A stretch of DNA of 64,000 nt from an uncultured bacterium (lineage in GTDB: Bacteria > Omnitrophota > Omnitrophia > Omnitrophales > Abzuiibacteriaceae), in contig CAYLXA010000002.1 of assembly GCA_964387845.1 (NCBI GenBank), forward strand, positions 192,001 to 256,000, read 5' to 3'. Made by a program: the position numbers and the translations under genes. The notes beneath the pieces are model-generated. The model ran no database searches and had not been told where the DNA came from. It was given only the letters and a program-made list of their open reading frames with translations. Below, piece by piece: positions 1 through 64,000 of the stretch. Positions within the stretch are counted from its first letter, which is position 1. Each line of letters begins with the position of its first letter.

Positions 1-357
1 TGCCGCAAAACCCAGATTCGCGAGCATCATCGCCAAAACCAAATAAGTCATGGTCGCCGGCAGTAGAAACATCAAAATCCAGCCGGATGACATGATTAAG
101 CAATAAATCACCAAGTACGGTTTACGGCGGTAACCCCGGATTGGAAAAATATCAGAAACGGCGCCGTAAAAAATTTTTAGAAACCAAGGGATCGACGATA
201 CCGACATGAAAATGGCGATTTCCTTGATACTAAAGCCAAGCGATCTTAAGAAAAGCGGCAGCGCAACACCGGAAATTCCTATAAAGCCCTGGATGAAATA
301 TACGACGCCAATCAACTTTACAACGCCCGAATTAACTTTCTTCATAAAGGCGAACAT
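1..357 (-). CDS. Partial (5' end only) MFS-type transporter, BT1/folate-biopterin transporter-like; the gene runs off the window start
   Basis: My own minus-strand translation of 357..1 is open throughout: MFAFMKKVNSGVVKLIGVVYFIQGFIGISGVALPLFLRSLGFSIKEIAIFMSVSSIPWFLKIFYGAVSDIFPIRGYRRKPYLVIYCLIMSSGWILMF... The GxxSD..P(I/L)xGyRRkpYL block resembles the BT1 family signature. This ORF is not in the supplied track. Confidence 0.45.
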   Translation of the reverse strand, partial: MFAFMKKVNSGVVKLIGVVYFIQGFIGISGVALPLFLRSLGFSIKEIAIFMSVSSIPWFLKIFYGAVSDIFPIRGYRRKPYLVIYCLIMSSGWILMFLLPATMTYLVLAMMLANLGFAA

Positions 358-372
358 CAGTAATTGATTCCT

Positions 373-690
373 TTAAGCCGAAAAGAAATCACGGGCACTT
401 TGATTGCCGGCTGCTTTTTGAAAATCATCGTAGTCGATAAAACTTAAATCGGGCCTCTTTTCAAGAACCCTTTTGGCGATGATAAATCTTTCTGAGGGAT
501 GTGAAACTGAGCGTCGGCTTGCGATAAAGGAGAACTTGGTTTTACAATTGGGGCATATGGTTGTTTTCCATGGATCGAGTCCTAATTCGCGGCATGCGGC
601 ACAATCAGCAAGGCTGTCACCCAGGATGAGTAAATGATTTTTGACTTCTTCGATTTTAAAACCTCGCCATGTTCGGAGATAGAGACTCAT
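373..690 (-). CDS. Hypothetical small protein with a CxxC...CPNC zinc-ribbon-like motif
   Basis: 105-aa ORF in the track, tightly packed with its neighbours. It has Cys pairs CAAC and CPNC. I recognise no family. Confidence 0.35.
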   Translation of the reverse strand: MSLYLRTWRGFKIEEVKNHLLILGDSLADCAACRELGLDPWKTTICPNCKTKFSFIASRRSVSHPSERFIIAKRVLEKRPDLSFIDYDDFQKAAGNQSARDFFSA

Positions 691-693
691 GAC

Positions 694-969
694 TCAGCGT
701 ATATTTTTGCGCTTGGGCTTTGTTTCGGAGACCGGCTCTAACCCGATTTTGTGCGCAATTTCATTGAATTCCCGCCGCTCTAACTGATCTAGATTTTTGC
801 GCTTCTTTTTAAGCTCTTCATTCAGCCTGATGGCTTTCTCCTGCATTTCCTCATGTGTCTGCTGAGAACCCCCCATTAACAAAAAATTTTCGCCCTTGGT
901 TACGCGTTTATGCCCGCCCGCGTCATCCAAACCCAAACCCAATAAAATTCTTTTTTTTGGCGCTGCCAT
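694..969 (-). CDS. Hypothetical protein
   Basis: 91-aa ORF in tight tandem with the flanking genes; charged and coiled-coil-like; no recognisable motif. Confidence 0.3.
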   Translation of the reverse strand: MAAPKKRILLGLGLDDAGGHKRVTKGENFLLMGGSQQTHEEMQEKAIRLNEELKKKRKNLDQLERREFNEIAHKIGLEPVSETKPKRKNIR

Positions 970-984
970 GCCGGCTTCCTTTAC

Positions 985-1383
985 CTAGTTGAGCCTATAG
1001 ACCAGATCATGCTCTCGTGCCCGCCCGTGAATCTCGAGCCCGATTTCATCGCCCTTCTTTGCGATCGGGACCGATAAATGATTAACCTGCATCGATTCCA
1101 CGTTTTGCTCAATGTGAGTCGTGTGACCTTTGATCAGGATTTTATCGCCAACTTTCAGTTGATTGTGCGTTACCTCTACAACCGCCGCTGACACTTTTGG
1201 GAAATAATGAGTGACTTTGCCAATCAAAACTCCGTCGACATCAAAAACCGGTTGCTTTACGGCTTTCTTTGTCGCTTTTTTCTTTCCAGGTTTTTTTGCT
1301 GTTTTCATTTTTAAAGTTTTGGGCTTTGCCTTTGATTTTTTTGCAGGCTTTTTTGCAGATTTGGATTTTTTCTTTTTAGCCAT
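985..1383 (-). CDS. Histone H1-like lysine/alanine-rich protein with a C-terminal beta-rich domain
   Basis: The N-terminal ~50 aa are AKKKKSKSAKKPAKKSKAKPK-type repeats, typical of bacterial H1-like/Hc1-type DNA-binding tails. The C-terminal ~85 aa are non-repetitive. Confidence 0.4.
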   Translation of the reverse strand: MAKKKKSKSAKKPAKKSKAKPKTLKMKTAKKPGKKKATKKAVKQPVFDVDGVLIGKVTHYFPKVSAAVVEVTHNQLKVGDKILIKGHTTHIEQNVESMQVNHLSVPIAKKGDEIGLEIHGRAREHDLVYRLN

Positions 1384-1400
1384 TTTCTGCCTCCTGATAA

Positions 1401-2906
1401 TTATTGAATAAAAGTGATATTAATATCTTCCATGTGCAAAACAGGGTCTGCCAATACCATCACCCGGCTTTTGGACGTGTTCTCAAGCTCTTGAATCGTC
1501 GTTTGCTCTTGGTTGAGCAAGCGCTCCGCCACCTGAGGATGCACGTAGACATTCAAGATTTTGCCTTTTGATGTATTGAGCGCACGGCGGATTTCTTTGA
1601 CTGTTTGAATGGACATCGTCGCGGCTGATTTGATAACGCCCTTCCCTTTGCAATAGTGACATGAATCGTAAACTGCGCTTTCAAGCGACGGCCGGATGCG
1701 CTGCCTGGTCAATTCGATCAATCCCAAGTCAGACATGGGCATAATATTGGTTTTGGCGCGGTCCTTCTTACGAATCGCATCACGAAATGCCCTGTAGAGC
1801 CTCCGCCTGTGGTCAGCTTCCATCATGTCGATAAAATCAACCACGATGATGCCGCCGATATCGCGCAAACGCATCTGCCTGGCAATTTCTTGAGCCGCTT
1901 CCATGTTGGTTTTGAAAACGGTCTCTTCTAAGTTGCGTCTTCCGGTAAATTTACCCGTATTGACATCAATGGCAACCAGGCCTTCCGTTTGTTCGATCAC
2001 AATATGGCCGCCCGAAGGAAGTATCACATTGCGCTGAAAAGTCTTGGCAATTTCTTTTTCAATATTGTACTTTTCAAACAGAGGGATCTGCCCGCGGTAC
2101 CAATCCAGATGCGGTTGGTAGTCCGGAATATAGAGCTTGAAAAAGCGTTTTACCTGGGAATACATGCCGTAATGGTCAACAACAAGGCTATCCATTTCCT
2201 CAGTAAAAAAATCTCGAATGATCCGCTCAACCAAATCCAATTCCTCATGAATCAAGCACGGCGCTTTCTGCTTGTCGATCTCACTCTTGATTCGCTCCCA
2301 CATTTTGAGGAGATATTTGACGTCGCGAACAAACTCTTTTTTACTTTTGCCTTCTCCGGCTGTGCGAACGATAAAACCGATCCCTTCCGGAAAATCGATT
2401 TCATCAAATATTTTTCGGATCCGATCGCGCTCAGCGCGCTCTTCAATTCTGCGGGAAATGCCCACACGCCGGTCGCCTGGCATTAAAACGAGATAACGCG
2501 CGGGAATGGAAAAATGGGTTGTTAAACGGGCGCCCTTACCGCGGATGGGCTCTTTGACCACCTGAACGATGATTTCCTGTCCGACTTTCAGGACCTCATC
2601 AATTCGAGGGATGGGAACTTTTTCTTTTCGTTCGTGTTCTTCTGTCTCTACGTCTTCGTATGTTGATTCGGCTAGCGGAGAATCAACTGCGTCCGCCACA
2701 TAAAGAAAACCGTCTTTCTTCATACCGAGGTCGATAAACGCTGCTCCAATTCCGCGGACTACGGATTTGACTTTCCCCTTGTAGATATTGCCGAACATCT
2801 TCGAGGTGTCGGCCCGCTCGATATAAAATTCGTCGAGCTGTCCGTTCTCTAGAATTGCTACACGTTTTTCGTTTGCTTCCAGTGAAATCAAAATTTCTTT
2901 TTTCAT
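1401..2906 (-). CDS. rng: Ribonuclease G/E family endoribonuclease (Rne/Rng; S1 domain plus catalytic domain)
   Basis: MKKEILISLEANEKRVAILENGQLDEFYIERADTSKMFGNIYKGKVKSVVRGIGAAFIDLG is the classic Rng/CafA N-terminus (S1 domain). The track ORF extends 36 codons further upstream; the start was moved to the MKKEIL Met. Confidence 0.8.
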   Translation of the reverse strand: MKKEILISLEANEKRVAILENGQLDEFYIERADTSKMFGNIYKGKVKSVVRGIGAAFIDLGMKKDGFLYVADAVDSPLAESTYEDVETEEHERKEKVPIPRIDEVLKVGQEIIVQVVKEPIRGKGARLTTHFSIPARYLVLMPGDRRVGISRRIEERAERDRIRKIFDEIDFPEGIGFIVRTAGEGKSKKEFVRDVKYLLKMWERIKSEIDKQKAPCLIHEELDLVERIIRDFFTEEMDSLVVDHYGMYSQVKRFFKLYIPDYQPHLDWYRGQIPLFEKYNIEKEIAKTFQRNVILPSGGHIVIEQTEGLVAIDVNTGKFTGRRNLEETVFKTNMEAAQEIARQMRLRDIGGIIVVDFIDMMEADHRRRLYRAFRDAIRKKDRAKTNIMPMSDLGLIELTRQRIRPSLESAVYDSCHYCKGKGVIKSAATMSIQTVKEIRRALNTSKGKILNVYVHPQVAERLLNQEQTTIQELENTSKSRVMVLADPVLHMEDINITFIQ

Positions 2907-3073
2907 GTTGAATGGCCGTTTCGTAGTAATTGGGTTGTGATCTCTTGAGGCAAGCACTCCTCTCCAGCATGTGCTCAGGCTCCTTTTGTTTGGAACAAGC
3001 CTTTGGCTGTCCAAGCGTTGTTAAAATGCGAAAGAGATCGGATTGATGTTGATAATTGATGAACATATTGATC

Positions 3074-4699
3074 CTAAACAGCGGGCTGTGCCGCTTTCTG
3101 AGGTGCGATGACCGCTGTCGGGGTCGAACTTGTCACTGTTGTGGCTTTCATCGGCTGACCTTGCGTGTCAACGATGGTTACCGTAATAAAAAACAAAGTC
3201 TCAATTTTTGAATTTTTATCTTCTCCTTGGTCTCTAAAGTGACGTCGAAACAATCTGCCTAAAACCGGGATTTTTGATGCGCCAGGCACCGAATCTTCTT
3301 GGACTTGCTCGGCATCTCGCGCCAGGCCGCCAATTGCAATTGTTTCTCCGTTATTAATCAATACCTGAGTTTGTGCTGTTGTGGTTGTGAAAGAAGGTGC
3401 GACGAAACTTGATGAAAACGTCACGTCATCACCGCGACTGCTCACTTCCGGACTTAGGTCGACTAAAATTTCATTGGCTTGATTGATATGCGGAGTCACG
3501 TTTAAAACAACTCCGATATCACGATATGTGAAGCCGGTTACCTCAAAGCTACCGGTTGTTTCGTTGCGTTCAAACGACGGAATCGGGATCTGGCTTCCGA
3601 CCTGAACTTTTGCGGTTTGATTGTTTAACACAACAATGCGCGGATTGGAAACGATCTTTGTATTATTTTTTGATCGCAAATACTTCAGAGTTGCGTTAAA
3701 TGAACTAAAATTTAAAGTTCCAAAAGTGAACGTGGGCCTGTGTGACGCAAGCGTTAAATCTGGCGAGCCAATCGGTGCAACGCTGGGATCATTAACAGTA
3801 TCGGCTACGTTACCTCCATAAAACGCGTTAAAATGCGTTAGCGGGTTCTGGTCGCGGGTACCGCTTCCCGGAGCAGACCACGGAAACGTGACCTGGCGAG
3901 ACGCTCCCGTTAAGGATCCTTGCGGCGTCCAATTGATACCCAAATCTTCATTCTGATCAAGCTGAGTTCTCACGATTTTTGCATCGATATAGACCTGAGG
4001 CGTGCTCTTATCAAGACTGCGGATAACCTGGCCGATTTTATACAAATTAGTAGGAATATCCGTAATGATTACCGTGTTGGCGCGAGGCACCGATTTCACA
4101 CGACCTCGCTCAGAGAGTATGTCTTTGATAGCCGACTCCACTTCTGCCGCTGTTGTGTAATTTAAAACAAACGTCTCGGTTATCAATTCTTCGGTTGCAA
4201 GATTCTCTTTTGTTGTAACTCTGACTATGTTCTGCTCGCGCTCATAAACATACCCATAAGTCCGCAAAACAACCTCGAGCGCCTTTTGCCAAGGCACATC
4301 TTGAAGTCTGATCGTTACCGTCCCATGCACCTCAGGCCCGGCAACAATGTTGACGCCGCTTTTCAAACTCAATACCCGCAAAACATTTAAAATGTCAGCA
4401 TCTTTAAAGTCTAAACTAACATTTCCCGGACTGGTCGTTCCTTCACTGGCTGTTTGAACTGCTTTTGTATCGGCTGAGGGTTCAGCTGACGGAACCTCTT
4501 CAGAAGGACTGTATTCGTAATTTTCATTACCCGGTGATAACTCTGTGCTGTTTTGATCCAGGGGCGCACTCGCTTCGTTGGTGGGTTCTTCGGCCGACAC
4601 TTTGGCGGGCTCGACTCCGATCACCAAAATCATAAGTATAATGATCCAGGCAATTCGTCTAATCATGCTGAAGCCCGGAAGCTGTTGTGGTTGTATCAT
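3074..4699 (-). CDS. pilQ: Type IV pilus secretin PilQ
   Basis: Signal peptide, an N-terminal region, and a C-terminal secretin domain (NPRIVVLNNQTAKVQVGSQIPIP...). It is the last gene of a pilMNOPQ-ordered operon. Confidence 0.8.
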   Translation of the reverse strand: MIQPQQLPGFSMIRRIAWIIILMILVIGVEPAKVSAEEPTNEASAPLDQNSTELSPGNENYEYSPSEEVPSAEPSADTKAVQTASEGTTSPGNVSLDFKDADILNVLRVLSLKSGVNIVAGPEVHGTVTIRLQDVPWQKALEVVLRTYGYVYEREQNIVRVTTKENLATEELITETFVLNYTTAAEVESAIKDILSERGRVKSVPRANTVIITDIPTNLYKIGQVIRSLDKSTPQVYIDAKIVRTQLDQNEDLGINWTPQGSLTGASRQVTFPWSAPGSGTRDQNPLTHFNAFYGGNVADTVNDPSVAPIGSPDLTLASHRPTFTFGTLNFSSFNATLKYLRSKNNTKIVSNPRIVVLNNQTAKVQVGSQIPIPSFERNETTGSFEVTGFTYRDIGVVLNVTPHINQANEILVDLSPEVSSRGDDVTFSSSFVAPSFTTTTAQTQVLINNGETIAIGGLARDAEQVQEDSVPGASKIPVLGRLFRRHFRDQGEDKNSKIETLFFITVTIVDTQGQPMKATTVTSSTPTAVIAPQKAAQPAV

Positions 4700-4721
4700 A
4701 GTGCAATTCCTTTATTTTGGA

Positions 4722-5075
4722 TTACTCTTCGGTTCTAATCGCTACCCAAAACTCTTTCTCGCCGTCCGAGAATGATACTCCATCCTTGGTGATCTTCTCA
4801 ACGCGATATCCGCCAACTTTTTCACCCAACTTGATAATCGTCCCTTCTATAACTGCCATCGATGCACCGCCCGGATCTACTATAACGCCTTCTAGCTTAA
4901 AATTGGTCGGTGTTTGAGCTGTGCTTTCAACGTGCTGCGGCCGGTCGGTTGAAACAAAAAAGGGGTCGCGTTTGTCGTGCCTATCATAACGAAATTTATC
5001 CGCAAGTGCTATTGAAAAAATCAACTGAGCCGCAACAATGCCAGTAAGCACTTTCATTCCGTGTTTCATCGTCAC
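4722..5075 (-). CDS. pilP: Type IV pilus assembly lipoprotein PilP
   Basis: Small protein with a signal/lipobox-like N-terminus and a beta-rich C-terminus; it sits between pilO and pilQ. Call rests on synteny plus size. Confidence 0.5.
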   Translation of the reverse strand: MTMKHGMKVLTGIVAAQLIFSIALADKFRYDRHDKRDPFFVSTDRPQHVESTAQTPTNFKLEGVIVDPGGASMAVIEGTIIKLGEKVGGYRVEKITKDGVSFSDGEKEFWVAIRTEE

Positions 5076-5698
5076 GCCTTCTGCGGTGCTTGCACAAACG
5101 CTACAACCTGGAACGTGCTTTGCAGCTTCTGAGAAACACCGCCCTTTGCAGATTGAATGGTCAGCTCACGTATGACCAGCCATTTACTGTAATTTTCGAT
5201 ATCATTCACAAAACGGCCGAAATTGTGATATCCGCTTTCGGCAGTTAGTTCGTAGGATGCGGTTAGATATTGTTGATTATAGGGAGCGGGCAGCTCGAAT
5301 TTTGCATCAACCGGACGAGATCCGACAATGTGAACTTTGTTTTTCTCTGCGATTTTTGACAACTCGCTGAGCAGTTGGTCAAGTTCTCGTATTTGAAGAA
5401 GCCCCGTCTTGGCAGTCACCAGCTCTTTTTGAAGATCGTCCATCTGTTTCTTTAAATCTGCCATCCGCATGACTTTTGATTTTGCGCCACCGAGCGTTGT
5501 TACCATTCGGTTCTTTTCATCTGTTAAGCTCCCGATCTTGACCATCAGCGGTATCAATATCATAAAAACCAGCACACAAAGCCCGCCGTATGTCAAAACT
5601 TGCTGAATGATTACTTTTCGATCGGTTTCAAAGCGTTTTTTGATACCCGCCAAAATATTTTTGGGGCTGCTTTTAGTTTTCGCCGGTGCTTGTGCCAT
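5072..5698 (-). CDS. pilO: Type IV pilus assembly protein PilO
   Basis: Single transmembrane helix, coiled coil, then a periplasmic domain; the position between pilN and pilP fits PilO. Confidence 0.55.
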   Translation of the reverse strand: MAQAPAKTKSSPKNILAGIKKRFETDRKVIIQQVLTYGGLCVLVFMILIPLMVKIGSLTDEKNRMVTTLGGAKSKVMRMADLKKQMDDLQKELVTAKTGLLQIRELDQLLSELSKIAEKNKVHIVGSRPVDAKFELPAPYNQQYLTASYELTAESGYHNFGRFVNDIENYSKWLVIRELTIQSAKGGVSQKLQSTFQVVAFVQAPQKA

Positions 5699-5707
5699 TA
5701 TGTCAAC

Positions 5708-6310
5708 CTAAACGGTTTGAAACGACGCGTTAAACTGCATGACTTCCACACTGCCCATTTGTTCGCGGTTTGTACTCATCACCACTTTAACTTTCCTCGC
5801 CTTATCTTTCGGTCCTGCATTGCGATTGATCGTTTCTTCCAGTTTTGCCTTTACCGAATTGACGTACTCTTGAATTTGTGCAAGCGCTACCTGCTTGGAA
5901 GTCACTTTTGTGTATCCCTCTAGATCAAAATGAATCGATGCCTTTTCGCGGCGAATGCGAAATTGAGAAAACCACATACTGTCCGGCACCAAATCGCTCA
6001 AGTAGTTCATGATTTCCGAAATGTATACTTGCGAGATAACATACTGGTCAAAAAAAGCCTTTTGCGGCTGGAGGTCTTTTTCGACCGTTTCCATAAATTT
6101 ACCCGCCTGCTCACTGGCAGATTTGATTGATTCGTGTTCATTATTCATTTTGCTCAGTTGGTTCCGAACCGCTATAAAAACAATTGCATGATAAAGAATC
6201 GCCAGAACAACTAGCCCATAGACAGTAATCACAATCTTCTGAACCGGGATTTTGGATGTCTTTTTCTCAACTTGCCGTAACTCGATCGGAAGTAAATTGA
6301 TCAGAATCAC
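5708..6310 (-). CDS. pilN: Type IV pilus assembly protein PilN
   Basis: N-terminal INLLPIELRQ motif (the conserved PilN 'INLLP' start), one transmembrane helix, and a periplasmic coiled coil. Confidence 0.65.
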   Translation of the reverse strand: MILINLLPIELRQVEKKTSKIPVQKIVITVYGLVVLAILYHAIVFIAVRNQLSKMNNEHESIKSASEQAGKFMETVEKDLQPQKAFFDQYVISQVYISEIMNYLSDLVPDSMWFSQFRIRREKASIHFDLEGYTKVTSKQVALAQIQEYVNSVKAKLEETINRNAGPKDKARKVKVVMSTNREQMGSVEVMQFNASFQTV

Positions 6311-7401
6311 GCCCCACCCCGCAGCGCAAGCCCTATGGCAACCGATAAGTAGGGTTGCAAAACTTTCAGCTTTGCATTGTCCGCATCAGATCCGACCTGA
6401 ATAGTATCAAGCGGATTCCATTGGGAGACTTTAAGTCCCGTTTCTTGCTCTAGAGTATTTGTCAGCAAATCAATTTGTGAAACCCCGCCGCTGACAAACA
6501 CGGCGCTTGGCGACTCTACATCTTGATGTTGGCTTTGAAAATAGTTAAGCGATAGCTTGATTTCTTGGATGATGGGGCCGAAGCTCGCCTTCAGCGCTTG
6601 CTCTTGCGCCGGATCCTCCCAATTTTTTTTAGTCTGAATCTGGTAAGCATCCAACTCATTAAGGCCCAGCTTTTTGGCCAAGGAAGCCGTAATGTCCGAT
6701 CCGCCCAGCGAAATATCGCGTGAAAACCTAAGGCTGCCATGATCTAAAATATTAATATTCGTATTGCGCGAACCAAAATCAATCAGAACCAAGCTTTTGC
6801 TTTTAGCATCCGGAGTTGTTTCGACAAATGCATTGGCAAATGCAATAGCATCTACATCGACTGCCGTAGGCTGCAACTCTGCTGCCTGAACAGCCGTGAC
6901 CGATTTCATCACTTCCTGCTTGCGCGCAGCGACCAAAATGACATCCATACTTTTCCCGGAGGCGCCTGATGAGCCGCCGCTATTCACGATGTGAAAGTCG
7001 AGAATCACCTCCGACATAGAGAATGGGATGTATTTTTCCGCCTCGTACTGAATGGCGCTTTCAAATTCCTCTTTTGCCATCCTGGGAAACGAAATAAATC
7101 TAAGGATCACGCCATGGCCCTTCATTGATATACAGACTTTTTTCTCAGTAATTCCGGCCGCTAAAAACAAATTTTTGATTTGAGCAGGTATTGGAATATC
7201 AGCTTTGAGCGATTCGTGCTCGGCTTTTTGTAAAATGATTTTATTCTGACTCATTGATAACTGAACGAGCGTGAGGGATGTATTGCCGATATCCAACCCG
7301 ATGCCGGACCGATTTTGCTGTGATTGGCGGGGGGAATCCTGCTTTTTGGCTAGAGGCGACAAGCGACTCAATTGCGACGACAACGCTTGAGGAATTTTCA
7401 T
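6307..7401 (-). CDS. pilM: Type IV pilus assembly ATPase-fold protein PilM (actin-like)
   Basis: GLDIGNTSLTLVQLS matches the actin/FtsA-like phosphate-1 motif. It is the first gene of the pilMNOPQ operon, and its stop overlaps the pilN start. Confidence 0.8.
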   Translation of the reverse strand: MKIPQALSSQLSRLSPLAKKQDSPRQSQQNRSGIGLDIGNTSLTLVQLSMSQNKIILQKAEHESLKADIPIPAQIKNLFLAAGITEKKVCISMKGHGVILRFISFPRMAKEEFESAIQYEAEKYIPFSMSEVILDFHIVNSGGSSGASGKSMDVILVAARKQEVMKSVTAVQAAELQPTAVDVDAIAFANAFVETTPDAKSKSLVLIDFGSRNTNINILDHGSLRFSRDISLGGSDITASLAKKLGLNELDAYQIQTKKNWEDPAQEQALKASFGPIIQEIKLSLNYFQSQHQDVESPSAVFVSGGVSQIDLLTNTLEQETGLKVSQWNPLDTIQVGSDADNAKLKVLQPYLSVAIGLALRGGA

Positions 7402-7546
7402 TAAACTAGGCTCAATAGTTGCATAGAGATGGCTTTTAATAAACAGCTTATATTATATCAAAGTATATATCGACATCCCTCCCGCTGAAATTGACTACTT
7501 TTAAGAGGTTTTTCTTGTGGGTCAAGGCATCTAAAAAACCGTTAAA

Positions 7547-9337
7547 TCATCGGTTTTTTTGAGTTTTCTGCATCTGCCTGGAGATTTTCTGAACTAAAGG
7601 ATCTTCCGGGTATAAATCGAGCAATTGATTGTAAAACCCATAGGCGCGCTCATAGTTTTGGGTCGATAGGTAGTATTGACACAACTGCGACAGGATCCCG
7701 CGGGAATCCGGATCAACCTTCAACCCCTCATTCAAAACAGCAACCGCCTCCTGGTCACGCCCTTGCCGCATCAGAAATTCGGCAAGATGCTGAAATGTCG
7801 GGACTGCGGGCTTTGTCTTCACAGATTGCCGGTAAAGCGACTCTGCTTCGGATAAATTTCCTTTTTGGTGATGGTATTGCGCCATCAAGTCCTCATACAT
7901 GAAAAGCAACTGGCCCGGCCTCCCCGGTTCAATCAGCTTCAAATAACGGTAAGCGTCATCCGGTTTCTGTAGAATTAAATAATTCTGTGCCTGCATCAAA
8001 ATATCTTTCTCGCTCGCAAACGGAAAGGATAGCACTTTGTCCAGGTATTCAATCGATTTTTGAATATCGCCCTGGATAAAATAAGTCACTGCCGAATTGT
8101 AGTAGAATCGAGGGTCGGGAAACTGGGAATTCGCCTGATCCGTTGCCCAAAGGTCTTGATTGTGCTGCCACTGTTTTACACGAAGAACGCTCAACCAAAC
8201 CAACGAAATTAAAAGCACTACCCCGATAAACGTCGCGATCCGCCAGCCGAATTTTGCACCGCGGCTTGATAGATATTTCTTCGCGATGATTTGCAATCCA
8301 GACATCCAAAATGCCGCAAAGCCAATAATGGGAATGTATAAATATCGATCATTCATGAGCGTTGAAATCGGAGTGAAAATGTTAGACACGGGGATCAGGA
8401 AAATAAAAAACCACCCGAACCAAAATGCAAGCTTTGGATTTTTTCGCCAACACCAACAAAAAAAGCATGCCAGAATAAAAATTCCGGCTAACGATGCAAT
8501 AACGGGAAACTCCCAAACCGACTGAAAAACGCGCGTGGTATAGAAAGTTCGCAGATTAAACGGATAAGCAAGATGAGCAAAGTAACGGAATAGAATAGTT
8601 GCCATGACCCAAAGATTGCTCCAAAAACCGCCGCCGCGGAATTGAAACTCCGTTGTCACGTGCAGCCCGATAGTCACCGCGGCCGAAAAGAATGCGAGAG
8701 CAAAGGTGCTTAGGTAAACAAATAATCTCCTTTTCCCTTCAAACGGTTTCTCAAATGCACGTTCATACGCGAAAAAGATAAGCGGCAAAACAACCACGCT
8801 CGGTTTTGATAACACCGCCAGGCCGAAAGAAATCACCGTGAACCAAAAACGCTTTTGTCTGAAACTGATGAAAGAGACAAGCATCCACAAAGTTGATAGC
8901 ACATTCTTCCTCTCGGCAATCCACACAACCGATTCAATTTGAACCGGATGCAGCGCAAACAGAAACGCGCTTACAACGGCGATAGGCAAACTTCCGATCA
9001 TGCTCAGGAGAAGGAAATAGACTACGGCGGTATTGATACAATGGATCGCAATATTGGTCCGGCGGTAGCCTTCTGGATTTAATTTTGAAAATTGATAATC
9101 AACAGCGTAGCTTGCGATTGTCACAGGAATATAGTTCAGGACATACTCCTTAGAAAACCAATGCTTCATCGACTCCAGGTCAATCCTTCGGATGTCGCCA
9201 TTTTGGATTACATATTCGTCATCGTCTAGATTTGTAAATTCATAGTGAATGGAAGGTGTGTATACAAACAAAACAAGCGCTACGACTGCCAGAAGCGGTA
9301 TAACTTTGTGGATGCTTTTGAAGTAGGATGTCATCAT
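7547..9337 (-). CDS. Polytopic membrane protein with a C-terminal TPR array (TMTC/PMT-like, DUF1736-type); candidate glycosyltransferase
   Basis: About 12 predicted transmembrane helices in the first ~400 aa, then TPR-like repeats (YLDKVL..., YYLSTQNYERAYGFYNQLL...). This is the same architecture as the TMTC O-mannosyltransferase-like family. It lies between pilM and pilA. Confidence 0.5.
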   Translation of the reverse strand: MMTSYFKSIHKVIPLLAVVALVLFVYTPSIHYEFTNLDDDEYVIQNGDIRRIDLESMKHWFSKEYVLNYIPVTIASYAVDYQFSKLNPEGYRRTNIAIHCINTAVVYFLLLSMIGSLPIAVVSAFLFALHPVQIESVVWIAERKNVLSTLWMLVSFISFRQKRFWFTVISFGLAVLSKPSVVVLPLIFFAYERAFEKPFEGKRRLFVYLSTFALAFFSAAVTIGLHVTTEFQFRGGGFWSNLWVMATILFRYFAHLAYPFNLRTFYTTRVFQSVWEFPVIASLAGIFILACFFCWCWRKNPKLAFWFGWFFIFLIPVSNIFTPISTLMNDRYLYIPIIGFAAFWMSGLQIIAKKYLSSRGAKFGWRIATFIGVVLLISLVWLSVLRVKQWQHNQDLWATDQANSQFPDPRFYYNSAVTYFIQGDIQKSIEYLDKVLSFPFASEKDILMQAQNYLILQKPDDAYRYLKLIEPGRPGQLLFMYEDLMAQYHHQKGNLSEAESLYRQSVKTKPAVPTFQHLAEFLMRQGRDQEAVAVLNEGLKVDPDSRGILSQLCQYYLSTQNYERAYGFYNQLLDLYPEDPLVQKISRQMQKTQKNR

Positions 9338-9350
9338 GCCTATAAAGCAA

Positions 9351-9382
9351 ACGGCACTTGGATATGATTCCCCAAGTGCCGT
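9351..9382 (-). terminator. Hairpin immediately downstream of pilA (11-bp perfect stem ACGGCACTTGG/CCAAGTGCCGT) followed by a T-rich tract
   Basis: Inverted repeat read directly from the sequence, 36 nt after the pilA stop. Pilin genes typically end in strong intrinsic terminators. Confidence 0.45.
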
Positions 9383-9417
9383 CGCCTTTTGTGAAACAGT
9401 TGCTCCAATACTGCTGA

Positions 9418-18560: not shown

Positions 18561-19784
18561 TCACCGGAGCACTGAATAAATCATGTGAAACGCACGGACT
18601 GCAGACACTTGCCGGATCCGGTCGCGATTTCCGCCGATCAAAAAATGTTTCACAAGAATGCTTTTCTCGGACGCAACTGCAATCCAAACGGTTCCAACCG
18701 GTTTTTGCTTACTGCCACCAGACGGGCCCGCGATCCCGGTTACGGCGATTGAATAATCCGTTTTGAGCAATGCGCGGACATTTTTAGCCATCAAAATAGC
18801 GGTCTGCTTGGAAACAGCGCCGTGCATTTTTAAAATCTGAGCAGGCACATTCAACACCCCTCTCTTCACAGAATCCGCATAGGCCAGAATACCGCCCCTA
18901 AAATACTGAGAGGCGCCGGGGTGATCCGTTAAGCGCTTGGCAAGCAATCCGCCCGTACAGCTTTCGGCAACCGAAATTGTTTTTCTCCGCTTCGTTAAAA
19001 GTTTTGAGACAGCCGATTCAATCGGCTCTTCCGTTTCAGTGTAAATAGCCTTTCCCAATCGCGAAAGCATTTCACGCCGCAGCGTTTTAATTAGTTGGCC
19101 GCTTTTTGAACGGACCTTGATGCTAATCCAACCGAGTTTTGGGTAAATACCAAATTCAAAGTCGCGCTTTCCGAAAAAACTCTTTCGCAGCTTCTGCATG
19201 ACTTGAGGCTCGCCGAGACCGGCCAAGCTCACGGTAAATGCCGGCAATCGCAGAAGTGCCTGTTTAAATTTTCTAAGCAGCATTCTTCTTACTTCATGCT
19301 CAAACATGTGAATCATTTCACGGGGAACGCCGGGCAGGACGACCAGTATTTTACCGTGATCCTCGACATAAAAACCAAGCGCGATTCCGGCCCGGTTCAG
19401 GATCGGATGTGCAATTCTTGGAAAATACGCCTCCCGCCGCGTAATGGGAATATTCTTTTGTTTAGTTCTTCTGAAATAGTTTTGAATGTTGCGGTATTGC
19501 TCAGGATTAAATACGAGGTCTGTCCGAAAATACGCTGCCACCGCTTCGCGTGTCACATCGTCCGGTGTTGGCCCAAGACCGCCAGTTGCAATCACAAGAT
19601 CCGAGCGGTCTAGCGCGAGCCCGAGCGCGTCTTCGATTTTCTCAACCGAATCAACGCAGGCAGTTTGACGATTCACCTGAAAACCAAGGCTGGTCAACTC
19701 CTTACCCAAGTACTGCGCATTTGAATTTAGCGTACTTCCCTGCAGCAATTCGGAACCGATGGTCAAAATTTCCGCGGAGTTCAT
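18561..19784 (-). CDS. cinA: Competence/damage-inducible protein CinA (MoCF-binding plus CinA C-terminal domain)
   Basis: MNSAEILTIGSELLQGSTLNSNAQYLGKELTSLGF is the canonical CinA N-terminus. The track ORF has a 27-codon Cys-rich upstream extension that is probably not translated. Confidence 0.8.
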   Translation of the reverse strand: MNSAEILTIGSELLQGSTLNSNAQYLGKELTSLGFQVNRQTACVDSVEKIEDALGLALDRSDLVIATGGLGPTPDDVTREAVAAYFRTDLVFNPEQYRNIQNYFRRTKQKNIPITRREAYFPRIAHPILNRAGIALGFYVEDHGKILVVLPGVPREMIHMFEHEVRRMLLRKFKQALLRLPAFTVSLAGLGEPQVMQKLRKSFFGKRDFEFGIYPKLGWISIKVRSKSGQLIKTLRREMLSRLGKAIYTETEEPIESAVSKLLTKRRKTISVAESCTGGLLAKRLTDHPGASQYFRGGILAYADSVKRGVLNVPAQILKMHGAVSKQTAILMAKNVRALLKTDYSIAVTGIAGPSGGSKQKPVGTVWIAVASEKSILVKHFLIGGNRDRIRQVSAVRAFHMIYSVLR

Positions 19785-20230
19785 TTGAGCAGAAAATGAG
19801 AAGCTAATTGAAGGATAATGTTTGATGCAACACCCGCCGCAAGATCGTCCGTCATAACACCCCATCCTTTCGGCAGTTTTTCTAACTGGCGGATCGGAAA
19901 CGGCTTTACAATATCAAAAAACCGAAACAAGATAAAACCGCTCACCGCCGTGACCCAACTCACCGGCACCAAGAAAAAAGTAACCAAAATGCCGCATACT
20001 TCGTCGATTACAACCTCGCTCGGATCCATTTTTCCGGTTTTTGTGATAACAAAATTGGAAGCTTTCACACCCAAAAAATATACCGCTAAAATTAAAACCA
20101 ATTGAGTTTGCGGGGTTGAGCGATTTAACAAAAAAAGAAGAGCTGCCAAACTTGCCGCAGTACCGGGAAGGAACTTTAATTTACCGATTCCGAAGAAAGT
20201 AGCAAACAATGTCCAAAACTGAGCGTTCAT
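19781..20230 (-). CDS. pgpA: Phosphatidylglycerophosphatase A
   Basis: FGIGKLKFLPGTAASL motif of PgpA; ~150-aa membrane protein. It is adjacent to pgsA. Confidence 0.75.
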   Translation of the reverse strand: MNAQFWTLFATFFGIGKLKFLPGTAASLAALLFLLNRSTPQTQLVLILAVYFLGVKASNFVITKTGKMDPSEVVIDEVCGILVTFFLVPVSWVTAVSGFILFRFFDIVKPFPIRQLEKLPKGWGVMTDDLAAGVASNIILQLASHFLLK

Positions 20231-20233
20231 ATG

Positions 20234-20782
20234 TCAGCGAATGGTTTGCTTTAAAAATAAATACCCGGAAAATAACGTCAGTGCATTTGCAATCAAAAGA
20301 GAAGCATGTAAAACGATGTTTAAAACCGGGACGATTCCTGACCAGTTTATCCGGAAAGCCCACACCAATAAAAATGCCAACCCAACGGTTGCAAATTGAA
20401 CCACGGCCTTTACTTTTCCGGAATATTCAGCTGCCAAAATTTTACCGCGCAATATATTCTGCGTCCGGATCCAAGTCACTGCCGCTTCGCGGATAAAGAT
20501 CGGGATTACCCACCATATCGAATAAATCTTCAAATATGAAAAACTGAACAGAAGGCCAAGCACCAGAATTTTATCGGCAATTGGGTCCGCAATTTTTCCG
20601 AAATCGGTGATTAATCCTTTTGCGCGTGCCAGATGGCCATCCCACCAATCCGTCAAACATGCCGCCAGAAATATCAGGAATGAAAATCCAAGAGCTCGCA
20701 AATCGTTCGAGCTGGTCAGAATCAAACAGGACAGAACCGCCATGACAATTCTGGCGATGGTCAACATATTGGGCGTAATCAT
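20234..20782 (-). CDS. pgsA: CDP-diacylglycerol--glycerol-3-phosphate 3-phosphatidyltransferase
   Basis: CDP-alcohol phosphatidyltransferase motif D-x2-DG-x2-AR (DWWDGHLAR...GKIADPIADK). Confidence 0.75.
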   Translation of the reverse strand: MITPNMLTIARIVMAVLSCLILTSSNDLRALGFSFLIFLAACLTDWWDGHLARAKGLITDFGKIADPIADKILVLGLLFSFSYLKIYSIWWVIPIFIREAAVTWIRTQNILRGKILAAEYSGKVKAVVQFATVGLAFLLVWAFRINWSGIVPVLNIVLHASLLIANALTLFSGYLFLKQTIR

Positions 20783-22179
20783 GAAATCAAATCGGCGGTT
20801 AAATCGTATTCATTTGCCGCAGCGACCTTGGCTTTTACAAAATCACCGGGTTTGAGATTGAGTTTTTTGGTTTTGCTTGAAGGGCGTAAATAAACAATGC
20901 CATCCACGTCCGGAGCATCCATCTGGCTTCTTCCTTGAAACATGTTCGGATAATCTTGGCTGGCCCCGTCTACCAAAATATCCAGTTCCCGTCCGATCCA
21001 TTTTTGATTATTTTCCAGTGAAATTTTCTGCTGAAGTTGCATGGCTTGCTTAAACCGTTCCTGCTTTACTTTTTCCGGAATTTGATTCTTCATCACACCG
21101 GCCGGCGTACCGTCTTCCTGCGAATACTGAAAAACACCCAATCTTTCAAATTTGGTCTCGTGCATAAATTCAAGCAGCTCATTAAAATCTCGGTCGGTTT
21201 CTCCGGGAAACCCGACAATGAATGTGGTCCGGATAGCAACGCCCGGAACTTCCTTCCGGATTTGCTCAACCAAACGCAGCGTCCGCTCTTTCGTAACACC
21301 GCGCTTCATCGCCAAAAGCATCGGATCGCTGATGTGCTGGAGCGGCATGTCCAAATAATTGCACACTTTTGGAAGTTTTGCGATCGCTTGAATCATTGAT
21401 AAATTCACGCAAGACGGATACAAATACAAAACGCGGATCCATTTGATTCCGCGGATCGAATTCAGTTCATTTAATAACTCGGGTAAGATATATTTTCCAG
21501 TCAAATCACGGCCGTAAAAAGAAGTGTCCTGGCCGGTTAAAATCACTTCCTTAGCACCCTCTGCTGCCAATTTTTCAATTTCTTTTACAATATCCGAAAC
21601 CGGCCGCGACCGGTGTTTCCCGCGAAATGACGGAATCGAACAGAAAGTACAAATATGATCGCAGCCCTCCGAAATTTTGACATAGCGAAAATGCACTGGC
21701 GTTAATGCGACACGCGAATTTTCTGCGCTGTAAACATAACCGGGACTACCCAGGGCAATAATTGGTTTGGTGTTGGTGCGGTATATTTTTTTTCGCCTTG
21801 CCAATTCCGAAAAAACGGATTCAATTTTGTCATACTCTCCCGTCCCCACAAATGCGTCCACTTCCTTGAATTCTTTTTGCAGCGTTTTTGAATACCGTTG
21901 AAAGAGGCAGCCCAAAACAACCAGCCCTTTGATTTGCCCGGCTTTTTTCAACTCGACCAATTCGATAATTTTATCGATCGACTCCTGCTTTGCCTCTTGA
22001 ATAAAAGAACAGGTGTTCAAAACGGCAACATCGCAATGAGAAATATCCGAGGTAACGGAAAATCGCGCAGAATCAAGCCTTCCGAGGGCCAATTCACTGT
22101 CTACAAGGGTTTTGGGACACCCAAGCGACAATATACCGACCGAGATAGGTTTTTGGGCTTTTGAGGCAGTTTTTAGCAT
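20779..22179 (-). CDS. rimO: Ribosomal protein S12 methylthiotransferase RimO (MTTase N-terminal domain, radical SAM, TRAM)
   Basis: GCPKTLVDSE N-terminal block as in RimO, the radical-SAM cluster CDHICTFC, and a C-terminal TRAM domain. Confidence 0.7.
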   Translation of the reverse strand: MLKTASKAQKPISVGILSLGCPKTLVDSELALGRLDSARFSVTSDISHCDVAVLNTCSFIQEAKQESIDKIIELVELKKAGQIKGLVVLGCLFQRYSKTLQKEFKEVDAFVGTGEYDKIESVFSELARRKKIYRTNTKPIIALGSPGYVYSAENSRVALTPVHFRYVKISEGCDHICTFCSIPSFRGKHRSRPVSDIVKEIEKLAAEGAKEVILTGQDTSFYGRDLTGKYILPELLNELNSIRGIKWIRVLYLYPSCVNLSMIQAIAKLPKVCNYLDMPLQHISDPMLLAMKRGVTKERTLRLVEQIRKEVPGVAIRTTFIVGFPGETDRDFNELLEFMHETKFERLGVFQYSQEDGTPAGVMKNQIPEKVKQERFKQAMQLQQKISLENNQKWIGRELDILVDGASQDYPNMFQGRSQMDAPDVDGIVYLRPSSKTKKLNLKPGDFVKAKVAAANEYDLTADLIS

Positions 22180-22245
22180 AAATCGGCGTTATTGTAGCAT
22201 ATGGGGTCAGCTATTTCGATTGAGATTTGACTAAGCGATAAGAAA

Positions 22246-22319
22246 TGGAGCGGGCGAAGGGAATCGAACCCTCGTCATGGGCTTGGGAAGCCCAGGTAAT
22301 GCCATTATACGACGCCCGC
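22246..22319 (-). tRNA. tRNA-Gly (anticodon CCC), 74 nt, CCA encoded
   Basis: I folded the reverse complement GCGGGCGTCGTATAATGGCATTACCTGGGCTTCCCAAGCCCATGACGAGGGTTCGATTCCCTTCGCCCGCTCCA by hand. It gives a 7-bp acceptor stem, a 5-bp anticodon stem TGGGC/GCCCA, the loop TTCCCAA, and a T-arm GAGGG-TTCGATT-CCCTT. It is near-identical to E. coli glyU. Confidence 0.85.
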
Positions 22320-22409
22320 ATTTTTTAGTGATCAGTGATAAGTTGTAGTAAAGCACAAATTGTTTTTTATCTTTTGTTTATCACTTAACACTTATCACTT
22401 ATAACTGAC

Positions 22410-23324
22410 TTAAAAGTGGCAGATTTTTTTAAATTCTTGATACCGGTTCTCAATTTCGTCTATGGCAAGAGATCTGAGGCGCTCAAGGCCGAATTGCTCA
22501 ACCGTAAACGAAGCCACCACACTTCCGTAAGCAACCGCACGCTTCAAAGTCTCAAAATTGAGAACATTTTGCTTTGCCAAATATCCCACCATCCCGCCCG
22601 CAAAGGTGTCTCCTGCGCCGGTAGGATCAAATACTTCTTCCAACGGAAATGCCGGCAATGCAAAAAAATTGCTTTCGTAGAACAAAAGCGCGCCATGCTC
22701 GCCTTTTTTAATGACGACAATCGACGGGCCGAACTCCTGAATCATGCGCCCGGCCTTGATGAGACTTGGTTGGCCGGTCAATTGACGAGCTTCCCCGTCA
22801 TTGACCACAATCATATCCACGCGCTTGAGGACTTTGAGCAATTCGTTTTTCTTGCTCGCAATCCAAAAATTCATCGTATCGCAGGCAACCAGCTTGCACT
22901 TCGGACGCTTGACCTGATTGAGGACTTCCTGCTGGAGAATCGGATCAATGTTTGCTAAAAATAAGAAATCAGGTTCGACTCCGTGGTTAAGCTTTGGTTT
23001 GAAATCAAGCAAAACGTTCAGTTGCGTATCAAGCGTAATCGCCGTGTTTAGATCCGATTCATATTTCCCTTTCCAACGAAATGTTTTTCCGGCGGATAAA
23101 ACTTCAAGGTGATCTAACCCGATTTTACGTTCTTCTAAAATTTTGCGGTATTCGACAGGAAAATCCGCACCCACCACCGCTACCAGTTCGGCGGGGACAA
23201 AAAAACTGGATGCGTATGAAAAATAAGAAGCCGAGCCGCCGAACACTTCTTGCTTGGCACCGAACGGTGTTTCAACCGAGTCAATCGCGACCGTGCCAAT
23301 GACCATGAGAGGATACTGACTCAT
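22410..23324 (-). CDS. PfkB-family carbohydrate kinase (ribokinase-like); possibly the heptose-7-phosphate kinase (HldA/RfaE domain I)
   Basis: DPTGAGDTFAGGMVGYLA is the PfkB signature 2. gmhA and the rfaE domain-II-like gene lie 1-2 kb away and no kinase domain is fused to the latter, so the heptose-kinase role is an inference. Confidence 0.6.
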   Translation of the reverse strand: MSQYPLMVIGTVAIDSVETPFGAKQEVFGGSASYFSYASSFFVPAELVAVVGADFPVEYRKILEERKIGLDHLEVLSAGKTFRWKGKYESDLNTAITLDTQLNVLLDFKPKLNHGVEPDFLFLANIDPILQQEVLNQVKRPKCKLVACDTMNFWIASKKNELLKVLKRVDMIVVNDGEARQLTGQPSLIKAGRMIQEFGPSIVVIKKGEHGALLFYESNFFALPAFPLEEVFDPTGAGDTFAGGMVGYLAKQNVLNFETLKRAVAYGSVVASFTVEQFGLERLRSLAIDEIENRYQEFKKICHF

Positions 23325-23325
23325 T

Positions 23326-23958
23326 TTAGGCCATCCTTTGTTTTAATTGCTGAGCAGCCGCTTTCGGGTTTGCATCATTAAAAATAGCCCGAACGACCGC
23401 AATGCGTTTGGCGCCTGCGCCAACAACTTGTTTTGCATTTAACCGATTGATGCCGCCGATACAGACAAACGGAATTTTAACTCTTTGACTGACTGTGTGA
23501 ATTGAACGAAGTCCGATTGGTTGATAGTCCGGCTTTGTCGGGGTACCGAAAATCGGCCCAAAGCCGATGTAATCCGCACCGTTTTTTTCGGCTCTAACCG
23601 CTTGCTCGACGCTATGAGTCGAAATGCCGATTATTTTTTCTTTTCCCGTAATCTTACGCGCCGCCTGAATCGGCAAATCATCCTGTCCCAAATGCACACC
23701 GTCAGCACCTGCCGCCATTGCCAAGTCAATGCGGTCATTGATGATAAAAAGCTTTTTTTGCTTCGCCGTCATCTTCTGAATTTTAACCGCAAGTCTATAC
23801 AATTCATTATCCAGTAATGATTTGGAGCGAAGCTGAATAATATCAACACCGCCGCAAAGCGCGTCATTGATTTTTTGCAGAATCGCGGAACCGGATTCTT
23901 TCAGATCAGTGATTGCGTAAAGCTGAAAATTTTTTAATAATTCCTTTTTCCAGTTCAT
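23326..23958 (-). CDS. thiE: Thiamine-phosphate synthase
   Basis: LYAITD near the N-terminus, then HLGQDD, IGISTHS, GADYIGFGPIFGTPTK and CIGGI blocks, all typical of ThiE. The start was taken at MNWKKELL; the track ORF is 30 codons longer and may overlap the upstream gene. Confidence 0.8.
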   Translation of the reverse strand: MNWKKELLKNFQLYAITDLKESGSAILQKINDALCGGVDIIQLRSKSLLDNELYRLAVKIQKMTAKQKKLFIINDRIDLAMAAGADGVHLGQDDLPIQAARKITGKEKIIGISTHSVEQAVRAEKNGADYIGFGPIFGTPTKPDYQPIGLRSIHTVSQRVKIPFVCIGGINRLNAKQVVGAGAKRIAVVRAIFNDANPKAAAQQLKQRMA

Positions 23959-24337
23959 AAATATCAAACCGAAGCGCTTGAAAGCCGGATACGGCTCGCG
24001 GCGCCGCCATTTTTGCGCATTCTTCCAACGTGCGCAAACTTTCTTCAACGCGCTTGAAATTGGCAGCCGCCAGATCGTTCAGGCGAATGTGGTGCTGATC
24101 GGCAATCCGGCTTTTTTTACCGACATCCCGTTTTGAATTCCGGGACTCCAGTAAGTGAAGCGAGCTCACTGCCGGGCTTAACAAAATACGGCTGACTTGA
24201 TGGCGGATGCGCTTAATTTTGGCTGTGCTCTTTTTATCATTTAACACAAAACGCGCAAGATCTTCTAAAACACGCAAGCCTTCCCGCGCCCGGTTAAAAT
24301 TGGCATCCATTATCCGTTTAATCGAAGTCATGCGCAT
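23906..24337 (-). CDS. Hypothetical protein with an internal tandem duplication (two NFxRxxExLRxLEE helical repeats)
   Basis: ANFNRAREGLRVLEDLARF and ANFKRVEESLRTLEECAKM recur ~75 aa apart. The start was placed at the MRMTSIK Met to avoid a 120-nt overlap with the upstream gene. I recognise no family. Confidence 0.35.
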   Translation of the reverse strand: MRMTSIKRIMDANFNRAREGLRVLEDLARFVLNDKKSTAKIKRIRHQVSRILLSPAVSSLHLLESRNSKRDVGKKSRIADQHHIRLNDLAAANFKRVEESLRTLEECAKMAAPRAVSGFQALRFDIYELEKGIIKKFSALRNH

Positions 24338-24339
24338 GC

Positions 24340-24816
24340 CTAAAGCTTTGAAATCTTTTTCAAAACGGCAGTCGTCGATCTGCCCTTCAAAAGGCGAACT
24401 CGTTTTACCCGGCCTCCCCATCCCTTTACTTCTTTGGCGCCGACAATTTTGGAAAGAGGCCAATCGCCCCCTTTCACCAAAACGTGAGGCTTTACAGCCA
24501 TAATTAAACGAATGGGCGTCGGATCTGAGAAAACAGAGACTGAACCTACAAAAGCTAGAGATGAAAGAATGAGCGCACGGTCACGTTCATTTTGAACCGG
24601 ACGCGTTTTGCCTTTGATTTTCCGGACCGACAAATCGCTATTGAGACCCACAATCAAATGATCGCCGAATGACTTTGCCTTCTTGAGATACATCACATGG
24701 CCGGCATGCAGGATATCAAAGCAGCCGTTGGTGAACACGATTTTTTTGCCCTGCCGGCGAAGTTTCGCGGCTAAAGATTTTAATTGCGGGCGTGATTTAA
24801 TTTTTAAGTTGTCCAT
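24340..24816 (-). CDS. hldC: D-glycero-beta-D-manno-heptose-1-phosphate adenylyltransferase (RfaE domain II / HldC-like cytidylyltransferase fold)
   Basis: VFTNGCFDILHAGHVMYLKKAK...GLNSD...VKGGDW closely matches the HldE C-terminal domain. Confidence 0.75.
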   Translation of the reverse strand: MDNLKIKSRPQLKSLAAKLRRQGKKIVFTNGCFDILHAGHVMYLKKAKSFGDHLIVGLNSDLSVRKIKGKTRPVQNERDRALILSSLAFVGSVSVFSDPTPIRLIMAVKPHVLVKGGDWPLSKIVGAKEVKGWGGRVKRVRLLKGRSTTAVLKKISKL

Positions 24817-24825
24817 GAAAACTGC

Positions 24826-25413
24826 TTATTTGGAAAGAACTTCTTCGGCAATTTCAGAAACCGCATGTAAAGCGGTAATGTGCATTTCTTGGATGTGCGA
24901 GGTTTCGTTAGACGCTGCAGAAAAGTTCAAATCCGTCATTGGCTTGAGCGCGCCGCCTTTTTCTCCGGTAAACGAAACGGTCTTGAGGCCTATTTGCTGC
25001 GCAGCTTTTACGGCTTCAATCACATTTTTTGAGTTTCCGCTCGTTGAAATTGCAATCAAGAGGTCGCCCTTCCGCCCCAAACCCTCCACCTGCCTTTTAA
25101 ACACACAATCATAATTATAGTCATTGGCAAGCGCAGTTAAAATTGAAGAGTCAGTTGTCAGCGCAATCGCAGGCAGGCTTTTGCGCTCTTTTTTGAACCG
25201 GGCGATGAACTCGGCTGCGATGTGCTGCGAATCAGCCGCGCTTCCCCCGTTGCCGCAAATCAAGAGTTTACCGCCCTTTTGAAGTGTTTGAATTATGGCT
25301 TCTGCGACTTTTACAAGATCGGCATTCCGGCTTGATTGAAAGGTCTTGCCTGCAATTTCAATGTGGTCGCCCAATATCACTTCTAATTTTGCCTGGATAT
25401 CCGCACTCGACAT
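24826..25413 (-). CDS. gmhA: Phosphoheptose isomerase (SIS domain)
   Basis: GGKLLICGNGGSAADSQHIAAEF is the GmhA signature; ~195 aa. Confidence 0.8.
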   Translation of the reverse strand: MSSADIQAKLEVILGDHIEIAGKTFQSSRNADLVKVAEAIIQTLQKGGKLLICGNGGSAADSQHIAAEFIARFKKERKSLPAIALTTDSSILTALANDYNYDCVFKRQVEGLGRKGDLLIAISTSGNSKNVIEAVKAAQQIGLKTVSFTGEKGGALKPMTDLNFSAASNETSHIQEMHITALHAVSEIAEEVLSK

Positions 25414-25426
25414 TACGCTTCCTCGA

Positions 25427-26452
25427 TTAACCGAAAAATATTTTTGCCATGTCGTAGTACTCTTTTGGGACTACTTTCAGCTCGCCGGTTGCTTGAGAGA
25501 GCGGCACCGAAACGATCTTCGTTCCGGCTAAGCTCACCATCTGGCCAAACTGCTTCGCCTTGATTAATTCAACCGCCTTAACGCCAAACCGCGTGCCCAA
25601 AACGCGGTCAAAGGCAGTCGGTGTTCCGCCGCGCTGGATGTGGCCCAGTACGGTCACGCGGGTCTCGAATCCCGTGTTTTTTTCGATCATTTCGGCAAGG
25701 GTCTGCCCGATACCACCCAGGCGGACGTGGCCAAATTGATCCTTCTTTTCTTCCAAGGTAACGTCTTTTCCCGCAAGCTTGGCACCTTCCGCGACCGCGA
25801 CAATGCTGAAAGTTTTTCCGCGCGCATGGCGCTTTTTGATCAAACTGCAGACTTCGTTGATATCAACCGGAATTTCAGGGATCAAAATCACGTCCGCGCC
25901 GCCCGCAATACCGGACTCCAAAGCAATCCAACCGGCATGCCGGCCCATGATTTCGACAACAATCACGCGATTATGCGATTCTGCGGTCGTGTGAAGCCGG
26001 TCAATGCACTCGGTCACAATATTGATTGCCGTGTCAAAGCCGAACGTATAGTCCGTTGCGGAAAGATCGTTATCGATGGTTTTTGGAACACCGACAACCG
26101 GTAAGCCGTCCTTGACCAGCTTGCTCGCAACGCCCAGCGTGTCTTCGCCGCCGACTGCAACAAGTGCTGTAAGCTGATTTTTTTCAAACGTTTTTTTGAC
26201 TTTCTCGAGGCCGTTTGCATCTTTATACGGATTGGTTCGTGAAGTTCCGAGAATCGTTCCACCCTTCGGCAAAATACCTGACACAACCTTTCCATCCACC
26301 ACCATAAACTCATTTTCCATGACGCCTTTCCAGCCGTACCGAAAACCAAGCACTTGCCAGCCTTCCATGCTGGCTGTTTTTTCTACAGCGCGAATCACTG
26401 AATTAAGGCCGGGGCAATCACCGCCGCCCGTTAAAATACCTATTTTCCCCAT
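25427..26452 (-). CDS. pfp: 6-phosphofructokinase, pyrophosphate-dependent type signature
   Basis: MGKIGILTGGGDCPGLN, VGGEDTLG (a GGxDx block rather than GGDGS) and GVPKTIDNDL (Lys in PKTIDND). The Asp/Lys pair at these positions is the established PPi-PFK signature, versus Gly/Gly in ATP-dependent enzymes. Confidence 0.8.
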   Translation of the reverse strand: MGKIGILTGGGDCPGLNSVIRAVEKTASMEGWQVLGFRYGWKGVMENEFMVVDGKVVSGILPKGGTILGTSRTNPYKDANGLEKVKKTFEKNQLTALVAVGGEDTLGVASKLVKDGLPVVGVPKTIDNDLSATDYTFGFDTAINIVTECIDRLHTTAESHNRVIVVEIMGRHAGWIALESGIAGGADVILIPEIPVDINEVCSLIKKRHARGKTFSIVAVAEGAKLAGKDVTLEEKKDQFGHVRLGGIGQTLAEMIEKNTGFETRVTVLGHIQRGGTPTAFDRVLGTRFGVKAVELIKAKQFGQMVSLAGTKIVSVPLSQATGELKVVPKEYYDMAKIFFG

Positions 26453-26470
26453 TGCTTCCTCCGTTTGAAT

Positions 26471-27019
26471 TTATGATGCCATCTGTAAAGGCGATTCTAC
26501 TATTTTCGAAACATTCATGAAAACGTCAATCAATATTTCATACCCAACGATTTTTAAAATTCTTTCCTTGATTTCGACTTCAATAAGCGGCTTTAGCGCC
26601 TGCAAATCTGCCGATGAAAGAACGGTTAAATCAATATTAATTTTAAGCACTTGTTGCTCAAAACTCGACGTCGCTTCGCAGCTCTGCACTGCGTCAAATT
26701 TCTTTAAGGCGCGCCTGACAATTTCGTTAATTGCCGAGAAGCGCAACGTGGTCTGCCCGCCATCTCCAAAGACTAAAAACTCGTCTTCGCTACGCACCTT
26801 TTTAACAAGCGATTTTGTTAGCGCAAGCCCTGTGATGATAAAAAAAAGCCCTGCGATTCCGATTTGAAAGCGCTGTCCGCCCGAGTCATAAAGATCTTGA
26901 AGTTTAATCAGCGCATCCTCCATCGGGAGAACTCTGAGCGCCACAATCATCATTAAACTTCCGAATGTCAAAAGAGCGATAATACAAAAAACATCGACAA
27001 AAAAATTAAAAACCCTCAT
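26471..27019 (-). CDS. Hypothetical membrane-anchored protein (two N-terminal transmembrane helices; Asp23/AmaP-like by context)
   Basis: Two transmembrane segments followed by a soluble domain; immediately downstream of accBC, where Firmicutes carry Asp23-family genes. The family assignment is an inference. Confidence 0.35.
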
Positions 27020-28392
27020 CCTGCTGTTTCTTTCTCGGCGTTGTTGGCGGGCGGTGTCAGCATCGTATCAATGAACGTTGTGGTTACCTTGCCCTGCCGA
27101 AAGCGCGGCCTGTTCAAAATCTTCTCAAGCAGCGGGATCGTGGTTTTAATGGGGCCGACAGTCATCTCATGAAGAGCCCGCTGCATCATTGCAATTGCTT
27201 CATTCCGGTCATGGCCGTGAACAATTACCTTTGCAATCATCGAGTCATAAAATGGCGGGACACTGTAACCGGAATAAATATGCGTATCTACGCGCACATT
27301 CGGCCCGCCGGGAATGATAAGTGTGTCGATTTTGCCCGGTGATGGCATAAAATTCTTTTCGGAATCCTCCGCATTAATCCGGCATTCAATCGCAGCACCT
27401 TTGAACTGAATTTGGTCCTGCTTAAACCGCAGTTTGTGGCCGGCCGCAATCCGGATTTGCTCTTTCACCAAATCGATTCCTGTAATGAACTCGGTCACAG
27501 GATGCTCAACCTGAAGCCGCGTGTTCATCTCCATGAAATAAAAATTTCCGTCGACATCTAACAAAAATTCAACAGTGCCGACATTTTCATATTTCACCGC
27601 TTTCGCCACTTTAATTGCGGCCTCACCCATTTTTTTGCGTAGTTTTGCGTCAACCGATGTTGACGGCGATTCCTCGAGCAATTTCTGGTGGCGCCGTTGA
27701 ATCGAGCAGTCACGCTCACCCAAATGAATAACATTTCCGTGTGCGTCTGCCATGATTTGAATTTCAATGTGCCGCGGCTCCCGGATATATTTCTCGATAT
27801 ACACTTCGCGGTCTCCGAAAGCAGCCTCGGCTTCGGCTTGTGCAGTTAAAAAAGCATTCACCAACTTGCCGTCATTATGTGCAACTTTCATTCCCTTACC
27901 GCCGCCGCCGGCTTTTGCCTTGATAATAACGGGATACCCGAACTTTTTAGCGATTTTGAGCGCTTGCTCTTGATCTTCGACAACGCCTTTACTGCCTGGC
28001 GTCGTAGGAACACCTGCCTTGTCCATTGTGATCCGCGCCATGACTTTATCGCCCATCAAACGAACGCTTTCGGGTTTGGGCCCGATAAATTTGATCTGGC
28101 AGGATTCACAAATTTCTGCAAAGTGCGGATTCTCGGACAGAAATCCATAACCGGGGTGAATGGCTTCGACGTCCGCAATTTCGGCAGCGCTGATAATCGC
28201 GGGAATATTTAAGTAGCTCTCGCTGGAAGGCGCCTCGCCGATGCAAATGGCTTCGTCCGCCATTTTCACGTGGAGCGATTCGCGGTCGGCTTTCGAATAA
28301 ACGGCGACGGTTTTGATGCCGAGGTCGCGGCACGCCCGGATGACGCGCACCGCAATTTCACCGCGATTGGCAATTAAAATTTTGTTAAACAT
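27016..28392 (-). CDS. accC: Acetyl-CoA carboxylase biotin carboxylase subunit
   Basis: [26 protein letters not shown], the ATP-grasp domain, and the conserved biotin-carboxylase blocks all match AccC. The start is at the ATG at 28392; the track ORF carries a 41-codon upstream extension. Confidence 0.9.
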
Positions 28393-28444
28393 TGATGATT
28401 GCTCTTTCGAGTTGATTGATTCAAAAGCATGAGGAAGCGGTGGG

Positions 28445-28906
28445 TTATGCTTTTTGAATTTTGAATAAGGGCTGGTCGAACTCGACGGGTTGGCCGTTTT
28501 GGACCAAAATATCAATTACACGCCCGCTAAGCTCCGCCTTGATTTCATTCATCAGCTTCATTGCTTCGATAATGCAGAGAGTGTCACCCGAGGCGATGTT
28601 TTTACCTTTTGTCACATAAGCCTCTTGGTCAGGCGCCGGCGCTGAGTAAAATGTTCCAACCATGGGTGAGCGGACAATCACAACCCCAACCTCTTCCTTG
28701 GCCGCACCCGCATTCACGGATTTCGGCTCTGCTTTCTCTGCTGACTTGATTACCTGAACTTCTCCGGCCTCCTCGCGCTGGATGACAACGCTGCCGCCGG
28801 ATCCCTTTTTGAGCCGAATCTTAAATCCGTTTTTCTCGATCTCAAGCTCCGTAAGCCCGTATTCCGCCATCAAATTCAGCATTTCCTTAAGTTCCTTAGG
28901 ATTCAT
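28445..28906 (-). CDS. accB: Acetyl-CoA carboxylase biotin carboxyl carrier protein
   Basis: C-terminal biotinyl domain with the EAMKLMNEI (AMKM) motif. Confidence 0.85.
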
Positions 28907-28978
28907 TCGCGTATCTCCGTTATCAGCCCCATGTTGAATAATTAAATCATCATCTTTTTGAGATAATCGGTTGATTAA

Positions 28979-29146
28979 TTAGGAAGGTCTTTCGGCCTCA
29001 TCGATCAGCATAATAGGAATTCCGTCTTTAATCGGAAATTTCAAGCCGCATTTTGCATTCTGGCAGACGATTTTTTGCCCTTCCAGTCGGATGGCCTGCT
29101 TACAGGCCGGGCAAGCTAAAATATCGAGCAATGATTGATCGATCAT
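28979..29146 (-). CDS. Trm112/YcaR-family small zinc-ribbon protein (UPF0434-like), 55 aa
   Basis: My translation of 29146..28979 is MIDQSLLDILACPACKQAIRLEGQKIVCQNAKCGLKFPIKDGIPIMLIDEAERPS*. LLxILxCPxCK...CxxC...FPIxDGIP is the Trm112/YcaR signature. The ATGA start/stop overlaps the upstream gene. It is below the size cutoff of the supplied ORF track. Confidence 0.6.
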   Translation of the reverse strand: MIDQSLLDILACPACKQAIRLEGQKIVCQNAKCGLKFPIKDGIPIMLIDEAERPS

Positions 29147-30123
29147 GATTGATGAGTTGTTGTGTGACGGATTTTACCGCCAAATACGGCATATAGAATA
29201 CCACAAAGAAGGCCCAATCCATAGAGCAAAATATCATTGGCCAGGGCGAAGGCTGCGGCATGCGCTTTGCTCGTGTATTGGCTAAGAAAATAGATAAGCG
29301 ACGCCTCGCGGACACCCAAACCGCCAAGCGAAGGTGCCATGGATGCAATTCCGCTTACGGGAATAACTAGAAATAAAACCAGAAATGATATGTCCGCCGA
29401 GAGACTCTTAAAAATCATATAGCCGATATAAATGGAAATAATCTGGACTGCGATTGAAATCAAAAAACCTGAGAAAAGTGCGGCGTGTGAATGACGGTAT
29501 CGCGCAATAGCTTGATAAAGTTCTGATATCTTCTGCTTCCCCATTTCACTGGGAATAAACCGGGTAACAAATTTGAACTTGCGCGCCAGCGGCTCATTCA
29601 ATAGAAGTGCGATCACGATCACAAACATAATCGCAATGCAAAAAACGATAATCGGAAGCTGCCAATTGTGAAACTGGACAATAAAAAACGGCAGAGAAAC
29701 AAGCGCAACGAACACGAGCGTGGTTAACCCCACCAGGCGATCGACAAAAATTGCGGAAACGGCCCGAATGGTTGACCCGGAGTCTCTTCCGAGGTAATAG
29801 GCTTTCACGAGGTCGCCTCCGAGCGAGGAAGGTAGAAATAAATTAAAGAAAAGCCCCACAAAACTCATGTAAAACACTCGTCCGGCCGGGACAACAATTT
29901 TTTCGGCACGCATAATGATGAAAAGCCTTAAAGCAATCAACGCGTTCAGGCCGACAAAAAGCAGGAAGACAAACGCAAAGAGCGCCAAATCGATTTGGCG
30001 AACGGCCGCAAGCGCGTGCATCCACCGGTCACGCAAAAAATAGATCACGCCGGCCACAAACGCCAGGCTGACCCCTACCCGGAGGAACTCTTTTAATATT
30101 TTTTGACGACTGATTCTGATCAC
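29143..30123 (-). CDS. UPF0104 / lysylphosphatidylglycerol-synthase-TM-like (flippase-like) membrane protein
   Basis: 326 aa with ~8 transmembrane helices; the N-terminal RISRQKILKEFLRVGVSLAFVAGVIYFL is typical of this family. Confidence 0.55.
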   Translation of the reverse strand: MIRISRQKILKEFLRVGVSLAFVAGVIYFLRDRWMHALAAVRQIDLALFAFVFLLFVGLNALIALRLFIIMRAEKIVVPAGRVFYMSFVGLFFNLFLPSSLGGDLVKAYYLGRDSGSTIRAVSAIFVDRLVGLTTLVFVALVSLPFFIVQFHNWQLPIIVFCIAIMFVIVIALLLNEPLARKFKFVTRFIPSEMGKQKISELYQAIARYRHSHAALFSGFLISIAVQIISIYIGYMIFKSLSADISFLVLFLVIPVSGIASMAPSLGGLGVREASLIYFLSQYTSKAHAAAFALANDILLYGLGLLCGILYAVFGGKIRHTTTHQS

Positions 30124-30141
30124 AGCCCGTTATCTTTAGTT

Positions 30142-30193
30142 AAAAAAAAGAGGTTCACGGCATCCGCGGAATCGGATATTACCGTGAACCTCT
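30142..30193 (-). terminator. Rho-independent terminator downstream of the second STAS-PilZ gene
   Basis: On the minus strand: a perfect 12-bp stem AGAGGTTCACGG ... CCGTGAACCTCT with a ~21-nt loop, followed immediately by T8. A second short hairpin AGAGACG/CGTCTCT lies just upstream, at about 30205..30222. Confidence 0.7.
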
Positions 30194-30265
30194 TACTGGG
30201 TGAGAGAGACGTCCGTCTCTTGAAACGTAAGTGAATTTATATCACAACCATATCAGACTGTCAAA

Positions 30266-31000
30266 TCAAACTTGTTTGGAATCGAGAAATTGAATACCCA
30301 GCCCCACCTGGCGCTTCGACAACTCGATTCGCTTAATACAACCTTGAATCTTGACCTCCTCCGGAAAGCTTTCATTGGCCGGAACCAAGATAGTTACCTT
30401 GTTGCTCTCCAGGTCTGACATCTGTGAAACCTGAAGCGAACTGTCCAAATCCAGATATTCAGCGAACAAGCCGCCTTGGCTGATGTTGGTCGCAATCGCT
30501 TTAGAGTGAACCTTCTTGCCATCCGCGGTTTCGAATTCGATTTCGATCGGAATCGCCACCCGAATACGTTTACTCCGCCTGCGCTCCAGGCCGTATTTGT
30601 CATGCAGCAAGCCGAGTTCCTTTGGAACACCGGTATCCTTGTCCTTTTCGAACAAGAACGAACCCACTGAATCGGCAATTTCAGCTTCCGAAATACAGAG
30701 TTTGATATTTTTCGGCAGGTAGGTCCCCTTGAAAAACTGGGTGAACCGGTCGTTGGTGCAGAACACCAAACTTTTCTGTGGCCGGATCAGGCTCGCAATA
30801 AGCCGCCTAACGATCAGCTCGTCAAGCTCCTGGACCTTCTGCAGGTTCAGGATCACCCGCTTCAGTTTCTTTTTTTGGATGACGTGATCAATTTTATCGA
30901 TCACCTCCACCGACTGCTCGCCGGTCAGAGTTCCGTACAAGTCGAAGACCTGAACTCTTCCGATCTGTCTTTGCTCAACTTTTGGCATTAATGTTTTCAT
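30266..31000 (-). CDS. STAS (anti-sigma-factor-antagonist-like) plus PilZ domain fusion protein, paralog 2; candidate cyclic-di-GMP receptor
   Basis: The N-terminal ~110 aa have a STAS-like pattern (VQVFDLYGTLTGEQSVEVIDKI...VILNLQKVQELDELIVRRL). The C-terminus carries both PilZ cyclic-di-GMP motifs: RxxxR (RRSKR) and (D/N)xSxxG (NISQGG). Confidence 0.6.
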   Translation of the reverse strand: MKTLMPKVEQRQIGRVQVFDLYGTLTGEQSVEVIDKIDHVIQKKKLKRVILNLQKVQELDELIVRRLIASLIRPQKSLVFCTNDRFTQFFKGTYLPKNIKLCISEAEIADSVGSFLFEKDKDTGVPKELGLLHDKYGLERRRSKRIRVAIPIEIEFETADGKKVHSKAIATNISQGGLFAEYLDLDSSLQVSQMSDLESNKVTILVPANESFPEEVKIQGCIKRIELSKRQVGLGIQFLDSKQV

Positions 31001-31210
31001 AACACACCTCTCTCTTTCATCTAGAATTAAAACGCTCGATGCCGCCGTATGCGTTCCAACGCTTGAAACTTGGCATGCATCTTTTCTCCAATATACCCCG
31101 TCAAAATCTCATAACCATACACATGCAGCGGAACCGCAAAGCGCCCGCTTTTCTTATGTTTCACTTTTAGCAGCTTATTAAATAACCGTTTCATTGAGAG
31201 CCCCTTTACT

Positions 31211-31942
31211 TTACTTATCCAGATCCGTCAAAAGCTGTCTGATTTTCTTTTTCGCTTCCGCCGCAATTCCGTAAAATTCGATTCCAATTCCGACTTGATC
31301 GCCGTCTGCCTTGACGTGAATTACCTTGCCCTCGGCTTCAATCGGCATGTCGTCCGGCCCCGCGATTTCCAGTTTCAACAAACTCAATTCATAAGGATTG
31401 ATAATCGCTTTTGACTTCTCCGCGTCTTCCAAGTCGATGTACTCCGCAAACAGACCGCCTTCGCTCATATTTGTCACAATCGCCCGAAACTGAATCATCT
31501 TCCCCTTTTTATCCTTGCAGTAAAAAAACATCGGTAACGCGGTTTTGATTCTGCGAAAAAGCCTTTTGTCCGTCTTGGCATCCGTTTGCGCCATTTCCCT
31601 TCCAAATAGTTTCACAAGCTCCTCTTCTCCGTTAATCACATTCATACTTCGCTTTACCGGATACGCTTTAATCATGCTCATGACCTGTTCACTGCCGCGG
31701 ATCATTCCGCTTCGTTCCCTTTTGATCAAATTCTCCACCACTGCTTTCGCGCCAAGCGAATCCATCGTTTCGAGCGGCCTTAAATTAAGAACCAGCGCGG
31801 ATGCCAGATCGTTTTCGGCCATTGAATCTATTTCTTGCTGAACGCGAACTGCCCAAGGCCCCACCAAATCACCTTTAAGGTCCACCAAGTCCAACTTGCC
31901 GATTCTCCTTTTTACCACTTGTGGAAATTTAGCTGGCTTCAT
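31211..31942 (-). CDS. STAS plus PilZ domain fusion protein, paralog 1; candidate cyclic-di-GMP receptor
   Basis: From MKPAKFPQVVKRRIGKLDLVDLKGDL... it aligns with the N-terminus of paralog 2. PilZ motifs RLFRR and NMSEGG are present. The start was placed at the internal ATG preceded by a GAGGAG Shine-Dalgarno; the track ORF begins 28 codons upstream at a TTG and would cover the sigma54 promoter. Confidence 0.6.
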   Translation of the reverse strand: MKPAKFPQVVKRRIGKLDLVDLKGDLVGPWAVRVQQEIDSMAENDLASALVLNLRPLETMDSLGAKAVVENLIKRERSGMIRGSEQVMSMIKAYPVKRSMNVINGEEELVKLFGREMAQTDAKTDKRLFRRIKTALPMFFYCKDKKGKMIQFRAIVTNMSEGGLFAEYIDLEDAEKSKAIINPYELSLLKLEIAGPDDMPIEAEGKVIHVKADGDQVGIGIEFYGIAAEAKKKIRQLLTDLDK

Positions 31943-31972
31943 GCGCTCATACTCCTCGTTGGGTGTCAATAG

Positions 31973-31988
31973 TACAACAAGCGTGCCA
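31973..31988 (-). promoter_or_regulatory. Candidate sigma54 promoter TGGCACG-CTTG-TTGT upstream of STAS-PilZ paralog 1
   Basis: On the minus strand, TTGGCACGCTTGTTGTA: the -24 element is perfect (TGGCACG) and the -12 element is TTGT rather than TTGC. It lies ~30 nt upstream of the GAGGAG Shine-Dalgarno/ATG, and a domain-less sigma54 activator is encoded directly upstream. Confidence 0.45.
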
Positions 31989-32123
31989 ACTTTATTTGAT
32001 TTCTTCAGTATCTTTAAAGGATTCAAAACAAAGGGGTTACAACTTTCTTAAAAATCGGTAGTTTGAAACTAACAATTTAAACTGTAACAACTTTTTGACA
32101 GTTGTCACAAAAAAGAGACAGGA

Positions 32124-33155
32124 TTATGCGAGGTCGATTTGATAGAGTTTCAGTTTGCGGTTTAAATCCTGGCGGGAAATACCCAGCGCTTTTGCGGCTT
32201 GTGTTTGATTGCCTTTTGTGCGAAGGAGCGCTTCTTCGATAACCGTTTTTTCAAAACTGGATACCAGATCGCTTTTCCTTTTCTTGAGAGATTGATCCTC
32301 CGAAATGGAATCGCCGCCCTTTTTCTTCATTGCGGCTTCAATCAAATGGCGCGACAAATCTTTGGCTTCGACTTTCGGCCCCGAAGCCATGATACAGGCT
32401 TTCTCAAGTTCATTCTCAAGTTCTCGGATATTCCCGGGCCAATCATAAGATTGCAAAGCCTTTAAAACTTCCGGCTCCAGCGCTTTGACGGGTTGGCTAT
32501 TTTTAGCCGATATCTTTTGGACGATGTGCGTGACCAGTTGCGGGATGTCTTCGCGGCGATCGCGCAAGGCGGGTAAATTGATATGCATAACGTTTAATCG
32601 ATAAAACAAGTCATTTCGAAATTTTCCGGAATCCACCATTTTCTGTAAATCTTGGTTGGTGGCTGCAATAATTCTGACATCCACCTGGATCGGTTTTGTG
32701 CCGCCGATTTTAAAAAAAACACCTTCCTGCAGAACCCGCAATAATTTCACCTGAAGCGCCGGGCTCATGTCACCGACTTCATCCAAGAAAAAAGTCCCCT
32801 TGTCCGCAATCTCGAAAAGTCCTTTCTTTTCGGCAAGCGCACCAGTGAATGACCCCCGCATGTGGCCAAAAAGCTCGCTTTCCAAAAGCGCATCCGAGAA
32901 TGCGGAACAATTGATGATCACAAATTCGTTGTTTTTGCGTTTACTGTGATAATGGATGGCGCGCGCCACCAATTCCTTCCCCGTTCCGCTTTCGCCCTGA
33001 ATCAAAACCGTGACGTCATAGGCCGCAATCCGCTGGAGCAAATCACGGACATACTGAATCGACGCGCTCCCGCCCACCAGCCCGAAATCAGGGCCTGCCG
33101 ACGCCGCCTTCGGGTTGATGCTACTTTTGGGATTTGTTTTTGCTTTTGAGGTCAT
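32124..33155 (-). CDS. Sigma54-dependent transcriptional activator lacking an N-terminal sensory/receiver domain (PspF/HrpS-like: AAA+ plus HTH only)
   Basis: After a ~35-aa low-complexity N-terminus comes GESGTGKELVARAIH (Walker A), then GSFTGA (a GAFTGA variant), and a C-terminal HTH AAKALGISRQDLNRKLK. There is no REC, GAF or PAS domain. Confidence 0.8.
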   Translation of the reverse strand: MTSKAKTNPKSSINPKAASAGPDFGLVGGSASIQYVRDLLQRIAAYDVTVLIQGESGTGKELVARAIHYHSKRKNNEFVIINCSAFSDALLESELFGHMRGSFTGALAEKKGLFEIADKGTFFLDEVGDMSPALQVKLLRVLQEGVFFKIGGTKPIQVDVRIIAATNQDLQKMVDSGKFRNDLFYRLNVMHINLPALRDRREDIPQLVTHIVQKISAKNSQPVKALEPEVLKALQSYDWPGNIRELENELEKACIMASGPKVEAKDLSRHLIEAAMKKKGGDSISEDQSLKKRKSDLVSSFEKTVIEEALLRTKGNQTQAAKALGISRQDLNRKLKLYQIDLA

Positions 33156-34467
33156 TAAATTCCTTCAGTCTCTTTTGAATTTCGCGCTCATAGCCTTGTT
33201 CGGTCGGATGATAGTAAGCTTTATCGCCTTTCCGGTACGCTTGGTCAACCACGTGGCCCGGAAAGTTATGAGCATACTGATAACCCTCGCCGCGGCCCAT
33301 GCGCTTGGCGCCTGAATAACTTTTGTCGCGCAAATGATTCGGAACCTCTTCGGCCGCATCTTCTTTAACATCGCTGGCCGCATTTTCAAGCGCCATGTAA
33401 GCCGCATTGCTTTTGGGTGCCGAAGCCATATAGGTCACCAGCTGCGCCAAAATGATTCTCGCTTCAGGCATCCCGACAAATTCAATGGCTTGCAAACCGG
33501 CAGAGGCCAAAATCAAGGCCTGCGGATCCGCATTTCCGATGTCTTCAGATGCCAATATGACGATGCGCCGTGCAATGAACCGCGGATCCTCGCCGGCATA
33601 AAGCATTTTCGCAAGCCAATAAACCGCCGAATCCGGGTCCGAGCCGCGCATGCTTTTAATAAAAGCACTTGCCGTATCGTAGTGATAATCTTCGTCGTGA
33701 TCATAATACACGATCCGTTTTTGGCAGGATTCCTGTGCAACCGTCCGATCAAAATGAACGGAACCGTCTTGAGCAGGTTCAGTTGTCAGCACACCGATTT
33801 CTAAAGCATTGAGTGCCCTGCGCGCATCGCCTGAAGCATATTTGGCCAGATAATTCAGCGCATCCTCCGTAATTTCAACCCGAATTTTTCCAAAACCCCG
33901 TTCCGGATCTTGAAGTGCAGATTTCATCACAGAAATCAGCTCGGCTTCAGTGAGCGGCTTGAGCTCGCAGAGAAGTGAGCGCGAAAGAAGCGGCCCATTA
34001 ATTGAAAATGAAGGGTTGTGGGTCGTTGCCCCGATCAAAATCAAGTTGCCATTTTCGACATCGGGCATCAAAACGTCCTGCTGCGCTTTGTTAAAGCGGT
34101 GAATTTCATCGACAAACAAAATAGTCCGGCGCTCTGTGTGTTCGCGGTTATATTTTGCTTCCTCAATAACTTTACGTAAATCTTGAACGGTGGCCGAGAC
34201 TGCATTCACGTTCCGGAATACGGATTTTGTAACTCTGGAAATCAGATAAGCCAGCGTGGTTTTGCCGCTTCCCGGCGGCCCGAATAAAATCAAAGAACTG
34301 AGCCGGTCAGAAAGAATGACGCGCCGTAGAAGTTTTCCGTCGCCCAACAGATGGCCTTGACCCACAAACTGTTCGAGCGTTTGAGGCCTCATACGGACCG
34401 CGAGCGGAGAGGTTGACGGTGTTTCGGTGTTGGAAGCAGGGGCAGAATCAGAGAAAAGATCAATCAT
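33121..34467 (-). CDS. rarA: Replication-associated recombination protein A (AAA+ ATPase, MgsA/WRNIP family)
   Basis: MRPQTLEQFVGQGHLLG...LFGPPGSGKTTLA plus the C-terminal MgsA helical domain. Confidence 0.85.
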   Translation of the reverse strand: MIDLFSDSAPASNTETPSTSPLAVRMRPQTLEQFVGQGHLLGDGKLLRRVILSDRLSSLILFGPPGSGKTTLAYLISRVTKSVFRNVNAVSATVQDLRKVIEEAKYNREHTERRTILFVDEIHRFNKAQQDVLMPDVENGNLILIGATTHNPSFSINGPLLSRSLLCELKPLTEAELISVMKSALQDPERGFGKIRVEITEDALNYLAKYASGDARRALNALEIGVLTTEPAQDGSVHFDRTVAQESCQKRIVYYDHDEDYHYDTASAFIKSMRGSDPDSAVYWLAKMLYAGEDPRFIARRIVILASEDIGNADPQALILASAGLQAIEFVGMPEARIILAQLVTYMASAPKSNAAYMALENAASDVKEDAAEEVPNHLRDKSYSGAKRMGRGEGYQYAHNFPGHVVDQAYRKGDKAYYHPTEQGYEREIQKRLKEFNDLKSKNKSQK

Positions 34468-34496
34468 ACCTTATTGATCTCACGCTAAAGTGAAAA

Positions 34497-35264
34497 CTAC
34501 CAGTGCAACGCATCGCGGACAGGCCGTGCGAAGCGTCTTGAAAGCGGAATCCGTGTCTGTTTTGAATCGTTCAGGTCAATCGAGAAATTGCCGCTGGATT
34601 GCGGTGAAATCCGGGCAATAAAATCAATGTTCACGACATGCGCCTTGTGAACCTGGAAAAATTTCTTGGGGTCCAATTTCGTCAGCAATTCTTTCAAGGT
34701 CGACTTCACCAAATACATTTGCTGATCCGTTTGATGCGCATAAATATCCGCCAGGTCCGCATGAAAATAAGTGACTTTGCTGACATCAAAGAAAATACGC
34801 TCTTTACTCTCCGGTTTATAACCGCAAATCCGGTCCAGATGATTGCCTTTGCTTGCGGCCCGGTTTAAAACCTGAAATTGATCCTTCAAGACTTCCGTTT
34901 GGCCCAGCAATGTTTTGGCCCGGTCCATGGCACGTAAAATCCGGTCCTTTTCGTAGGGCTTGAGCACATAATCAACTGCGCTGAGCTCAAATGCCTTGAC
35001 GGCATATTCGTCGTAGGCGGTTGCAAAAATCACGACCGGCGGCTTTTCCATTTTTCCGACTTCCGTCGCCACATCAAGCCCGGTCATCTTCGGCATCCGG
35101 ATATCCAGGAAAACAATCTGGGGGGACAACTCGCGAATCTTGTCGAGCGCTTCCTTTCCGTCTGACGCCTCACCCACAACGCGAACATCGTGGCAAGCGC
35201 CCAATAAACGCTTCAACCCTTCGCGGGCCAGCGGTTCGTCATCAACGATTAATGTGGTCGGCAT
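34497..35264 (-). CDS. LytTR-family response regulator (AlgR/LytR type)
   Basis: Receiver domain (LIVDDEPLAREGL, D..K) plus a C-terminal LytTR DNA-binding domain. Confidence 0.8.
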   Translation of the reverse strand: MPTTLIVDDEPLAREGLKRLLGACHDVRVVGEASDGKEALDKIRELSPQIVFLDIRMPKMTGLDVATEVGKMEKPPVVIFATAYDEYAVKAFELSAVDYVLKPYEKDRILRAMDRAKTLLGQTEVLKDQFQVLNRAASKGNHLDRICGYKPESKERIFFDVSKVTYFHADLADIYAHQTDQQMYLVKSTLKELLTKLDPKKFFQVHKAHVVNIDFIARISPQSSGNFSIDLNDSKQTRIPLSRRFARPVRDALHW

Positions 35265-35269
35265 AATGA

Positions 35270-36565
35270 TTACTCCTCTTCCTCTGATGTTAAAGGTATT
35301 TTGAATTGTACTGCAGTTCCCTGTCCGATTGCACTAGAAATTTTTAACTCCGAATCACGCCCAAAATGATACCGCAGCCTCTCATTAATGTTCTGAAGGC
35401 CGACTCCGGCACCTTCGCCTTCGTGGCTGACTTGCCCTTTCCGGACTTCCTCAAGCCTCTTTTCGTCCATTCCCACGCCGTGATCTTTCACTAATATTTC
35501 GACATATTTTCCGTTTTCCCAAGCGGAAATAGAAAGAAGCGCGCCCTCTGATATGGGCGCAATCCCATGCTTAATCGCATTTTCCACAATAGGCTGAATA
35601 ATCAAAACCGGCAGCTTGGCATTGGCGCCGCGCGGGCCCAGCTTGATGCTTTTCTCAATTTTCAGCCGGTTTTGATACCGGGCTTGTTCGATTGCTAAAT
35701 ACGCGTCGATATGATTAAGCTCTTCCTCAACCGATACCCAATCGCCTTCCTGTTTCACAATCCGGCGGAAAAAGTTTGAGAGTTTGATCACAAGTTCACG
35801 GGCATGCTCCGCTTTCTCGCGGCTGCAAATCGCTGCAATGGTGTTTAAAGCGTTAAACAAAAAATGCGGGTTGATTTGCGCCTGCAAAAATTTAAGCTTC
35901 ATCTGCGGAAGCAGCCGTTCCAAATTTTTCCGGCGCTCATCCTGCACTAAGCCGATGGCCACCGCCATAAAAATATACGCGCTCATGGCTTCTAATACGA
36001 CCAGTGAAAACAAAATACCGAGAAGCGCAGCCGCGTGAGTCGCTTGCCAGAGCGGCCAATATAAAATAATGCCCTGCAAAATCCCGGCAAACCCTGCAGC
36101 AAAAAGCGCGCTCCATCTTTTCGGTGTTTCGTTTCGCCGTAGATCGGACAACGCGCCCCCCAAAAGCCCTGCGCTTATTAAAATCAGAACATGATGTAAA
36201 TGAAATTCGCCGAGCATTGCTCGAAATAGAATGCCGACGGCAGCACAAATAACGCCTCCGCGAAAACCTGCTAACAAACCGCAGGCAACGGTAAACACGA
36301 GATAAAGGTCCAGAAAATACCAATCGGACTCGCCGTAGCGCAAATACCCCATTCCAGAGCCGACGATTCCCAAAATTGAAAAAGCGATGATTAGAAAATA
36401 ATTATTTCGTGCATTTTGGGATTCGGTGGAATCTGTAGAAAAAAGCGAGCGAAACCATGGAAATCGAACCAGCAAGTAAGAGGAAAGCACCACGAAAGCG
36501 AATTTCTGAAAAATATCGCCGTAAATTTCAAGCCAGGCAATCCGGATCTGTTCTGCGTAAGGCAT
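35270..36565 (-). CDS. LytS/AlgZ(FimS)-type sensor histidine kinase (5TM-Lyt plus His_kinase plus HATPase)
   Basis: Multi-transmembrane N-terminus, LNPHFLFNALNTIAAICSRE (the His_kinase PF06580 motif), and G-box GVGLQNINERL. Confidence 0.75.
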   Translation of the reverse strand: MPYAEQIRIAWLEIYGDIFQKFAFVVLSSYLLVRFPWFRSLFSTDSTESQNARNNYFLIIAFSILGIVGSGMGYLRYGESDWYFLDLYLVFTVACGLLAGFRGGVICAAVGILFRAMLGEFHLHHVLILISAGLLGGALSDLRRNETPKRWSALFAAGFAGILQGIILYWPLWQATHAAALLGILFSLVVLEAMSAYIFMAVAIGLVQDERRKNLERLLPQMKLKFLQAQINPHFLFNALNTIAAICSREKAEHARELVIKLSNFFRRIVKQEGDWVSVEEELNHIDAYLAIEQARYQNRLKIEKSIKLGPRGANAKLPVLIIQPIVENAIKHGIAPISEGALLSISAWENGKYVEILVKDHGVGMDEKRLEEVRKGQVSHEGEGAGVGLQNINERLRYHFGRDSELKISSAIGQGTAVQFKIPLTSEEEE

Positions 36566-38604
36566 TAATGCAACTTTGCGCTAAATTGCTTTGATAAAGA
36601 ATCGACAATTGAAAAATGGAGCGCATTCACCTCTTCATTTTGAAGCGTCCGGTTTCCGGCTTGATAAGTGATCCGGAACGAAATGCTTTGCTTTCCTTTT
36701 TCGATATTGCCGCCGCGGTAAAGGTCAAAAACATCCACTTGACGAATCATATCTTTCCCCATGGACCGGATAACGCCGATCAATTGATTTGATTGAACCT
36801 TTCCTTCCACCAGCAGCGATAAATCACGGACAACACTCGGATGTTTATCAAGCTCCTGAAACGCTGCGAGCGGTCGGCCGATCTTTGCCAGTTGCGATAA
36901 CGAAATCTCTCCGAAATAAACCGGCTTCTCGATTCCGAGCGGTTCCGATTTTTCCCTGCGGATTGAACCAAATTCACCGATTTTATTATTTTTCGAAACA
37001 ATTTTAAAACTTTCGCCTGTAATAAAATAGGGTCTATCTTCCGGAAAAAAATGATCCGCGCCAATCTTAAATAACGATAAGCCAGATTCAAAAATACCTT
37101 TGAGATGAAAAAAACCATACTCTCTCACTTTATTCATCCAGTGAACCGGCGTTTCACCGGCAAACGCGACGGCAAGCGTTCGGTCTTCGATTGGCAATTC
37201 TTTTCCTGAAAACCAATACCGATTTCCAATTTCGAAAATGGCAACGGACGGCACGCCGGTGTTTAAATTATGGCGGATTACTTGCAGCAAGCTCAAAATA
37301 AAATTGGGGCGCATCAGCGTCAGATCTTGATTTCTGGGATTATCAATTCTGACATGATTGGTTGTATCATTATCTATTAGGACTGCTAAATCCGGATCTA
37401 CAACACTGAAGGTCACAACCTCTTGCAACCCTAGACCGGCACAATGATTTCGCACTTTTTCCTGAATTTCAAGCACAGGATCCGATTTGGATTCCACCAT
37501 GGAAATTGTAGGAAGCGTTTCCGGAATTTTATCGTAACCATTGATGCGTGCGATTTCTTCGATTAAATCGGCCGGCTGCTCAATGTCGCCGCGAAATGCG
37601 GGTGCTTCGGTAATGATTTTTTGTCCCTTCTGAACCGCTTTGATTCCGAGACGATTCAAAATGGTTTTGATTTTGCCCACAGAAATCACAACGCCCAGAA
37701 CCTCGGGCACTTCGTCTAATTCTAAAATCACTTTCTTCCTTCTGACCGGAGCCGATCCGGATTTCAGAATCAATCCAACCGCGGCAGGTTTGCAAAAATC
37801 AGCGATCATCGACACTGCGCGCTCGCGTGCCCAATCGACGCCCAACGGATCGACGCCACGCTCAAAGCGGTAGGACGAGTCACTGGCAAGTTTCAGACGT
37901 TTCGATGTTTTTCGGATCGCGGCAGGTGAAAAATAAGCCGACTCAATTAAAATATTCTTTGTCTGATCCGAAACTTCCGACTCACGGCCTCCCATCACGC
38001 CGCCGATTGCCACCGCTTTCGATTCATCAGCAATCACGCAATCCTCCGGTGTCAATTTGCACATGGCTCCGTTAATTGCCGTCATCTGCTCGCCTGCTTT
38101 CGCCCGGCGCGCTAAAATAACCGTACCGCTTAATTTTTCAAGATCAAACGCATGAAGCGGCTGTCCGCATTCCAACAAAACATAATTCGTGACGTCGACA
38201 ATAAAATTAATCGAACGCAAACCGCACGTTTCAAGTCGTTCGCGCATGCGGTCCGGTGTGCGAACCTGCGACAATCCTTCCAAAACGGTTCCCGTGTAAC
38301 AAGAACACCATTTTTTATCCGGCGTTTGGACGCTAAACGAAGACGCGGTTTTCGTGCGCTTGATTTTCGGGATTTTTGGGATTTTCAGCGGCTTGTCGTA
38401 AAGCGCTGCGATTTCACGGGCCACTCCGATATGCGAAAGCCAATCGGGCCGGTTCGACGTGATTTCGGTTTCGAGGCGGTAATCTGAACCAACCTTTTCA
38501 ATTTTCTTCACTTCAAGGCCGGCCATGGTCAAACGCTCTGCCACTGCTTCGACTGGCGCAGAAACTGCCACGTAATCTTTAATCCAATTCCAACTTAGCT
38601 TCAT
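36565..38604 (-). CDS. pheT: Phenylalanine--tRNA ligase beta subunit
   Basis: MKLSWNWIKDYV...LTMAGLEV N-terminus plus B3/4, B5 and FDX-ACB-like regions, downstream of pheS. It is shorter (679 aa) than the E. coli enzyme. Confidence 0.85.
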   Translation of the reverse strand: MKLSWNWIKDYVAVSAPVEAVAERLTMAGLEVKKIEKVGSDYRLETEITSNRPDWLSHIGVAREIAALYDKPLKIPKIPKIKRTKTASSFSVQTPDKKWCSCYTGTVLEGLSQVRTPDRMRERLETCGLRSINFIVDVTNYVLLECGQPLHAFDLEKLSGTVILARRAKAGEQMTAINGAMCKLTPEDCVIADESKAVAIGGVMGGRESEVSDQTKNILIESAYFSPAAIRKTSKRLKLASDSSYRFERGVDPLGVDWARERAVSMIADFCKPAAVGLILKSGSAPVRRKKVILELDEVPEVLGVVISVGKIKTILNRLGIKAVQKGQKIITEAPAFRGDIEQPADLIEEIARINGYDKIPETLPTISMVESKSDPVLEIQEKVRNHCAGLGLQEVVTFSVVDPDLAVLIDNDTTNHVRIDNPRNQDLTLMRPNFILSLLQVIRHNLNTGVPSVAIFEIGNRYWFSGKELPIEDRTLAVAFAGETPVHWMNKVREYGFFHLKGIFESGLSLFKIGADHFFPEDRPYFITGESFKIVSKNNKIGEFGSIRREKSEPLGIEKPVYFGEISLSQLAKIGRPLAAFQELDKHPSVVRDLSLLVEGKVQSNQLIGVIRSMGKDMIRQVDVFDLYRGGNIEKGKQSISFRITYQAGNRTLQNEEVNALHFSIVDSLSKQFSAKLH

Positions 38605-38616
38605 AATAAGTAGACT

Positions 38617-39594
38617 TTACCTAAACTGTTCAAGAAACCGCAGATCATTTTCATAAAAAAGACGGATATCCTTTATGCCGTGCCTCAGCATGGCAATGCG
38701 TTCAACGCCCAGCCCAAACGCAAATCCTTTTACTCTCTTGGGATCATAACCCACCTGCTCAAATACTTTTGGGTTCACAACGCCCGCGCCCAGCACTTCC
38801 AGCCAGCCTTTCCCCCAATTAACATCAATTTCGACGCTGGGTTCTGTGAACGGAAAATAATGGGGCCTGAATCTGGTTTTAATGCCGGAGCCGAATAATT
38901 TACGCAGAAAAACATCCAGCACACCTTTCAAATCCGAAAACTTAACATCCTGATCGACCATCAATCCTTCAATTTGATGGAACATGAACGAATGGCTCGC
39001 ATCCACTTCATCAGGCCGGTACACGCGGCCTGGTGCAATAATTCGAAGCGGCGGTTTGCGGTCTTTCATCACGCGGACCTGAACCGTTGAGGTCTGGCTT
39101 CTCAAGAGCGCGCCGCTTTCGGTATAAAACGTATCAAAAGCATCGCGCGAGGGATGATTGAGCGGAATGTTGAGGGCTGTAAAATTACAAAATTCGGTTT
39201 CAATTTCGCGGCCGTCGACAAGTTCAAAGCCGAGCTTGAGAAATAAGTCGCTGATCTCGCGGATGGTTTGCGTAATCGGATGAAGGCGGCCTTCCGGATA
39301 ACGAAAGCCCGGAAGTGTTGGATCGATTGTACTTTGACCGGAAGCGGTAGATCCGATTTTCTTTTTACGGGTTTCGAGCGCAGATTCGACCGATGATTTC
39401 AGCTTGTTAACATTTTGCCCGAACGCAGAACGTTCTTCCGGCGCAAGCGATCCGACTTGCTTTAAAAGCGATGTGACTTCGCCTTTTTTTCCCAAATAAC
39501 GGACTCGGAGAGACTCCAGCTCTTTCAAGTCAGAAGCGTGCTCAATGGTTTCGCACGCTTCCTTTTCTAAGGCTTCGAAATTGGCTGCAGTCAT
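38617..39594 (-). CDS. pheS: Phenylalanine--tRNA ligase alpha subunit
   Basis: FRPHYFPFTEPS and GAGVVNP class-II motifs. Confidence 0.9.
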   Translation of the reverse strand: MTAANFEALEKEACETIEHASDLKELESLRVRYLGKKGEVTSLLKQVGSLAPEERSAFGQNVNKLKSSVESALETRKKKIGSTASGQSTIDPTLPGFRYPEGRLHPITQTIREISDLFLKLGFELVDGREIETEFCNFTALNIPLNHPSRDAFDTFYTESGALLRSQTSTVQVRVMKDRKPPLRIIAPGRVYRPDEVDASHSFMFHQIEGLMVDQDVKFSDLKGVLDVFLRKLFGSGIKTRFRPHYFPFTEPSVEIDVNWGKGWLEVLGAGVVNPKVFEQVGYDPKRVKGFAFGLGVERIAMLRHGIKDIRLFYENDLRFLEQFR

Positions 39595-39639
39595 AAGAAT
39601 GAAGCACGCTGTCCGAATTCAACAGCTGCTCGAGAGCTG

Positions 39640-39993
39640 TTATTTCGCTTTTTTTGCGAGATCGACCAACTGTTTAAAAGAACTTGGATCCTGAATGGCC
39701 AGTTCGGAAATCGATTTCCGGTCCAGCTGAATCTTGGCTTTTTTCAACAGTGCGATGAATTTCGAATAGGAAATACCCTGTTCGCGGCATGCGGCATTCA
39801 GACGCACAATCCAAAGCGAGCGGTAAACCCGGCGCTTTTTTTTGCGGTCGCGTGTTGCAAACACCATGGCGCGCTGCACGGTTTCGCGGGCCATCCGGTA
39901 AAGTTTGCGGCGGCCTCCCCAAAAGCCTTTTGCGCGCTTAAGAAATTTTTTATGTCGTTTGCGTGATGCGGGTATTCTGGTTGCTCTTGGCAT
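39640..39993 (-). CDS. rplT: 50S ribosomal protein L20
   Basis: MPRATRIPASRKRHKKFLKRAKGFWGGRRKLYRMA is essentially the invariant L20 N-terminus. Confidence 0.9.
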   Translation of the reverse strand: MPRATRIPASRKRHKKFLKRAKGFWGGRRKLYRMARETVQRAMVFATRDRKKKRRVYRSLWIVRLNAACREQGISYSKFIALLKKAKIQLDRKSISELAIQDPSSFKQLVDLAKKAK

Positions 39994-40015
39994 AAATCAC
40001 TTTTTTCCTTTTTAC

Positions 40016-40213
40016 TCAGCCGTACGGCAAAGCTTCTCTAACTTGTTTCGCATTGGTCACATCGACCCCACTCCAACCTCTGAGCTTGCGTTTAGAACCC
40101 GAGGTCTTATCGCCCAGCAAATGGCGGCGCTTGGTTTTCACCATGCGCACTTTCCCGTTCTTGCTGACTTTGAATCTTTTCCGAACTGCTTTGTTGGTTT
40201 TCAATTTTGGCAT
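40016..40213 (-). CDS. rpmI: 50S ribosomal protein L35
   Basis: MPKLKTNKAVRKRFKVSKNGKVRMVKTKRRHLL. Confidence 0.9.
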   Translation of the reverse strand: MPKLKTNKAVRKRFKVSKNGKVRMVKTKRRHLLGDKTSGSKRKLRGWSGVDVTNAKQVREALPYG

Positions 40214-40234
40214 TTTCCCACTCCGTTCTTAAAT

Positions 40235-40785
40235 TTATTTAACTGCTTTTTCGCCCGAACCCGACTTGGCAGGGCCTGGTTTTTTGGGCTGCTTTTTGGG
40301 CGAAAACATGATCGAAATAATTTTGCCTTCGAGCCCTTCGTTTTTTTCAATTTCGCCGACATCCGAAACATCCTGAACAAACCGGTCAATGATTCGCTGG
40401 CCGAGCTCGGCGTGCATGATTTCACGGCCACGGAACATCATGCTCAGCTTGACTTTGTCGCCGCGCTCCAAAAATCCGATCGCACTTCTGAGCTTGGTCT
40501 GGTAATCGTGTTCCTCGATCTTTGAAGTCATTTTGACTTCCTTGATATTGATGACATGCTGTTTCTTTTTTGCTTCCTTTTCCTGCTTTTCGATTGAATA
40601 AAGGTACTTTCCAAAATCAATGATGCGGCAGACAGGCGGCTTCGCAGTCGGCGATATCTCAACCAAATCCAGCCCTTCCTCGCGGGCGCGCTTAACGCCT
40701 TCGTCCGGCGCGACAATTCCGATTAATTTGCCGTCGGACCCGATTAAACGAATTTGAGGAACTCGAATACGCTCGTTGATGCGAA
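40235..40785 (-). CDS. infC: Translation initiation factor IF-3, with an atypical AUU (ATT) start codon
   Basis: The track ORF (MVEISP...) starts inside the protein at a TTG. Reading upstream in frame gives (M)RINERIRVPQIRLIGSDGKLIGIVAPDEGVKRAREEGLDLVEISPTAKPPVCRIIDFGKY..., which matches the IF3 N-domain (E. coli [25 protein letters not shown]). The ATT start is preceded by a GAGGTGG Shine-Dalgarno. The AUU start is an inference from this alignment. Confidence 0.75.
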
Positions 40786-40828
40786 TGCTACTGTACCGGA
40801 TATGCCACCTCCTGATTTTGAATGCTGA

Positions 40829-42601
40829 TTATTCTAAAGACTTTGTTTCGATTTTGTTTTTCAGAAACTCAACGCACTTAGACACGTCCATCGTACCCAA
40901 ATCTTTTCTGCCGCGTTCCCGGACGGCCACCTGGCCGGACTCGAGTTCGCGGTCGCCCACCACCAAAATATATGGGACTTTTTCGACTTCTGCCTGGCGA
41001 ACTTTATAACTGATTTTCTCCGGCCGCGCGTCCAAATCCGTCCGGATTCCCGATTGCAATAAGACATCAACCACTTTTCGAGCACCCGCCTCTTGCTTTT
41101 CAGAAATACACGCCACGCGCACTTGAACGGGCGCAAGCCAAACTGGGAATGCAGCGCCAAAATGTTCGACCAAAATACCCATAAAGCGCTCAACCGAACC
41201 GAACACTGCACGATGAACCATCACCGGCCGGTGGAGAGCGCCGTCTTCGCCTGTGTACTCCAAACCAAAGCGTTCCGGCATCTGGAAATCAAGCTGGATC
41301 GTTCCGCACTGCCAAATTCTACCAATGGAATCGGTAACTTCAAAATCTATTTTCGGGCCGTAAAAAGCGCCGCCGCCCGCATGGACATCAAAGCTGATGT
41401 CGTTCTTTTTCAGCGCTTCTTCCAAACCTTTGGTCGCCTTTTCCCATTGATCATCCGTTCCCATGGAATCTTTGGGACGTGTCGATAAATTGATCGCGAT
41501 TTTTGAAAATCCGAAGGTTTTATACATGCGCAAAATCAGGGCGATGACTTTTGAAATTTCTTCCTTGATCTGATCGCCGTAGCAGAAAATATGCGTATCA
41601 TCAATCGTAAACGCCTTGACGCGGAACAGGCCGTGCAAAACACCGGACAATTCATGCCGGTGCACAAGGCCGAGCTCGGACAGCCGAAGCGGCAGATCGC
41701 GGTATGAGCGCTGGCGCGAACGATAAACAATCGTGGAGCCCGGACAATTCATGGGCTTTAACGCAAAATCCTGGCTCTCGACTTTTGTGAAATACATGTT
41801 TTCTTTGTAATGAGCATAATGGCCGCTTTGCTTCCAAAGCTCGTCTTTCAAAATCATCGGCGTCCGGATTTCCTGATAATGCTCTTTTTCGTGCTCTTCG
41901 CGCCAAAATCGAATCAGCTCGTTATAAACAATAATTCCCTTCGGATGATAAAACGGGATTCCCGGCGATTCTTCATGAAACGTGAATAAGTCCAGCTCTT
42001 TGCCAAGCCGCCTGTGGTCGCGCTTCTTCGCTTCTTCGAGCTGTTTTAAATAATCATCGAGTTCTTTATCGGATGTAAACGCAACACCGTAAACACGCTG
42101 CAGCATCGGATTGTGTTCATTGCCGCGCCAATAGGCACCCGCCACATTGGTCAACTTAAAACCTTTGATCTCTTTCGTGTTCGTCACGTGCGGCCCACGG
42201 CAAAGATCCATGAATTTCCCGTTTGAAAAAATCGAGACTTTATCGTCCGGAATTCCTTCCACAATTTCGCACTTAAACTTTTCGCCGCGCTTTTTAAAAA
42301 GCTCGATGGCTTCTTTCTTAGATAAGAAGCTCTGTTTAAATTCCTGCTGCTCCCCGATAATCCGAAGACATTCCTTTTCAATTGCAGCCAAATCGTCATC
42401 CGTGAGCGGTTTTTCGACCTGAAAGTCATAATAAAAACCGGTTGCGGTTGCCGGGCCTGTTCCAAGCTTCACATTCGGATACAAAGCCTGCATGGCTTGC
42501 GCCAACACGTGCGCTGCGCTGTGCCGGATCCGATGGAGCCGTTCAGACATATTTTCCGATGAAGAGCCCTTTGGGGCAGAATTTGCTTGCGATTGCGGCA
42601 T
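40829..42601 (-). CDS. thrS: Threonine--tRNA ligase (lacks the N-terminal TGS/N1 domain)
   Basis: HSAAHVLAQA...GFYYDF (N2 editing domain), the class-II catalytic core, and a C-terminal anticodon-binding domain. The protein starts at the N2 domain. The true start may be the internal MSERLH at 42550. Confidence 0.85.
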   Translation of the reverse strand: MPQSQANSAPKGSSSENMSERLHRIRHSAAHVLAQAMQALYPNVKLGTGPATATGFYYDFQVEKPLTDDDLAAIEKECLRIIGEQQEFKQSFLSKKEAIELFKKRGEKFKCEIVEGIPDDKVSIFSNGKFMDLCRGPHVTNTKEIKGFKLTNVAGAYWRGNEHNPMLQRVYGVAFTSDKELDDYLKQLEEAKKRDHRRLGKELDLFTFHEESPGIPFYHPKGIIVYNELIRFWREEHEKEHYQEIRTPMILKDELWKQSGHYAHYKENMYFTKVESQDFALKPMNCPGSTIVYRSRQRSYRDLPLRLSELGLVHRHELSGVLHGLFRVKAFTIDDTHIFCYGDQIKEEISKVIALILRMYKTFGFSKIAINLSTRPKDSMGTDDQWEKATKGLEEALKKNDISFDVHAGGGAFYGPKIDFEVTDSIGRIWQCGTIQLDFQMPERFGLEYTGEDGALHRPVMVHRAVFGSVERFMGILVEHFGAAFPVWLAPVQVRVACISEKQEAGARKVVDVLLQSGIRTDLDARPEKISYKVRQAEVEKVPYILVVGDRELESGQVAVRERGRKDLGTMDVSKCVEFLKNKIETKSLE

Positions 42602-42697
42602 GGCTTAAAACGTGAGCATGAGTGGAATTGAATGTAACTTCTGATGTTTCATACAGTTCGGTAGTATATCGGGAATCGCCATAAGCCGCAACAAGTA

Positions 42698-45600
42698 TTA
42701 CGCCGCCTGTCGAATCGCCTGACGGCCCTGTTCTTCAATATAGAGCGCTTCGATTCTATCAAACATGATCGTAACGACACCCGTGTAATGGTCAAATTCG
42801 AACCCGAGGCTTTTTAAGGGAAAAAGAAGCCGCGCCTGCTCTTCGGGGCTCTTATTTTTAAGGATTTTCGCCAGGGTGCCCGCCGCGCGAAGAATCGGAA
42901 TGGTAAGCTCTTGAATGGCTGCTTTACTTCGAACGCTTTCCCAATTGGCAAACGCGACAAAAACATTTGTCAAAGCCGCGAGCTGACTTTCGGTTTCTGC
43001 CATCGCAGCACCATCTGTTGTTTGCGCCAAAGGAACGAACGGCATATCGGAAATCCGCAGATTGCGTGAAAGTGCACCAGCCGCCTGCGCACGCTCCACC
43101 GCATCCGTAATAGCTTTTACAAATTCATTTCGAATTTTCTGGACATGCATTCTCGCTTCTGTATCCGGAGCCGAAAATGCGATTCGCAATTCAGAGCGGG
43201 ACAATTGATCGAGACTCATTAAGAGAGCTTTAGCCAACGCGCCCTTGCCGTCAACCGTCACGGTCGGGATTCCGATTTTTACATCCGGCGTAATAAGAGC
43301 CTCGATTGCAGCTTCAATGCGGCTTGCAATGATAGCACCTGCGTCGGTCACTTGAACTGCTGCAGGAAGAATGGATGTGCTTGTGGTTAGGCTATTTAAA
43401 GTCGGTTCTACAACTAAACTGAAAAATCGAGAATTTTGTACCGCTAGAATATCAAATACATTATCAGAAACCGTTGTGGCCACTATTTTTGAAGCGGCCT
43501 CACGCAATTCTGAGCGATTCTCTTCCGCTTTTGCTGCAAGCTCCAGCGCTTCTTCGCTGAATTCCACAGTGTCTTCTTGCGGCTGTCCGTTCACTTTCAC
43601 TTGCGCCGGAGACTTTCGCGGCGCAAACTGCTGAATCGGTTTTCGATCAGGATTGATATCCACAACCGGCGGAACCGGCTGAACCGCCGCCCGAAGTTCG
43701 GATTTCTTAGTTTTTGTCGAATCTGATACGGGCGGAGCAGATTCAGCGGGCGTCGAGTCAGTTTCGCTGCTAATTCCTGCGGTTTTCTCAGCCTCTGCCC
43801 TTACCTTAGCGACCTTCACCCATTCAATGAAATCGAGCATGGGCCTTTCAGGATTTCGTATTTTAAGATCACCTTTTAGCAATCCATTAATAATTTTTAC
43901 CGCCAATCGCTTCATTTGGTCATCAAATTCAGTGCTTTTAATAATAAAGCTCTGATTGCTTTCTGTCATGTTAAGCGCCATTAGCGCAATGCCCAATAAA
44001 TCGCGCGTTGCATTCAACGGAAATTGAATGGTTTTCGATAGTTTTGGAAGGCGGTCGTTCAGTTTAACCATGACACCGCTTCTATTAAAAATGATGTCGA
44101 ATTGTCTATCAGTCAGGTTCATGTCCTTTTTCAATTGCTCCGGATTTTCTTTCGTTGAAAAAGCCAGCGCCCAATCAAGGACAACTGGTCCGTTATCCGT
44201 TTCAATGATATTAGGCAGGCCCAGATCATTGTGAACGACACCGGCCTGATGTGCATAATCGATGATTTGAGCGACTTGGAGCAATAAATCTGAAGAGCGA
44301 ATGGGTTTGGTTCCCGGTTTTTCAAACCGAAGCCAAAGCTGAGGGCGGTTATTTTCCGAGCTCCCAACCACGCCGCTGCGGGCACTAAATGGAAACCCTT
44401 CTTGCCATCCATTCGGATTAAGAAGTTTGATGAACTCATTTTCTCTGACGAGCAAGCGATGGTGAATTTTTATTTCATTTTCAAGACGCCTGTTGAAATC
44501 GTCCTTTTCATCCTCAGCCACACCATTGTTATAATCCTCCATTCCCGGCAGAACTTCCTTGACTATATTGAGCTCCCCGGTGCGCTCATTAATTACAAGG
44601 GTAATGTGAGATACCTCATGGGGACGTGGCGGACGGCTTCTTTTGATGACTTCAGCGTAATATAACTGCTTGCGAGGCTTGAAAGAAAAACTCCAGACCA
44701 TTCGGCTTCTTACCTTAATATCATTTGCATTTCTTACTTTAATAATTTTATTCTCTTCGATATACCGAAGCGGCGTATCGCCGTCATGATCTTCCCAGAT
44801 ACGTCCGCGTATTGTTTTGCGCGATAATTCAAACACGCGCGCCCGCACGCGCTCTTCAGACTCGGAAACGATAAGCACGCGCCCGCTCAAAATCAAAGCG
44901 TTCACGATGTATGGCGTATGAACCGGAGAATCAGCGTCTATAATCATTCGCTGGCGTTCGTTTCGATCTTTTATAATTTGTTTGTCGTTCAGCACAACAA
45001 TGCGATCCTTTTTTGGAATTCCTAACTTGTCGGCTAATTTTGTCATCCAGAAATGTTTCTTTAGCTGATCTTTTGTTAAACCGAGTTCATTGTCTTTATG
45101 CCGAAGCTCGGAGCGGCTGGGTTCGTCGCTATCCCTCCCTGTGCCGGACGGAAGCATATTTGGCCAGAAACGTGGCGTAATGTGCCAAGCAACCAAAAGC
45201 CCGAATCCTGCCGAAAGCGACACTGTCGCAAGAATTGAATAAACCATTTCCGGAATTTGTTGGGCAAGAAGCGGAACATTGAAGCGCAGTTCGGATTTCT
45301 GAGGCGTTAAATTACCGGAGATCACCTCAGCTTGCTTTTCCTCAATGATCGCCGTTGCTCGGCTGGAGGCTTCGATTTGCCGGTTTTGATCATCAATTAA
45401 AGCACTGGCTTCACGCGCCTTTTCCGCCAACTCGCTTGCCGAAGTGCTCTTGGGTAGAAATGATGAGATTTGTTTGAGACGGCGAAGTTCGACACGTTGA
45501 GCAGCCACCCGTTTGGGATTTTGTAGGATGTGTCTACGCTTAGAAGGATCAGAAGCAATCGGAAACTCAAACCGCGGAAGGTCATCGACATAAGCAATTA

Positions 45601-47446
45601 ACTTCTCTTTGCCATCAATTATGGCAGTGCGTATTTCTGATCGCTGTGTCAATGTAGCGACATCCGTGACTTGAGAGAAAATAGCGTCCAATTTTCTAAT
45701 TTCACTGCGTGTAAAAGCACGGTGTTGAAGCGCTAAATTATTGGGGTAAAGTGCCTGTGCGACTTTTAATCTCTCGTCCTTCGATACCAAGCTTAGAAGC
45801 TCCCGGATTTGAGATTGGTCAAACATGGTTTTGCGCGTTCCGAGCATGGATTCTAGATAGATTTTCTCAACACCTTCGACGGACGAAAGCCGCGGGCTGA
45901 TTTCGATATACGAAAAGTTTTCCTTTGCGAAACGTTCCTCCAGGCCCTCCGAGTGAAATCCGCCGCTCACCAGAATCGCAGACTGACGGCCGAGTTTTTT
46001 TAAAACTGACTTTGCATTTTCAACAAAATGTCTCTCGCGCGAAACCGCGCCTTGATAAAAATCAATTGCGGATTCGAAAATATCATCAAGTTCGGCGGAA
46101 ACTTTTATCGAATCAGGACTCACATCCCGTCTCTCGGCCAGTGTTTTTATTAAAAAACTGGGGCTGAGCGAATCTTTTTGGTACATCGCCACCGCCACTT
46201 CATTGCGGACGAGCTCGAGCTTGAGCAGCTTTTCGAGCAGGATTGATTTCTGAATCAAATCCACCAGCGATTTTTCCTGATCCGATTCGATCAGCACTTT
46301 AAAAACAGCGGCAACGGCCTTTTCAATTTCATCAAAAAACTGAATGCCGTCAATTTCGCTTTGGAATATCAAGGTCGCCAAAACTTTCGACAGTTCGGGA
46401 AAATATTCAAACTCAAAACCGTGCGGCGATAATGCTTGATACAAATCCTCCAGAAAAACTCTCGGCAATCTTGCGCCAAGCCCCTTCACGCCGCTTTCTA
46501 ACTTCCAATCGTCAAGGCCTGCTTTTAACTCCGCCGGCACATCCAGCGCGTGGACGAGTGATCGCAAGCTGTCCAACTCGCCTTGCGCTTCGTCTAACTT
46601 AATTTTAGACTCCAAATTTTGCGCTTTGAAAAATCGGACCAGCATCGGGTATTCAATTTGAGATTTTGCGTGTGCTATATCCATCTCGAGCCTGCTCAAT
46701 GCAAACCGCTTAATGACGTTCAAAAAGCCGATCAAATCCAGCCGTTCATCGCGCCAGGCCAGCCATGAGCGTAAAAAATCTTTTAAATCTTTATTGAAAT
46801 AACGCGATCCTAGGACTTCAATCTGTCCGTGGAGATTTTTTAAATAACGATCAACATTGGTGCGATGCGACGCGACTTTTTGGAAAGTTTTGAGGTTTTT
46901 CGCAAACGCTTCTAAGTTTTCAACGCCTTCCGCATGAATGCTCGGATCGTCCAAATGATCCAGCAAAAATAATTCGGCGCCCGAAAGGTCCCCGTTCTGC
47001 GCCATGTAATCGGCGATTTTTTTGTTGAGATCTTCATCATCGAAGAAACGGAATTGCTCCGGGTCAAGCTCGGATGAAGCTGCTTCTAAAAGAATTGTTT
47101 TGATTCCGTAGGCTCCGGAAATGTGCTCGATAATTTCCTTGGTATGCCGCTGCGCTTCATAGCTTCCGTGCGCATCGCGGATATGAATGATCGCGGGCGC
47201 TTCGTTACCTGCAGCTATTACCGGCCGGACCGACTCAACGCGGCCGAGCGATTCCGGGATACTGAGATCTAAAATTCTAAAATACGAGGTTTGTGCAGGT
47301 TCTGCAAAGTTGGCGATTTGAATGGTGGCCGGTGTTGCAAGCGCGGGGTCAATTGAAGAAGTGGCAAGAACCGTCAGAATAAGAAAACTTGAAAGCAATC
47401 TTACTGTAAACTTATATCTATTATTTCTCAATATTTTATCTGACAT
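42698..47446 (-). CDS. Giant (1582-aa) signal-peptide protein with one internal transmembrane helix and a protein-kinase-like catalytic motif set; function unknown
   Basis: Signal-peptide-like N-terminus (FTVRLLSSFLILTVLATSSIDPALA), a ~780-aa N-terminal region, and a hydrophobic helix (VYSILATVSLSAGFGLLVAWHI). The C-terminal region contains AEVIK (VAIK-like Lys), HNDLGLPNII (HxDxxxxN catalytic loop) and DWALAF (DFG-like), consistent with a protein-kinase-like fold. I recognise no other family. Confidence 0.6.
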   Translation of the reverse strand: MSDKILRNNRYKFTVRLLSSFLILTVLATSSIDPALATPATIQIANFAEPAQTSYFRILDLSIPESLGRVESVRPVIAAGNEAPAIIHIRDAHGSYEAQRHTKEIIEHISGAYGIKTILLEAASSELDPEQFRFFDDEDLNKKIADYMAQNGDLSGAELFLLDHLDDPSIHAEGVENLEAFAKNLKTFQKVASHRTNVDRYLKNLHGQIEVLGSRYFNKDLKDFLRSWLAWRDERLDLIGFLNVIKRFALSRLEMDIAHAKSQIEYPMLVRFFKAQNLESKIKLDEAQGELDSLRSLVHALDVPAELKAGLDDWKLESGVKGLGARLPRVFLEDLYQALSPHGFEFEYFPELSKVLATLIFQSEIDGIQFFDEIEKAVAAVFKVLIESDQEKSLVDLIQKSILLEKLLKLELVRNEVAVAMYQKDSLSPSFLIKTLAERRDVSPDSIKVSAELDDIFESAIDFYQGAVSRERHFVENAKSVLKKLGRQSAILVSGGFHSEGLEERFAKENFSYIEISPRLSSVEGVEKIYLESMLGTRKTMFDQSQIRELLSLVSKDERLKVAQALYPNNLALQHRAFTRSEIRKLDAIFSQVTDVATLTQRSEIRTAIIDGKEKLIAYVDDLPRFEFPIASDPSKRRHILQNPKRVAAQRVELRRLKQISSFLPKSTSASELAEKAREASALIDDQNRQIEASSRATAIIEEKQAEVISGNLTPQKSELRFNVPLLAQQIPEMVYSILATVSLSAGFGLLVAWHITPRFWPNMLPSGTGRDSDEPSRSELRHKDNELGLTKDQLKKHFWMTKLADKLGIPKKDRIVVLNDKQIIKDRNERQRMIIDADSPVHTPYIVNALILSGRVLIVSESEERVRARVFELSRKTIRGRIWEDHDGDTPLRYIEENKIIKVRNANDIKVRSRMVWSFSFKPRKQLYYAEVIKRSRPPRPHEVSHITLVINERTGELNIVKEVLPGMEDYNNGVAEDEKDDFNRRLENEIKIHHRLLVRENEFIKLLNPNGWQEGFPFSARSGVVGSSENNRPQLWLRFEKPGTKPIRSSDLLLQVAQIIDYAHQAGVVHNDLGLPNIIETDNGPVVLDWALAFSTKENPEQLKKDMNLTDRQFDIIFNRSGVMVKLNDRLPKLSKTIQFPLNATRDLLGIALMALNMTESNQSFIIKSTEFDDQMKRLAVKIINGLLKGDLKIRNPERPMLDFIEWVKVAKVRAEAEKTAGISSETDSTPAESAPPVSDSTKTKKSELRAAVQPVPPVVDINPDRKPIQQFAPRKSPAQVKVNGQPQEDTVEFSEEALELAAKAEENRSELREAASKIVATTVSDNVFDILAVQNSRFFSLVVEPTLNSLTTSTSILPAAVQVTDAGAIIASRIEAAIEALITPDVKIGIPTVTVDGKGALAKALLMSLDQLSRSELRIAFSAPDTEARMHVQKIRNEFVKAITDAVERAQAAGALSRNLRISDMPFVPLAQTTDGAAMAETESQLAALTNVFVAFANWESVRSKAAIQELTIPILRAAGTLAKILKNKSPEEQARLLFPLKSLGFEFDHYTGVVTIMFDRIEALYIEEQGRQAIRQAA

Positions 47447-47824
47447 AAAATATAGTTTTTTAACGTCTTAAATAACTAAAACAAAGAATCCTCCCTTCTC
47501 TGAAAAATTTTTGGGATTGAACTGATAATAAATTATGCCAGATTAGTGAAAGCAATACAAGGGTGTATTGATTTGCTAACCTGTTGTTTTATATGGACTT
47601 ACAGAAATTTCTTCTGTGGAGGTACTTTTAAACTGCAAAATAAGTCAAAATTTACTTAGATTTTGAACTTTTTTTGCTGTTTGCTTTTGCCTTTAAACGC
47701 TTAATTCTAGCGCGCCGGCGGGCTCTTTTTTTTCGTTTTTTTGCATCGCGTGTCATGTTTTCTTCCTTCCTTAATTAATAAATACTGCGATGCGGTGCGC
47801 GGCATCCTTGCCCGCGACAGCATC

Positions 47825-47863
47825 GTATTTTTGCATCGGCAAAAATGCGCGCTAGAGGACTCG
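47825..47863. repeat. 39-bp direct-repeat copy A: the last 17 nt of tRNA-Val plus 22 nt of its 3' flank
   Basis: GTATTTTTGCATCGGCAAAAATGCGCGCTAGAGGACTCG is identical to 48008..48046, which spans the 3' end of the intact tRNA-Val. Confidence 0.8.
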
Positions 47864-48007
47864 GCGCCTTCCGCTCGCAACCCTCGCTCCAGGTCGGCCA
47901 CCCGCTCCTCAAATCTGACGCTCAGCTTACTTCGCGTCATGAGGAGCTCCCTTCGAGTCCTCATCTTGCAGTGCCGTAGAGAGCTTTCCTTAAACTCTCA
48001 CGGCACA

Positions 48008-48046
48008 GTATTTTTGCATCGGCAAAAATGCGCGCTAGAGGACTCG
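48008..48046. repeat. 39-bp direct-repeat copy B (overlaps the 3' end of intact tRNA-Val)
   Basis: Exact match to 47825..47863. Confidence 0.8.
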
Positions 48047-48102
48047 AACCTCTGACCCCCACCATGTCAAGGTGATGCTCTAACCAACTGAGCTAAGCGC
48101 GC
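48029..48102 (-). tRNA. tRNA-Val (anticodon GAC), 74 nt, CCA not encoded
   Basis: Reverse complement GCGCGCTTAGCTCAGTTGGTTAGAGCATCACCTTGACATGGTGGGGGTCAGAGGTTCGAGTCCTCTAGCGCGCA. It has a 7-bp acceptor stem, a D-arm GCTC/GAGC, an anticodon loop TTGACAT, and a T-arm AGAGG-TTCGAGT-CCTCT. Confidence 0.85.
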
Positions 48103-48402
48103 ATAACTCCTTATATACGTGTTAACTTCTTTAATTTAATATACTTACAGAATAATTTATTTATTTTCATGTGACTCCTAGAACTCCTGAAATACCCCAA
48201 AATATCTCAATCCTTATCAGAGTTTTATCAGAGTGACTATAGCCAAAAATAATTCACCGCTGACTCTCACCTTATAAAGAACGTGCTCCACCTTAGCACT
48301 TCGTGATTTGGAAGCAAGTCGAGAAGGGATTTTATTAGAAAGGAGTCAGATTAGCAAGTTCTAATTGCGGGATTTTAAGCTGTCGGATTGCTCGTTTGCA
48401 AG

Positions 48403-48633
48403 CTAAAGCTTCCTTGCGACGTGAGGCCTTCTTGCTGATATGCAGTTCTGCGCCAGCCAGGAATTGATTCTATCTCCGTGATATCGGACAGCTCGGCCAA
48501 GCTTCAAATGAGGTATCAATTTTCGGCTGGTTAATTTCCGGACATGGCTTTTTGAGATATTTAATAAAATAGCAAGCTCACCAGCAGTTAAAAGGTGTAT
48601 CGGCCGGCCGTCGCTGTTCTCTTGGTTTTCCAT
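48403..48633 (-). CDS. Small HTH_17/excisionase(Xis)-family DNA-binding protein
   Basis: LLTAGELAILLNISKSHVRKLTSRKLIPHLKLGRAVRY is a typical MerR-like/phage-excisionase HTH. The start was taken at the internal Met (MENQ...); the track ORF extends to 48681. Confidence 0.45.
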   Translation of the reverse strand: MENQENSDGRPIHLLTAGELAILLNISKSHVRKLTSRKLIPHLKLGRAVRYHGDRINSWLAQNCISARRPHVARKL

Positions 48634-48704
48634 CTGATCCTGGCCTAACCTCCTTTCATAATTTGTCAATCGAACCAGCACGTGCCATAACTGGAGAGGC
48701 TTCC

Positions 48705-49436
48705 TTATTGCCTCGTCAGTGACAAATAGGACTCCATATTGCCAATCCCTTTCCAGACTCCCTCAATTCGAATCGCCACAGTCGGGACCATTCTGTAAAG
48801 CCAAGTAATAAAATCACCGAGCCTGTCGGGTTCATGCTTGTAGATTTTTAGATACTTATAGATCATGAAAGGAATTTCCTTCGGCAAAAAGTAGACTCCA
48901 GCGCTCACCAAAGACGATTTGGGCGCACGGGGCTTTTCGTCAAAACTTGTAACAATATGATCCTCGTTCATTTCAATGACGCCATACTTCTTTGCTTGTT
49001 CAAGTACTTTTACATCATAGGCGGCTAACACCGGTCTCGGCATATGATGCAGAGCTTGCAAGATAAAATGATTCAGAGGGTAATCAAAATAATTATCGCT
49101 TGCCAAGACCAAATATTCCGAACCTCTCACTCTGGAGTCGCAGACTGCATAATAAAGGTCTAAAACTGCGCCGTTTCTTTCGTCATTGGAATTTATCCCA
49201 TTATTCAATATATGAATTGGAAATGCGTACTTTTGAAATGACTTCCAATACACAAACTGCTCATAAAACCGGTTGTTCGTCACAATCAAAACAGAATCCG
49301 GTCTTGTCTTGGCGACATTTTCCATCAAATGGTCCAGCAGGCACTTACCACCGATATCAAGCAATGCTTTAGGCTTACCGAGAGTTAAGGGATAAAGCCT
49401 TGTCCCGAATCCTCCCGCGAGAATAATCGTGTTCAA
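48705..49436 (-). CDS. Sugar-phosphate nucleotidyltransferase (NTP_transferase family, RmlA/GalU-like fold)
   Basis: MNTIILAGGFGTRLYPLTLGKPKALL is the canonical G-x-G-T-R-L nucleotidyltransferase N-terminus. Confidence 0.7.
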   Translation of the reverse strand: MNTIILAGGFGTRLYPLTLGKPKALLDIGGKCLLDHLMENVAKTRPDSVLIVTNNRFYEQFVYWKSFQKYAFPIHILNNGINSNDERNGAVLDLYYAVCDSRVRGSEYLVLASDNYFDYPLNHFILQALHHMPRPVLAAYDVKVLEQAKKYGVIEMNEDHIVTSFDEKPRAPKSSLVSAGVYFLPKEIPFMIYKYLKIYKHEPDRLGDFITWLYRMVPTVAIRIEGVWKGIGNMESYLSLTRQ

Positions 49437-49687
49437 TTCCGCACCTCTGCACTCGGGATTTTCAGCACAAAGACTGATTTGATTTGGACAAATCCGCGTA
49501 AACCCGGCACAAGACCTACCGGCGGATTGGTAAGCCGAACAAGGATTCGTGATACATATTTTGTCCGGTAGATTTTCACGATTGTTTCTTCAACCTTGGC
49601 GTCCTTTTCGGAGATTTCACCGTCGAAATTTCCCCGTACTGAATTAAACGTTACTCTAGCCCTGTCACCTACTTTTACATGGTTCAA
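49433..49687 (-). CDS. Hypothetical protein (84 aa)
   Basis: ORF with a 4-nt overlap onto the downstream nucleotidyltransferase gene; no recognisable motif. Confidence 0.2.
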   Translation of the reverse strand: MNHVKVGDRARVTFNSVRGNFDGEISEKDAKVEETIVKIYRTKYVSRILVRLTNPPVGLVPGLRGFVQIKSVFVLKIPSAEVRN

Positions 49688-49922
49688 CTTCTCTTCTGTG
49701 ATAAATGCCTCAAAATAGAACTCCTTGGGCTTTTTTCGAGAGTCACACTTTCTGCTACTGATTCAAATTTAATACTAAGTTCTTAAATGATGCAATTCCT
49801 TTCCGCAATTTTCTTGGGGTTATCTACTCACAAGAGATGAAAATCTCGCCACGCTAGATATTTTTTAGACAAAGCCTTGCAAAAGTTTTATAAAAAACCG
49901 AGACCTTTATCTGTCAAAAGGA

Positions 49923-50305
49923 CTAACTCGACCTATGAATCAGTCCTTTAGATAAAAGAAACTCGAACACCTTATCGTGATCAAAGGGCTTATCAAAGAA
50001 GGCGTCGGCCCCTTTCGTGAGCATGGCATATTTGAGAGTTGTATCCGCCGATATGGCGCAGACAATAACGTCTGGCCTTTTGGATTTGAATATGCCCAAT
50101 AGCTCAGTTCCATGCAATTTATCGCTTTCGTCCAAATGACCATCCAAGAAAACAACATGTGGATTGAATTTATCGAAGAGCTGAATGACGTATTCAGAAG
50201 TAGCCGCTTCTTCAATTTGAAAATGCGTTCCGGAAATATCTCGGTAGAATCCCTGACCTCATCATATCCTCCTCGATCAAGAGTCGTTTTTTCTTGTGGG
50301 ATCAT
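49923..50305 (-). pseudogene. CheY-like single-domain response-regulator gene disrupted by two frameshifts in homopolymer runs
   Basis: Three reading frames together encode MIPQEK | KRLLIEEDMMRSGILPRYFRNAF | QIEEAATSEYVIQLFDKFNPHVVFLDGHLDE...KPFDHDKVFEFL, a receiver domain. The frame changes coincide with an A6 run (~50288) and a T4 run (~50205). Removing one base from each restores a single ~125-aa ORF. Confidence 0.45.
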
Positions 50306-50524
50306 TTGCTTAAACTGTGCGAATCTTGATCAGTTTGACAAATCATGTTTTAGAATTCCGGGGTTGTTCGATCCGTCTTCCCTACAAAATTGTAAAGAAA
50401 GTGGCCATTTTTGTATTGTCCTTCACTGTTAACTTTCAAAATTTAAATGTTTCCTCCTTATTTTTTAGTTATGATGCCTTTGGCATGATTCCTGCAGTTA
50501 AACCTGCCTGAGAGGTTAAAAAAG

Positions 50525-51070
50525 ATGAAACTATCATTTAAAATTGCAGCTGCCTTGGGGTTGTTGCTTGGATTAATCAGCACTTTCTATGTGCAAAATG
50601 GATTTTGCAATGATTCAGTCATCCCAGGCAAATATTTTGGGCACAAGTTGGCAGGAGATCAATATCTTCAATCCGAGAAATTTAATTCTGCAGTTTCAGA
50701 ATATGAAAACGCTCTCCGAGTCAATCCAAAATCGACGGCAACTTACTTTAATCTTGCAATCGCCAGCTATTTAAACGGAGATTTAAGAGGAGCTGTTTCA
50801 GCGCTTGAAAAACTGCTTAAACTTGATCCCGCTGATGTTGAAGCTCATTACAACTTGGGATGTCTGAAGTTAATTTTGCAAGATTTGAATGGCTCTAAGG
50901 CTTCGTTTGAAAAAGCAAAACTGTGTCGCGGCCAAAACCCCGCATTTTCTCCACTCGTGAGCCAAGGCCTTGAGTTTCTGGATGAGTTTACGAAACTCGA
51001 TCCAGCCACCCAAGACCTTAACCTATTTTTCCTTCAAGCATCACTTCCCGCACAAACCCTTGTTTCGTAA
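50525..51070 (+). CDS. Secreted TPR-repeat protein
   Basis: Signal peptide MKLSFKIAAALGLLLGLIS plus three or four TPR-like repeats (AVSEYENALRVNPKSTATYFNLAIASY...). It is the only convincing plus-strand gene in the window. Confidence 0.6.
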   Translation: MKLSFKIAAALGLLLGLISTFYVQNGFCNDSVIPGKYFGHKLAGDQYLQSEKFNSAVSEYENALRVNPKSTATYFNLAIASYLNGDLRGAVSALEKLLKLDPADVEAHYNLGCLKLILQDLNGSKASFEKAKLCRGQNPAFSPLVSQGLEFLDEFTKLDPATQDLNLFFLQASLPAQTLVS

Positions 51071-51076
51071 ACCGCA

Positions 51077-51472
51077 TTATCGCGTAAACGCCACAATATC
51101 TTTTGTGCCGGAAACACGGCTTGCTGGTTTATACTCTGACATTGACGGATGAGTTTCAGCCAAACTTTGCCGGTTTTCATCGCCTCTTTTTAAAAAAGCG
51201 ACGACATCCTTGGTTCCGCGGGCTGACTCCGGGGCATTGGACTCAAACCTCATGCGTGAAGGCTCAAGTGTAGGCTTCGGTGCCTTCTGAAGTGCAAGAT
51301 ACTCGTGATATTTGTTCCATGCCACAATCGGCTTCGTTCCAGAGTATTCTTTCTGGAAATCAGCCAATGTTCTCATCGGCATCTGCTCGCCTGATATTTC
51401 TGCCGTTAAAATAGGCGTTGTACTCAAAATAAACGCGACTGTTAAAGCTATAATCAAATATCTGTTTTTCAT
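51077..51472 (-). CDS. Secreted hypothetical protein with an internal GTKD(V/I)VAF repeat
   Basis: Start taken at MKNRYLIIALTVAFILSTTPILTA (signal peptide). Two GTKDVVAFLKRG / GTKDIVAFTR repeats. Confidence 0.35.
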   Translation of the reverse strand: MKNRYLIIALTVAFILSTTPILTAEISGEQMPMRTLADFQKEYSGTKPIVAWNKYHEYLALQKAPKPTLEPSRMRFESNAPESARGTKDVVAFLKRGDENRQSLAETHPSMSEYKPASRVSGTKDIVAFTR

Positions 51473-51545
51473 GGTAGTGCTCCTTTCCGCTATTGAAACA
51501 CGTTGAAGGACAAAAAGTTCCTTCAAAGAAACGAGTGGGTGGAAA

Positions 51546-51929
51546 TCAAATGCGAAGCACGAGATTTTTGATGAAGAGTTTTGGAGCTGATAAAGAAAAT
51601 ATCTGAGGAGGGGAAGTAGTTTTTAAATCCTGCTCTTGAAAAAATCCGCGAGAGACCTGCTCGGCTTCAATGCTCGCTTGATGCTGAAGTATCGGTGTTT
51701 TCATTTCGATACCGTTGCCGATCTTTAGCGCAAAAAGGGGCAGCATGCTCATGAGGCCATACTCGCTGCATTTACCCATCGGACAATTAGGCATTCGATC
51801 GCAGCAATCATGCGATTTGGAAAATCGCAGGTGATCGCCCATTTGCGCGGCAGCGCATGGACAAAGATGAATCGCTGCGAAGCTAAAAATCACAAGCATT
51901 AAGATTAGAAAAGTTCTCTTATTTCGCAT
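51546..51929 (-). CDS. Secreted Cys/His/Met-rich small protein (candidate periplasmic metal-binding protein)
   Basis: Signal peptide, then HLCPCAAAQMGDHLRFSKSHDCCDRMPNCPMGKC. It lies at the edge of the copper-efflux region. Confidence 0.35.
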   Translation of the reverse strand: MRNKRTFLILMLVIFSFAAIHLCPCAAAQMGDHLRFSKSHDCCDRMPNCPMGKCSEYGLMSMLPLFALKIGNGIEMKTPILQHQASIEAEQVSRGFFQEQDLKTTSPPQIFSLSAPKLFIKNLVLRI

Positions 51930-52061
51930 TTTGATTTCTCTGTAATAATTATAACACCTAAAGAACGCGGCTTCTAATTCTCATCGCCACTAATACTTTA
52001 CGGACTTTGGCTTAAAAATTTGAATTTTTCATGCCACTTTTACCTTATTTTCACACTACTT

Positions 52062-53462
52062 TTACCTGGCCAAGGGTACTGTTTCTTGATCCAGAGCAAC
52101 TTTTGCTTGCCAACCGAATCGGTTCTTAATTTCAGAGGCAAGATGTTCTGCGCCAAGCGGTTCTCCGTGGACAATATAAACGGAACCAGGCGGTTTTTTA
52201 AATCCTGAAAGCCATTTCAAGATTTCCTCTTTGTCCGCATGAGCAGAGATACCTTGGAGAATCTCGACTTTCGCACAAACCTGAACCTCCGCGCCATGAA
52301 TCCGAATTCTTTTGGCGCCTTCTTGCAACGACCTACCGCGAGTTCCGGCTGCCTGGAAGCCAGCCAAAAGAACCGTAGTCTTTGGGTCAGGAAGTCTTAA
52401 TTTTAAATGATGAAGAATACGGCCGCCGGTTGCCATGCCGCTTGCGGAAATAATGATCATGGGGCCTGAAAGATCATTAAGCTTCCTTGATTCCTGAGGC
52501 GTGCGTACGAGATGGTATTGCTTGCAGCACAAAGGACATTTGTGCTCATCCATTAATGTTTTCATGTCCAAATCGTGATCTTCGGGATGTCTGCAATAAA
52601 TATCTGAAACGTTAATAGCCATAGGGCTGTCGACATAAACTGGAAGTTCCGGAATTTGTTTTGCTTCTTCAAATTGACGAATCATCCAGATCAGTTCCTG
52701 CGCTCTTCCCACAGCAAACGCGGGTATGAGAAGAACGCCTCCTTTTTGCGCTGTCTCATTGATCACGCGCACAAATTCATTTTCTGGATCAGGTGGATGA
52801 ATCCGGTTGCCGTAAGTGGATTCGACTAACAAAATATCCGCTTCCGGAACAAATTCCGGATCACAAATCATCGGCTGATTCCAGCGACCCAGATCGCCTG
52901 AGAAAACGAGCTTTATAGGGCTCCCTTCTCCGATTTGCAACTCCACAATCGCAGAACCCAGAATGTGACCCGCGCGCCAAAATGAGCCCGCGATGCCTTT
53001 TGCAATTTGAAATGGTTTGTGGTATTCAACCGACCGAAGATATCCAAGCGCTTTTTCGGCGTCTTCTGTCGTGTAAAGAGGAAGAGCCGGTTTATGCTTG
53101 GAGCAACCGTGGCGATTTGCAAATTCCGCCTCTTCCTCTTGCAAATGAGCCGCGTCAAGAAGCATGACATTAAGAAGATCCTTTGTGCCCGATGTGCAAA
53201 ATATCTTTCCACGGAATCCTTCACGTACGAGTAAAGGCAAATAGCCCGAATGATCAATGTGTGCATGACTCAAAGCAATCGCATCCAAATCGGAGGGATT
53301 AAACGGCGGCTTCGCCCAATTCCGCAAGCGGAGTTGCTTCAAACCTTGAAAGAGGCCCGCATCAAGCAAAATCTGCGAACGACCCATCCGGATCAAATAT
53401 TTGGAACCCGTCACAGTTCCGGCACCCCCAAAAAATGATAAGGTTGGAGAAGATTTATCCAT
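52062..53462 (-). CDS. Metallo-beta-lactamase-fold beta-CASP family hydrolase (RNA-metabolising MBL type)
   Basis: LDAGLFQG...SHAHIDHSGYLPLL (the HxHxDH motif), the beta-CASP region, and the C-terminal motif set. The start was taken at MDKSS; the track ORF has 45 extra N-terminal codons. Confidence 0.7.
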   Translation of the reverse strand: MDKSSPTLSFFGGAGTVTGSKYLIRMGRSQILLDAGLFQGLKQLRLRNWAKPPFNPSDLDAIALSHAHIDHSGYLPLLVREGFRGKIFCTSGTKDLLNVMLLDAAHLQEEEAEFANRHGCSKHKPALPLYTTEDAEKALGYLRSVEYHKPFQIAKGIAGSFWRAGHILGSAIVELQIGEGSPIKLVFSGDLGRWNQPMICDPEFVPEADILLVESTYGNRIHPPDPENEFVRVINETAQKGGVLLIPAFAVGRAQELIWMIRQFEEAKQIPELPVYVDSPMAINVSDIYCRHPEDHDLDMKTLMDEHKCPLCCKQYHLVRTPQESRKLNDLSGPMIIISASGMATGGRILHHLKLRLPDPKTTVLLAGFQAAGTRGRSLQEGAKRIRIHGAEVQVCAKVEILQGISAHADKEEILKWLSGFKKPPGSVYIVHGEPLGAEHLASEIKNRFGWQAKVALDQETVPLAR

Positions 53463-54219
53463 GCTTTGTCGCCCTTGAAACATAACACGAAGGATCCGCC
53501 TCAAACTTTTGCGCACAGCCTTGAGAACAAAAGAAATAGATTTTGTTCTTGTGTATTTTTTTAACAACCGCCGTTTTGAGAAGAATCCACATCCCACAAA
53601 CAGGGTCGAGTTTCATGCCAGGTTTCGGATGATGCATCACACCCAAAGCGCTCTTGCCATTAAAATGGGACGGTTTCTTGAAATGTTCCTTTTGATAAAC
53701 GTTGATTAATCGTTTAATCAAATTTCCCGGTTCTTTTGAGTAAACAACACGGGCGCCGGTTTCCTTCTTGCAAGCAGCCAGAATATCCCTTGCGATGTTG
53801 CTGATTCCGCCCGTTCCAGTGAGCACACCGATTAATTTTCCTTCATCGTAAGCGATCGCAAGCTCACCCAAAGTTCCGCTCCGGCCGCCAATGATCACGA
53901 CGATATCCGAGCTGCGGATATTCACAACTTCGCGCCCCATAAGACCGCTTCCGGTATAAATCAGGATGTCGTGAAACTCGGTTGGGGAATGATACTTATT
54001 CACATGCTCGTCAAGACTAAGAGCAGGGGAAATTCCGACAACGATTCCATCTTCTTGCTTTGCCCCGCAAGCTGAAGCAAGTGGAAGGCCGGGACATGCT
54101 CCTGTAATGAGCACGCAGCCATTCTTCGCAATCGCTTCTCCTAAAAGGTGAGCTTTCTCAAGATGGAATTTCTTGATTTTCCCTGTAGCGCCGCCCATCA
54201 CACCGATTTTCACTCGCAT
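53455..54219 (-). CDS. Rossmann-fold LOG/SLOG (TIGR00725-like) domain fused to a C-terminal YHS metal-binding domain
   Basis: IGVMGGATG...IGGRSGTLGELAIAYDEGKLIGVL is the SLOG/TIGR00725-like pattern. The C-terminal DPVCGMWI...YFFCSQGCAQKF is the YHS domain consensus (DPVCGM...FCSxxCxxxF). The start was taken at MRVKIGVMGG. Confidence 0.55.
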   Translation of the reverse strand: MRVKIGVMGGATGKIKKFHLEKAHLLGEAIAKNGCVLITGACPGLPLASACGAKQEDGIVVGISPALSLDEHVNKYHSPTEFHDILIYTGSGLMGREVVNIRSSDIVVIIGGRSGTLGELAIAYDEGKLIGVLTGTGGISNIARDILAACKKETGARVVYSKEPGNLIKRLINVYQKEHFKKPSHFNGKSALGVMHHPKPGMKLDPVCGMWILLKTAVVKKIHKNKIYFFCSQGCAQKFEADPSCYVSRATKHG

Positions 54220-54278
54220 TCCGGCAATAGAAGGCGCGCTTGTCTTCCTATCGTTATGCATTATCCTTTTAATTCCCA

Positions 54279-54575
54279 TTAACTCTTCACTTTTTTCTCT
54301 AGCTCAGGTTCACGTTTTAACATTTTGTCAATGTATCGCTCCGTGTTTTTTTTCATAGCTTCCTTACACCTCTCAACGAGCGGGCAACAAACGCCATAGC
54401 GCTTCCCGTCAACAACGACAAAATCTTTCCCGTTCACGGGGTTGCCGCTCACAGGACAGTATTTGTTCCCAACCTCAACAACTTGAGTTGGTGTAGCCGG
54501 AGTTGCAGGGTCCGCATACAGATAAACGTTTCCAAACAGTATCGCAACCAACATCAAAAAAATTATTATTTTCAT
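54279..54575 (-). CDS. Secreted small protein with a YHS-like Cys motif (CPVSG...DGKRYGVCCPLVERC)
   Basis: Signal peptide, then YCPVSGNPVNGKDFVVVDGKRYGVCCP, which resembles the YHS/TRASH zinc-ribbon-like metal-binding pattern. Confidence 0.35.
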   Translation of the reverse strand: MKIIIFLMLVAILFGNVYLYADPATPATPTQVVEVGNKYCPVSGNPVNGKDFVVVDGKRYGVCCPLVERCKEAMKKNTERYIDKMLKREPELEKKVKS

Positions 54576-54588
54576 GACGGCGCCTCCT

Positions 54589-54789
54589 TTATTTTTTTAA
54601 TTCGAGATAATTTTTGCCGTTTTCTTGCTTCATCACCACATGACCTTCACGACAGAGCCAGCCTACTGCCATCAAACCTACTTCTTTTCCTATTGAAACT
54701 TTTTGAAGAACATGTTCAAGCTCCAAAGCACCGTGTTCATCGAGCATTTTCCAAATTTCACCGGCTGTGATTCCGATTTCTGTGATCAT
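54589..54789 (-). CDS. Small winged-helix protein (DUF2582-like), paralog A
   Basis: 66 aa: GITAGEIWKMLDEHG...LMAVGWLCREGHVVM. It is a clear paralog of 63609..63926, sharing GEIW..LDE and ALGWLCREGHV. Confidence 0.45.
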   Translation of the reverse strand: MITEIGITAGEIWKMLDEHGALELEHVLQKVSIGKEVGLMAVGWLCREGHVVMKQENGKNYLELKK

Positions 54790-54797
54790 GTTCTCAC

Positions 54798-55184
54798 TTA
54801 ACCACCTTCACAATACTTCCTGTGATCGTCCTTTCTCAAAAGCCGCTCATCCCAAAGCCAAATGAGCGCCAGAAAACCAAGCGACCAACCGCCGATTTGA
54901 GATGGCACTTGATGAAAAATGGCGGCAACTACGAAACTGCTTACCAAAAGAATAAGTAAAGTCGGCAAGAGATTTCGATGGCACAAAAACGACATGAAGC
55001 TTCTCAAGAGAAAAACGGATAGAGAAACCAGCATCACGATTCGCAATATCTTTTCGCTTGCCATCCAACCGAGTCCAATTGCGCTAAGCGAAGCGACTAA
55101 AAAAGGCAGCGCAAAGAAGCACAACCCGGCGCACATCAGACTCAAGGGACTTGCAAAGTTACATTTTTTCATCGATGCGCTCAA
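54798..55184 (-). CDS. Hypothetical membrane protein (four transmembrane helices) with paired Cys in the first helix
   Basis: MCAGLCFFALPFLVASL...; MerT/MerC-like topology, but no definitive motif. Confidence 0.3.
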   Translation of the reverse strand: MSASMKKCNFASPLSLMCAGLCFFALPFLVASLSAIGLGWMASEKILRIVMLVSLSVFLLRSFMSFLCHRNLLPTLLILLVSSFVVAAIFHQVPSQIGGWSLGFLALIWLWDERLLRKDDHRKYCEGG

Positions 55185-55214
55185 ATGTTATAAATTACCG
55201 GGTGCGAGAAATGT

Positions 55215-56198
55215 TTACGTTGCCAAAATCGGTAACAGTTTCAAACGAAATGGGTTTAACAACTTCTTCTCTGTAAACGCTTGCCGAAAGGGCGTCATCA
55301 CAAGCTGCCCTTTTATTTTTCCGACAGCAACTTTCGTTTTCCCATGAATCATCTGCTCCGCAGCAAAAGCTCCCAATTCGGTTGCGAGAATTCTGTCCTG
55401 CGCTGTCGGTGATCCGCCCCGCTGCAGATGCCCCAAAACAACAACCCGATACTCATTGCCGCTCATTCTCTTAAGTTTTTCAGCGACTTGAAATGCGCCT
55501 CCCTCTTTCTCCCCTTCCGCAATAACAAGGATGCTGCTTGTTTTTCCTTTTTTCCTTGATAAACACAGCCGGCCACACACTTCCTTCAGCACAGTTTTGA
55601 TTTCCGGCGTCAACACCTCTTCGGCTCCGCCCGCAATTCCCACATCGAGCGCAATAAACCCTGCTTCTCGGCCCATGACCTCAACGAGAAAAAAACGTTC
55701 GTGTGACTCTGCCGTGTCACGAATCTTATCAATCGCATCCAAAGCAGTGTTGACTGCTGTGTCGTAGCCAATTGTCGAATCTGTTCCATACAAATCGTTA
55801 TCGATGGTCCCCGGAATTCCAATGATTTTGCCTTTCCATATTTTAGAAAGATCAAGTGCTCCGCGATACGTTCCATTTCCACCAATCACAAGCAGACCGT
55901 CAATTTCCCTTTGCTCTAAATTAAATTTTGCTTGTTTTAAACCCTTGAGTGTTTCAAACTCTTTGCAACGCGAAGTTTTGATAATTGTTCCACCTCTTTG
56001 AATAATATTAGAAACCGAACGAGAGCCAAGTTCGATAAACTCATTCTTAATTAACCCCTGATAACCTCTTAAAACACCGCAGACGTTAAGACCTGAGTGG
56101 GTTGCAATACGTACGACAGCCCGTATGGCTGCGTTCATTCCGGGCGCGTCTCCGCCGCTTGTGAGCACTGCTATTCTTTTAAGCTTTTCTTTTGGCAT
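55215..56198 (-). CDS. pfkA: 6-phosphofructokinase, ATP-dependent type signature
   Basis: AVLTSGGDAPGMNAAIRAVV, IGGNGTYRGA (a GGxGx block) and GIPGTIDNDL (Gly in PGTIDND), in contrast to the PKTIDND/GGEDT in the other copy at 25427..26452. Confidence 0.8.
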   Translation of the reverse strand: MPKEKLKRIAVLTSGGDAPGMNAAIRAVVRIATHSGLNVCGVLRGYQGLIKNEFIELGSRSVSNIIQRGGTIIKTSRCKEFETLKGLKQAKFNLEQREIDGLLVIGGNGTYRGALDLSKIWKGKIIGIPGTIDNDLYGTDSTIGYDTAVNTALDAIDKIRDTAESHERFFLVEVMGREAGFIALDVGIAGGAEEVLTPEIKTVLKEVCGRLCLSRKKGKTSSILVIAEGEKEGGAFQVAEKLKRMSGNEYRVVVLGHLQRGGSPTAQDRILATELGAFAAEQMIHGKTKVAVGKIKGQLVMTPFRQAFTEKKLLNPFRLKLLPILAT

Positions 56199-56471
56199 AA
56201 TCTGACGCTCTCAATCAATCGAATTCACCGAAGCATTGGGCACATGCTCTTCCAGTGCAGTAACGGGCAACCATAAAACAGAAAAAACAAAGCGACGCCT
56301 AGAAGCAAAACGACCGTCCAAAGCAGAACATGCTTGTTTCGTCTTTGAATGTTGCCCACAACACTTCGGAAAAGTGATTGCAGTGCGAGCCGAAGTTCTA
56401 GGTTTGCCTCCTCTATGCTCTCACCCAAATTTCTCTGATTCTCCATGACGCACCTCCCATTTTAACTTATC

Positions 56472-56831
56472 TCACTTGCTTTGAAGCTTAGTAGCCTGTA
56501 TGCGATGCCATTTAACAAACTCCGAATAAGACCTCTTCAACTTTTCAGCGGCTTTGATCACCGCATCACAATGTTTTTCCATTTCTTCAATACGGCCAGT
56601 CCAATGAATTTTTTCATTCGTTCCATAGGTAAAGCGATACTCTTTTTTCATTTTGAGGTGGCTCGCGATTTCAATATCCAGCTGGGCAATCTTCTCCTCA
56701 TAAGAAATCGCCTGTTCAAGGTGATCTGCTACTAAGCGACCTTGCTCTGCTTCTGCCTGCAAAGGGTAAACCCACAGCAAATTTAGAATAATAAAAACAT
56801 TTATTGTTTTTGTAAGATTTTTTCTTTGCAT
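56472..56831 (-). CDS. Secreted hypothetical protein
   Basis: Start taken at MQRKNLTKTINVFIILNLLWVYPLQA (signal peptide); helical and charged; no motif. Confidence 0.3.
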   Translation of the reverse strand: MQRKNLTKTINVFIILNLLWVYPLQAEAEQGRLVADHLEQAISYEEKIAQLDIEIASHLKMKKEYRFTYGTNEKIHWTGRIEEMEKHCDAVIKAAEKLKRSYSEFVKWHRIQATKLQSK

Positions 56832-56895
56832 CTTTGCCTCCAGCCGTTCAGACCAATTTATATTTCTGCTCCGATACATTATAAATTTACAACAT

Positions 56896-57234
56896 TCATA
56901 CATGATGACATGAGCATTCCTTGCCATTGCATTTGCAGGGTTTTGGTGCGTGTTCGATAAGACTTGACTTCAAATTCTCTGCAACGGTTTCGGTGCCCTT
57001 TAAAGATTCTGCGAGCACGGAAAGGCTTGTCGCTTGAGTCCCAAGTTTTCTGCCCGTATTTTGGATGTGTTCAAGTAATGCAAGCTTCGCGCACTCATCG
57101 CACGTTGGAAGCTGTCCCAAAGCTTCTTCAAAGCGTTGGGCTGCTTTGACTATATTCTCAAGCGCGGAGCGCAATTCATGCAAACCTATCCGCTTCCAAA
57201 TTTGTTCTGACGATGAGAAAAGATCTTCTGACAT
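56896..57234 (-). CDS. Hypothetical protein with a C-terminal Cys/His cluster (CKCNGKECSCHH)
   Basis: Helical N-terminal part plus a C-terminal CxCxxxxCxCHH; a candidate metal-binding tail within the copper region. Confidence 0.3.
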   Translation of the reverse strand: MSEDLFSSSEQIWKRIGLHELRSALENIVKAAQRFEEALGQLPTCDECAKLALLEHIQNTGRKLGTQATSLSVLAESLKGTETVAENLKSSLIEHAPKPCKCNGKECSCHHV

Positions 57235-57573
57235 TTAAAACACCTCCATCACACAATTGACTGTCCCAAAAGGATTTGGAACGCATTCCTCCGGAAGTTG
57301 ATCGCTCTGCCAGACTCCGTCCGCAAGAAACCGGTATTCATACCGGCCGGGAGTGAGCTCAATGGTTACTTTCCATGTCCCATCTTCTTCTTTTTTGAGC
57401 GGATTTTTTGTCAGATCCCAATTGTTGAATGTGCCCGCAATTTGAACTTGTTTTGCTTCAGGGGCGTAGAATTCAAATGATGTTTTTCTCTTCCGAGCTT
57501 TTCTTTCTTTGCTTACGTTTTTTGTTTCCATTTTCGACCTCCTCGTTTTGTGAAATCTTAACTTACAATCCAA
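57235..57573 (-). CDS. Glycogen-binding-domain (CBM48 / AMPK-beta-like E-set) protein
   Basis: FEFYAPEAKQVQIAGTFNNWD...GTWKVTIELTPGRYEYRFLADGVWQSD matches the CBM48/isoamylase-N pattern (F.N.W...G.W......G.Y.YKF.VDG.W). Confidence 0.5.
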   Translation of the reverse strand: MDCKLRFHKTRRSKMETKNVSKERKARKRKTSFEFYAPEAKQVQIAGTFNNWDLTKNPLKKEEDGTWKVTIELTPGRYEYRFLADGVWQSDQLPEECVPNPFGTVNCVMEVF

Positions 57574-60500
57574 GCTGCTTTTCCTTCCTTCATTTCAAAT
57601 TTCCATTTCCAAATAGCATAGACCACGGGATAAACCAAGAGTTCCAAGATGAACGACGTGAAAAGTCCTCCGATCATGGGAGTTGCGATCCGCTTCATCA
57701 CGTCAGAACCTGCGCCGCTCGCCCACATGATGGGAATGAGGCCCATAAAAGCAGCCATCACTGTCATCATTTTTGGCCGGACACGTTTTACAGCGCCATG
57801 AATAATTGCTTCTTCCAAATCTTCCTCTGTTTTCATTTTTCCTTTTTCAATGGCATCATGATAAGAAAGATCTAGAAAGAGAAGCATGAAGACACCCGTC
57901 TCCGCGTCCAGACCCATTAAAGCAATCATGCCGACCCAAACGGCGATTGAAACATTGTAGCCCAAAATCCAAAGCAGCCACACGGCGCCAATTAAAGAAA
58001 ATGGAACCGCGAGAAGCACAATGCCTGTTTTGACCGCGGATCGCGTATTCATATAAAGAAGAATACAAATCAAGAAGAGGGTGAGCGGAAGCACGACTTT
58101 TAAGCGCTCTTTCACACGGATCATATTTTCATATTGACCGCTCCAGAGAAGCGCATAACCTGGCTGAAGTTTAAGCTCCTTGGCCACAATCTTTTTTGCT
58201 TCTTCAACGTAAGTTCCAATGTCCCGTCCGGCCATATCCACATAAACATAACCAGCCAGAAGGCCGTTTTCATTTCGGATCATCGCAGGACCTGTCACCA
58301 TGCGAATATCTGCAAGCTGCGTGATGGGAATGTGCTGACCTGCCATCGTTGGAACAAGCACGCGTTTTAATTTCTCAATGTCGTCTCTCAGTTCTCGGGG
58401 ATAACGAACATTCACAGGATAACGTTCTCTGCCTTCAATGGTCGTCGTAATGTTTTCACCACCAATGGCGGACATAATCACCATCTGAACGTCAGCGATT
58501 GAAAGACCATAGCGGGCAATCTCATCACGTTTTATATCGAAATCAATAAAATAACCACCTGCCACACGTTCAGCGTAAATACTTCGAGTGCCCGGAACAT
58601 CTTTTAAAATCATCTCAAGATGAGTCCCTATTTTTTCAATTTCATTAATGTCTGATCCTAAGACTTTAATTCCGATCGGCGTCCTGACACCTGTTGTCAA
58701 CATATCAATCCTGTTTTTAATGGGCATTGTCCACGCGTTCGTAGTTCCGGGAAGCTTAAGCGCTTGATCCATTTCATTAATGAGATCTTCATGGGAAATC
58801 CGTTCCGGCCAAATATATTCAAATGGCCATTTGAACCATTCGGGCATCCATTTGGAATACCAACGGGTCTTCTTTCGCCATTCACCGTGTGGTTTCAGCG
58901 TCACCACCGTTTCCCCCATGGAAAATGGAGCTGGATCTGTCGAACTCTCGATACGGCCAGATTTTCCGAAAACGCGCTCAACTTCTGGGAACGATTTTAG
59001 AATCTGATCTTGTTTCTTAAGAAGCTTCTGCGCGCTTGCCACAGAAATGCCAGGCAATGTCGTCGGCATATAAAGAAGAGAGCCTTCCCATAAAGGCGGC
59101 ATGAATTCAGATCCTAAACGCAAATAGATTGGAATCGTCGTCAACACAAGGAAAAGTGCTGTCACAATCGTCGTCTTGCGATGTTTTAGAACGAAACGAC
59201 AAACGGGTTCATAGATCCTGAAAAGAACTTTGCTGACGGGATGTTTTTCTTCCGGATAATAAGTCCCGACCGCAACCGTCGTGGCAATTTTGGAAGCCCA
59301 TTTTGATTTAAATTTAAAAGGTTCCATTCTGGTAAAAAGCATTCGCAGAGCTGGATCTAACGTAATGGCCAAGATAGCGGCAACCGCCATCGCCAAATTC
59401 TTTGCCCAAGCAAGCGGTTTAAAAAGACGGCCTTCTTGATCAACCAAGGTGAAAATGGGCATGAAAGAAACGGCTATTACAAGAAGCGAGAAAAAAACAG
59501 CAGGGCCAACTTCTTTTAAAGCTTGAAGCCGGATCGCATGATAATCGCCTTTTCGCCCACCCTCGATCCATTGTTCCAGTCGCTTGTACGCATTTTCGAC
59601 TTCCACAATAGCACCGTCTACCAAGACGCCGATGGAAATCGCTATTCCTGAAAGTGACATAATGTTCGAGGTTAAATTCATCCGGTGAAGAAAAATAAAA
59701 GAAAGCAAAACTGAAATTGGAATGGTGACAATTGGAATAACCGCGGATGGGAAATGCCAGAGAAATATCAGAATGACGATGCTGACAATGATCATTTCCT
59801 CAAACAGTTGGTGTTTTAAAGTATCGATGGCATGTTCGATTAATTCAGAGCGGTCATAGGTCACGACCAGTTCAACGCCGACAGGAAGAGAAGGCCCCAA
59901 ATCTTTGATCTTTGCTTTGACACGGTTAATCACGTTGAGCGCATTTTCTCCAGAGCGCATGATAACGGTGCCTGTGACCGTATCGCCTTGGCCATCAAGA
60001 TCAGCGAGACCGCGCCGGATTTCAGGCCCAAGCGAAACCGTCCCGATGTGCTTCACTAAGACGGGCGTTCCTTTGGAATCCACCGCGACCACAATTTGTT
60101 CAAAATCCTCAACTGATTTTCCGTAACCGCGCCCTCTCACCATATATTCCGCGCCCGAAAATTCAATTAATCGCCCGCCCACTTCTTGATTTCCGCTGCG
60201 AATGGCTTCCACCACTTTCGTCAGCGGAATGTTATAGGCGAGGAGTTTGTTGGGATCTACGGTTATTTGATATTGCTTGACGAAACCGCCGAGTGTTGCG
60301 ACTTCCGCTACACCGGAAACACTTTGAAGGTGGTAACGAAGATACCAATCTTGAAAGGATCTTAATTCTTGTAGATTGTGCTTGCCGGTTTTATCAACCA
60401 ATGCGTATTGAAAAACCCACCCGACACCAGTCGCGTCAGGGCCAAGTTCAGTTTGGACGCCTTGCGGAAGGCGCGGGATGATTTTGCTTAAATATTCAAG

Positions 60501-60878
60501 TGTGCGGCTTCTCGCCCAATATAGATCCGTACCGTCCTTAAAAATGACGTACACATAGGAAAACCCAAAATCTGAAAATCCCCGAATGGCTTTGACATTT
60601 GGCGCACCCAACATCGAAGTGACAATGGGGTAAGTCACTTGGTCTTCAATAATGTCCGGGCTTCTGTCCCATCTTGAATAAATAATGACTTGCGTATCAG
60701 AAAGATCAGGAATCGCATCGAGTGGAATACTTTTAATCGACCACACAGCTGCGGCAATCGCAACAGCAGTGAGAATAAAAATAAGGAATTTGTTATGCGC
60801 TGAGAATTCGATGATTTTTTCGACAAAACCGCCCTGCCTCAGCTTGTGCGATTGAAGCCCTTCTTTTTCATCCGCCAT
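57558..60878 (-). CDS. cusA: Heavy-metal efflux RND permease, CusA/CzcA family (likely Cu/Ag)
   Basis: 1106 aa and 12 transmembrane helices with the typical HME-RND blocks (AIPDLSDTQVIIYS..., GLDAETGVFMLLFLD). The cusCBA gene order and the metal-binding adaptor support Cu/Ag specificity. Confidence 0.85.
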   Translation of the reverse strand: MADEKEGLQSHKLRQGGFVEKIIEFSAHNKFLIFILTAVAIAAAVWSIKSIPLDAIPDLSDTQVIIYSRWDRSPDIIEDQVTYPIVTSMLGAPNVKAIRGFSDFGFSYVYVIFKDGTDLYWARSRTLEYLSKIIPRLPQGVQTELGPDATGVGWVFQYALVDKTGKHNLQELRSFQDWYLRYHLQSVSGVAEVATLGGFVKQYQITVDPNKLLAYNIPLTKVVEAIRSGNQEVGGRLIEFSGAEYMVRGRGYGKSVEDFEQIVVAVDSKGTPVLVKHIGTVSLGPEIRRGLADLDGQGDTVTGTVIMRSGENALNVINRVKAKIKDLGPSLPVGVELVVTYDRSELIEHAIDTLKHQLFEEMIIVSIVILIFLWHFPSAVIPIVTIPISVLLSFIFLHRMNLTSNIMSLSGIAISIGVLVDGAIVEVENAYKRLEQWIEGGRKGDYHAIRLQALKEVGPAVFFSLLVIAVSFMPIFTLVDQEGRLFKPLAWAKNLAMAVAAILAITLDPALRMLFTRMEPFKFKSKWASKIATTVAVGTYYPEEKHPVSKVLFRIYEPVCRFVLKHRKTTIVTALFLVLTTIPIYLRLGSEFMPPLWEGSLLYMPTTLPGISVASAQKLLKKQDQILKSFPEVERVFGKSGRIESSTDPAPFSMGETVVTLKPHGEWRKKTRWYSKWMPEWFKWPFEYIWPERISHEDLINEMDQALKLPGTTNAWTMPIKNRIDMLTTGVRTPIGIKVLGSDINEIEKIGTHLEMILKDVPGTRSIYAERVAGGYFIDFDIKRDEIARYGLSIADVQMVIMSAIGGENITTTIEGRERYPVNVRYPRELRDDIEKLKRVLVPTMAGQHIPITQLADIRMVTGPAMIRNENGLLAGYVYVDMAGRDIGTYVEEAKKIVAKELKLQPGYALLWSGQYENMIRVKERLKVVLPLTLFLICILLYMNTRSAVKTGIVLLAVPFSLIGAVWLLWILGYNVSIAVWVGMIALMGLDAETGVFMLLFLDLSYHDAIEKGKMKTEEDLEEAIIHGAVKRVRPKMMTVMAAFMGLIPIMWASGAGSDVMKRIATPMIGGLFTSFILELLVYPVVYAIWKWKFEMKEGKAAWIVS

Positions 60879-62145
60879 GTTGATGCCCTCCGCCTCCGCC
60901 CATTCCCTGAAGCGCCGCTTTTAAACGGCTTTCCGAGTCAATCAGAAAATTGCCGCTTGTCACAACGATCTCACCTTCCTCAAGCCCGCTTTTGACTTGA
61001 TAACCATTTTCCGTTTTGACTCCCAAGCTTACTTCGCGGGGCTCAAAGACACCTCCTTCTTTCATCACGAAAACAACGTTTTTCTCGCCCGTTGAAAATA
61101 CCGCTTCCGTGGGAACCGTCACGCTTTCTCCCAAATTAATTTTGAGCATCGCGTTCGCGTACATTTCCGGTTTGAGCAAACCTTCCGGATTCTCAAGAAT
61201 CGCCCGAACGCGCACAGACCGCGTCATGGGATCGAGAACAGAATCAATCGAACGGATAACTCCTTGAACCTTTTTATCCGGAACAGACGGAATTTCAATT
61301 TCAAGCGTATCGCCAACTTTCACAAGGGGGATTTCATATTCATAAATCGGCGCATAAAGCCACACGCGGCCCCCCACATCGGAATAAAGAAGAGAGCGAT
61401 CCGGTTTTCCCAAAGTTTCTATTTCGCCGACAAGATCGCTGCTTAATCCGAGAAGTCGCAGCTTAATTTTGGCGGAATCGACAAGCTTCGCGGCTTGTTC
61501 TTTAATTTCCGGAACTGCGTTTTCGGCTTTTTTGAGAGCGCTAATCGCTTGTAAATACTCTTCTTGTGCTTGATAAAGCTCAGGGTCATAAGCAATGCGG
61601 CCTACGGTGCGTATCGTTTTTTCAATAACCATTTTTTTCACCGGCGCCGTCTCAATTCCGATTGCCTGTTGTTTGTCATGCGATACAGTCACTTTGGCGT
61701 AGCCCTCGGGCGCCATTTGTTTAATCAGGATTCCTAAATCTTCACCGCAGTGAGGGCATTTGCCCGTTTTCGCAATTTCTTCCGTTATGGCAAACATGCA
61801 CTTGCCCATTTTGCATTTATGAAGAAGGCAAATCTCTCCGGGTTTCATATTCATTAACTCTTTTATGGTTAATTCTTTAACAGCATCTGCGCCAGTGGGC
61901 GTAGCTTGTTGATGAGCTTCGTGAGAAGATTGTTCGCTGGTCTCTTCTTTTTTCACGAGCGACATATTGCAGATTGGGCAGCTGCCCGGGCGGTCGGACG
62001 TGTAAGTCGGATGCATGGGACAGTAATAAAGAGCCTTTTTTGATGATACTTTTTGACCCGCACCTTGGATAATTCCAGATTGGTAAGCCCAAATTCCTCC
62101 AAAGACGACAATAAAGATTAAAGCAATTGGAATAATTCTTTTCAT
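60868..62145 (-). CDS. cusB: Efflux RND periplasmic adaptor (CusB-like) with an N-terminal CxxC heavy-metal-binding domain
   Basis: YYCPMHPTYTSDRPGSCPICNMSLV is the heavy-metal-binding domain motif (YxCPMHP...PGxCPxC.M.L) seen in CusB/CzcB-type adaptors. There is a second Cys cluster (CLLHKCKMGKC...CPHCGEDLG), beta-barrel/lipoyl domains, and a C-terminal HQHGG. Confidence 0.8.
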   Translation of the reverse strand: MKRIIPIALIFIVVFGGIWAYQSGIIQGAGQKVSSKKALYYCPMHPTYTSDRPGSCPICNMSLVKKEETSEQSSHEAHQQATPTGADAVKELTIKELMNMKPGEICLLHKCKMGKCMFAITEEIAKTGKCPHCGEDLGILIKQMAPEGYAKVTVSHDKQQAIGIETAPVKKMVIEKTIRTVGRIAYDPELYQAQEEYLQAISALKKAENAVPEIKEQAAKLVDSAKIKLRLLGLSSDLVGEIETLGKPDRSLLYSDVGGRVWLYAPIYEYEIPLVKVGDTLEIEIPSVPDKKVQGVIRSIDSVLDPMTRSVRVRAILENPEGLLKPEMYANAMLKINLGESVTVPTEAVFSTGEKNVVFVMKEGGVFEPREVSLGVKTENGYQVKSGLEEGEIVVTSGNFLIDSESRLKAALQGMGGGGGHQHGG

Positions 62146-63518
62146 TTTTTCTCCTCGCTCTGAATTAAATCAATACCCGTAGCGCGTACTAAATCCGCAA
62201 AACTACTGACTGCTTCCGTATAAAAACGAATCTGCGTGAGTTTTGCGTTCAAATAAACGCGCTCACTGTCTAATAGATTCAAAAAATCCATTTTGCCAGC
62301 CTCATATCCTGCTTGATCGGCAGAGAGAGCAAGCTTGGCTTGAGGGATGACAGCGGTTTCATAAAGGTCTGAAATGTCGCTTGCTGCTTTGTATCTGTGA
62401 TAAGCGTCTTTGACTTCATAAAAGGTTGTGTTCTTAGCTTCCAGGAGTTTCGCTTGACTTGCTTCAAACATCTTTTGTGCTTCCTGAATTTCAGGAATAA
62501 TCCGGTTCTGCCAAATAGGAAGGTTAAACCGTATGGGAAACATCCAGCTATCCTTGCCGTCGTCAGGATCCTCGGTCATTCCGGAACCGACCTGCGTGTA
62601 TTCAAATCCGATATTGATATCCGGAATATTGGCAAGCTTGGCAAGCGTCTTCGCCTGTCCGCTTCGCGCCACCATGGCTTCCATTTCTTTGATTTCTTGG
62701 CGATTTCGAACCGCCAAATTTACAAGCTCTACCAAAGATTGTTTTAAAACCGGCTTTTCGGGAGTGTTCGGAGAACCTAACGAAAGCATCGGATCACGGT
62801 CTAAAAGAGCATTGATCATTGCAGTGGTCGTTTCCCGTTCCCGTTTGAGCATAAATAATTTCTCCAATGTCATTGAGACTTCGGCTTGAGCTTTCGCCAC
62901 ATCGCGCTGAGCGCCTGACAGATTGGAATAGCGCGCCTCGGCCACGCTTTCAAATTTCTTGAGAAGCTCCTTGACCTCCTCAATGGTTTGAAGCGATTGA
63001 TCGACATAATAAAGTTCGCTGTAAAGCTTAGTGAGTTGATTGATCACATCGCGCTGCACGGCAAGATACTTTTGATATTTTGCACGTGCCTCTTCATTTG
63101 CCATTTTTCCTTTCTTAACCAGCTTCAAGGGAAAGGGCATCTCCTGCGAAACCATAACCCTGTTTTCTTGAGGCCCGACTCGCGTCTCGACCATTTCCCC
63201 CATCAGGTCAAAACCTGCCATCGGATCCGGAAGCGCAGAATCGATCCAAATTCTTTTTTTGGCGGCAAGCCATTCGGCATGAGCGGCCACAATTCCGGGA
63301 TTTTTTTCTCTGGCCATTTTGATCAAATCAGGCAGAAGTAAAACCAATTCCGCCGGTGCTTTTTCTGTCGGAGGAATCTCTGGCGCTTGAGTTTCTTGGG
63401 CATGGGTGGCTGCGGCGAAGTTCATCGCTAAGATGAAGAACAGAAAGTATTTAAAAAAAATCCGCCTCGATCTTTTCTCACAACCCGCTTTTTTTAGATT
63501 AACCATAAATGATTCCAC
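62142..63518 (-). CDS. cusC: TolC-family outer-membrane efflux protein (CusC-like)
   Basis: Signal peptide and two OEP repeats; first gene of the cusCBA-ordered operon; its stop overlaps the cusB start by 4 nt. Confidence 0.8.
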   Translation of the reverse strand: MESFMVNLKKAGCEKRSRRIFFKYFLFFILAMNFAAATHAQETQAPEIPPTEKAPAELVLLLPDLIKMAREKNPGIVAAHAEWLAAKKRIWIDSALPDPMAGFDLMGEMVETRVGPQENRVMVSQEMPFPLKLVKKGKMANEEARAKYQKYLAVQRDVINQLTKLYSELYYVDQSLQTIEEVKELLKKFESVAEARYSNLSGAQRDVAKAQAEVSMTLEKLFMLKRERETTTAMINALLDRDPMLSLGSPNTPEKPVLKQSLVELVNLAVRNRQEIKEMEAMVARSGQAKTLAKLANIPDINIGFEYTQVGSGMTEDPDDGKDSWMFPIRFNLPIWQNRIIPEIQEAQKMFEASQAKLLEAKNTTFYEVKDAYHRYKAASDISDLYETAVIPQAKLALSADQAGYEAGKMDFLNLLDSERVYLNAKLTQIRFYTEAVSSFADLVRATGIDLIQSEEKK

Positions 63519-63608
63519 ACCTTAATCCTAACGAACAAGAAAAAGCATCGTACCAAAGAATAAAAGCATAATTAACGTGAGGATGTTAAAGAATCCAGTC
63601 CTGTGGAT

Positions 63609-63926
63609 TCACTCTTTGCTCCTCTCACTGAGCATGACAAACAATTTCCCATTCGTCCTTAGCATCAGCACATGTCCTTCCCGGCAGAGCCATCCCAAAG
63701 CCATAAGAGTAATTACCCGATTCTGTGACAGGCGGCTTGTCAGCAATGAAAACTCAAGCGGGTCTTCCTCATCCAGGACAGTCCAGATTTCACCGGCAGC
63801 AATACCGATCTTTGTAATTGTGGAAGTATCTGAAAAAATCCTTACGTTCATTTCTTGAAGAACGCTTGACAATTCTGATTTTGTGGCAACAAAAGTTTCC
63901 GTTATCATATTCGCCTCCTGAAGCAA
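63609..63926 (-). CDS. Small winged-helix protein (DUF2582-like), paralog B, immediately upstream of cusCBA
   Basis: IGIAAGEIWTVLDEEDPLEF...LMALGWLCREGHVLM aligns with paralog A. The true start may be an internal Met (e.g. MNVRIF at ~63851). Confidence 0.45.
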   Translation of the reverse strand: MLQEANMITETFVATKSELSSVLQEMNVRIFSDTSTITKIGIAAGEIWTVLDEEDPLEFSLLTSRLSQNRVITLMALGWLCREGHVLMLRTNGKLFVMLSERSKE

Positions 63927-64000
63927 TTACGCTTCCATGCCGGCCATGTTCATTTGTTTCATCGATTCCTGAAGTTTGGCGTGCAGCTGTGCTAAGTATT
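63927..64000 (-). CDS. 3' end of an unidentified gene that runs off the window end (C-terminus ...YLAQLHAKLQESMKQMNMAGMEA*)
   Basis: Open minus-strand frame ending at a TAA at 63927..63929; it is followed by an AGGAGG Shine-Dalgarno for the downstream gene. Confidence 0.25.
   Translation of the reverse strand, partial: YLAQLHAKLQESMKQMNMAGMEA

Follow-up and report, generated by a model that had tools for sequence, protein, structure and literature searches.

A sensor-less sigma54 activator adjoining a STAS-PilZ operon in Omnitrophota: a candidate lineage-specific addition to a predicted c-di-GMP receptor gene

The window analyzed here, a 64-kb stretch of DNA (64,000 nucleotides) from an uncultured Omnitrophota bacterium, contains a gene for a sensor-less sigma54 activator (EBP), two genes for STAS-PilZ proteins (paralogs A and B), a short ORF between the paralogs and an intrinsic terminator behind the second (Table 1). 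All of these lie on the minus strand, and those named in the original prediction fall at the coordinates that it gave. The terminator proposed after paralog B is real: it has 19 predicted pairs (a 14-bp outer stem and a 5-bp inner stem) and a run of 8 U, the first two of which close the stem. The description of the EBP and the two paralogs as a self-contained three-gene unit had to be given up because the EBP ORF overlaps rarA, by 35 nt that had previously been missed; in addition, the operon includes a fourth conserved gene, and synteny throughout the phylum extends over the entire block PheT-RarA-...-PZB-DUF1844-LPG_synthase_TM-AccBC. The rarA and EBP genes abut or overlap in every related EBP locus with both genes visible and, since the 3' end of rarA overlaps the EBP start, the EBP is probably co-transcribed with rarA. 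The 55-aa ORF, also missing from the original prediction, is called at the same place in two related loci (L001 and L002) and was detected by a local HMM in 16 locus records (15 non-redundant, most of them EBP-less), always directly upstream of paralog B where present. It had zero matches in Pfam or NCBIfam, and no riboswitch or other Rfam element was found in the region.

Table 1. Features of the locus, with window coordinates
Feature	Coordinates	Strand	Evidence or remarks
rarA/mgsA, context gene	33121..34467	-	3' end overlaps EBP start; Pfam
EBP gene	32124..33155	-	Pfam, NCBIfam, motif alignment, PDB relatives
Distal dyad TGT-N12-ACA, TGTCTCTTTTTTGTGACA on minus strand	32103..32120	.	candidate upstream activator sequence for EBP
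Proximal dyad, TGTCAAAAAGTTGTTACA on minus strand	32083..32100	.	~95-110 bp upstream of -24 element
Sigma54-type -24/-12 promoter TGGCACGCTTGTTGTA	31973..31988	-	31 nt upstream of paralog A start codon
STAS-PilZ paralog A, 243 aa	31211..31942	-	Pfam, AlphaFold/Foldseek, homologue alignments
Conserved basic 55-aa ORF	31027..31194	-	gene calls and local HMM
STAS-PilZ paralog B, 244 aa	30266..31000	-	Pfam, AlphaFold/Foldseek, homologue alignments
Intrinsic terminator, operon end	30142..30194	-	-29.7 kcal/mol, z = -4.8, run of 8 U

The EBP (343 aa) consists of a Sigma54_activat domain (PF00158, residues 27-192, 237 bits), AAA_lid_14 and HTH_8, with intact Walker A (GESGTGKE), Walker B (FFLDE) and GSFTGA motifs. 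Its first ~25 residues are unmatched in Pfam or NCBIfam, are of low complexity and are unconserved in the orthologues, which are 323-343 aa long. Profile searches of Pfam and NCBIfam therefore show no cryptic N-terminal domain, in agreement with the earlier description of a GSFTGA activator without a sensory domain. Its relatives in the PDB are ZraR, FlrA, NifA, FleQ and PspF. As the AAA+ domains of FlrA and FleQ are among the closest solved structures (E = 8e-79 and 2e-73) and the Arg after Walker A is present (GKELVARAIH), the EBP might itself sense c-di-GMP like FleQ, FlrA and VpsR, in which case the STAS-PilZ genes would merely belong to a c-di-GMP-responsive regulon. We consider this most improbable: ZraR, NifA and NtrC give equal scores, which makes the similarity a generic one for this family, the LFRS of FleQ, whose arginine is used for direct c-di-GMP binding, is PDFG in the EBP, and the Asn that follows the Arg is Ala.

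Both paralogs had been described as fusions of an N-terminal STAS domain to a C-terminal PilZ domain, and Pfam together with AlphaFold and Foldseek agrees with this. The HMM check that had been proposed was borne out for PilZ in both proteins (35.8 bits in A and 23.9 bits in B, cut-off 22.5) and for STAS in B (23.6 bits, cut-off 22.6), both scores of B being marginal, but not for STAS in A, which at 18.1 bits falls below the same cut-off; the scores of both proteins for TIGR00377 (NCBIfam) are far below its cut-off. With Pfam scores this marginal, the STAS and PilZ assignments rest on the predicted folds. For A (pLDDT 88.4, pTM 0.83) the model comprises a STAS domain (~8-118, with D61-S62-L-G), a linker, a PilZ domain (~127-225) and a C-terminal helix; for B (pLDDT 82.6, pTM 0.79) it comprises STAS (1-112), a disordered linker (116-142) that carries RxxxR, and PilZ (146-238). 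In Foldseek the N-terminal halves of both resemble SpoIIAA (1TIL, 1THN) and RsbV (6M36), with target-normalised TM scores of 0.77-0.80 and rmsd values of 2.1-2.5 A over ~100-115 aligned columns. The C-terminal halves resemble c-di-GMP-bound PilZ domains, in agreement with a six-stranded beta-barrel, i.e. those of YcgR, MotI, MrkH and Alg44 for A (E = 6e-7 to 1e-4) and those of Alg44, BcsA and VCA0042 for B (E = 2e-5 to 2e-3). None of the structures matched by Foldseek unites the STAS and PilZ folds.

The c-di-GMP-binding motifs that had been called intact are indeed present, as R127-L-F-R-R131 (RLFRR) and N158-M-S-E-G-G163 (NMSEGG) in A and as R141-R-S-K-R145 (RRSKR) and N172-I-S-Q-G-G177 (NISQGG) in B. 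Neither of the RxxxR arginines varies in the alignments of 27 and 48 sequences or in ~65 locus-derived sequences; across homologues the Gly of [D/N]xSxxG is invariant and its Asn/Asp and Ser are nearly so. We infer from these motifs that both paralogs are c-di-GMP receptors. The STAS halves of the two proteins differ at the position of SpoIIAA Ser58. A profile of the A family matches SpoIIAA in the PDB (E = 2.6e-4) and aligns S62 of A, in M-D-S-L-G, on the phospho-site M-D-S58-S-G, where every EBP-associated A homologue shown has Ser or Thr. Paralog B has D-E at this position, and its homologues have Glu, Ala, Pro, Gln or His.

We compared the locus with its counterparts in a set of ~70 loci from Omnitrophota, a large and uncultured phylum whose bacteria are very small, may depend on a host and appear to lean heavily on c-di-GMP and type IV pili. 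Paralog B was present in every locus reaching far enough to show it, i.e. it represents a phylum-wide core family, and in ~45 non-redundant loci it occurs without the EBP, mostly behind a sigma70-like promoter. The function of B therefore cannot depend on the EBP, and its target is almost certainly something other than this EBP; the equal standing that the original prediction gave the two paralogs does not survive this result. The EBP is limited to one lineage and is always accompanied by an A-type paralog (16 non-redundant loci). All EBP-adjoining A-type paralogs keep D-[S/T]-[L/V]-G, as against only 1/10 of the tabulated A-like paralogs of EBP-less genomes.

The element TGGCACGCTTGTTGTA upstream of paralog A matches 11/12 consensus positions, its -12 element being TTGT rather than TTGC. 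A single match of this kind is not above chance, since the window has 8 matches with at most two mismatches where 11 are expected; what makes it significant is where it lies and that it is conserved in orthologous loci. The promoter predicted for the first paralog is retained as TGGCAY-N5-TTGN in 11 loci and co-varies with the GAFTGA and Walker B motifs of the EBP. The -24/-12 score is 9-11 of 12 in 11/11 loci of this clade (the window, L001, L003, L018, L050, L056, L009, L052, L057, L049 and L008), and the six complete EBPs among these have GSFTGA and the Walker-B DE (FLDE). By contrast, the score is 8 or lower in 7/7 loci with degenerate EBPs; these seven have GSF[A/V]G[A/S], have lost the Walker-B Glu (D-H, K-D or N-H) and carry a sigma70-like promoter, TTGAAw-N17-TATGCT. 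Only one of the true EBP-less spacers scores 9, at 383 nt from the start codon. The motif losses of the degenerate EBPs are like those of the atypical sigma70-using EBPs VpsR and TyrR (PMC6158489). The HTH helix SRQ[D/E]L.RK, the predicted DNA-recognition element, is kept in both clades. This co-variation is essentially that of two clades and may reflect a single evolutionary event.

Two dyad sites that had been overlooked lie just after the EBP stop codon (32083..32120), with the consensus TGTAAC-N6-GTTACA across loci. They were found in 16/16 non-redundant EBP loci (11/11 in the first comparison plus 5 further loci) as against 1/31 tested EBP-less spacers, and 15/18 of the matches with at most two mismatches in 416 kb of related loci are inside EBP-to-A spacers; this window has 2 sites where 0.68 are expected window-wide. 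The dyads are candidate upstream activator sequences of the EBP. In this window they are able to form a weak AT-rich hairpin, which was flagged by the terminator scan. In other loci the dyads have no T-run, and the spacer between the conserved half-sites varies.

Because the dyads and the A-type paralog are co-inherited with the EBP and the promoter type co-varies with the EBP motifs, we consider control of the operon by the EBP well supported: the EBP very likely switches on the STAS-PilZ operon, here in a sigma54-dependent manner. Sigma54 use in this genome is further suggested by a second EBP, of the REC type with an intact GAFTGA, whose gene is upstream of a pilin gene preceded by TGGCATGGAAGTTGAC; rpoN was not seen within the 64-kb window. 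The opposing interpretation, i.e. that the -24/-12 match is fortuitous, that a housekeeping sigma factor reads the operon and that the EBP regulates something else or nothing here, appears very improbable to us. It draws on the chance-level frequency of such matches in the window, on the missing C of the -12 element and on the conserved sigma70-like block TTGGAC-N17/18-(G)TATCTT from which most Omnitrophota read paralog B. However, this block is absent from the window and from every locus of its clade, the -24/-12 element recurs at the orthologous place in 11 loci although the flanking A proteins share only 40-65% identity, it co-varies with the EBP motifs, and the dyads track the EBP.

Our explanation for the locus, which we regard as fairly probable when taken as a whole, is that one lineage has added a regulatory module to a c-di-GMP receptor gene that occurs throughout the Omnitrophota. 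The sensor-less EBP, which is probably produced along with RarA, would bind the two dyads and activate the putative sigma54 promoter, giving one transcript that covers paralog A, the 55-aa ORF and paralog B and ends at the terminator. The PilZ half of each protein would then bind c-di-GMP through RxxxR and [D/N]xSxxG, which would most likely alter what the SpoIIAA-like STAS half can bind, i.e. the predicted output is a protein-protein contact.

The original prediction went further and proposed that the STAS-PilZ proteins could act in trans on the EBP, tying its activity to c-di-GMP in a feedback loop. In such a model c-di-GMP on the PilZ domain would toggle STAS binding to the EBP or an intermediary as a partner switch and, with the EBP driving their operon, the loop would resemble PspF/PspA or HrpS/HrpV/HrpG. 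Post-translational control of the EBP is to be expected from its missing sensory domain and its apparent co-transcription with a housekeeping gene, and the genes of PspA and HrpV, the known regulators of sensor-less EBPs, belong to the operons that those EBPs switch on. The pairing of EBP and A-type paralog in 16/16 non-redundant loci, the retention of Ser/Thr at the SpoIIAA phospho-site position in EBP-adjoining A-type proteins and the replacement of the FleQ LFRS by PDFG also point this way. However, co-occurrence of an activator with its target is equally expected without feedback, and the EBP-less occurrence of B means that at most paralog A could be EBP-specific. The pairing also survives in the clade where the Walker-B Glu and GAFTGA Thr are gone from the EBP, so that a PspA-like inhibition of the ATPase or of sigma54 contact cannot be the conserved function, and we know of no STAS-AAA+ interaction. 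Partner switching is weakened further because neither an RsbW/SpoIIAB-type kinase nor a PP2C phosphatase turned up in the 42 Pfam-scanned window ORFs or in the gene calls of seven related loci (L001-L007); in the other loci this search was a comparison with 12 reference proteins, and their gene order leaves little room for such genes. The feedback model as proposed is thus rather doubtful. As a regulator of the EBP through c-di-GMP partner switching, B is implausible, and A is a possibility, by analogy with PspA or HrpV, that we would not take as the default. The specific form in which A, as a STAS switch gated by c-di-GMP, binds the EBP directly and sets its oligomerisation or DNA-bound activity is somewhat less likely still.

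The STAS-PilZ proteins are a conserved Omnitrophota core family, and the searchable literature yielded no account of such a protein. Gating of the STAS half by the PilZ half, if it occurs, would make them a new c-di-GMP output module, the nucleotide being read out through the anti-sigma-antagonist fold. If feedback by A were true, a second messenger would control a loop acting back on a sigma54 promoter, and for the first time a PilZ protein, and likewise a STAS domain, would be seen to regulate an NtrC-family activator in trans. The receptor-activator pair would have been carried through a sigma54-to-sigma70 activator conversion in a sister lineage. For sigma54 biology the locus is also a natural experiment, in which the same activator, binding site and target gene occur in two versions (GSFTGA, Walker-B DE and a -24/-12 promoter versus degenerate motifs and a sigma70-like promoter). 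The question of how atypical EBPs pass between the two sigma classes has been raised previously (PMC6158489).

As in PspF-PspA and HrpR/S-HrpV-HrpG, the EBP consists of AAA+ and HTH only and the candidate regulator is the first gene of the EBP-activated operon; here, however, that candidate belongs to the STAS-PilZ proteins and has no relation to PspA or HrpV, and the pairing outlives the loss of the ATPase and sigma54-contact motifs in relatives. The dyads recall the NifA upstream activator sequence TGT-N10-ACA, a TGT/ACA dyad ~100 bp upstream of a -24/-12 promoter, but have N12 spacing and longer half-sites (TGTAAC/GTTACA) and are specific to this Omnitrophota EBP family. In Vibrio fischeri, the sigma54 EBP SypG turns on a locus that begins with the gene of a STAS protein (SypA); there, the EBP contains a receiver domain, SypA lacks a PilZ domain and is under the control of the kinase/phosphatase SypE, and SypA acts downstream rather than on SypG. 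SpoIIAA and RsbV share the fold of the STAS halves (TM 0.77-0.80), and the D-S-L-G of the A family falls on the SpoIIAA phospho-site. In contrast to these, the STAS domain here is fused to PilZ, neither a SpoIIAB/RsbW kinase nor a PP2C phosphatase was seen in its vicinity, and the phospho-site is Glu in paralog B and Ala, Pro or Gln in other lineages. YcgR, MotI/DgrA, MapZ, MrkH, Alg44 and PlzA, which act through protein-protein or protein-DNA contacts, have in common with both paralogs RxxxR and [D/N]xSxxG ~27 residues apart and a flexible linker followed by the beta-barrel, but the N-terminal partner here is STAS instead of YcgR-N/PilZN, a second PilZ or a transmembrane region. Finally, FleQ, FlrA and VpsR, with which we group the atypical sigma70-using EBPs TyrR, HupR, PhhR, HsfA and NtrX, likewise link c-di-GMP signalling to NtrC-family activators, and the sister clade (GSFAGA, Walker B D-H, sigma70-like promoter) has lost motifs of the same kinds as VpsR has (PMC6158489). 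In FleQ, FlrA and VpsR the EBP itself binds c-di-GMP, whereas here the predicted c-di-GMP-binding domain is on separate proteins encoded downstream, and sigma54 and sigma70 versions both occur at one orthologous locus within one phylum.

The two STAS-PilZ paralogs, A (243 aa) and B (244 aa), are encoded beside a sensor-less sigma54 activator of 343 aa (the EBP). The Pfam evidence for their domains is thin: paralog A scored 35.8 bits for PilZ and 18.1 bits for STAS, and paralog B 23.9 and 23.6 bits respectively, with cut-offs of about 22.5. Structure prediction (pLDDT 88.4 and pTM 0.83 for A; 82.6 and 0.79 for B) settles the matter in favor of the original prediction, i.e. an N-terminal STAS domain fused to a C-terminal PilZ domain in both predicted folds. 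The N-terminal ∼115 residues of both models superpose on SpoIIAA/RsbV (target-normalised TM 0.77-0.80, rmsd 2.1-2.5 Å), and for the last ∼100 residues the matching structures are PilZ domains in complex with c-di-GMP, those of YcgR, MotI, MrkH and Alg44 for paralog A and those of Alg44, BcsA and VCA0042 for paralog B. Among the structure matches to the two models, no solved chain spans both halves.

The c-di-GMP-binding motifs are intact in both proteins, as had been claimed (paralog A: R127xxxR131, N158xSxxG163; paralog B: R141xxxR145, N172xSxxG177), and their positions are invariant or almost so in all homologues. The RxxxR motif of paralog B falls within a low-confidence linker of the predicted structure, which is expected because this loop orders upon ligand binding. 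On the STAS side, the A-family profile found SpoIIAA from sequence alone (E = 2.6e-4), and the alignment places the A-family l-D-S-l-G on M-D-S58-S-G of SpoIIAA. D-[S/T]-[L/V]-G occupies the Ser58 position in all EBP-associated A proteins; among 10 tabulated A-like proteins whose genomes lack the EBP, only 1 has it. In B proteins the position holds Glu, Ala, Pro, Gln or His, and given this variability the idea of a phosphomimetic Glu in paralog B was dropped.

Features of the STAS-PilZ locus (first thirteen rows, in the direction of transcription), of other parts of the window, and of two distant relatives
Feature	Position	Strand	Remark
LytS-like kinase	35270..36565	-	
LytTR response regulator	34497..35264	-	
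rarA/mgsA	33121..34467	-	
EBP	32124..33155	-	
Spacer, EBP to paralog A	31943..32123	-	181 nt
Distal dyad	32103..32120		in spacer
Proximal dyad	32083..32100		in spacer
Putative sigma54 promoter (-24/-12)	31973..31988	-	
STAS-PilZ paralog A	31211..31942	-	
55-aa ORF	31027..31194	-	
STAS-PilZ paralog B	30266..31000	-	
Hairpin with U-run (terminator)	30142..30194	-	
LPG_synthase_TM gene	29143..30123	-	
Type IV pilin gene	9418..9885	-	N_methyl motif
Likely sigma54 promoter, TGGCATGGAAGTTGAC	9927..9942	-	9/12; 57 nt before pilin ATG; no C at -12
REC-type EBP (PilR-type)	10077..11447		GAFTGA intact
PilS-type partner	11444..12685		
Possible sigma54 promoter, TGGCATGATTCCTGCA	50481..50496	+	10/12; GG-N10-GC spacing correct
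TPR protein gene	50525..51070	+	181 aa
PilB/GspE-type ATPase	13950..15659	-	MshEN domain
PilB/GspE-type ATPase	15656..17404	-	MshEN domain
Secretin PilQ	3074..4699		
1582-aa ORF	42698..47446	-	no Pfam match at E <= 1e-5
Distant STAS-PilZ relative, L077	5001-5744		Candidatus Scalindua
Distant STAS-PilZ relative, L078	5001-5777		Candidatus Anammoxibacter

The EBP ORF overlaps rarA by 35 nt, and gaps of only 16 nt (A to the 55-aa ORF) and 26 nt (55-aa ORF to B) precede a single intrinsic terminator, which had been predicted and which folds at -29.7 kcal/mol (z = -4.8 vs shuffles) before a run of 8 U. An Rfam scan of 29900..34600 returned no riboswitch and no other RNA family, and so gave no sign of the c-di-GMP riboswitch that had been considered for the leader. 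The description of the EBP as an activator lacking a sensory domain also held: Pfam matched Sigma54_activat (237 bits, residues 27-192), AAA_lid_14 and HTH_8, and neither Pfam nor NCBIfam matched the first ∼25 residues. The EBP retains complete Walker A, Walker B (FFLDE) and GSFTGA motifs. FleQ binds c-di-GMP directly via its LFRS arginine, and this arginine is absent from the EBP. The original prediction had the STAS-PilZ proteins controlling the EBP in response to c-di-GMP, and the EBP's lack of a sensor and of such an arginine, with its seemingly constitutive expression, speaks in favor of that proposal.

Relatives of paralog A numbered 28 in a set of 5.8 billion proteins and those of paralog B 170, all from Candidatus Omnitrophica/Omnitrophota where a source was named; an exhaustive profile search gave 134 clusters (50% identity) at E <= 1e-10, most of them full-length and ∼240 aa long. 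A search of the contig index for the exact paralog A protein gave no match, and context was drawn from homologues, using 76 related Omnitrophota locus records annotated by BLAST against the window's proteins. These revealed a syntenic block across the phylum, PheT-RarA-[EBP]-[A]-B-DUF1844-LPG_synthase_TM-AccB-AccC. Paralog B was found in each locus long enough to show it, and alone in about thirty. The EBP is confined to 16 non-redundant loci, all with an A-type paralog (35-100% identity) alongside; additional loci lack the EBP but carry an A-like paralog that is divergent (22-32% identity). Neighbour joining groups the EBP-associated A proteins together. That A-type paralog and EBP never occur apart, and that the Ser/Thr-containing STAS face is conserved only in EBP-associated A proteins, would fit control of the EBP by A. 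However, paralog B is clearly EBP-independent, and no feedback is needed to account for a dedicated activator being found alongside its target.

The 55-aa ORF encodes a basic member of a conserved small-protein family (...[ST]GY[ILM]xPx[LM]H..L...K/R-rich tail) that has no match in Pfam or NCBIfam. It is also present in L001 (6757-6924) and lies 5' of paralog B in L023, L024, L026, L033, L034, L039, L040, L042, L043, L015, L044 and L041, always directly upstream of B and mostly in EBP-less genomes; its product may be a partner of paralog B. Outside the phylum, anammox Planctomycetota have distant full-length STAS-PilZ relatives (profile E ∼1e-9 to 1e-12), one in a polysaccharide-type neighbourhood (Wzz, DegT) and the other ∼2 kb from a REC-type EBP. 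No sensor-less EBP adjoins these relatives, and they therefore provide no independent support.

The spacers that precede the first STAS-PilZ gene were aligned for all loci. One or two copies of the dyad TGTAAC-N6-GTTACA (i.e. TGT-N12-ACA) follow directly on the EBP stop codon in 16/16 non-redundant EBP loci. At <=2 mismatches dyads were present in 11/11 EBP loci of the first set vs 1/31 EBP-less spacers, and five additional EBP loci also had them, two with perfect copies. Within 416 kb of locus DNA, 15 of the 18 dyad matches lay in EBP-to-A spacers; the window count of 2 compares with 0.68 expected window-wide and was reached in 0/100 shuffles. A terminator scan flagged a weak hairpin at the window dyads, but a rho-independent terminator of the EBP gene was rejected given the short stems, the conservation of the half-sites around a variable 6-nt spacer and the missing T-run in most loci. 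We therefore read the dyads as a candidate protein-binding site. They lie ∼95-130 bp 5' of the -24 element, the usual distance of an upstream activator sequence.

A match to TGGCAY-N5-TTGN scoring 9-11 of 12 precedes paralog A in 11/11 loci of the window's clade (the window's own locus, L001, L003, L018, L050, L056, L009, L052, L057, L049 and L008), 27-160 nt from the start codon. By itself the 11/12 match is not significant in the window (8 matches at <=2 mismatches vs 11 expected), and the case for the predicted sigma54 promoter therefore rests on position, conservation and co-variation with EBP motifs, which together support it. In L009 (spacer ∼285-445) and L056 (∼250-405) the promoter lies 130-160 nt ahead of the paralog A start codon, and the leaders contain inverted repeats that by eye are potential hairpins; this leader, which the window lacks, might be regulatory. 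A LytS-like kinase and LytTR regulator pair lies between pheT and rarA (together 34497..36565) and, among the related loci, occurs only in the sigma54-promoter clade (the window's locus, L001, L003, L018 and L050); the pair could control rarA-EBP expression or may merely share the ancestry of this clade.

In seven other EBP loci, the sister clade (L004, L006, L010, L011, L012, L013 and L058), the -24/-12 score is <=8, and several have instead a sigma70-like TTGAAw-N17-TATGCT block resembling TTGGAC-N17/18-(G)TATCTT, a block that EBP-less loci conserve. Since a generic hexamer score for sigma70 failed to tell the groups of loci apart in such AT-rich sequence, sigma70-like calls were made with the conserved block TT[GA][GA]A[CAT]-N16-20-GTAT[CG][CT]T. 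The split in promoter type exactly matches a split in EBP sequence: GSFTGA and a Walker B of FLDE occur in all 6 complete EBPs adjoining a -24/-12 promoter, whereas all 7 adjoining a sigma70-like promoter have GSFAGA, GSFVGA or GSFVGS, with D-H, K-D or N-H replacing the Walker-B D-E. The characterised atypical EBPs that work with sigma70 (VpsR, TyrR, HupR, PhhR, HsfA and NtrX) are defined by having lost these two residues, the Thr of GAFTGA and the Glu of Walker B (PMC6158489). The sister clade retains the dyads and the A paralog, and the HTH recognition helix SRQ[D/E]L.RK is common to both clades, consistent with one shared dyad. The sister clade thus resembles a natural rewiring of one locus between sigma54 and sigma70, although the co-variation may stem from no more than one or two evolutionary events.

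Independent support for sigma54 use by this genome comes from the likely second promoter before the pilin gene, downstream of a PilS/PilR-type pair in which the REC-type EBP lies upstream of the pilin gene. A possible third lies 29 nt 5' of the TPR protein gene. The window also encodes two tandem PilB/GspE-type ATPases, each beginning with a c-di-GMP-binding MshEN domain; they belong to a full cluster for the type IV pilus (PilC, PilM, PilO and PilQ).

From the domain architecture, operon layout, co-inheritance and co-variation shown above we infer the following scheme. The EBP, probably co-expressed with rarA, would bind the dyads and switch on the sigma54 promoter in vivo, driving A, the 55-aa ORF and B as one transcript that ends at the single terminator; A and B would be c-di-GMP receptors whose STAS halves contact partner proteins. 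Feedback by A on the EBP has a precedent in PspA and HrpV, the known regulators of sensor-less EBPs, whose genes belong to operons switched on by those same EBPs. The A-EBP pairing survives loss of the ATPase and sigma54-contact motifs of the EBP, and PspA-like inhibition therefore cannot be its conserved function; we consider feedback by A rather unlikely. No partner-switch kinase or phosphatase was found among the window's Pfam-scanned ORFs or the genes called in seven related loci. We give a partner switch of the classical kind, operated by phosphorylation, a lower probability than feedback by A.

The earlier note knew of no characterised STAS-PilZ/sigma54 system, and no description of the fusion turned up in the searchable literature; one preprint records that Omnitrophota have GGDEF domains and small pilZ genes and does not mention the family, and in databases the relatives go by no other names than 'PilZ domain-containing protein', 'STAS domain-containing protein' and 'anti-anti-sigma regulatory factor'. 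The headline mechanism is a hypothesis for an uncultured organism, but both the architecture and the sigma54/sigma70 pair are attractive and open to testing. The PilZ receptor, the STAS fold and the sensor-less EBP each come from a known family; the STAS-PilZ fusion is a new predicted c-di-GMP receptor architecture, core to the phylum, which in one lineage appears to have come under a dedicated sensor-less EBP and in a sister lineage to have switched, as an activator-site-target trio, to sigma70 use.

Follow-up and report, generated by a model that had tools for sequence, protein, structure and literature searches.

What kind of protein is encoded by the long open reading frame between thrS and a tRNA-Val gene in this genome of the Omnitrophota, a group of uncultured, probably host-dependent nanobacteria? 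An earlier note had described it as a receptor-like protein kinase. In the 64,000-nucleotide stretch of DNA analysed here (the window), the single open reading frame reported in that note was present on the minus strand (42698..47446) and encodes 1582 amino acid residues followed by a stop codon. Its start, ATGTCA, was the same in an alignment with L001, a locus of another Omnitrophota genome. A sigma70-like promoter candidate, TTGTAT-17 nt-TGGCATAAT (47532..47560, minus strand), was also read from alignment, and its -10 region and flank were kept in L001.

The gene is flanked downstream by thrS (40829..42601, minus strand), the first gene of thrS-infC-rplT-pheS-pheT, and upstream by tRNA-Val(GAC) (48028..48103, minus strand). 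The upstream spacer had a GC content of 0.29, in agreement with the AT-rich non-coding region described previously. The tRNA 3′ end and a hairpin were present as a 47-nt direct repeat (47817-47863 and 48000-48046, 94% identity), which had been described as an attachment-site-like scar beside a gene said to interrupt the thrS-to-tRNA-Val interval. On such a reading, the gene would have been carried in by a mobile element that integrated at tRNA-Val; the presence of an excisionase-family HTH gene (48403-48681) is consistent with this origin. The duplication itself was confirmed, but its reading as a scar was not: instead of flanking the gene on its two sides, both copies are located upstream, separated by 183 bp, and the duplication was also found in L001. 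Furthermore, the order tRNA-Val, head-domain gene (see below), thrS recurs in L001, and L004 and L007 retain the tRNA-Val side and the thrS side, respectively. No integrase was found at the locus, and an Rfam search of the tRNA-proximal region detected the tRNA alone. The GC content of the open reading frame (0.465) matches that of the window (0.459), which, together with the gene order in L001, argues against an interruption of the interval. A mobile-element origin is already contradicted by these observations and is regarded as extremely improbable.

A word-index search yielded 24 homologues that share approximately residues 60-560 with the protein and differ in their middle regions. A profile of this N-terminal head matched 9,928 representative clusters, with E<=1e-30 in 6,897 cases, and the domain always started near residue 40. 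Among the best 150 of the 9,928 matches, the protein length ranged from 554 to 7,670 aa, and the named sources of head-bearing relatives were all Omnitrophota. In a scan of the genome collection, a closer alignment retrieved 14 loci, and the single protein used as the query retrieved none. The middle modules of the relatives included Pkinase, phosphorylase (glycogen phosphorylase), PALP (a PLP enzyme), glucosamine isomerase with PIG-L (a deacetylase), and Exo_endo_phos with NTP_transf and APH; in two motif-rich relatives, Pfam recognized almost no domains. The opposite end of the protein is formed by an alpha/beta (Rossmann-like) domain (residues 1330-1582; 42701..43459, minus strand), which terminates in RQAA and is conserved in the family together with its Ala-Ala ending. 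Alignment also revealed a conserved peptide of about 58 residues, PQEDTVEFSEEALELA... (residues 1253-1310; 43517..43690, minus strand), which had no Pfam match. A FlgM-like identity considered for this peptide was dropped, having no Pfam support even at E<=10. These results indicate that the 1582-aa protein is almost certainly a small member of a huge, unnamed, modular family of Omnitrophota proteins with the architecture described here. Judging from sequence, the kinase is just one interchangeable module of this family.

The family-defining head (residues 60-535; 45842..47269, minus strand) has an alpha/beta core resembling those of TIKI, Ere, ChaN, TraB, and RRSP proteins, and the core is interrupted by a helical insertion of about 280 residues (178-460). 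In the AF2 model, the head had pLDDT values >90 and displayed the parallel beta-sheet core with an alpha/beta fold that is expected of the TIKI superfamily. Five residues were invariant in 107 diverse family members: H93, in a DAH motif right after strand 85-91 (47168..47170); E121 (47084..47086); E176, at the end of strand 171-174 (46919..46921); R470 (46037..46039); and H498, in the GxxH motif GGFH after strand 489-495 (45953..45955), all on the minus strand. H93, E121, and H498 are candidate catalytic residues, and E176 is a second invariant Glu, in line with the 2His/2Glu pattern of TIKI proteins (PMC6254334). The spacing of 28 residues between H93 and E121 is identical to that of H3902/E3930 in RRSP and H85/E113 in Bcr135, and the invariant basic residue R470 may be compared with R4001 of RRSP, which lies 29 residues ahead of H4030 (PMC6254334).

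The N-terminal region had previously been called unassignable. The curated profiles PF01963, PF04187, and PF05139 did not match the head above threshold. The region contains a conserved TIKI-superfamily-like hydrolase domain that defines a very large family. Sub-threshold matches were obtained to PF04187 in 3 of 22 and 4 of 19 members (best E 0.0018) and to PF05139 in 1 of 22. A search of the head profile against PDB sequences, whole and without the helical insertion, gave no TIKI match, and a Foldseek search of the head model against the PDB gave no significant match. The head shares its fold and the conserved His/Glu/Arg/His set with the TIKI superfamily (Tiki1/2, TraB/PrgY, GumN, ChaN, the erythromycin esterases EreA-C/Bcr135/136, HopBA1, and RRSP), whereas its first acidic residue varies (D/N/T91), other modules totalling 1-7 kaa are fused to it, and it belongs to no curated profile. 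Taken together, the head probably belongs to the TIKI superfamily.

The signal-peptide-like N-terminus noted earlier (residues 1-36; 47339..47446, minus strand) was recognized by eye and in the family consensus. It has a basic n-region (K4, R7, R10, K12, and R16), a hydrophobic core of 14-16 residues, and the sequence ALA followed by TP. The single internal hydrophobic helix was likewise located, at residues 734-756 (MVYSILATVSLSAGFGLLVAWHI; 45179..45247, minus strand; Kyte-Doolittle 1.86). The post-head region preceding it (residues 536-717; 45296..45841, minus strand) was predicted in a low-confidence model to contain helices and a small beta unit, and it had no family match. A layout of signal peptide, ectodomain, single transmembrane helix, and cytoplasmic module, as proposed in the earlier note, is plausible for the 1582-aa protein. 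However, in the close kinase-bearing relatives P0002 and P0003 the head is followed by two hydrophobic segments, and this topology is therefore not conserved.

The module that follows the helix (residues 783-1247; 43706..45100, minus strand) is composed of a divergent protein-kinase-like core (about residues 890-1190) together with a small alpha/beta unit in juxtamembrane position. A catalytic loop of the HxDxxxxN, non-RD type, HNDLGLPN (residues 1072-1079; 44210..44233, minus strand), and a DFG equivalent, DWA (residues 1091-1093; 44168..44176, minus strand), were identified from the sequence, PDB profile matches, and hhalign. H1072, D1074, and N1079 were in register with kinase catalytic loops in the PDB profile matches and hhalign, and D1091 of LDWALAF (residues 1090-1096) aligned with the DFG/DFT/DL of kinases and paralogues. 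The catalytic-loop stretch gave sub-threshold matches to RIO1, APH, Pkinase, and Bud32, and in the Pfam/NCBIfam search the module exceeded no curated family threshold (Pkinase, 14.8 bits against 31.7; RIO1, 17 against 22; APH, 16.3 against 23.2).

One alternative is that these motifs match by chance and that a non-kinase domain or a scaffold occupies the middle region. However, independent libraries converged, in register, on one and the same 50-residue stretch. A two-sequence profile, whose best E-value was 3e-4, reached 302 distinct PDB chain sequences at E<=1, and the matches listed were almost all protein kinases or Bud32-type kinases, aligned at alphaE, the catalytic loop, and DFG. When the protein together with P0004 was compared by hhalign with the kinase segments of P0002, P0003, and P0005, the probability was 97.6% (E 4.7e-12, 200 columns); of these paralogues, P0002 (44.8 bits) and P0005 pass the Pfam Pkinase threshold. 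A profile of the three segments matched >1000 distinct PDB sequences at E<=0.001, those among the matches listed being protein kinases. The AF2 model of the module was of low confidence (pLDDT 30-45), and its predicted secondary structure, with five or six strands, a long helix, alphaE, and two short strands, fits the order of a kinase. A fold search of the C-terminal half, using the poor AF2 model, returned generic Rossmann-like matches only and no kinase. A chance origin of the motifs, which the earlier note had itself raised, is thus improbable, and the middle module is very probably kinase-like by sequence homology. Because its own scores are sub-threshold, this homology is only transitive, through P0002 and the hhalign match.

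Among the kinase motifs proposed previously, HNDLGLPN and DWALAF were supported by the profiles, but the assignment of K935 in AEVIK as the VAIK equivalent is unlikely. A MAFFT alignment with the Pfam-positive paralogues points instead to K963 in NIVKEV (44558..44560, minus strand), opposite which P0002 and P0003 have their VAK/IAK lysine; K963 is the probable beta3 lysine. E989 and E991 are candidates for the alphaC Glu in the MAFFT alignment to P0002 and P0003; hhalign coverage begins only at alphaC. Inspection of the sequence upstream of K963 revealed no GxGxxG-like segment. Compared with PknB-type eukaryotic-like Ser/Thr kinases and the atypical Bud32 and RIO kinases, the protein has a similar alphaE, HxDxxxxN loop, DFG-equivalent Asp, and single-TM receptor-like layout, but HND replaces HRD, DWA replaces DFG, the Gly-rich loop is missing, long insertions are present, and the scores stay below the gathering thresholds. 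Its predicted extracytoplasmic part is hydrolase-like, instead of a PASTA or sensor domain. Catalytic activity of the module is given about an even chance.

The short motif [RK]-S-E-[LIVM]-R (RSExR), which marks the borders of modules, occurred seven times in the protein, against 0.023 expected, and none of 20,000 shuffles reached three occurrences; in all six frames of the window, it was found only in this open reading frame. The copies, all on the minus strand, are RSEIR at residues 580-584 (45695..45709) and 602-606 (45629..45643), KSELR at 717-721 just ahead of the TM helix (45284..45298), RSELR at 778-782 just past it (45101..45115), KSELR at 1248-1252 (43691..43705), and RSELR at 1311-1315 (43502..43516) and 1417-1421 (43184..43198). 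The fifth position is kept in P0002 and P0003, and the sixth in P0002, P0003, P0005, and P0007; these two copies enclose the conserved 58-residue peptide. The seventh lies inside a predicted strand of the C-terminal domain. Six of the seven are in regions with pLDDT <65. In 158 relatives, the motif occurred 296 times, against 6 in shuffles, and its variants were the commonest 5-mers outside the head. Head sequences contained only 2 motifs in 75.8 kaa, against about 550 outside the head, and head-bearing open reading frames contained 44 in 26.7 kaa, against 2 in 55 kaa of other open reading frames. Ends of BLAST alignments were located no more than 10 aa from a motif three times more often than random positions were. 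Other members carry a second linker motif, xxSLG, which is almost mutually exclusive with RSExR. Since the copies differ in their synonymous codons, selection acts on the motif peptide. A DNA-level repeat or recombination site was rejected as the origin of the motif, the seven copies using different synonymous codons.

In the broader motif R[SA]ExR, position 2 is most often serine, and a kinase-like module is present within the same protein, so that the motifs could be serine phosphorylation sites through which this module or another kinase regulates the linkers. We consider this very unlikely, as Ala variants are abundant (RAEVR, 65+23 times, and RAELR too) and the kinase module is absent from most motif-bearing relatives.

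Our main reading, to which we assign a probability of about 0.5, is that the modular protein is anchored in the membrane and that its motifs serve as recognition sites, perhaps for processing by proteolysis, the last being a step that we infer. The head would act as a hydrolase outside the cytoplasmic membrane, the kinase-like module would lie on its inner side, and the RSExR linkers would be the recognition sites where the chain gets processed or docked. Unlike a classical ligand-binding receptor kinase, the protein would thus serve as a small "polyprotein" or module carrier. That the motifs are proteolytic sites is, taken separately, somewhat less probable than this reading as a whole.

An unlikely, though competing, explanation is a classical single-pass receptor Ser/Thr kinase with extracytoplasmic sensing and phosphorylation signalling, in which RSExR would mark uncleaved flexible-linker or docking elements. 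The signal-like N-terminus, the one TM helix, and the retention of D1074, N1079, and D1091 agree with it, and Tiki1/2 and PrgY/TraB likewise are anchored in the membrane and expose a TIKI domain outside the cytoplasm. However, relatives have metabolic enzymes in place of a kinase between this head and tail, which indicates that the head is no kinase-specific sensor, and the topology differs in the closest kinase-bearing relatives. The absence of a Gly-rich loop and the scores under every curated threshold also count against a receptor kinase, which leaves the extreme enrichment of the motif and its position at module borders unexplained.

For the processing model, the head itself is a doubtful candidate for the protease. 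More specifically, and with still less confidence, the TIKI-like head might be a site-specific endopeptidase for RSExR (xxSLG in other lineages) that cuts these modular proteins, perhaps the giant Omnitrophota proteins too, into separate enzymes. Should the predicted topology hold, four of the seven motifs would be in the cytoplasm and the head outside it, unable to cut these four after membrane insertion. Head identity was 31% between RSExR-type and SLG-type members and 32-36% within each class; with so small a difference, co-evolution of head and motif is not clearly indicated. The Ere family, which comprises the nearest structural relatives of the head, consists of esterases rather than peptidases, an observation that counts against the protease reading.

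By functional analogy only, the family resembles the MARTX toxins, which are likewise large proteins with ends that are conserved and a central array in which unrelated effector or enzyme domains can be exchanged. The toxins carry their own protease, which cleaves the linkers between their effectors, and RRSP, one of these effectors, is an endopeptidase with the TIKI fold (PMC6254334). In contrast to MARTX toxins, the Pfam/NCBIfam search found neither RTX repeats nor a cysteine protease domain here, a signal-like sequence at the N-terminus takes the place of a type I secretion signal, enzymes of housekeeping type make up the modules, and processing is a predicted step.

Long or giant multi-enzyme proteins ("Archaeovorins" and related) have been described in Omnitrophota, and their post-translational cleavage has been suggested, ascribed to C39 or S8 peptidase domains (bioRxiv 10.1101/2023.11.21.568195, 10.64898/2026.06.07.730766). 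The authors describing the giants asked outright whether these act as a single working chain or as cut pieces. The family described here shares with them the phylum, an N-terminal signal/TM segment, and strings of unrelated enzyme domains (sugar metabolism, kinases, and hydrolases), whereas the lengths seen are smaller: 1,582 aa in this case and 554-7,670 aa among the best 150 of 9,928 matches, against at least 10 kaa or at least 30 kaa in the preprints. Term searches of the two preprints returned neither TraB nor SELR, nor an account of a conserved tail. Descriptions of the family-wide hydrolase-like head, the strictly conserved short linker motif, and the conserved C-terminus were likewise not found in either preprint, in Pfam, or in NCBIfam.

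For the original kinase claim, the outcome is less far-reaching: a kinase-like module does exist, as one among many interchangeable modules. The head profile provides a sequence handle that unites about 10,000 protein clusters as one family. With its head, motif, and C-terminus, which make the question of processing experimentally simple, the 1.6-kaa member offers a tractable route to the open puzzle of the very long multi-enzyme proteins of Omnitrophota. If the head does prove to be the endopeptidase, bacterial cells would have a polyprotein system of their own, in which a protease family not recognised before cuts at a defined motif.

The 1582-residue ORF reported in the earlier note was present at 42698-47446 on the minus strand, behind the AT-rich spacer proposed there (GC 29% in the 250 bp ahead of the start codon). 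Its N-terminus, MSDKILRNNRYKFTVRLLSSFLILTVLATSSIDPALA followed by TPA, is, as judged by eye, laid out like a Sec signal peptide, and the internal hydrophobic helix corresponds to one strongly hydrophobic segment (aa 734-756). Twenty-four homologues found by word index had aa ~60-560 in common with this query protein, and some of them also shared its last ~270 residues. The stretch between the shared ends varied from protein to protein; Pfam assigned the middles of homologues to protein kinase, glycogen phosphorylase, a PLP enzyme, glucosamine-6-P isomerase with PIG-L deacetylase, and Exo_endo_phos with nucleotidyltransferase and APH. A profile of the shared N-terminal (head) domain (alignment A3), run against a set of 1.84 billion representative proteins, matched 9,928 of them at E<=0.001, of which 6,897 reached E<=1e-30. 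The N-terminal region, for which no family had been recognized, thus carries a domain that defines a very large one. Among the matches listed, the head always began near residue 40, and protein lengths ranged from 554 to 7,670 aa in the best 150 of the 9,928. The named sequences were a minority and all came from Omnitrophota; the one named close relative was annotated as "hypothetical protein", and the head had no model in Pfam or NCBIfam. Two preprints describe long and giant multi-enzyme proteins of Omnitrophota and raise cleavage by C39 or S8 domains as a possibility (bioRxiv 10.1101/2023.11.21.568195 and 10.64898/2026.06.07.730766). Term searches of both preprints returned no mention of TraB or SELR; passages describing a head domain in common, a conserved C-terminus, or a recurring motif in linkers were likewise not found.

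The query gene lies between an upstream tRNA-Val(GAC) and thrS, as stated previously; thrS follows it as the next gene, and the query gene heads an ordinary thrS-infC-rplT-pheS-pheT cluster. It had been regarded as interrupting the thrS-tRNA-Val interval, a view contradicted by the recurrence of this order in other Omnitrophota assemblies and by a GC content equal to that of the window (0.465 versus 0.459). The order tRNA-Val(GAC), head-domain gene, thrS was found in the related locus L001, from a Candidatus Omnitrophica MAG (UniRef organism name "Candidatus Abzuiibacterium crystallinum"); the tRNA-Val side of the arrangement was kept in locus L004 and the thrS side in locus L007. The duplicated tRNA 3′ end was verified as a 47-nt copy of the 3′ end plus hairpin, repeated 183 bp further on, and L001 also carried this duplication and a -10-like promoter element. 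The two copies are both located upstream of the gene rather than on either side of it, and no integrase was present; a mobile-element origin is therefore unsupported. The query gene is a resident of the locus. At this same tRNA-Val/thrS position the middle is kinase-like in the query and a glycogen phosphorylase in P0011, the family protein of L007, indicating that modules have been exchanged at a stable locus.

Several other features were recorded. A small ORF at 47652-47756 on the minus strand encodes 34 extremely basic residues (MTRDAKKRKKRARRRARIKRLKAKANSKKSSKSK) with AAGGAAGGAAG in front; L001 has a similar basic mini-ORF (MSRDWKRRMKKARRKANLKRRQQRRKAARKKS) at the equivalent place, and the ORF may encode an unannotated small protein. 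Between the tRNA-Val 3′-end copies, 47864-47999 (minus strand) is GC-rich (0.59 versus 0.46 for the window) and matched no Rfam family. The RNA of 47840-48027 is strongly structured (MFE -80.5 kcal/mol, z = -3.9, with none of 200 shuffles equally stable), and a 13-bp hairpin at 47967-48008, nearly identical in L001, directly follows the tRNA. Directly upstream of tRNA-Val, 48403-48681 (minus strand) encodes a 92-aa excisionase-family (MerR-like HTH) protein, with no integrase nearby. L001 contains tandem head-domain genes (1611-5348 and 5974-12315) with the tRNA-Val gene between them, and the family is multi-copy within genomes. Farther away, 52065-53612 (minus strand) encodes a beta-CASP/metallo-beta-lactamase ribonuclease, whose best NCBIfam matches were the type VII CRISPR Cas14 model (383 bits against an 800-bit cut-off) and the archaeal aCPSF1 model; the product is probably an RNase J/CPSF-like enzyme rather than a CRISPR protein. 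The minus strand carries 37 of the 38 stop-to-stop ORFs of at least 200 aa in the window, and GC skew is negative in all except a few 1-kb windows, consistent with a single replichore with strong gene-strand bias.

The head was modeled by AF2 from 23 sequences with pLDDT >90 over aa 60-535. In this model, helices flank five beta strands (85-91, 117-120, 171-174, 489-495, and 512-518), and a helical insertion of ~280 residues lies between the third and fourth strands. All seven tabulated structural matches were TIKI-superfamily folds or relatives: the Ere-like Bcr135 entry 2rad (score 9.8), HopBA1 (5t09, 9.0), the Ere-like entry 2qgm (8.9), erythromycin esterase EreC (6xcq, 8.5), ChaN (2g5g, 8.1), a TraB-family protein (8bqs_DQ, 8.1), and RRSP (5w6l, 7.5). 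The RRSP structure paper counts HopBA1, Bcr135, ChaN, and the Ere family among TIKI-superfamily relatives and gives the catalytic set as two His, two Glu, and a conserved Arg (PMC6254334). In the head, H93, E121, E176, R470, and H498 were invariant in 107 family members that are only ~30% identical. The spacing of 28 between H93 and E121 equals that in RRSP (H3902/E3930) and Bcr135 (H85/E113), and R470 and H498 are 28 residues apart, compared with 29 in RRSP (R4001/H4030). Other methods lent less support: Foldseek gave nothing significant for the head, with Ere-like entries recurrent in its list; sequence profiles matched ChaN, always below threshold, and profile searches against PDB sequences retrieved no TIKI protein. 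The head is predicted with good likelihood to be a remote TIKI-superfamily hydrolase.

The kinase motifs were located where the earlier note had placed them (HNDLGLPN, aa 1072-1079; LDWALAF, aa 1090-1096). Direct matches (RIO1, APH, Pkinase, Bud32, PknD, and LanKC) converged on aa 1048-1118, all below curated thresholds. The closest relative of the module is in P0004 (E 2e-42), and the profile of these two regions (A4) matched 302 distinct PDB sequences at E<=1 (best 3e-4), which among the matches listed were protein kinases almost throughout, all placed on alphaE/HxDLxxxN/DFG. The paralogues P0002 and P0005 passed the Pfam Pkinase threshold, the kinase segments of P0002, P0003, and P0005 (profile A7) matched more than 1000 distinct PDB sequences (best E 5.5e-9), and hhalign joined A4 and A7 with 97.6% probability (E 4.7e-12, 200 columns, alphaC to beyond alphaF). 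Because of these paralogue, profile, and hhalign results, homology of the module to protein kinases is, at the sequence level, transitively well supported. The query retains D1074, N1079, and D1091; the beta3 Lys, formerly assigned to K935, is by alignment probably K963, and no Gly-rich loop was found in the module. Whether the module is catalytically active is uncertain. The proposed receptor kinase is only partly right: its kinase homology is supported transitively, and the module is swappable within the family.

In the C-terminal tail, AF2 gave a confident (pLDDT 80-90), generic Rossmann-like alpha/beta domain at residues 1330-1582, for which the fold search found no specific match. Family statistics were calculated for 158 proteins, namely the 24 word-index homologues and the best-scoring representative matches of the 9,928. 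The whole tail domain was confined to a subfamily (14 of 158), and an Ala-Ala or Ser-Ala terminus after an amphipathic helix occurred in 116 (e.g., ...AIRQAA, ...TLAQAA, and ...RILSAA). The query's own Ala-Ala type end is encoded at 42701-42706, and only 2 of the 38 long ORFs of the window end in this way. By analogy, such ends recall C-terminal recognition tags, either ssrA-like or ligands of tail-specific proteases/PDZ domains.

The most unexpected feature was the motif [RK]-S-E-[LIVM]-R, present in seven copies starting at aa 580, 602, 717, 778, 1248, 1311, and 1417, compared with 0.023 expected from composition; none of 20,000 shuffles had three or more. It was absent elsewhere in the 64-kb window in any frame, and its codons vary synonymously between copies, which argues for selection at the protein level. 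The 158 family members contained 296 occurrences versus 6 in shuffles, with up to 14 copies per protein. Outside the head the commonest 5-mers were RSELR, RSEVR, RAEVR, RSEAR, and RSEMR, and the broader pattern R[SA]ExR occurred ~550 times there and twice inside. In the window and 14 related loci, head-bearing ORFs (26.7 kaa) contained the motif 44 times, versus twice in the other ORFs (55 kaa). The first copy after the head had a median position of residue 659. Ends of BLAST alignments between paralogues were three times as likely as random positions to lie no more than 10 residues from a motif, and segments that the query shares with P0004, P0005, and P0007 start or stop within 10 residues of copies 778, 1248, and 1311. 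Six of the seven query copies lie in low-confidence linker regions and the seventh inside a tail-domain strand; relatives with 26-33% identity retain those at 1248 and 1311, though not their flanks. Other members have an alternative linker motif, xxSLG (144 occurrences versus 9 in shuffles), and the two types are almost mutually exclusive (83 proteins RSExR-only, 24 SLG-only, and 5 both). The SLG type takes the form [AGSQ][AQSG]SLG (e.g., AASLG, GASLG, and ASSLG), often with Q/T/D-E next, in P0012-P0109 (e.g., P0035, P0101, and P0109). When the motif strings were used as literature queries, the only results were unrelated names of software.

Whereas the architecture, the family, the invariant hydrolase-type residues, and the border motif are established by the analysis, the mode of action is an inference. 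A short peptide kept strictly conserved in disordered border linkers usually marks a recognition site, and the TIKI superfamily includes site-specific endopeptidases (Tiki and RRSP). Because the border-linker motif is almost confined to proteins with a hydrolase head of this endopeptidase-containing superfamily, we infer processing as the simplest reading of how the protein works: the chain would be cut proteolytically at the motif (probability about 0.4), in a manner analogous to MARTX toxins and viral polyproteins. That the head itself would be the cutting enzyme is unlikely. Against processing, by the predicted topology the membrane separates the head from four of the seven motif sites, esterases are the structurally nearest relatives of the head, and co-variation of the head with motif type gave no clear signal. 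The chief competing explanation is a receptor-type kinase that stays intact and uses the motifs for docking or as hinges. As a starting point for work on a very large uncharacterized family, the query protein is of real interest.

Follow-up and report, generated by a model that had tools for sequence, protein, structure and literature searches.

A small gene-less insert bounded by a duplicated tRNA-Val(GAC) 3' end in Omnitrophota: a probable remnant or miniature of an integrative element

Results

A displaced tRNA 3' end and a GC-rich spacer

The window analysed here, a stretch of 64 kb from the uncultivated phylum Omnitrophota, contains an intact tRNA-Val(GAC) gene, a second copy of the 3' end of that gene displaced downstream, and a spacer of structured DNA between the two (Table 1). 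ARAGORN gives the span of the tRNA as 48028..48103, and the same 74-nt sequence is present in the related loci L001 (its positions 3001-3074), L084 and L087. The two copies of the 3' end form an exact direct repeat of 39 nt, which lengthens to 47 nt at 94% identity and has a start-to-start spacing of 183 nt. With the boundaries set by Rfam, the repeat comprises 18 nt of the tRNA 3' end, including the discriminator A, and 21 nt of trailer; the initial annotation was right that the recurrence at 47825..47863 is exact, but its division into 17 and 22 nt is replaced by this one. The 64 kb contain exactly two copies of the tRNA-derived 18-mer CGAGTCCTCTAGCGCGCA, where 0.02 would be expected by chance, and in none of 100 shuffled sequences did it occur twice or more. 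The arrangement is that expected of integration at a tRNA gene, namely a direct repeat of the tRNA 3' end in which one copy belongs to the intact gene and the second is a fragment.

The spacer between the copies (47864..48007) is non-coding, as the initial annotation had described it, with a length of 144 nt and a GC content of 59%, compared to 46% for the window and 29-35% for the adjoining intergenic DNA. GC-rich, foreign-looking DNA continues for approximately 38 nt past the distal repeat, to about position 47788, and the whole of 47788..48007 has a GC content of 59%. We also considered a decayed tandem or second tRNA-Val gene as the origin of the distal copy and rejected it on inspection of the sequence, given that the DNA 5' of this copy is unlike the 5' two-thirds of the tRNA.

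Table 1 Features of the tRNA-Val(GAC) locus, in window coordinates.
Feature	Position	Strand	Description
tRNA-Val(GAC)	48029..48102	minus	Intact, without encoded CCA; Rfam RF00005, 68.6 bits; integration target
Proximal repeat copy, attL-like	48008..48046	minus	18 nt of tRNA, from the T-loop (CGAGT) to the discriminator via the acceptor 3' strand; then 21 nt of trailer
Hairpin hp1	48011..48028	minus	UUUUUGC-CGAU-GCAAAAA; directly 3' of the tRNA; predicted fold
Hairpin hp2	47971..48006	minus	36 nt, 15 bp with one bulge, AAGGA loop; fold z = -6.0
Block B	47946..47962	minus	GAGGACTCGAAGGGAGC; first 11 nt (47952..47962) antisense to the tRNA T-loop/T-stem TTCGAGTCCTC
Hairpin P2	47904..47947	minus	GCUCCUCA..UGAGGAGC around UGACGC..GCGUCA; predicted fold
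Block D	47864..47903	minus	GTGGCCGACCYGGARCGARG ... GAAGG(G)CGC; conserved, mostly unpaired; adjoins the distal repeat; common to L087
Distal repeat copy, attR-like	47825..47863	minus	Displaced tRNA 3' end and trailer, with a second hp1
Hairpin hp2'	47788..47825	minus	GC-rich, AAGGA-containing apex; lies 3' of the distal repeat as hp2 does of the proximal; predicted fold

The same site in related genomes

We compared the locus with relatives in Candidatus Omnitrophota; of 107 loci collected, 105 were used in the search for insert blocks and a parent element. The initial annotation had proposed a check of synteny, and this comparison revealed both empty sites and islands at the same tRNA. The nearest syntenic relative, L084 (ThrRS 91% identical), has the gene order of the window (NTP-transferase, HTH_17, tRNA-Val, small ORF, giant gene) with an empty site, in which the tRNA is followed by 77 nt and the small ORF; the site is empty in L092 too, where 31 nt separate the tRNA from the small ORF. 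Related genomes with the same flanks therefore supply the unoccupied state of the site.

Integrase-bearing elements use the same target in L082, L081 and L089. An intact and identical tRNA-Val in L082 has a Phage_integrase gene (E = 2.7e-27) 93 nt downstream of it, accompanied by an HTH_17 gene. In L081 and L089, an island end that includes an HTH_17 gene abuts 45 nt duplicated from the tRNA 3' end, after which come the small ORF and the giant gene. The two island ends at tRNA-Val have a 28-nt arm-like motif in common. The core of the island represented by L082 and L089 extends over 45 nt, from the anticodon stem to the 3' end, and its arms are unrelated to the insert in the window.

Gene-less mini-inserts homologous to that of the window occupy the same tRNA in two distant relatives (ThrRS 77% and 72% identical), with a tRNA-end duplication of 19 nt in L087 and of 20 nt in L001, L083 and L093. 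The last three loci are identical and come from an NCBI MAG, JGI and Logan, respectively, and L087 (ENA) is a diverged homologue. The length and boundaries of the repeat thus vary by lineage (39, 19 and 20 nt), and within any one genome the two repeat copies carry the same trailer bases, which vary from genome to genome (T/C in the window, G/T in L001). In relatives, three short-read contigs end within this tRNA.

Conserved blocks and predicted folds

Together hp1 and hp2 constitute block A, which is 95% identical to L001 over 61 nt, and given that hp1 sits within the repeat, a second identical hp1 is present at 47828..47845. A compensatory change separates these two sequences in the closing pair of hp1, with U-A in the window but G-C in L001, and the stem of hp2 (GTGCCGTGAGAGTTTAAGGAAARCTCTCTACGGCAC) has a single difference between them, from U.G to U-A. 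At the position of P2, L087 has a 43-nt hairpin in which the third outer pair is A-U as opposed to U-A in the window, and the inner stem differs. Three stem differences between lineages (in hp1, hp2 and P2) keep the pairing.

The antisense part of block B forms an inverted repeat with 48038..48048; the initial annotation had already pointed to this 11-nt copy of the T-arm and to a GCTCCTCA...TGAGGAGC stem, and we recovered both. Block B is kept at 16 of 17 positions in L087 and at 15 of 17 in L001, where an A-to-G change still permits a G.U pair. Nine of its 11 antisense nucleotides can pair with the distal repeat in a helix, P1, which is predicted in RNA folds and, for both strands, in DNA folds of the window and L087 and is absent in L001. 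The module from block B to block D is 71% identical to that of L087 over aligned columns.

The layout of the insert is not uniform among lineages: in L087 the position of block A is taken by an unrelated hairpin, and L001 is missing blocks C and D and the partner of P1. The gene thrS provides a neutral yardstick for what is kept, as its third codon positions are saturated (42 to 44% identity) in comparisons in which the insert blocks are 71 to 95% identical; for block A, the value of 95% stands against 42% at thrS third positions. Hairpin hp2' has no counterpart in the flank of the empty site of L084.

Further copies of the insert blocks were not detected in the window or in the 105 loci searched, and the sole near-match to block D elsewhere in the window has 3 mismatches. 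A phage portal gene (VADLER) matched block D over 20 nt, which we discarded as chance similarity in coding DNA. A search of the window, L087 and L001 with the covariance models of Rfam 15 at E up to 10 returned only the tRNA and chance-level matches to generic hairpin and antisense-RNA families, and no terminator was predicted inside the insert.

Genes around the site

The initial annotation reported no integrase, and both profile and tblastn searches of the 64-kb window agree with it. None of 36 window ORFs of 127 to 590 aa, nor the 1582-aa protein, matched the Phage_integrase family; two integrases from the relative L082 had no tblastn match in the window; and neither in nor beside the repeat is an integrase encoded, the 144-nt spacer being without a supported ORF. 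The HTH gene at 48403..48633, initially described as Xis-type, does match HTH_17 and the excisionase family, but its proposed association with the element does not hold. It is syntenic in L084 (62% identical), where the site is empty, and in L106; its presence at an empty site indicates that it did not arrive with the insert, and we ruled it out as insert cargo. With the HTH_17 gene on the L082 island it shares 51% identity.

A coding remnant within the insert was likewise rejected. The minus-strand ORF 47707..47964 (85 aa) has no Pfam or NCBIfam match, the homologous inserts of L001 and L087 do not keep its frame, and the 40 aa encoded by the insert matched only one spurious repetitive protein among 1.84 billion representatives. 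The initial annotation had called this ORF and the overlapping plus-strand ORF 47741..48055 artefacts of the repeat, and neither has support; for the plus-strand ORF the analysis covered its translation. The small basic ORF downstream, at 47652..47756, had no match in Pfam, NCBIfam or PDB that would identify it as a known ribosomal protein, and a pattern scan of GTDB representatives returned no relatives of the giant protein.

Discussion

Origin of the insert

The best-supported explanation of the locus is an attL/attR-type duplication produced by an element entering the 3' end of tRNA-Val, and we consider it probable that a site-specific integrative element with the 3' part of tRNA-Val(GAC) as its target left the insert as a remnant, or that the insert is a natural miniature of such an element. 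The start of the repeat in the T-loop, the empty sites, the integrase islands, the homologous mini-inserts and the GC contrast all speak for an att site. Integration would have begun with recombination between attP, the element's own copy of the tRNA 3' end, and attB, the tRNA gene, with a crossover in or 3' of the T-loop and a tyrosine integrase as the most likely enzyme. An intact tRNA would thereby have been rebuilt with the element-borne copy, now the proximal repeat (attL), and the original 3' end would have been displaced downstream to become the distal repeat (attR). The genes, including that of the integrase, would subsequently have been lost or would never have been there, leaving approximately 144 bp of former attP-arm DNA between the cores. 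Nothing in the insert is predicted to act as a terminator, so transcription from the tRNA promoter can still reach the small basic ORF.

We read the locus as CIME-like, with attL and attR kept and the genes lost: no genes lie between the two copies, which are both intact and identical. The second hp1 and the hp2-like hairpin that follow the distal repeat suggest two stacked remnants, and the locus may consist of two such remnants in tandem, with hp2' as a possible trace of a second, older element acquired by tandem accretion; a third copy of the core was not seen. The decayed island boundary or miniature element of the initial annotation is thus supported by the sites of relatives as far as an att-type origin is concerned, whereas its excision scar is not: excision restores a single site, so an excision scar does not fit a locus at which both copies remain. 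The conserved blocks of the homologous mini-inserts speak against a random scar.

The search for a parent element covered viral contigs and the 105 loci, and neither contained an integrase-bearing element with these arms (hp2, block B, block D). In IMG/VR, patterns for hp2, the hp1 junction and the D-core junction had zero matches, those for blocks B and D had only chance matches within unrelated phage genes, and the tRNA 3' pattern recovered only a tRNA-Val(TAC) in a cluster of 9 tRNAs on a 190-kb viral contig. Phage and plasmid collections contained similar DNA only as chance matches of 22 to 35 nt. Given this lack of a parent, the recombinase chemistry is something that we infer, as are the identity of the element-borne copy, the deletion history and any present mobility through an integrase acting in trans. 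Other observations also count against the preferred reading: a trailer that is lineage-specific and shared by both copies is not predicted by a simple attP x attB exchange, unless the elements are resident or stacked in tandem; the only full island at this tRNA has a different core (45 nt) and unrelated arms; and the length and boundaries of the repeat vary among lineages.

A further point against it is that the blocks are so well conserved and the pairing is kept, as would be expected if the insert had been transferred recently or had a function of its own rather than being an inert scar. These two properties, along with the antisense T-arm, hint at recent mobility or at a function as RNA or single-stranded DNA. 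One form that recent mobility could take, which we regard as unlikely, is a gene-less mini-element of about 110 to 185 bp that integrases supplied in trans continue to move among Omnitrophota lineages; it would be made up of blocks B, C and D together with the tRNA-end core. In such an element the antisense T-arm copy might allow the single-stranded DNA or RNA to fold into a mimic of its own target.

Alternative explanations

The insert could instead be a functional structured RNA in the 3' trailer of tRNA-Val, co-transcribed with the tRNA and the small ORF, in which block B pairs with the tRNA T-arm (11 bp) or, through P1, with the distal pseudo-3' end (9 bp), and which could influence maturation of the tRNA or the stability or processing of the mRNA that follows; the duplication would then belong to the design of the RNA, whatever its origin. 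Conservation far in excess of the neutral expectation is consistent with this, as are the pairing retained across the stem differences of hp1, hp2 and P2, the layout common to the window and L087, in which P1 closes a loop containing P2 and the single-stranded block D, and the complementarity of block B to the T-arm, which is held in 3 of 3 lineages. In L089 and L092 the distance from the tRNA to the start of the small ORF is 22 to 31 nt, implying a shared transcript, and the insert lacks a predicted terminator. However, the insert is missing from the nearest relative, L084, and from L092; L087 has the insert and lacks the small ORF; the architecture is broken in both L087 (block A) and L001 (blocks C and D and the P1 partner); and no Rfam family was matched. 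The covariation carries no statistical weight, as there are only three independent sequences, and a recently transferred DNA element would keep the same stems equally well. On balance, we judge a functional RNA to be rather unlikely. A DNA-level role is also conceivable from our analysis of the folds, in which the insert would be a small cassette-like element recombining as folded single-stranded DNA, with an inverse core (block B) and a core (the distal repeat) annealing to mimic the T-arm duplex of the tRNA, and with the recombinase provided in trans. The gene-less and very small insert does present an inverse core and then a core, with about 90 to 100 nt of variable, structured DNA between them, an order kept in the window and L087; P1 appears in DNA folds of both strands, and P2 has kept its structure in these two loci despite a mostly different sequence. 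Nevertheless, we consider this very unlikely, given that no IntI, Xer or other recombinase is linked to the insert in the window, that P1 has just 9 bp and is broken by a multi-branch loop where an attC stem is near-continuous, that L001 lacks the core partner, and that there is one copy per locus, with no second in the window or the 105 loci searched.

Two further alternatives dispense with site-specific recombination. The tRNA end and trailer may have been copied in place, through replication slippage, unequal exchange or repair, and filler DNA may have become trapped between the copies, either in independent events or in one event followed by gene conversion between the copies. Such an origin would account for the lineage-specific trailer bases shared by the two copies within each genome, for the varying repeat length and for the appearance of a tandem unit that the hp2-like hairpin after the distal copy creates. 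It leaves unexplained, however, the exact start of the repeat in the T-loop, the foreign spacer blocks (B, D and hp2) common to unrelated lineages at 71 to 95% identity, and the proven use of this tRNA by integrases in relatives; we therefore find duplication in place quite unlikely. As for a mis-join or false duplication during assembly, the breaks of three short-read contigs within this tRNA do indicate a region that is hard to assemble. The same succession of tRNA, insert and partial tRNA nonetheless recurs in independent assemblies, in identical form in L001, L083 and L093 and in diverged form in L087, which rules out an artefact for practical purposes, and the spacer is unique sequence with no collapsed repeat; the probability that we leave to it is negligible.

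Relation to known mobile elements

A remnant or miniature of a tRNA-targeting element has counterparts among several known systems. CIMEs are elements that retain attL and attR and have lost their integration genes; they are known from islands related to ICESt1 and ICESt3 in Streptococcus thermophilus, and both their definition and the accretion model are given in a review (PMC5704250). The insert resembles them in lying between attL and attR, in its position at the end (3') of its target gene, in the loss of genes for integration and transfer, in a possible tandem (accretion) layout, and in having integrase-bearing relatives that use the same target. It departs from them in its host, an uncultivated member of Omnitrophota, in its spacer of about 144 bp with zero gene remnants, CIMEs being known as kb-sized decayed islands, and in that viral contigs and the 105 loci yielded no ICE, IME or prophage as its parent. 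The T-loop is a classical sublocation of integrases within tRNA genes (bioRxiv 10.1101/2020.11.02.365908), and mycobacteriophage Ms6 integrates at the T-loop of tRNA-Ala (PMC1762012). As with islands and prophages that use tyrosine integrases at tRNA genes, an intact tRNA is regenerated at one end and an empty site exists in a relative; unlike them, the window has no integrase, excisionase or cargo between its repeats, and the identity of the repeats reaches 21 nt beyond the tRNA into a lineage-specific trailer.

Single-stranded recombination substrates offer a different comparison, with the attC sites of integrons and the folded attP of CTX phage as the known examples. The insert shares with these an inverse core and a core around a variable structured spacer of about 100 nt, a predicted capacity to fold into a stem reproducing the target duplex, and a spacer that is in part conserved more in structure than in sequence; it differs in having no association with IntI or Xer, no cassette array, and a 9-bp stem with a multi-branch loop. 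MITEs, which are miniature, non-autonomous derivatives of transposons, are likewise gene-less and 100 to 200 bp long, with homologous copies in divergent genomes and an enzyme presumably supplied in trans. The insert, however, lacks terminal inverted repeats and a short target duplication of fixed length, is present as a single copy per locus, and is bounded by a tRNA-derived repeat of 19 to 39 nt, a signature of site-specific recombination and not of transposition.

Significance for Omnitrophota

The type of feature described here is a familiar one, and it is unusual only in its tiny size and its recurrence in two distant relatives. To our knowledge, the mobile elements of Omnitrophota have hardly been described, and the locus identifies tRNA-Val(GAC) as an active hot spot for integration within this uncultivated phylum, with one site seen in three states (occupied, empty and decayed) in related genomes. 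Conservation of the insert despite saturated synonymous sites may reflect either recent horizontal movement of a miniature att-flanked element or co-option as RNA between a tRNA and a micro-ORF transcribed with it. If truly mobile, such a mini-element would be a minimal substrate for a tRNA-targeting integrase, and would represent the counterpart of a MITE in site-specific recombination or an attC-like cassette docking at a tRNA gene. For metagenome-assembled genomes, the site is of use in calling island boundaries and accounts for contig breaks at this tRNA.

Duplication of the tRNA-Val 3′ end and structure of the insert

[quoted passage not shown] The initial annotation had described this duplication, which we confirm, with a split of 17 + 22 nt that is off by one base; the inverted repeats it listed are all found in the window sequence. 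The tRNA-derived 18-mer occurs twice in the window against 0.02 occurrences expected, and GC content is 59% in the 144-nt spacer between the copies (the insert), compared to 46% in the window and 29 to 35% in flanking intergenic DNA.

On the minus strand, hp1 is followed by a strong 36-nt hairpin (hp2), a GC-rich stretch, and the distal repeat copy. The first 11 nt of block B are antisense to the tRNA's TTCGAGTCCTC, and in the predicted fold 9 nt of this block pair with the distal core as helix P1, which encloses a loop holding hairpin P2 and block D. It does so in the window as well as in L087, a relative's locus, under RNA or DNA energy parameters. The insert matched no described RNA family in Rfam. 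With the hairpins beyond the distal core, the locus resembles a pair of units, each made up of core, hp1, and an hp2-like hairpin, a layout that fits tandem accretion of two remnants; such accretion would explain both the extension of foreign-looking GC-rich DNA beyond the distal repeat and the presence of trailer sequence in the repeat.

Coordinates of features in the window and in relatives' loci
Feature	Window	Strand	Other loci	Remarks
tRNA-Val(GAC)	48029..48102	minus		Rfam, 68.6 bits; ARAGORN
39-nt exact repeat, proximal	48008..48046	minus (reading)		
39-nt exact repeat, distal	47825..47863	minus (reading)		
Block A	48028..47971	minus		hp1 + hp2
Block B	47962..47946	minus		GAGGACTCGAAGGGAGC
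Hairpin P2	47947..47904	minus		
Block D	47903..47864	minus		sequence-conserved, mostly unpaired; distal core next
hp2′	47825..47788	minus		after distal core and second hp1; GC-rich, AAGGA-containing apex like hp2's
HTH_17 gene	48403..48633	minus	L084 1486..1737; L082 4501..4728	excisionase family by domain
Micro-ORF	47652..47756	minus	L084 2157..2288; L001 ~3229..3327; L089 ~831..941; L092 ~97..201	
Giant gene	42698..47446	minus		1582 aa; 1074 to 2622 aa among recovered homologues
TCTGGCATAATTTAWTATCAG + leader	~47500..47560	minus	L084 ~2370..2420; L086 60..130; L001 ~3430..3500	
~75-nt upstream block	~48160..48240		L084 ~1880..1960; L106 ~2105..2185	
Phage_integrase-family genes			L082 615..2579 and 2886..3974	
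Repeat TAGCGCGCAGTTTTGCTGAT			L001 3066..3085 and 3174..3193	20 nt

The window is ordinary chromosome, with thrS-infC-rpmI-rplT-pheS, pilus genes, two-component systems, and glycolysis genes, and ThrRS assigns it to Candidatus Omnitrophota (best GTDB representatives 72 to 75% identical). No Phage_integrase-family protein was found in these 64 kb, which confirms the earlier statement that no integrase lies nearby. The two ORFs overlapping the repeat lack support, the plus-strand one being known from translation alone. The minus-strand ORF has no family match, its frame is broken in homologous inserts, and among 1.84 billion representatives its 40 insert-encoded residues matched a single protein, a spurious and repetitive one. 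Separately, two phosphofructokinase (PF00365) paralogues lie ~30 kb apart at 25427..26452 and 55215..56198 (minus).

States of the tRNA-Val locus in relatives

Relatives' loci were gathered using ThrRS, an exact metagenome scan for the tRNA 3′ half, and homologues of the giant protein and the upstream NTP-transferase; the tRNA-Val sequence is identical in every locus where it is complete. The site is empty in L084, whose ThrRS is 91% identical to the window's and whose gene order is the same (NTP-transferase, HTH_17, tRNA-Val, small basic ORF, giant gene, thrS), with 77 nt between tRNA-Val and the small ORF and no duplication, and also in L092, where this distance is 31 nt. In L082 an intact tRNA-Val is followed by 93 nt and an integrase island with a 362-aa Phage_integrase gene (E = 2.7e-27), HTH_3, and HTH_17. 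Island ends are seen in L089 and in the identical L081, L090, and L091, where an HTH_17 gene abuts a 45-nt tRNA 3′ copy that begins in the anticodon stem and precedes the syntenic small ORF and giant gene; a 28-nt motif (93% identity) and an inverted 18-mer are common to the two island ends, as expected of arm-type sites. Mini-inserts occur in L001, L083, and L093, three independent assemblies of identical sequence (hp1, hp2, block B, and a second copy of TAGCGCGCAGTTTTGCTGAT), and in L087 (a different AU-rich hairpin, block B, a hairpin, block D, and a second copy of CGAGTCCTCTAGCGCGCAT, 19 nt).

The presence of empty, island, and mini-insert states demonstrates that tRNA-Val is an integration hot spot in this clade and that the insert is polymorphic among relatives, as the initial annotation's hypothesis predicts. 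The comparison it proposed recovered both empty sites and an integrase island; neither outcome it named as refuting was observed, whether an insert present throughout the close relatives and devoid of variable content or a collapse of the repeat on reassembly.

In the metagenome contig L082, a Phage_integrase-family gene lies on either side of tRNA-Val: 5′ of it an unusual one of 654 aa, and 3′ of it the one of 362 aa. Contigs L086, L088, and L106 end at or near tRNA-Val, and three independent short-read contigs start or stop within the gene (L092 and L093 at position 1, L106 at position 2273), consistent with repeats or strain heterogeneity there.

Origin and conservation of the insert

Duplication of an attachment site by an integrative element is the best explanation of the locus, and we consider it probable. 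The T-loop is a recognised integrase sublocation in tRNA genes (bioRxiv 10.1101/2020.11.02.365908), as exemplified by Ms6 (PMC1762012), and the insert resembles tRNA-targeting elements in its target and T-loop-type core. It is set apart by its size (~144 bp) with zero gene remnants, its recurrence in divergent hosts, and its inverse copy of the core. The latter recalls integron attC sites and the folded attP of CTX phage by analogy only, as nothing we tested supports membership among them. The element-boundary interpretation is supported in part. For the neighbouring Xis-type HTH gene, the excisionase-family domain is confirmed, but arrival with the insert is ruled out by its synteny in L084, where the site is empty (62% identity), and in L106. 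It is 51% identical to the HTH_17 gene of the L082 island and could be an element gene that was domesticated long ago.

A simple attachment-site model is strained by four observations. Both copies within a genome share lineage-specific trailer bases (+1/+8 are T/C in the window and G/T in L001), and repeat boundaries vary by lineage (39, 19, and 20 nt). Searches of IMG/VR and of the loci gathered (105 of 107) gave no parent element with the insert's arms, and the sole complete island at tRNA-Val has another core and unrelated arms. We infer that resident, co-diverging elements that repeatedly integrate and decay would account for the shared trailer bases and varying boundaries.

The insert is also conserved beyond neutral expectation. 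The ThrRS host tree is (window,(L084,L086)), then L087, then L001, and identity to the window at thrS third codon positions is only 56% (L084), 44% (L087), and 42% (L001), indicating saturation of neutral sites, while over 61 nt block A of the window matches that of L001 at 95% identity, and blocks B to D match those of L087 at 71%. The aligned trailers of the window and L001 have five differences, none disrupting stems: a U-A to G-C double change and one loop base in hp1, U.G to U-A in hp2, and a fifth immediately beyond hp2. In the outer stem of P2, the window has U-A as third pair and L087 has A-U. The pattern is mosaic: the window shares block A with L001, a distant relative, and its blocks C and D with L087. 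To explain such conservation, either a small element must have moved horizontally in recent times or the insert itself must be under selection, and the three independent sequences are too few to separate these. That the insert is a mini-element which is still mobile or has a function is a minority reading that we regard as improbable beside the attachment-site duplication; if true, it would be of far greater interest.

Neighbouring genes and conserved upstream DNA

Five lineages conserve, directly 3′ of tRNA-Val, a micro-ORF for a very basic product of 32 to 43 aa (MTRDAKKRKKRARRRARIKRLK...), which has a strong Shine-Dalgarno sequence and 11 invariant positions; L087 lacks it, and no match was found in Pfam, NCBIfam, or PDB. 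As it starts 22 to 31 nt past the tRNA in L089 and L092, it is probably co-transcribed with it.

The giant gene invariably lies between tRNA-Val/micro-ORF and thrS in this Omnitrophota clade (homologues P0002 to P0023). Its product is conserved over about the first 550 aa and varies greatly at the C-terminus; full-length identity to the closest syntenic relative is 33%, although ThrRS is 91% identical, and residues 1050 to 1118 weakly match Bud32/RIO-like kinases. Upstream in several relatives, a conserved TCTGGCATAATTTAWTATCAG (extended -10-like) and a conserved leader with GGGAGG are likely its promoter and 5′ UTR.

Lastly, a conserved block of ~75 nt (ACTCTGATAAAACTCTGATAAG...GATATTTTGRGGTATTTC...GAGTTCTWAGGA) lies ~60 to 135 nt upstream of tRNA-Val in three loci, with an internal hairpin and a direct repeat (two copies of CTCTGATAA at ~-131 and ~-120), and could be a regulator site, promoter, or small RNA; a second conserved sequence, TTAGAACTTGCTAAT, is located further upstream.

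Follow-up and report, generated by a model that had tools for sequence, protein, structure and literature searches.

A cysteine-bearing branch of small DUF2582 winged-helix proteins in the heavy-metal export islands of Omnitrophota

Results

Two DUF2582 genes and their operons

The window, that is, the whole 64,000-nucleotide stretch of DNA that was analysed, carries two paralogous genes for small DUF2582 proteins on its minus strand, in agreement with an earlier sequence-only reading. Paralog A (54589..54789) encodes a 66-aa stand-alone DUF2582 winged-helix protein, and paralog B (63609..63908) a DUF2582 protein of 99 aa whose N-terminus is extended by 33 residues. Both match PF10771 (DUF2582) over profile positions 5-64 of 65, A with 52.4 bits (E 6e-14) and B with 49.1 bits (E 6e-13), for a gathering score of 24.2 bits and with Pfam matches taken at E ≤ 0.01. 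The two proteins share 51% identity over 65 residues (E 3e-24), and tblastn gave no third DUF2582 copy in the 64-kb window. The motif that had been noticed in both, GEIW...LDE...ALGWLCREGHV, is indeed common to them, and its GWLCREGH segment places them in what is called here the Cys branch. The gene of B is where it had been located, at 63609..63926, but the start given there, a TTG at 63926, is probably too far upstream. Translation most likely begins at the ATG at 63908, preceded at 7 nt by an AGGAGG, and public assemblies call the same start (99 aa).

Downstream of B, and as previously described, the minus strand encodes a TolC/CusC-like OEP (62142..63518; PF02321, E 4e-39), a membrane-fusion protein (MFP) of the CusB/CzcB type with an N-terminal HMBD (60868..62145; PF16576, PF19335 HMBD with E 8e-16, and PF00529) and a heavy-metal efflux RND permease of the CusA/CzcA family (57558..60878; TIGR00914, 1089 bits for a cutoff of 701). 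With this permease, a CusB-like adaptor and an OEP, the gene set has the make-up of CusCBA, and a tentative Cu/Ag assignment of the efflux region is plausible; CusF, which like a methionine relay marks Cu(I)/Ag(I) specificity, was not found here, nor any P1B ATPase in the 64-kb window. Next on the same strand come a 98-aa CBM48/AMPK-beta-like protein (57235..57531; PF16561, PF02922), whose gene recurs directly 3' of the RND gene in related islands (L004, L008, L176), and a 112-aa protein with a Cys/His-rich tail (56896..57234; CDEC, CKCNGKECSCHHV). The latter has no significant Pfam family and is a recurrent partner of Cys-branch DUF2582: a homologue is encoded directly upstream of DUF2582 in L094 (E 1e-59), another was found by phmmer in L004, and both L004 and L176 have 111-aa gene calls without Pfam match at a comparable position.

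Between B and the OEP gene, the intergenic sequence (63519..63608, minus strand) contains conserved blocks, the stretch that covers it being about 80% identical to L004, and a perfect 7-bp inverted repeat, GAATCCA-N6-TGGATTC, directly after the stop codon of B. This repeat is not preserved in L004, and no operator was identified.

At the edge of the window, the minus-strand ORF 63927..64000 is the C-terminal end of a membrane-anchored periplasmic PF13801 Metal_resist (CnrX/ZraP-like) protein, its translation being the last 23 residues of the Metal_resist protein of contig L005. This contig and L006 are 100% identical to the window and were used to read beyond its end. Directly upstream of B, and starting with an ECF sigma factor 2.2 kb ahead of the OEP gene (205 aa; Sigma70_r2/r4_2, TIGR02937 with 99.7 bits for a cutoff of 42.9), they encode a 135-aa protein, an anti-sigma candidate of the ZAS type (165 aa; HVKACFSC and a TM segment, with a weak TIGR03988 match, E 9e-6) and the Metal_resist protein itself (153 aa, with an N-terminal TM segment and a precomputed PF13801 match), a predicted CnrX-type sensor. 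The earlier statement that no other regulator is present thus holds inside the window but is an artefact of its edge, since the identical contigs show the sigma/anti-sigma module just beyond it. A and B are therefore not the sole candidate regulators.

Paralog A lies 8 bp after the stop of a gene for a MerC-like membrane protein (54798..55184, minus strand; PF03203, 28.7 bits for a cutoff of 27.6), which probably starts at the ATG at 55172, and the same MerC-DUF2582 order is found in L176. As had been reported, A is followed on its strand by the genes of a 98-aa secreted Cys-rich YHS-like protein (54279..54575), 13 bp downstream, and of a SLOG (LDcluster4)-YHS fusion (53455..54279; PF18306, E 5e-44; PF04945 YHS, E 2e-9). 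The former has a signal-peptide-like N-terminus and no Pfam match itself, and aligns at 41% identity (E 1e-6) with an L012 protein that carries a YHS domain.

These arrangements bear on the proposal that A and B are the primary and sole Cu/Ag-responsive regulators, each at the head of its operon. The 90 bp that separate B from the OEP-MFP-RND genes are conserved, and the neighbours are of copper type, with HMBD and YHS in this window and, at related loci, multicopper oxidase and Sod_Cu. However, neither gene is the first of its string, contrary to what had been supposed: A follows the MerC-like gene and B starts 18 bp past the stop of the Metal_resist ORF, in the same orientation. The ECF sigma/ZAS anti-sigma/CnrX-like module stands directly upstream of B. 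Moreover, copper specificity is not implied, because related cassettes pair DUF2582 with CDF transporters and with ATPases whose best named matches are of the Zn/Cd/Pb type. We consider this proposal highly improbable.

The same proximity raises another explanation, restricted to B, in which the protein would belong to the ECF sigma signalling module, where it might for instance modulate the sigma or anti-sigma factor, and its gene would be transcribed together with those of the sigma, anti-sigma and CnrX-like proteins. The order of the genes is the same in L004, and the N-terminal extension is found on B-type proteins and is absent from A-type proteins. But the arrangement is limited to two genomes that are close relatives, and other members of the Cys branch have no sigma factor nearby, which makes such a role for B very unlikely.

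The Cys branch is found in metal-export islands

In most members of the DUF2582 family, the junction between helix 3 and the wing reads GWLARE[GND]K. A and B are variants of this signature: G43, W44, R47 and E48 are invariant, the near-invariant Ala of GWLAREG is replaced by a Cys (Cys46) in the branch that holds them, and the Lys by a His (His50). Metal genes are present at 14 of the 15 independent Cys-bearing loci, the exception sitting on a 2-kb contig. In a systematic scan, metal genes were found within 10 kb of 8/8 Cys loci and of 2/102 non-Cys loci (Fisher p = 1e-10, a value that overstates independence because the loci are phylogenetically related); six further Cys loci, annotated separately with Pfam, are all metal islands. 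In contrast, more than 100 Omnitrophota homologues with an Ala at the Cys position, the dominant branch in this phylum, belong to a conserved ExbBD-TonB/pilus (PilMOQ) cluster, and a Parabacteroides copy adjoins a Sus-like locus. The expected neighbourhood with metal genes is thus borne out for the Cys branch and does not extend to DUF2582 as a whole. In a neighbor-joining tree, the proteins of the metal loci are set apart from the housekeeping branch. A and B belong to a distinct paralogous DUF2582 branch that has been recruited, in Omnitrophota, into heavy-metal export islands.

These islands hold an HME-RND pump, P1B ATPase, CDF, multicopper oxidase, HMBD/YHS, MerC, ArsR, DUF302 or Sod_Cu, with OEP-MFP-RND-150aa-DUF2582-P1B ATPase-HMBD/YHS-CDF as the typical cassette order. 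Within the cassette, the DUF2582 gene usually comes after the RND pump and directly precedes the P1B ATPase gene, and in seven loci (L013, L016, L056, L096, L173, L174, L175) the DUF2582 and ATPase genes overlap or are at most 28 nt apart; in the genome studied here, one copy stands ahead of OEP-MFP-RND and the other after MerC. The cassette ATPase has 630 aa, no HMA domain and a short CxC/His N-terminal tail, and its best named NCBIfam matches are of the Zn/Cd/Pb type. In most cassettes no other DNA-binding fold or known metal-sensor family was found among the neighbours. Other regulators do exist in some islands: the ECF sigma factor here, an ArsR in L016 and a DtxR in L012.

The Cys-x-x-x-His pair which had been put forward as a possible metal ligand is present in both A and B. 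Its His50 is near-invariant in the non-metal Omnitrophota branch too, and is therefore not metal-specific. Cys46 is replaced in three members that are still within metal loci: by an Arg in the positional orthologue of B in L004 (LEWLRRDGLV), by a Val in the L008 member and by a Ser in that of L056.

Could A and B be general DUF2582 proteins that keep the role of the housekeeping branch and are simply carried on a mobile metal island, the Ala-to-Cys change being a neutral lineage marker? Such a change is conservative, the Cys appears dispensable in L004-B, L008-VH and L056, and the His is not specific of the branch. Hints of mobility exist: a homologous ORF pair follows the L013 and L056 cassettes, with an integrase-like ORF in L013, and restriction-modification genes follow the L172 cassette. 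Furthermore, P0128, which bears the Cys but falls outside the branch, lies on a 2-kb contig that shows no metal genes. Nevertheless, the metal association is maintained over at least four gene orders (before OEP, after MerC, before the ATPase, and after DUF2231/multicopper oxidase) and at 45-86% protein identity, and one island retains two copies. Positions 14, 15, 19, 37 and 41 also separate the branches, as is expected after functional divergence. Passive carriage is, in our opinion, unlikely.

Fold of paralog A

The AF2 model of A (pLDDT 95.4) consists of three helices (H1-H2-H3, residues 2-19, 24-30 and 35-48) and a beta-hairpin wing (strands 51-56 and 59-64). Its best Foldseek matches are 2L01 (BVU3908) and 2L02 (BT2368), with TMq 0.78-0.79, two NMR structures of stand-alone DUF2582 proteins which share the GWLxRE signature with A; the Bacteroides proteins carry GWLARE[GND]K, from which A and B differ by the Cys for Ala, the His for Lys and their location in metal-export islands. 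DNA-binding winged helices come next (AspA, Z-alpha, the ArsR-family HlyU, SqrR and SrnR, and MarR). A protein-binding winged helix, the C-terminal domain of ScpA (5h66_C, TMq 0.78), is also found. A dimeric unit fits the presence of two chains in each of the 2L01 and 2L02 entries and the tandem 2-4x repeats of many family members. The proteins of the Cys branch are acidic (mean net charge -2, pI about 5.9), and helix 3, apart from acidic residues at its N-terminal end, is mostly hydrophobic (LMALGWLC). For a recognition helix this makeup is atypical; it suits a contact surface with another protein or within a dimer.

The winged helix could be a protein-protein module, and the Cys-branch protein an accessory subunit of the exporters, or a partner that handles metal for them, which would not bind DNA. 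Docked on the HMA-less P1B ATPase or on the RND or MerC protein, it would deliver metal or gate activity, like CopZ or a regulatory subunit. The tight coupling or overlap of its gene with that of the ATPase, the acidic character of the protein and its hydrophobic, invariant helix 3 are in favor of this explanation, as is the similarity to the ScpA domain; the non-Cys branch likewise resides among membrane machines (ExbBD-TonB, PilMOQ). Furthermore, HHsearch at times assigns the ComM-recruiting C-terminal winged helices of DprA to PF10771 (10.1101/2024.10.21.619469). The ScpA and DprA domains are comparable to A in size and fold, but are parts of larger proteins with known partners. On the other hand, A and B have one Cys and no CxxC pair, this Cys is lost in three members, and two copies are kept in a window devoid of P1B ATPase. 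Likewise, none of the ten longer family members that were scanned showed DUF2582 fused to a transporter or metal-binding domain. We regard an accessory role, although it is the main rival of the reading favored below, as rather doubtful.

Discussion

Since members of the Cys branch occur almost exclusively in gene clusters for heavy-metal export, A and B make good candidates for a new regulator or accessory of metal resistance, though not for the only regulator of this region. The reading that we favor, with a probability of about 0.4, is that of a putative minimal dimeric regulator responsive to metals or thiols. The Cys-branch protein would be a small cytoplasmic dimer that binds DNA and regulates the export cassette, and each subunit would contribute Cys46, from the C-terminal end of helix 3, and possibly His50 to the sensing of soft metal ions. 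In its favor are the fold with its Foldseek matches to DNA-binding winged helices, the signs of a dimeric unit, the link of the branch to metal genes and its separate place in the tree, the close coupling to the ATPase gene, and the lack, in most cassettes, of neighbours with another DNA-binding fold or of a known metal-sensor family. Several findings count against DNA binding and regulation: the acidic protein, the hydrophobic helix 3, a single Cys that three members have lost, the position of the gene in mid-operon, the equal conservation of His50 elsewhere and the presence of other regulators in some islands.

The control would be analogous to that exerted by an ArsR/CadC-type repressor encoded beside its pump. 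The ArsR/SmtB sensors are small dimeric winged helices encoded beside exporters (cadC-cadA, ziaR-ziaA, czrA-czrB), in which thiolate and imidazole ligands are typical. A and B are likewise small winged helices, the Cys branch adjoins P1B ATPase, CDF or RND genes, and the model of A resembles HlyU, SqrR and SrnR at the fold level. However, A and B carry one Cys, and the Cys-branch genes are usually in mid-operon. They are not members of this family: neither matches HTH_5 or HTH_20 at E ≤ 0.01, whereas the true ArsR of L016 matches HTH_5 at 6e-8, and in its AF2 model A is predicted to have three helices and a wing in 66 aa, without the alpha1 and alpha5 that provide the dimer and metal sites. 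MerR (CueR), CsoR/RcnR and CopY were also rejected, PF10771 being the sole Pfam family matched and NCBIfam giving no match. HMA/CopZ metallochaperones have a ferredoxin-like fold with a CxxC, in contrast to the winged helix and single Cys of A and B.

The literature that we searched contains no paper treating DUF2582 as its subject, by name or accession, and assigns it no function despite two solved structures, in keeping with the earlier view of an uncharacterised family. Its Cys branch is now tied to a sharp genomic context, the heavy-metal export islands of an uncultivated phylum. A broader proposal, which we hold to be less likely than not, is that this branch is a family of metalloregulators not recognised so far and minimal in build, with 66 aa, a single winged helix and a single Cys in each subunit. 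Its members would respond to soft metals in the cytoplasm and govern a modular RND/P1B-ATPase/CDF cassette in Omnitrophota, and would have arisen by duplication from a housekeeping winged-helix protein of the Ton/pilus cluster. If metal sensing is true, a very small new scaffold would join the short list of metal-sensor families and would help the annotation of metal resistance in candidate-phylum genomes. If the protein binds the pumps instead, HMA-less P1B ATPases and HME-RND systems would have an accessory not known before. Either way, the contrast between the Cys branch and the Ala-bearing housekeeping branch offers a natural experiment on neofunctionalisation.

The regulator that we favor would provide a cytoplasmic input alongside the periplasmic one of the ECF sigma/anti-sigma/CnrX-like module encoded just upstream of B. 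ECF control of an HME-RND pump is known from the cnrYXH-cnrCBA system of Cupriavidus metallidurans. As in CnrYXH, the genes that stand directly upstream of OEP-MFP-RND are those of an ECF sigma factor, of an anti-sigma factor in the membrane and of a periplasmic PF13801 protein with a membrane anchor. The anti-sigma factor is, however, of the ZAS type (HxxxCxxC) and not CnrY-like, and, unlike in the described Cnr system, the genes of the 135-aa protein, which is secreted, and of DUF2582 are inserted here.

The gene series carrying paralogs A and B

From 52 to 64 kb of the window an unbroken series of genes runs along the minus strand, and it contains both paralog A (54589..54789, 66 aa) and paralog B (63609..63908, 99 aa). 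The two proteins match PF10771 (DUF2582) far over threshold and are 51% identical to each other (E 3e-24); neither is matched by an NCBIfam model, and there is no third DUF2582 copy within the window, so that the sequence-only reading was sound in its observation of two DUF2582 paralogs. The ATG at 63908, with an AGGAGG site ahead of it, is the more likely start of B.

Read in the direction of transcription, the series opens with the end of a Metal_resist gene (63927..64000), the final ORF, which is cut at the window end. B follows after 18 bp, and then come an outer-membrane efflux protein (OEP, 62142..63518), a membrane-fusion protein (MFP) with an HMBD domain (60868..62145), a CusA/CzcA-family heavy-metal efflux (HME) RND permease (57558..60878) and, directly after it, a 98-aa CBM48-like protein (57235..57531), a 112-aa protein with a Cys/His tail and no Pfam family (56896..57234), two small ORFs, a 6-phosphofructokinase (PFK, 55215..56198) and a MerC-like protein without NCBIfam model (54798..55184). 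Only 8 bp separate the latter from A, which is followed by a secreted YHS-like protein, also without NCBIfam model (54279..54575), a SLOG-YHS fusion (53455..54279) and a beta-CASP metallo-beta-lactamase of the RNase J/CPSF-like kind (52062..53597). A and B had been placed at the heads of their operons, and the two short gaps upstream of them contradict this. No P1B ATPase is encoded within the window.

Several of these neighbors recur elsewhere. The 112-aa protein, which carries a CDEC motif and a C-terminal CKCNGKECSCHHV tail, has a homologue beside a Cys-bearing DUF2582 gene in locus L094 (E 1e-59) and in L004, a related genome with orthologues of A and B, and a 111-aa gene occupies the corresponding place in locus L176; the protein may itself bind or sense metal. 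The 98-aa CBM48/AMPK-beta-like glycogen-binding module is found again within the metal islands of L004, L008 and L176, and PFK in those of L004 and L008. The SLOG-YHS and beta-CASP pairing is retained in L004; the beta-CASP ORF as listed overlaps the SLOG-YHS gene, and public calls start it at an internal Met (466 aa).

An ECF sigma module upstream of paralog B

Three public contigs (L001, L005 and L006) are 100% identical to the window and extend upstream of B. There they encode (L005, 1..2397, and L006) a 205-aa ECF sigma factor (Sigma70_r2/r4_2; TIGR02937 over cutoff), a 135-aa secreted protein, a 165-aa ZAS-type anti-sigma factor with the zinc-anti-sigma motif HVKACFSC, one TM segment and a weak TIGR03988 match, and a 153-aa membrane-anchored Metal_resist protein (PF13801, CnrX/ZraP-like), whose last 23 residues are the final ORF of the window. 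The earlier claim that the locus lacks any other regulator is therefore an artefact of the window edge. In L004, whose A-orthologue is 83% identical, the gene order matches, upstream module included. Together with the PF13801 gene, the upstream genes would make up a complete extracytoplasmic metal-signalling module adjoining the RND pump. In Cupriavidus, CnrH, CnrY and CnrX control an HME-RND pump, and the arrangement at the window edge resembles this logic. A role of B specific to ECF signalling can be envisaged from its place beside this module; we hold it to be very unlikely.

The family divides at residue 46

Word-indexed searches returned 118 close relatives with A and 14 with B, and those with a named source are almost all from Omnitrophota. 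Scanned in full with HMMER, a set of 1.84 billion cluster representatives gave 1,465 matches at E <= 1e-3. In the best 150 of these 1,465, GWLARE[GND]K emerges as the family signature; many proteins carry two to four tandem DUF2582 repeats, and a few have coiled coils, TM segments at the C-terminus or Lys/Ala/Pro-rich tails. Among representatives P0133-P0279 these tails are histone-like in P0272 and P0274. In the ten longer members scanned, we saw tandem repeats, TM segments and coiled coils but no informative enzymatic or metal-binding fusion. The plasmid collection held one distant match, without metal context, and our literature search found no paper for DUF2582, BT2368 or BVU3908, PF10771 being mentioned in passing only.

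The Omnitrophota proteins divide at residue 46 (numbering of A), a position already noticed in the sequence-only reading: the large majority read GWLAREGH (the Ala branch), and in the Cys branch, which includes A and B, Cys46 takes the place of this near-invariant Ala. Positions 14, 15, 19, 37 and 41 likewise separate the branches, which fits divergence after duplication. Cys46 and His50 had been read as a conserved pair that might ligate a metal, and this is weakened on both counts. Indeed, His50 is not metal-specific, because the non-metal branch conserves it equally, and three members at metal loci have lost the Cys. The L004 positional orthologue of B reads LEWLRRDGLV, with the His lost as well as the Cys; the Cys is replaced by Val in one L008 copy and by Ser in the L056 copy.

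The Ala branch lies beside envelope machines

Neighborhoods were taken from one genome per species and from JGI metagenomes, 80 loci each (the best 80 of at least 513 and of at least 552 matches, respectively), with flanks up to 10 kb. Around the Ala-type gene they show a strongly conserved string (non-Cys loci of L010, L012-L091 and L092-L171): UvrA, a large protein, ExbB, ExbD, TonB_C, a small zinc-ribbon protein, DUF2582, a 130-aa protein, a small HTH_17 protein, PilM, PilO, a T2SS-B/C-like protein and a secretin. Metal genes are absent from it, and so conserved a neighborhood suggests a housekeeping role linked to envelope machines. A metal association of the whole family is rejected, since nearly all of the 80 species-representative loci are non-Cys and lie in this ExbBD-TonB/pilus cluster.

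The Cys branch is embedded in metal-export cassettes

All Cys-branch loci, on the other hand, lie in metal islands. With redundant loci and those shorter than 4 kb set aside, a metal gene is found within 10 kb in 8 of 8 Cys-type loci versus 2 of 102 others, one of these two being the Ser variant L056 (Fisher p = 1e-10, an optimistic value as the loci are related by descent). Some metal-gene queries derived from the very loci counted; Pfam and NCBIfam, however, gave an independent annotation of the neighbors. With six extra loci the count is 14/14. The association spans several gene orders and 45-86% protein identity. P0128, a Cys-bearing protein outside the Cys branch in the NJ tree, comes from a 2-kb contig without visible metal gene. 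The Cys branch is thus a dedicated paralogue whose genes lie inside metal-export cassettes, and the proposal that DUF2582 genes neighbor metal genes across genomes holds strongly for this branch and fails for DUF2582 in general.

The cassettes vary in composition. An OEP-MFP-RND set occurs in L008 (with three small genes, two DUF2582 genes, PFK-PK, a further DUF2582, CBM48 and a multicopper oxidase), in L012 (DtxR and YHS before it, then P-II, DUF2582, DsbA and a P1B ATPase) and in L173, L175 and L177 (150-aa protein, DUF2582, P1B ATPase, HMBD/YHS, CDF). L094 carries multicopper oxidase/HMBD, the 112-aa homologue, DUF2582 and CDF; L172, CDF, OEP, multicopper oxidase, HMBD, DUF2231 and DUF2582; and L174, DUF2582, P1B ATPase, HMBD and Sod_Cu. 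L176, with a possible RND gene, CBM48, the 111-aa protein, MerC and DUF2582, mirrors the context of A. In L013, L016, L096 and L056, DUF2582 lies directly upstream of a 630-aa P1B ATPase without HMA domain, with DUF302, ArsR or CDF nearby.

Immediately downstream of Cys-branch DUF2582, the most frequent partner is this HMA-less ATPase (L013 1339..3231, L016, L056, L012, L096, L173, L174, L175), to which the paralogue is most often translationally coupled. The ATPase has an APC motif (SPC in L016) ahead of DKTGT, HE[ST]SE in the last helix and an N-terminal CxC/His tail, and NCBIfam assigns it to heavy-metal and Cd-type subfamilies.

A Cu/Ag substrate is plausible for the CusA/CzcA-family pump with its HMBD-bearing adaptor, because of the copper-type neighbors YHS, HMBD, multicopper oxidase and Sod_Cu. 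However, the ATPases of related cassettes have Zn/Cd/Pb-type families as their best named matches, and CDF transporters are also present; the metal is therefore not fixed as Cu/Ag.

The islands may be mobile: a homologous 243-266-aa ORF follows the metal cassettes of L013 (4798..7050) and L056 (8362..9506), L013 also has an integrase-like ORF, and L172 (9792..17600) has restriction-modification genes. That DUF2582 is a neutral hitchhiker on such an island seems unlikely.

A putative regulator

The AF2 model of A (pLDDT 95.4) has helices at 2-19, 24-30 and 35-48 and a wing at 51-56/59-64. Cys46 falls at the C-terminus of helix 3, His50 in the turn preceding the wing. In Foldseek, the NMR structures of DUF2582 members 2L01 (BVU3908) and 2L02 (BT2368) rank first, followed by the DNA-binding winged helices AspA, Z-alpha, HlyU, SqrR, SrnR and MarR, and also by some protein-binding ones, e.g. 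the ScpA C-terminal domain.

We tentatively propose, with a probability of about 0.4, that Cys-branch DUF2582 acts as a minimal regulator that binds DNA as a dimer and responds to metals or thiols. Four points favor this reading: the fold; the tendency of the family to form dimers or tandem repeats; the position of the gene beside exporters, which is like that of ArsR/CadC; and the fact that, in most cassettes, no further recognisable regulator is present among the neighbors searched. Such a protein would give a cytoplasmic input beside the periplasmic ECF/CnrX-like one. The main rival is somewhat less probable: here the protein would serve the ATPase or the RND pump as an accessory that binds protein, or as a partner in metal handling. 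This view draws on the tight gene coupling, on the acidic character of the proteins (charge -2 on average; pI about 5.9) and on a mostly hydrophobic helix 3, and these last two properties are unusual for a recognition helix. The earlier interpretation is thus partly supported, the genomic association being strong for the Cys branch only and the regulatory function putative. Metal-resistance operons are known to have accessory genes for small winged-helix proteins, and the Cys branch is a new form of this kind.

A perfect inverted repeat follows B; as an operator or terminator it is unsupported, since L004 does not conserve it. Nor do six loci have a palindrome in common upstream of their OEP genes, and the analysis turned up no operator. 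L172 (about 4580..4600) and L173 (about 3170..3190) have ACGCTATTTCT in common upstream of their OEP genes, and the similar GCTTTTATTCTTTGG is present in the window (about 63545..63560) and in L004; these may be a promoter or operator element.
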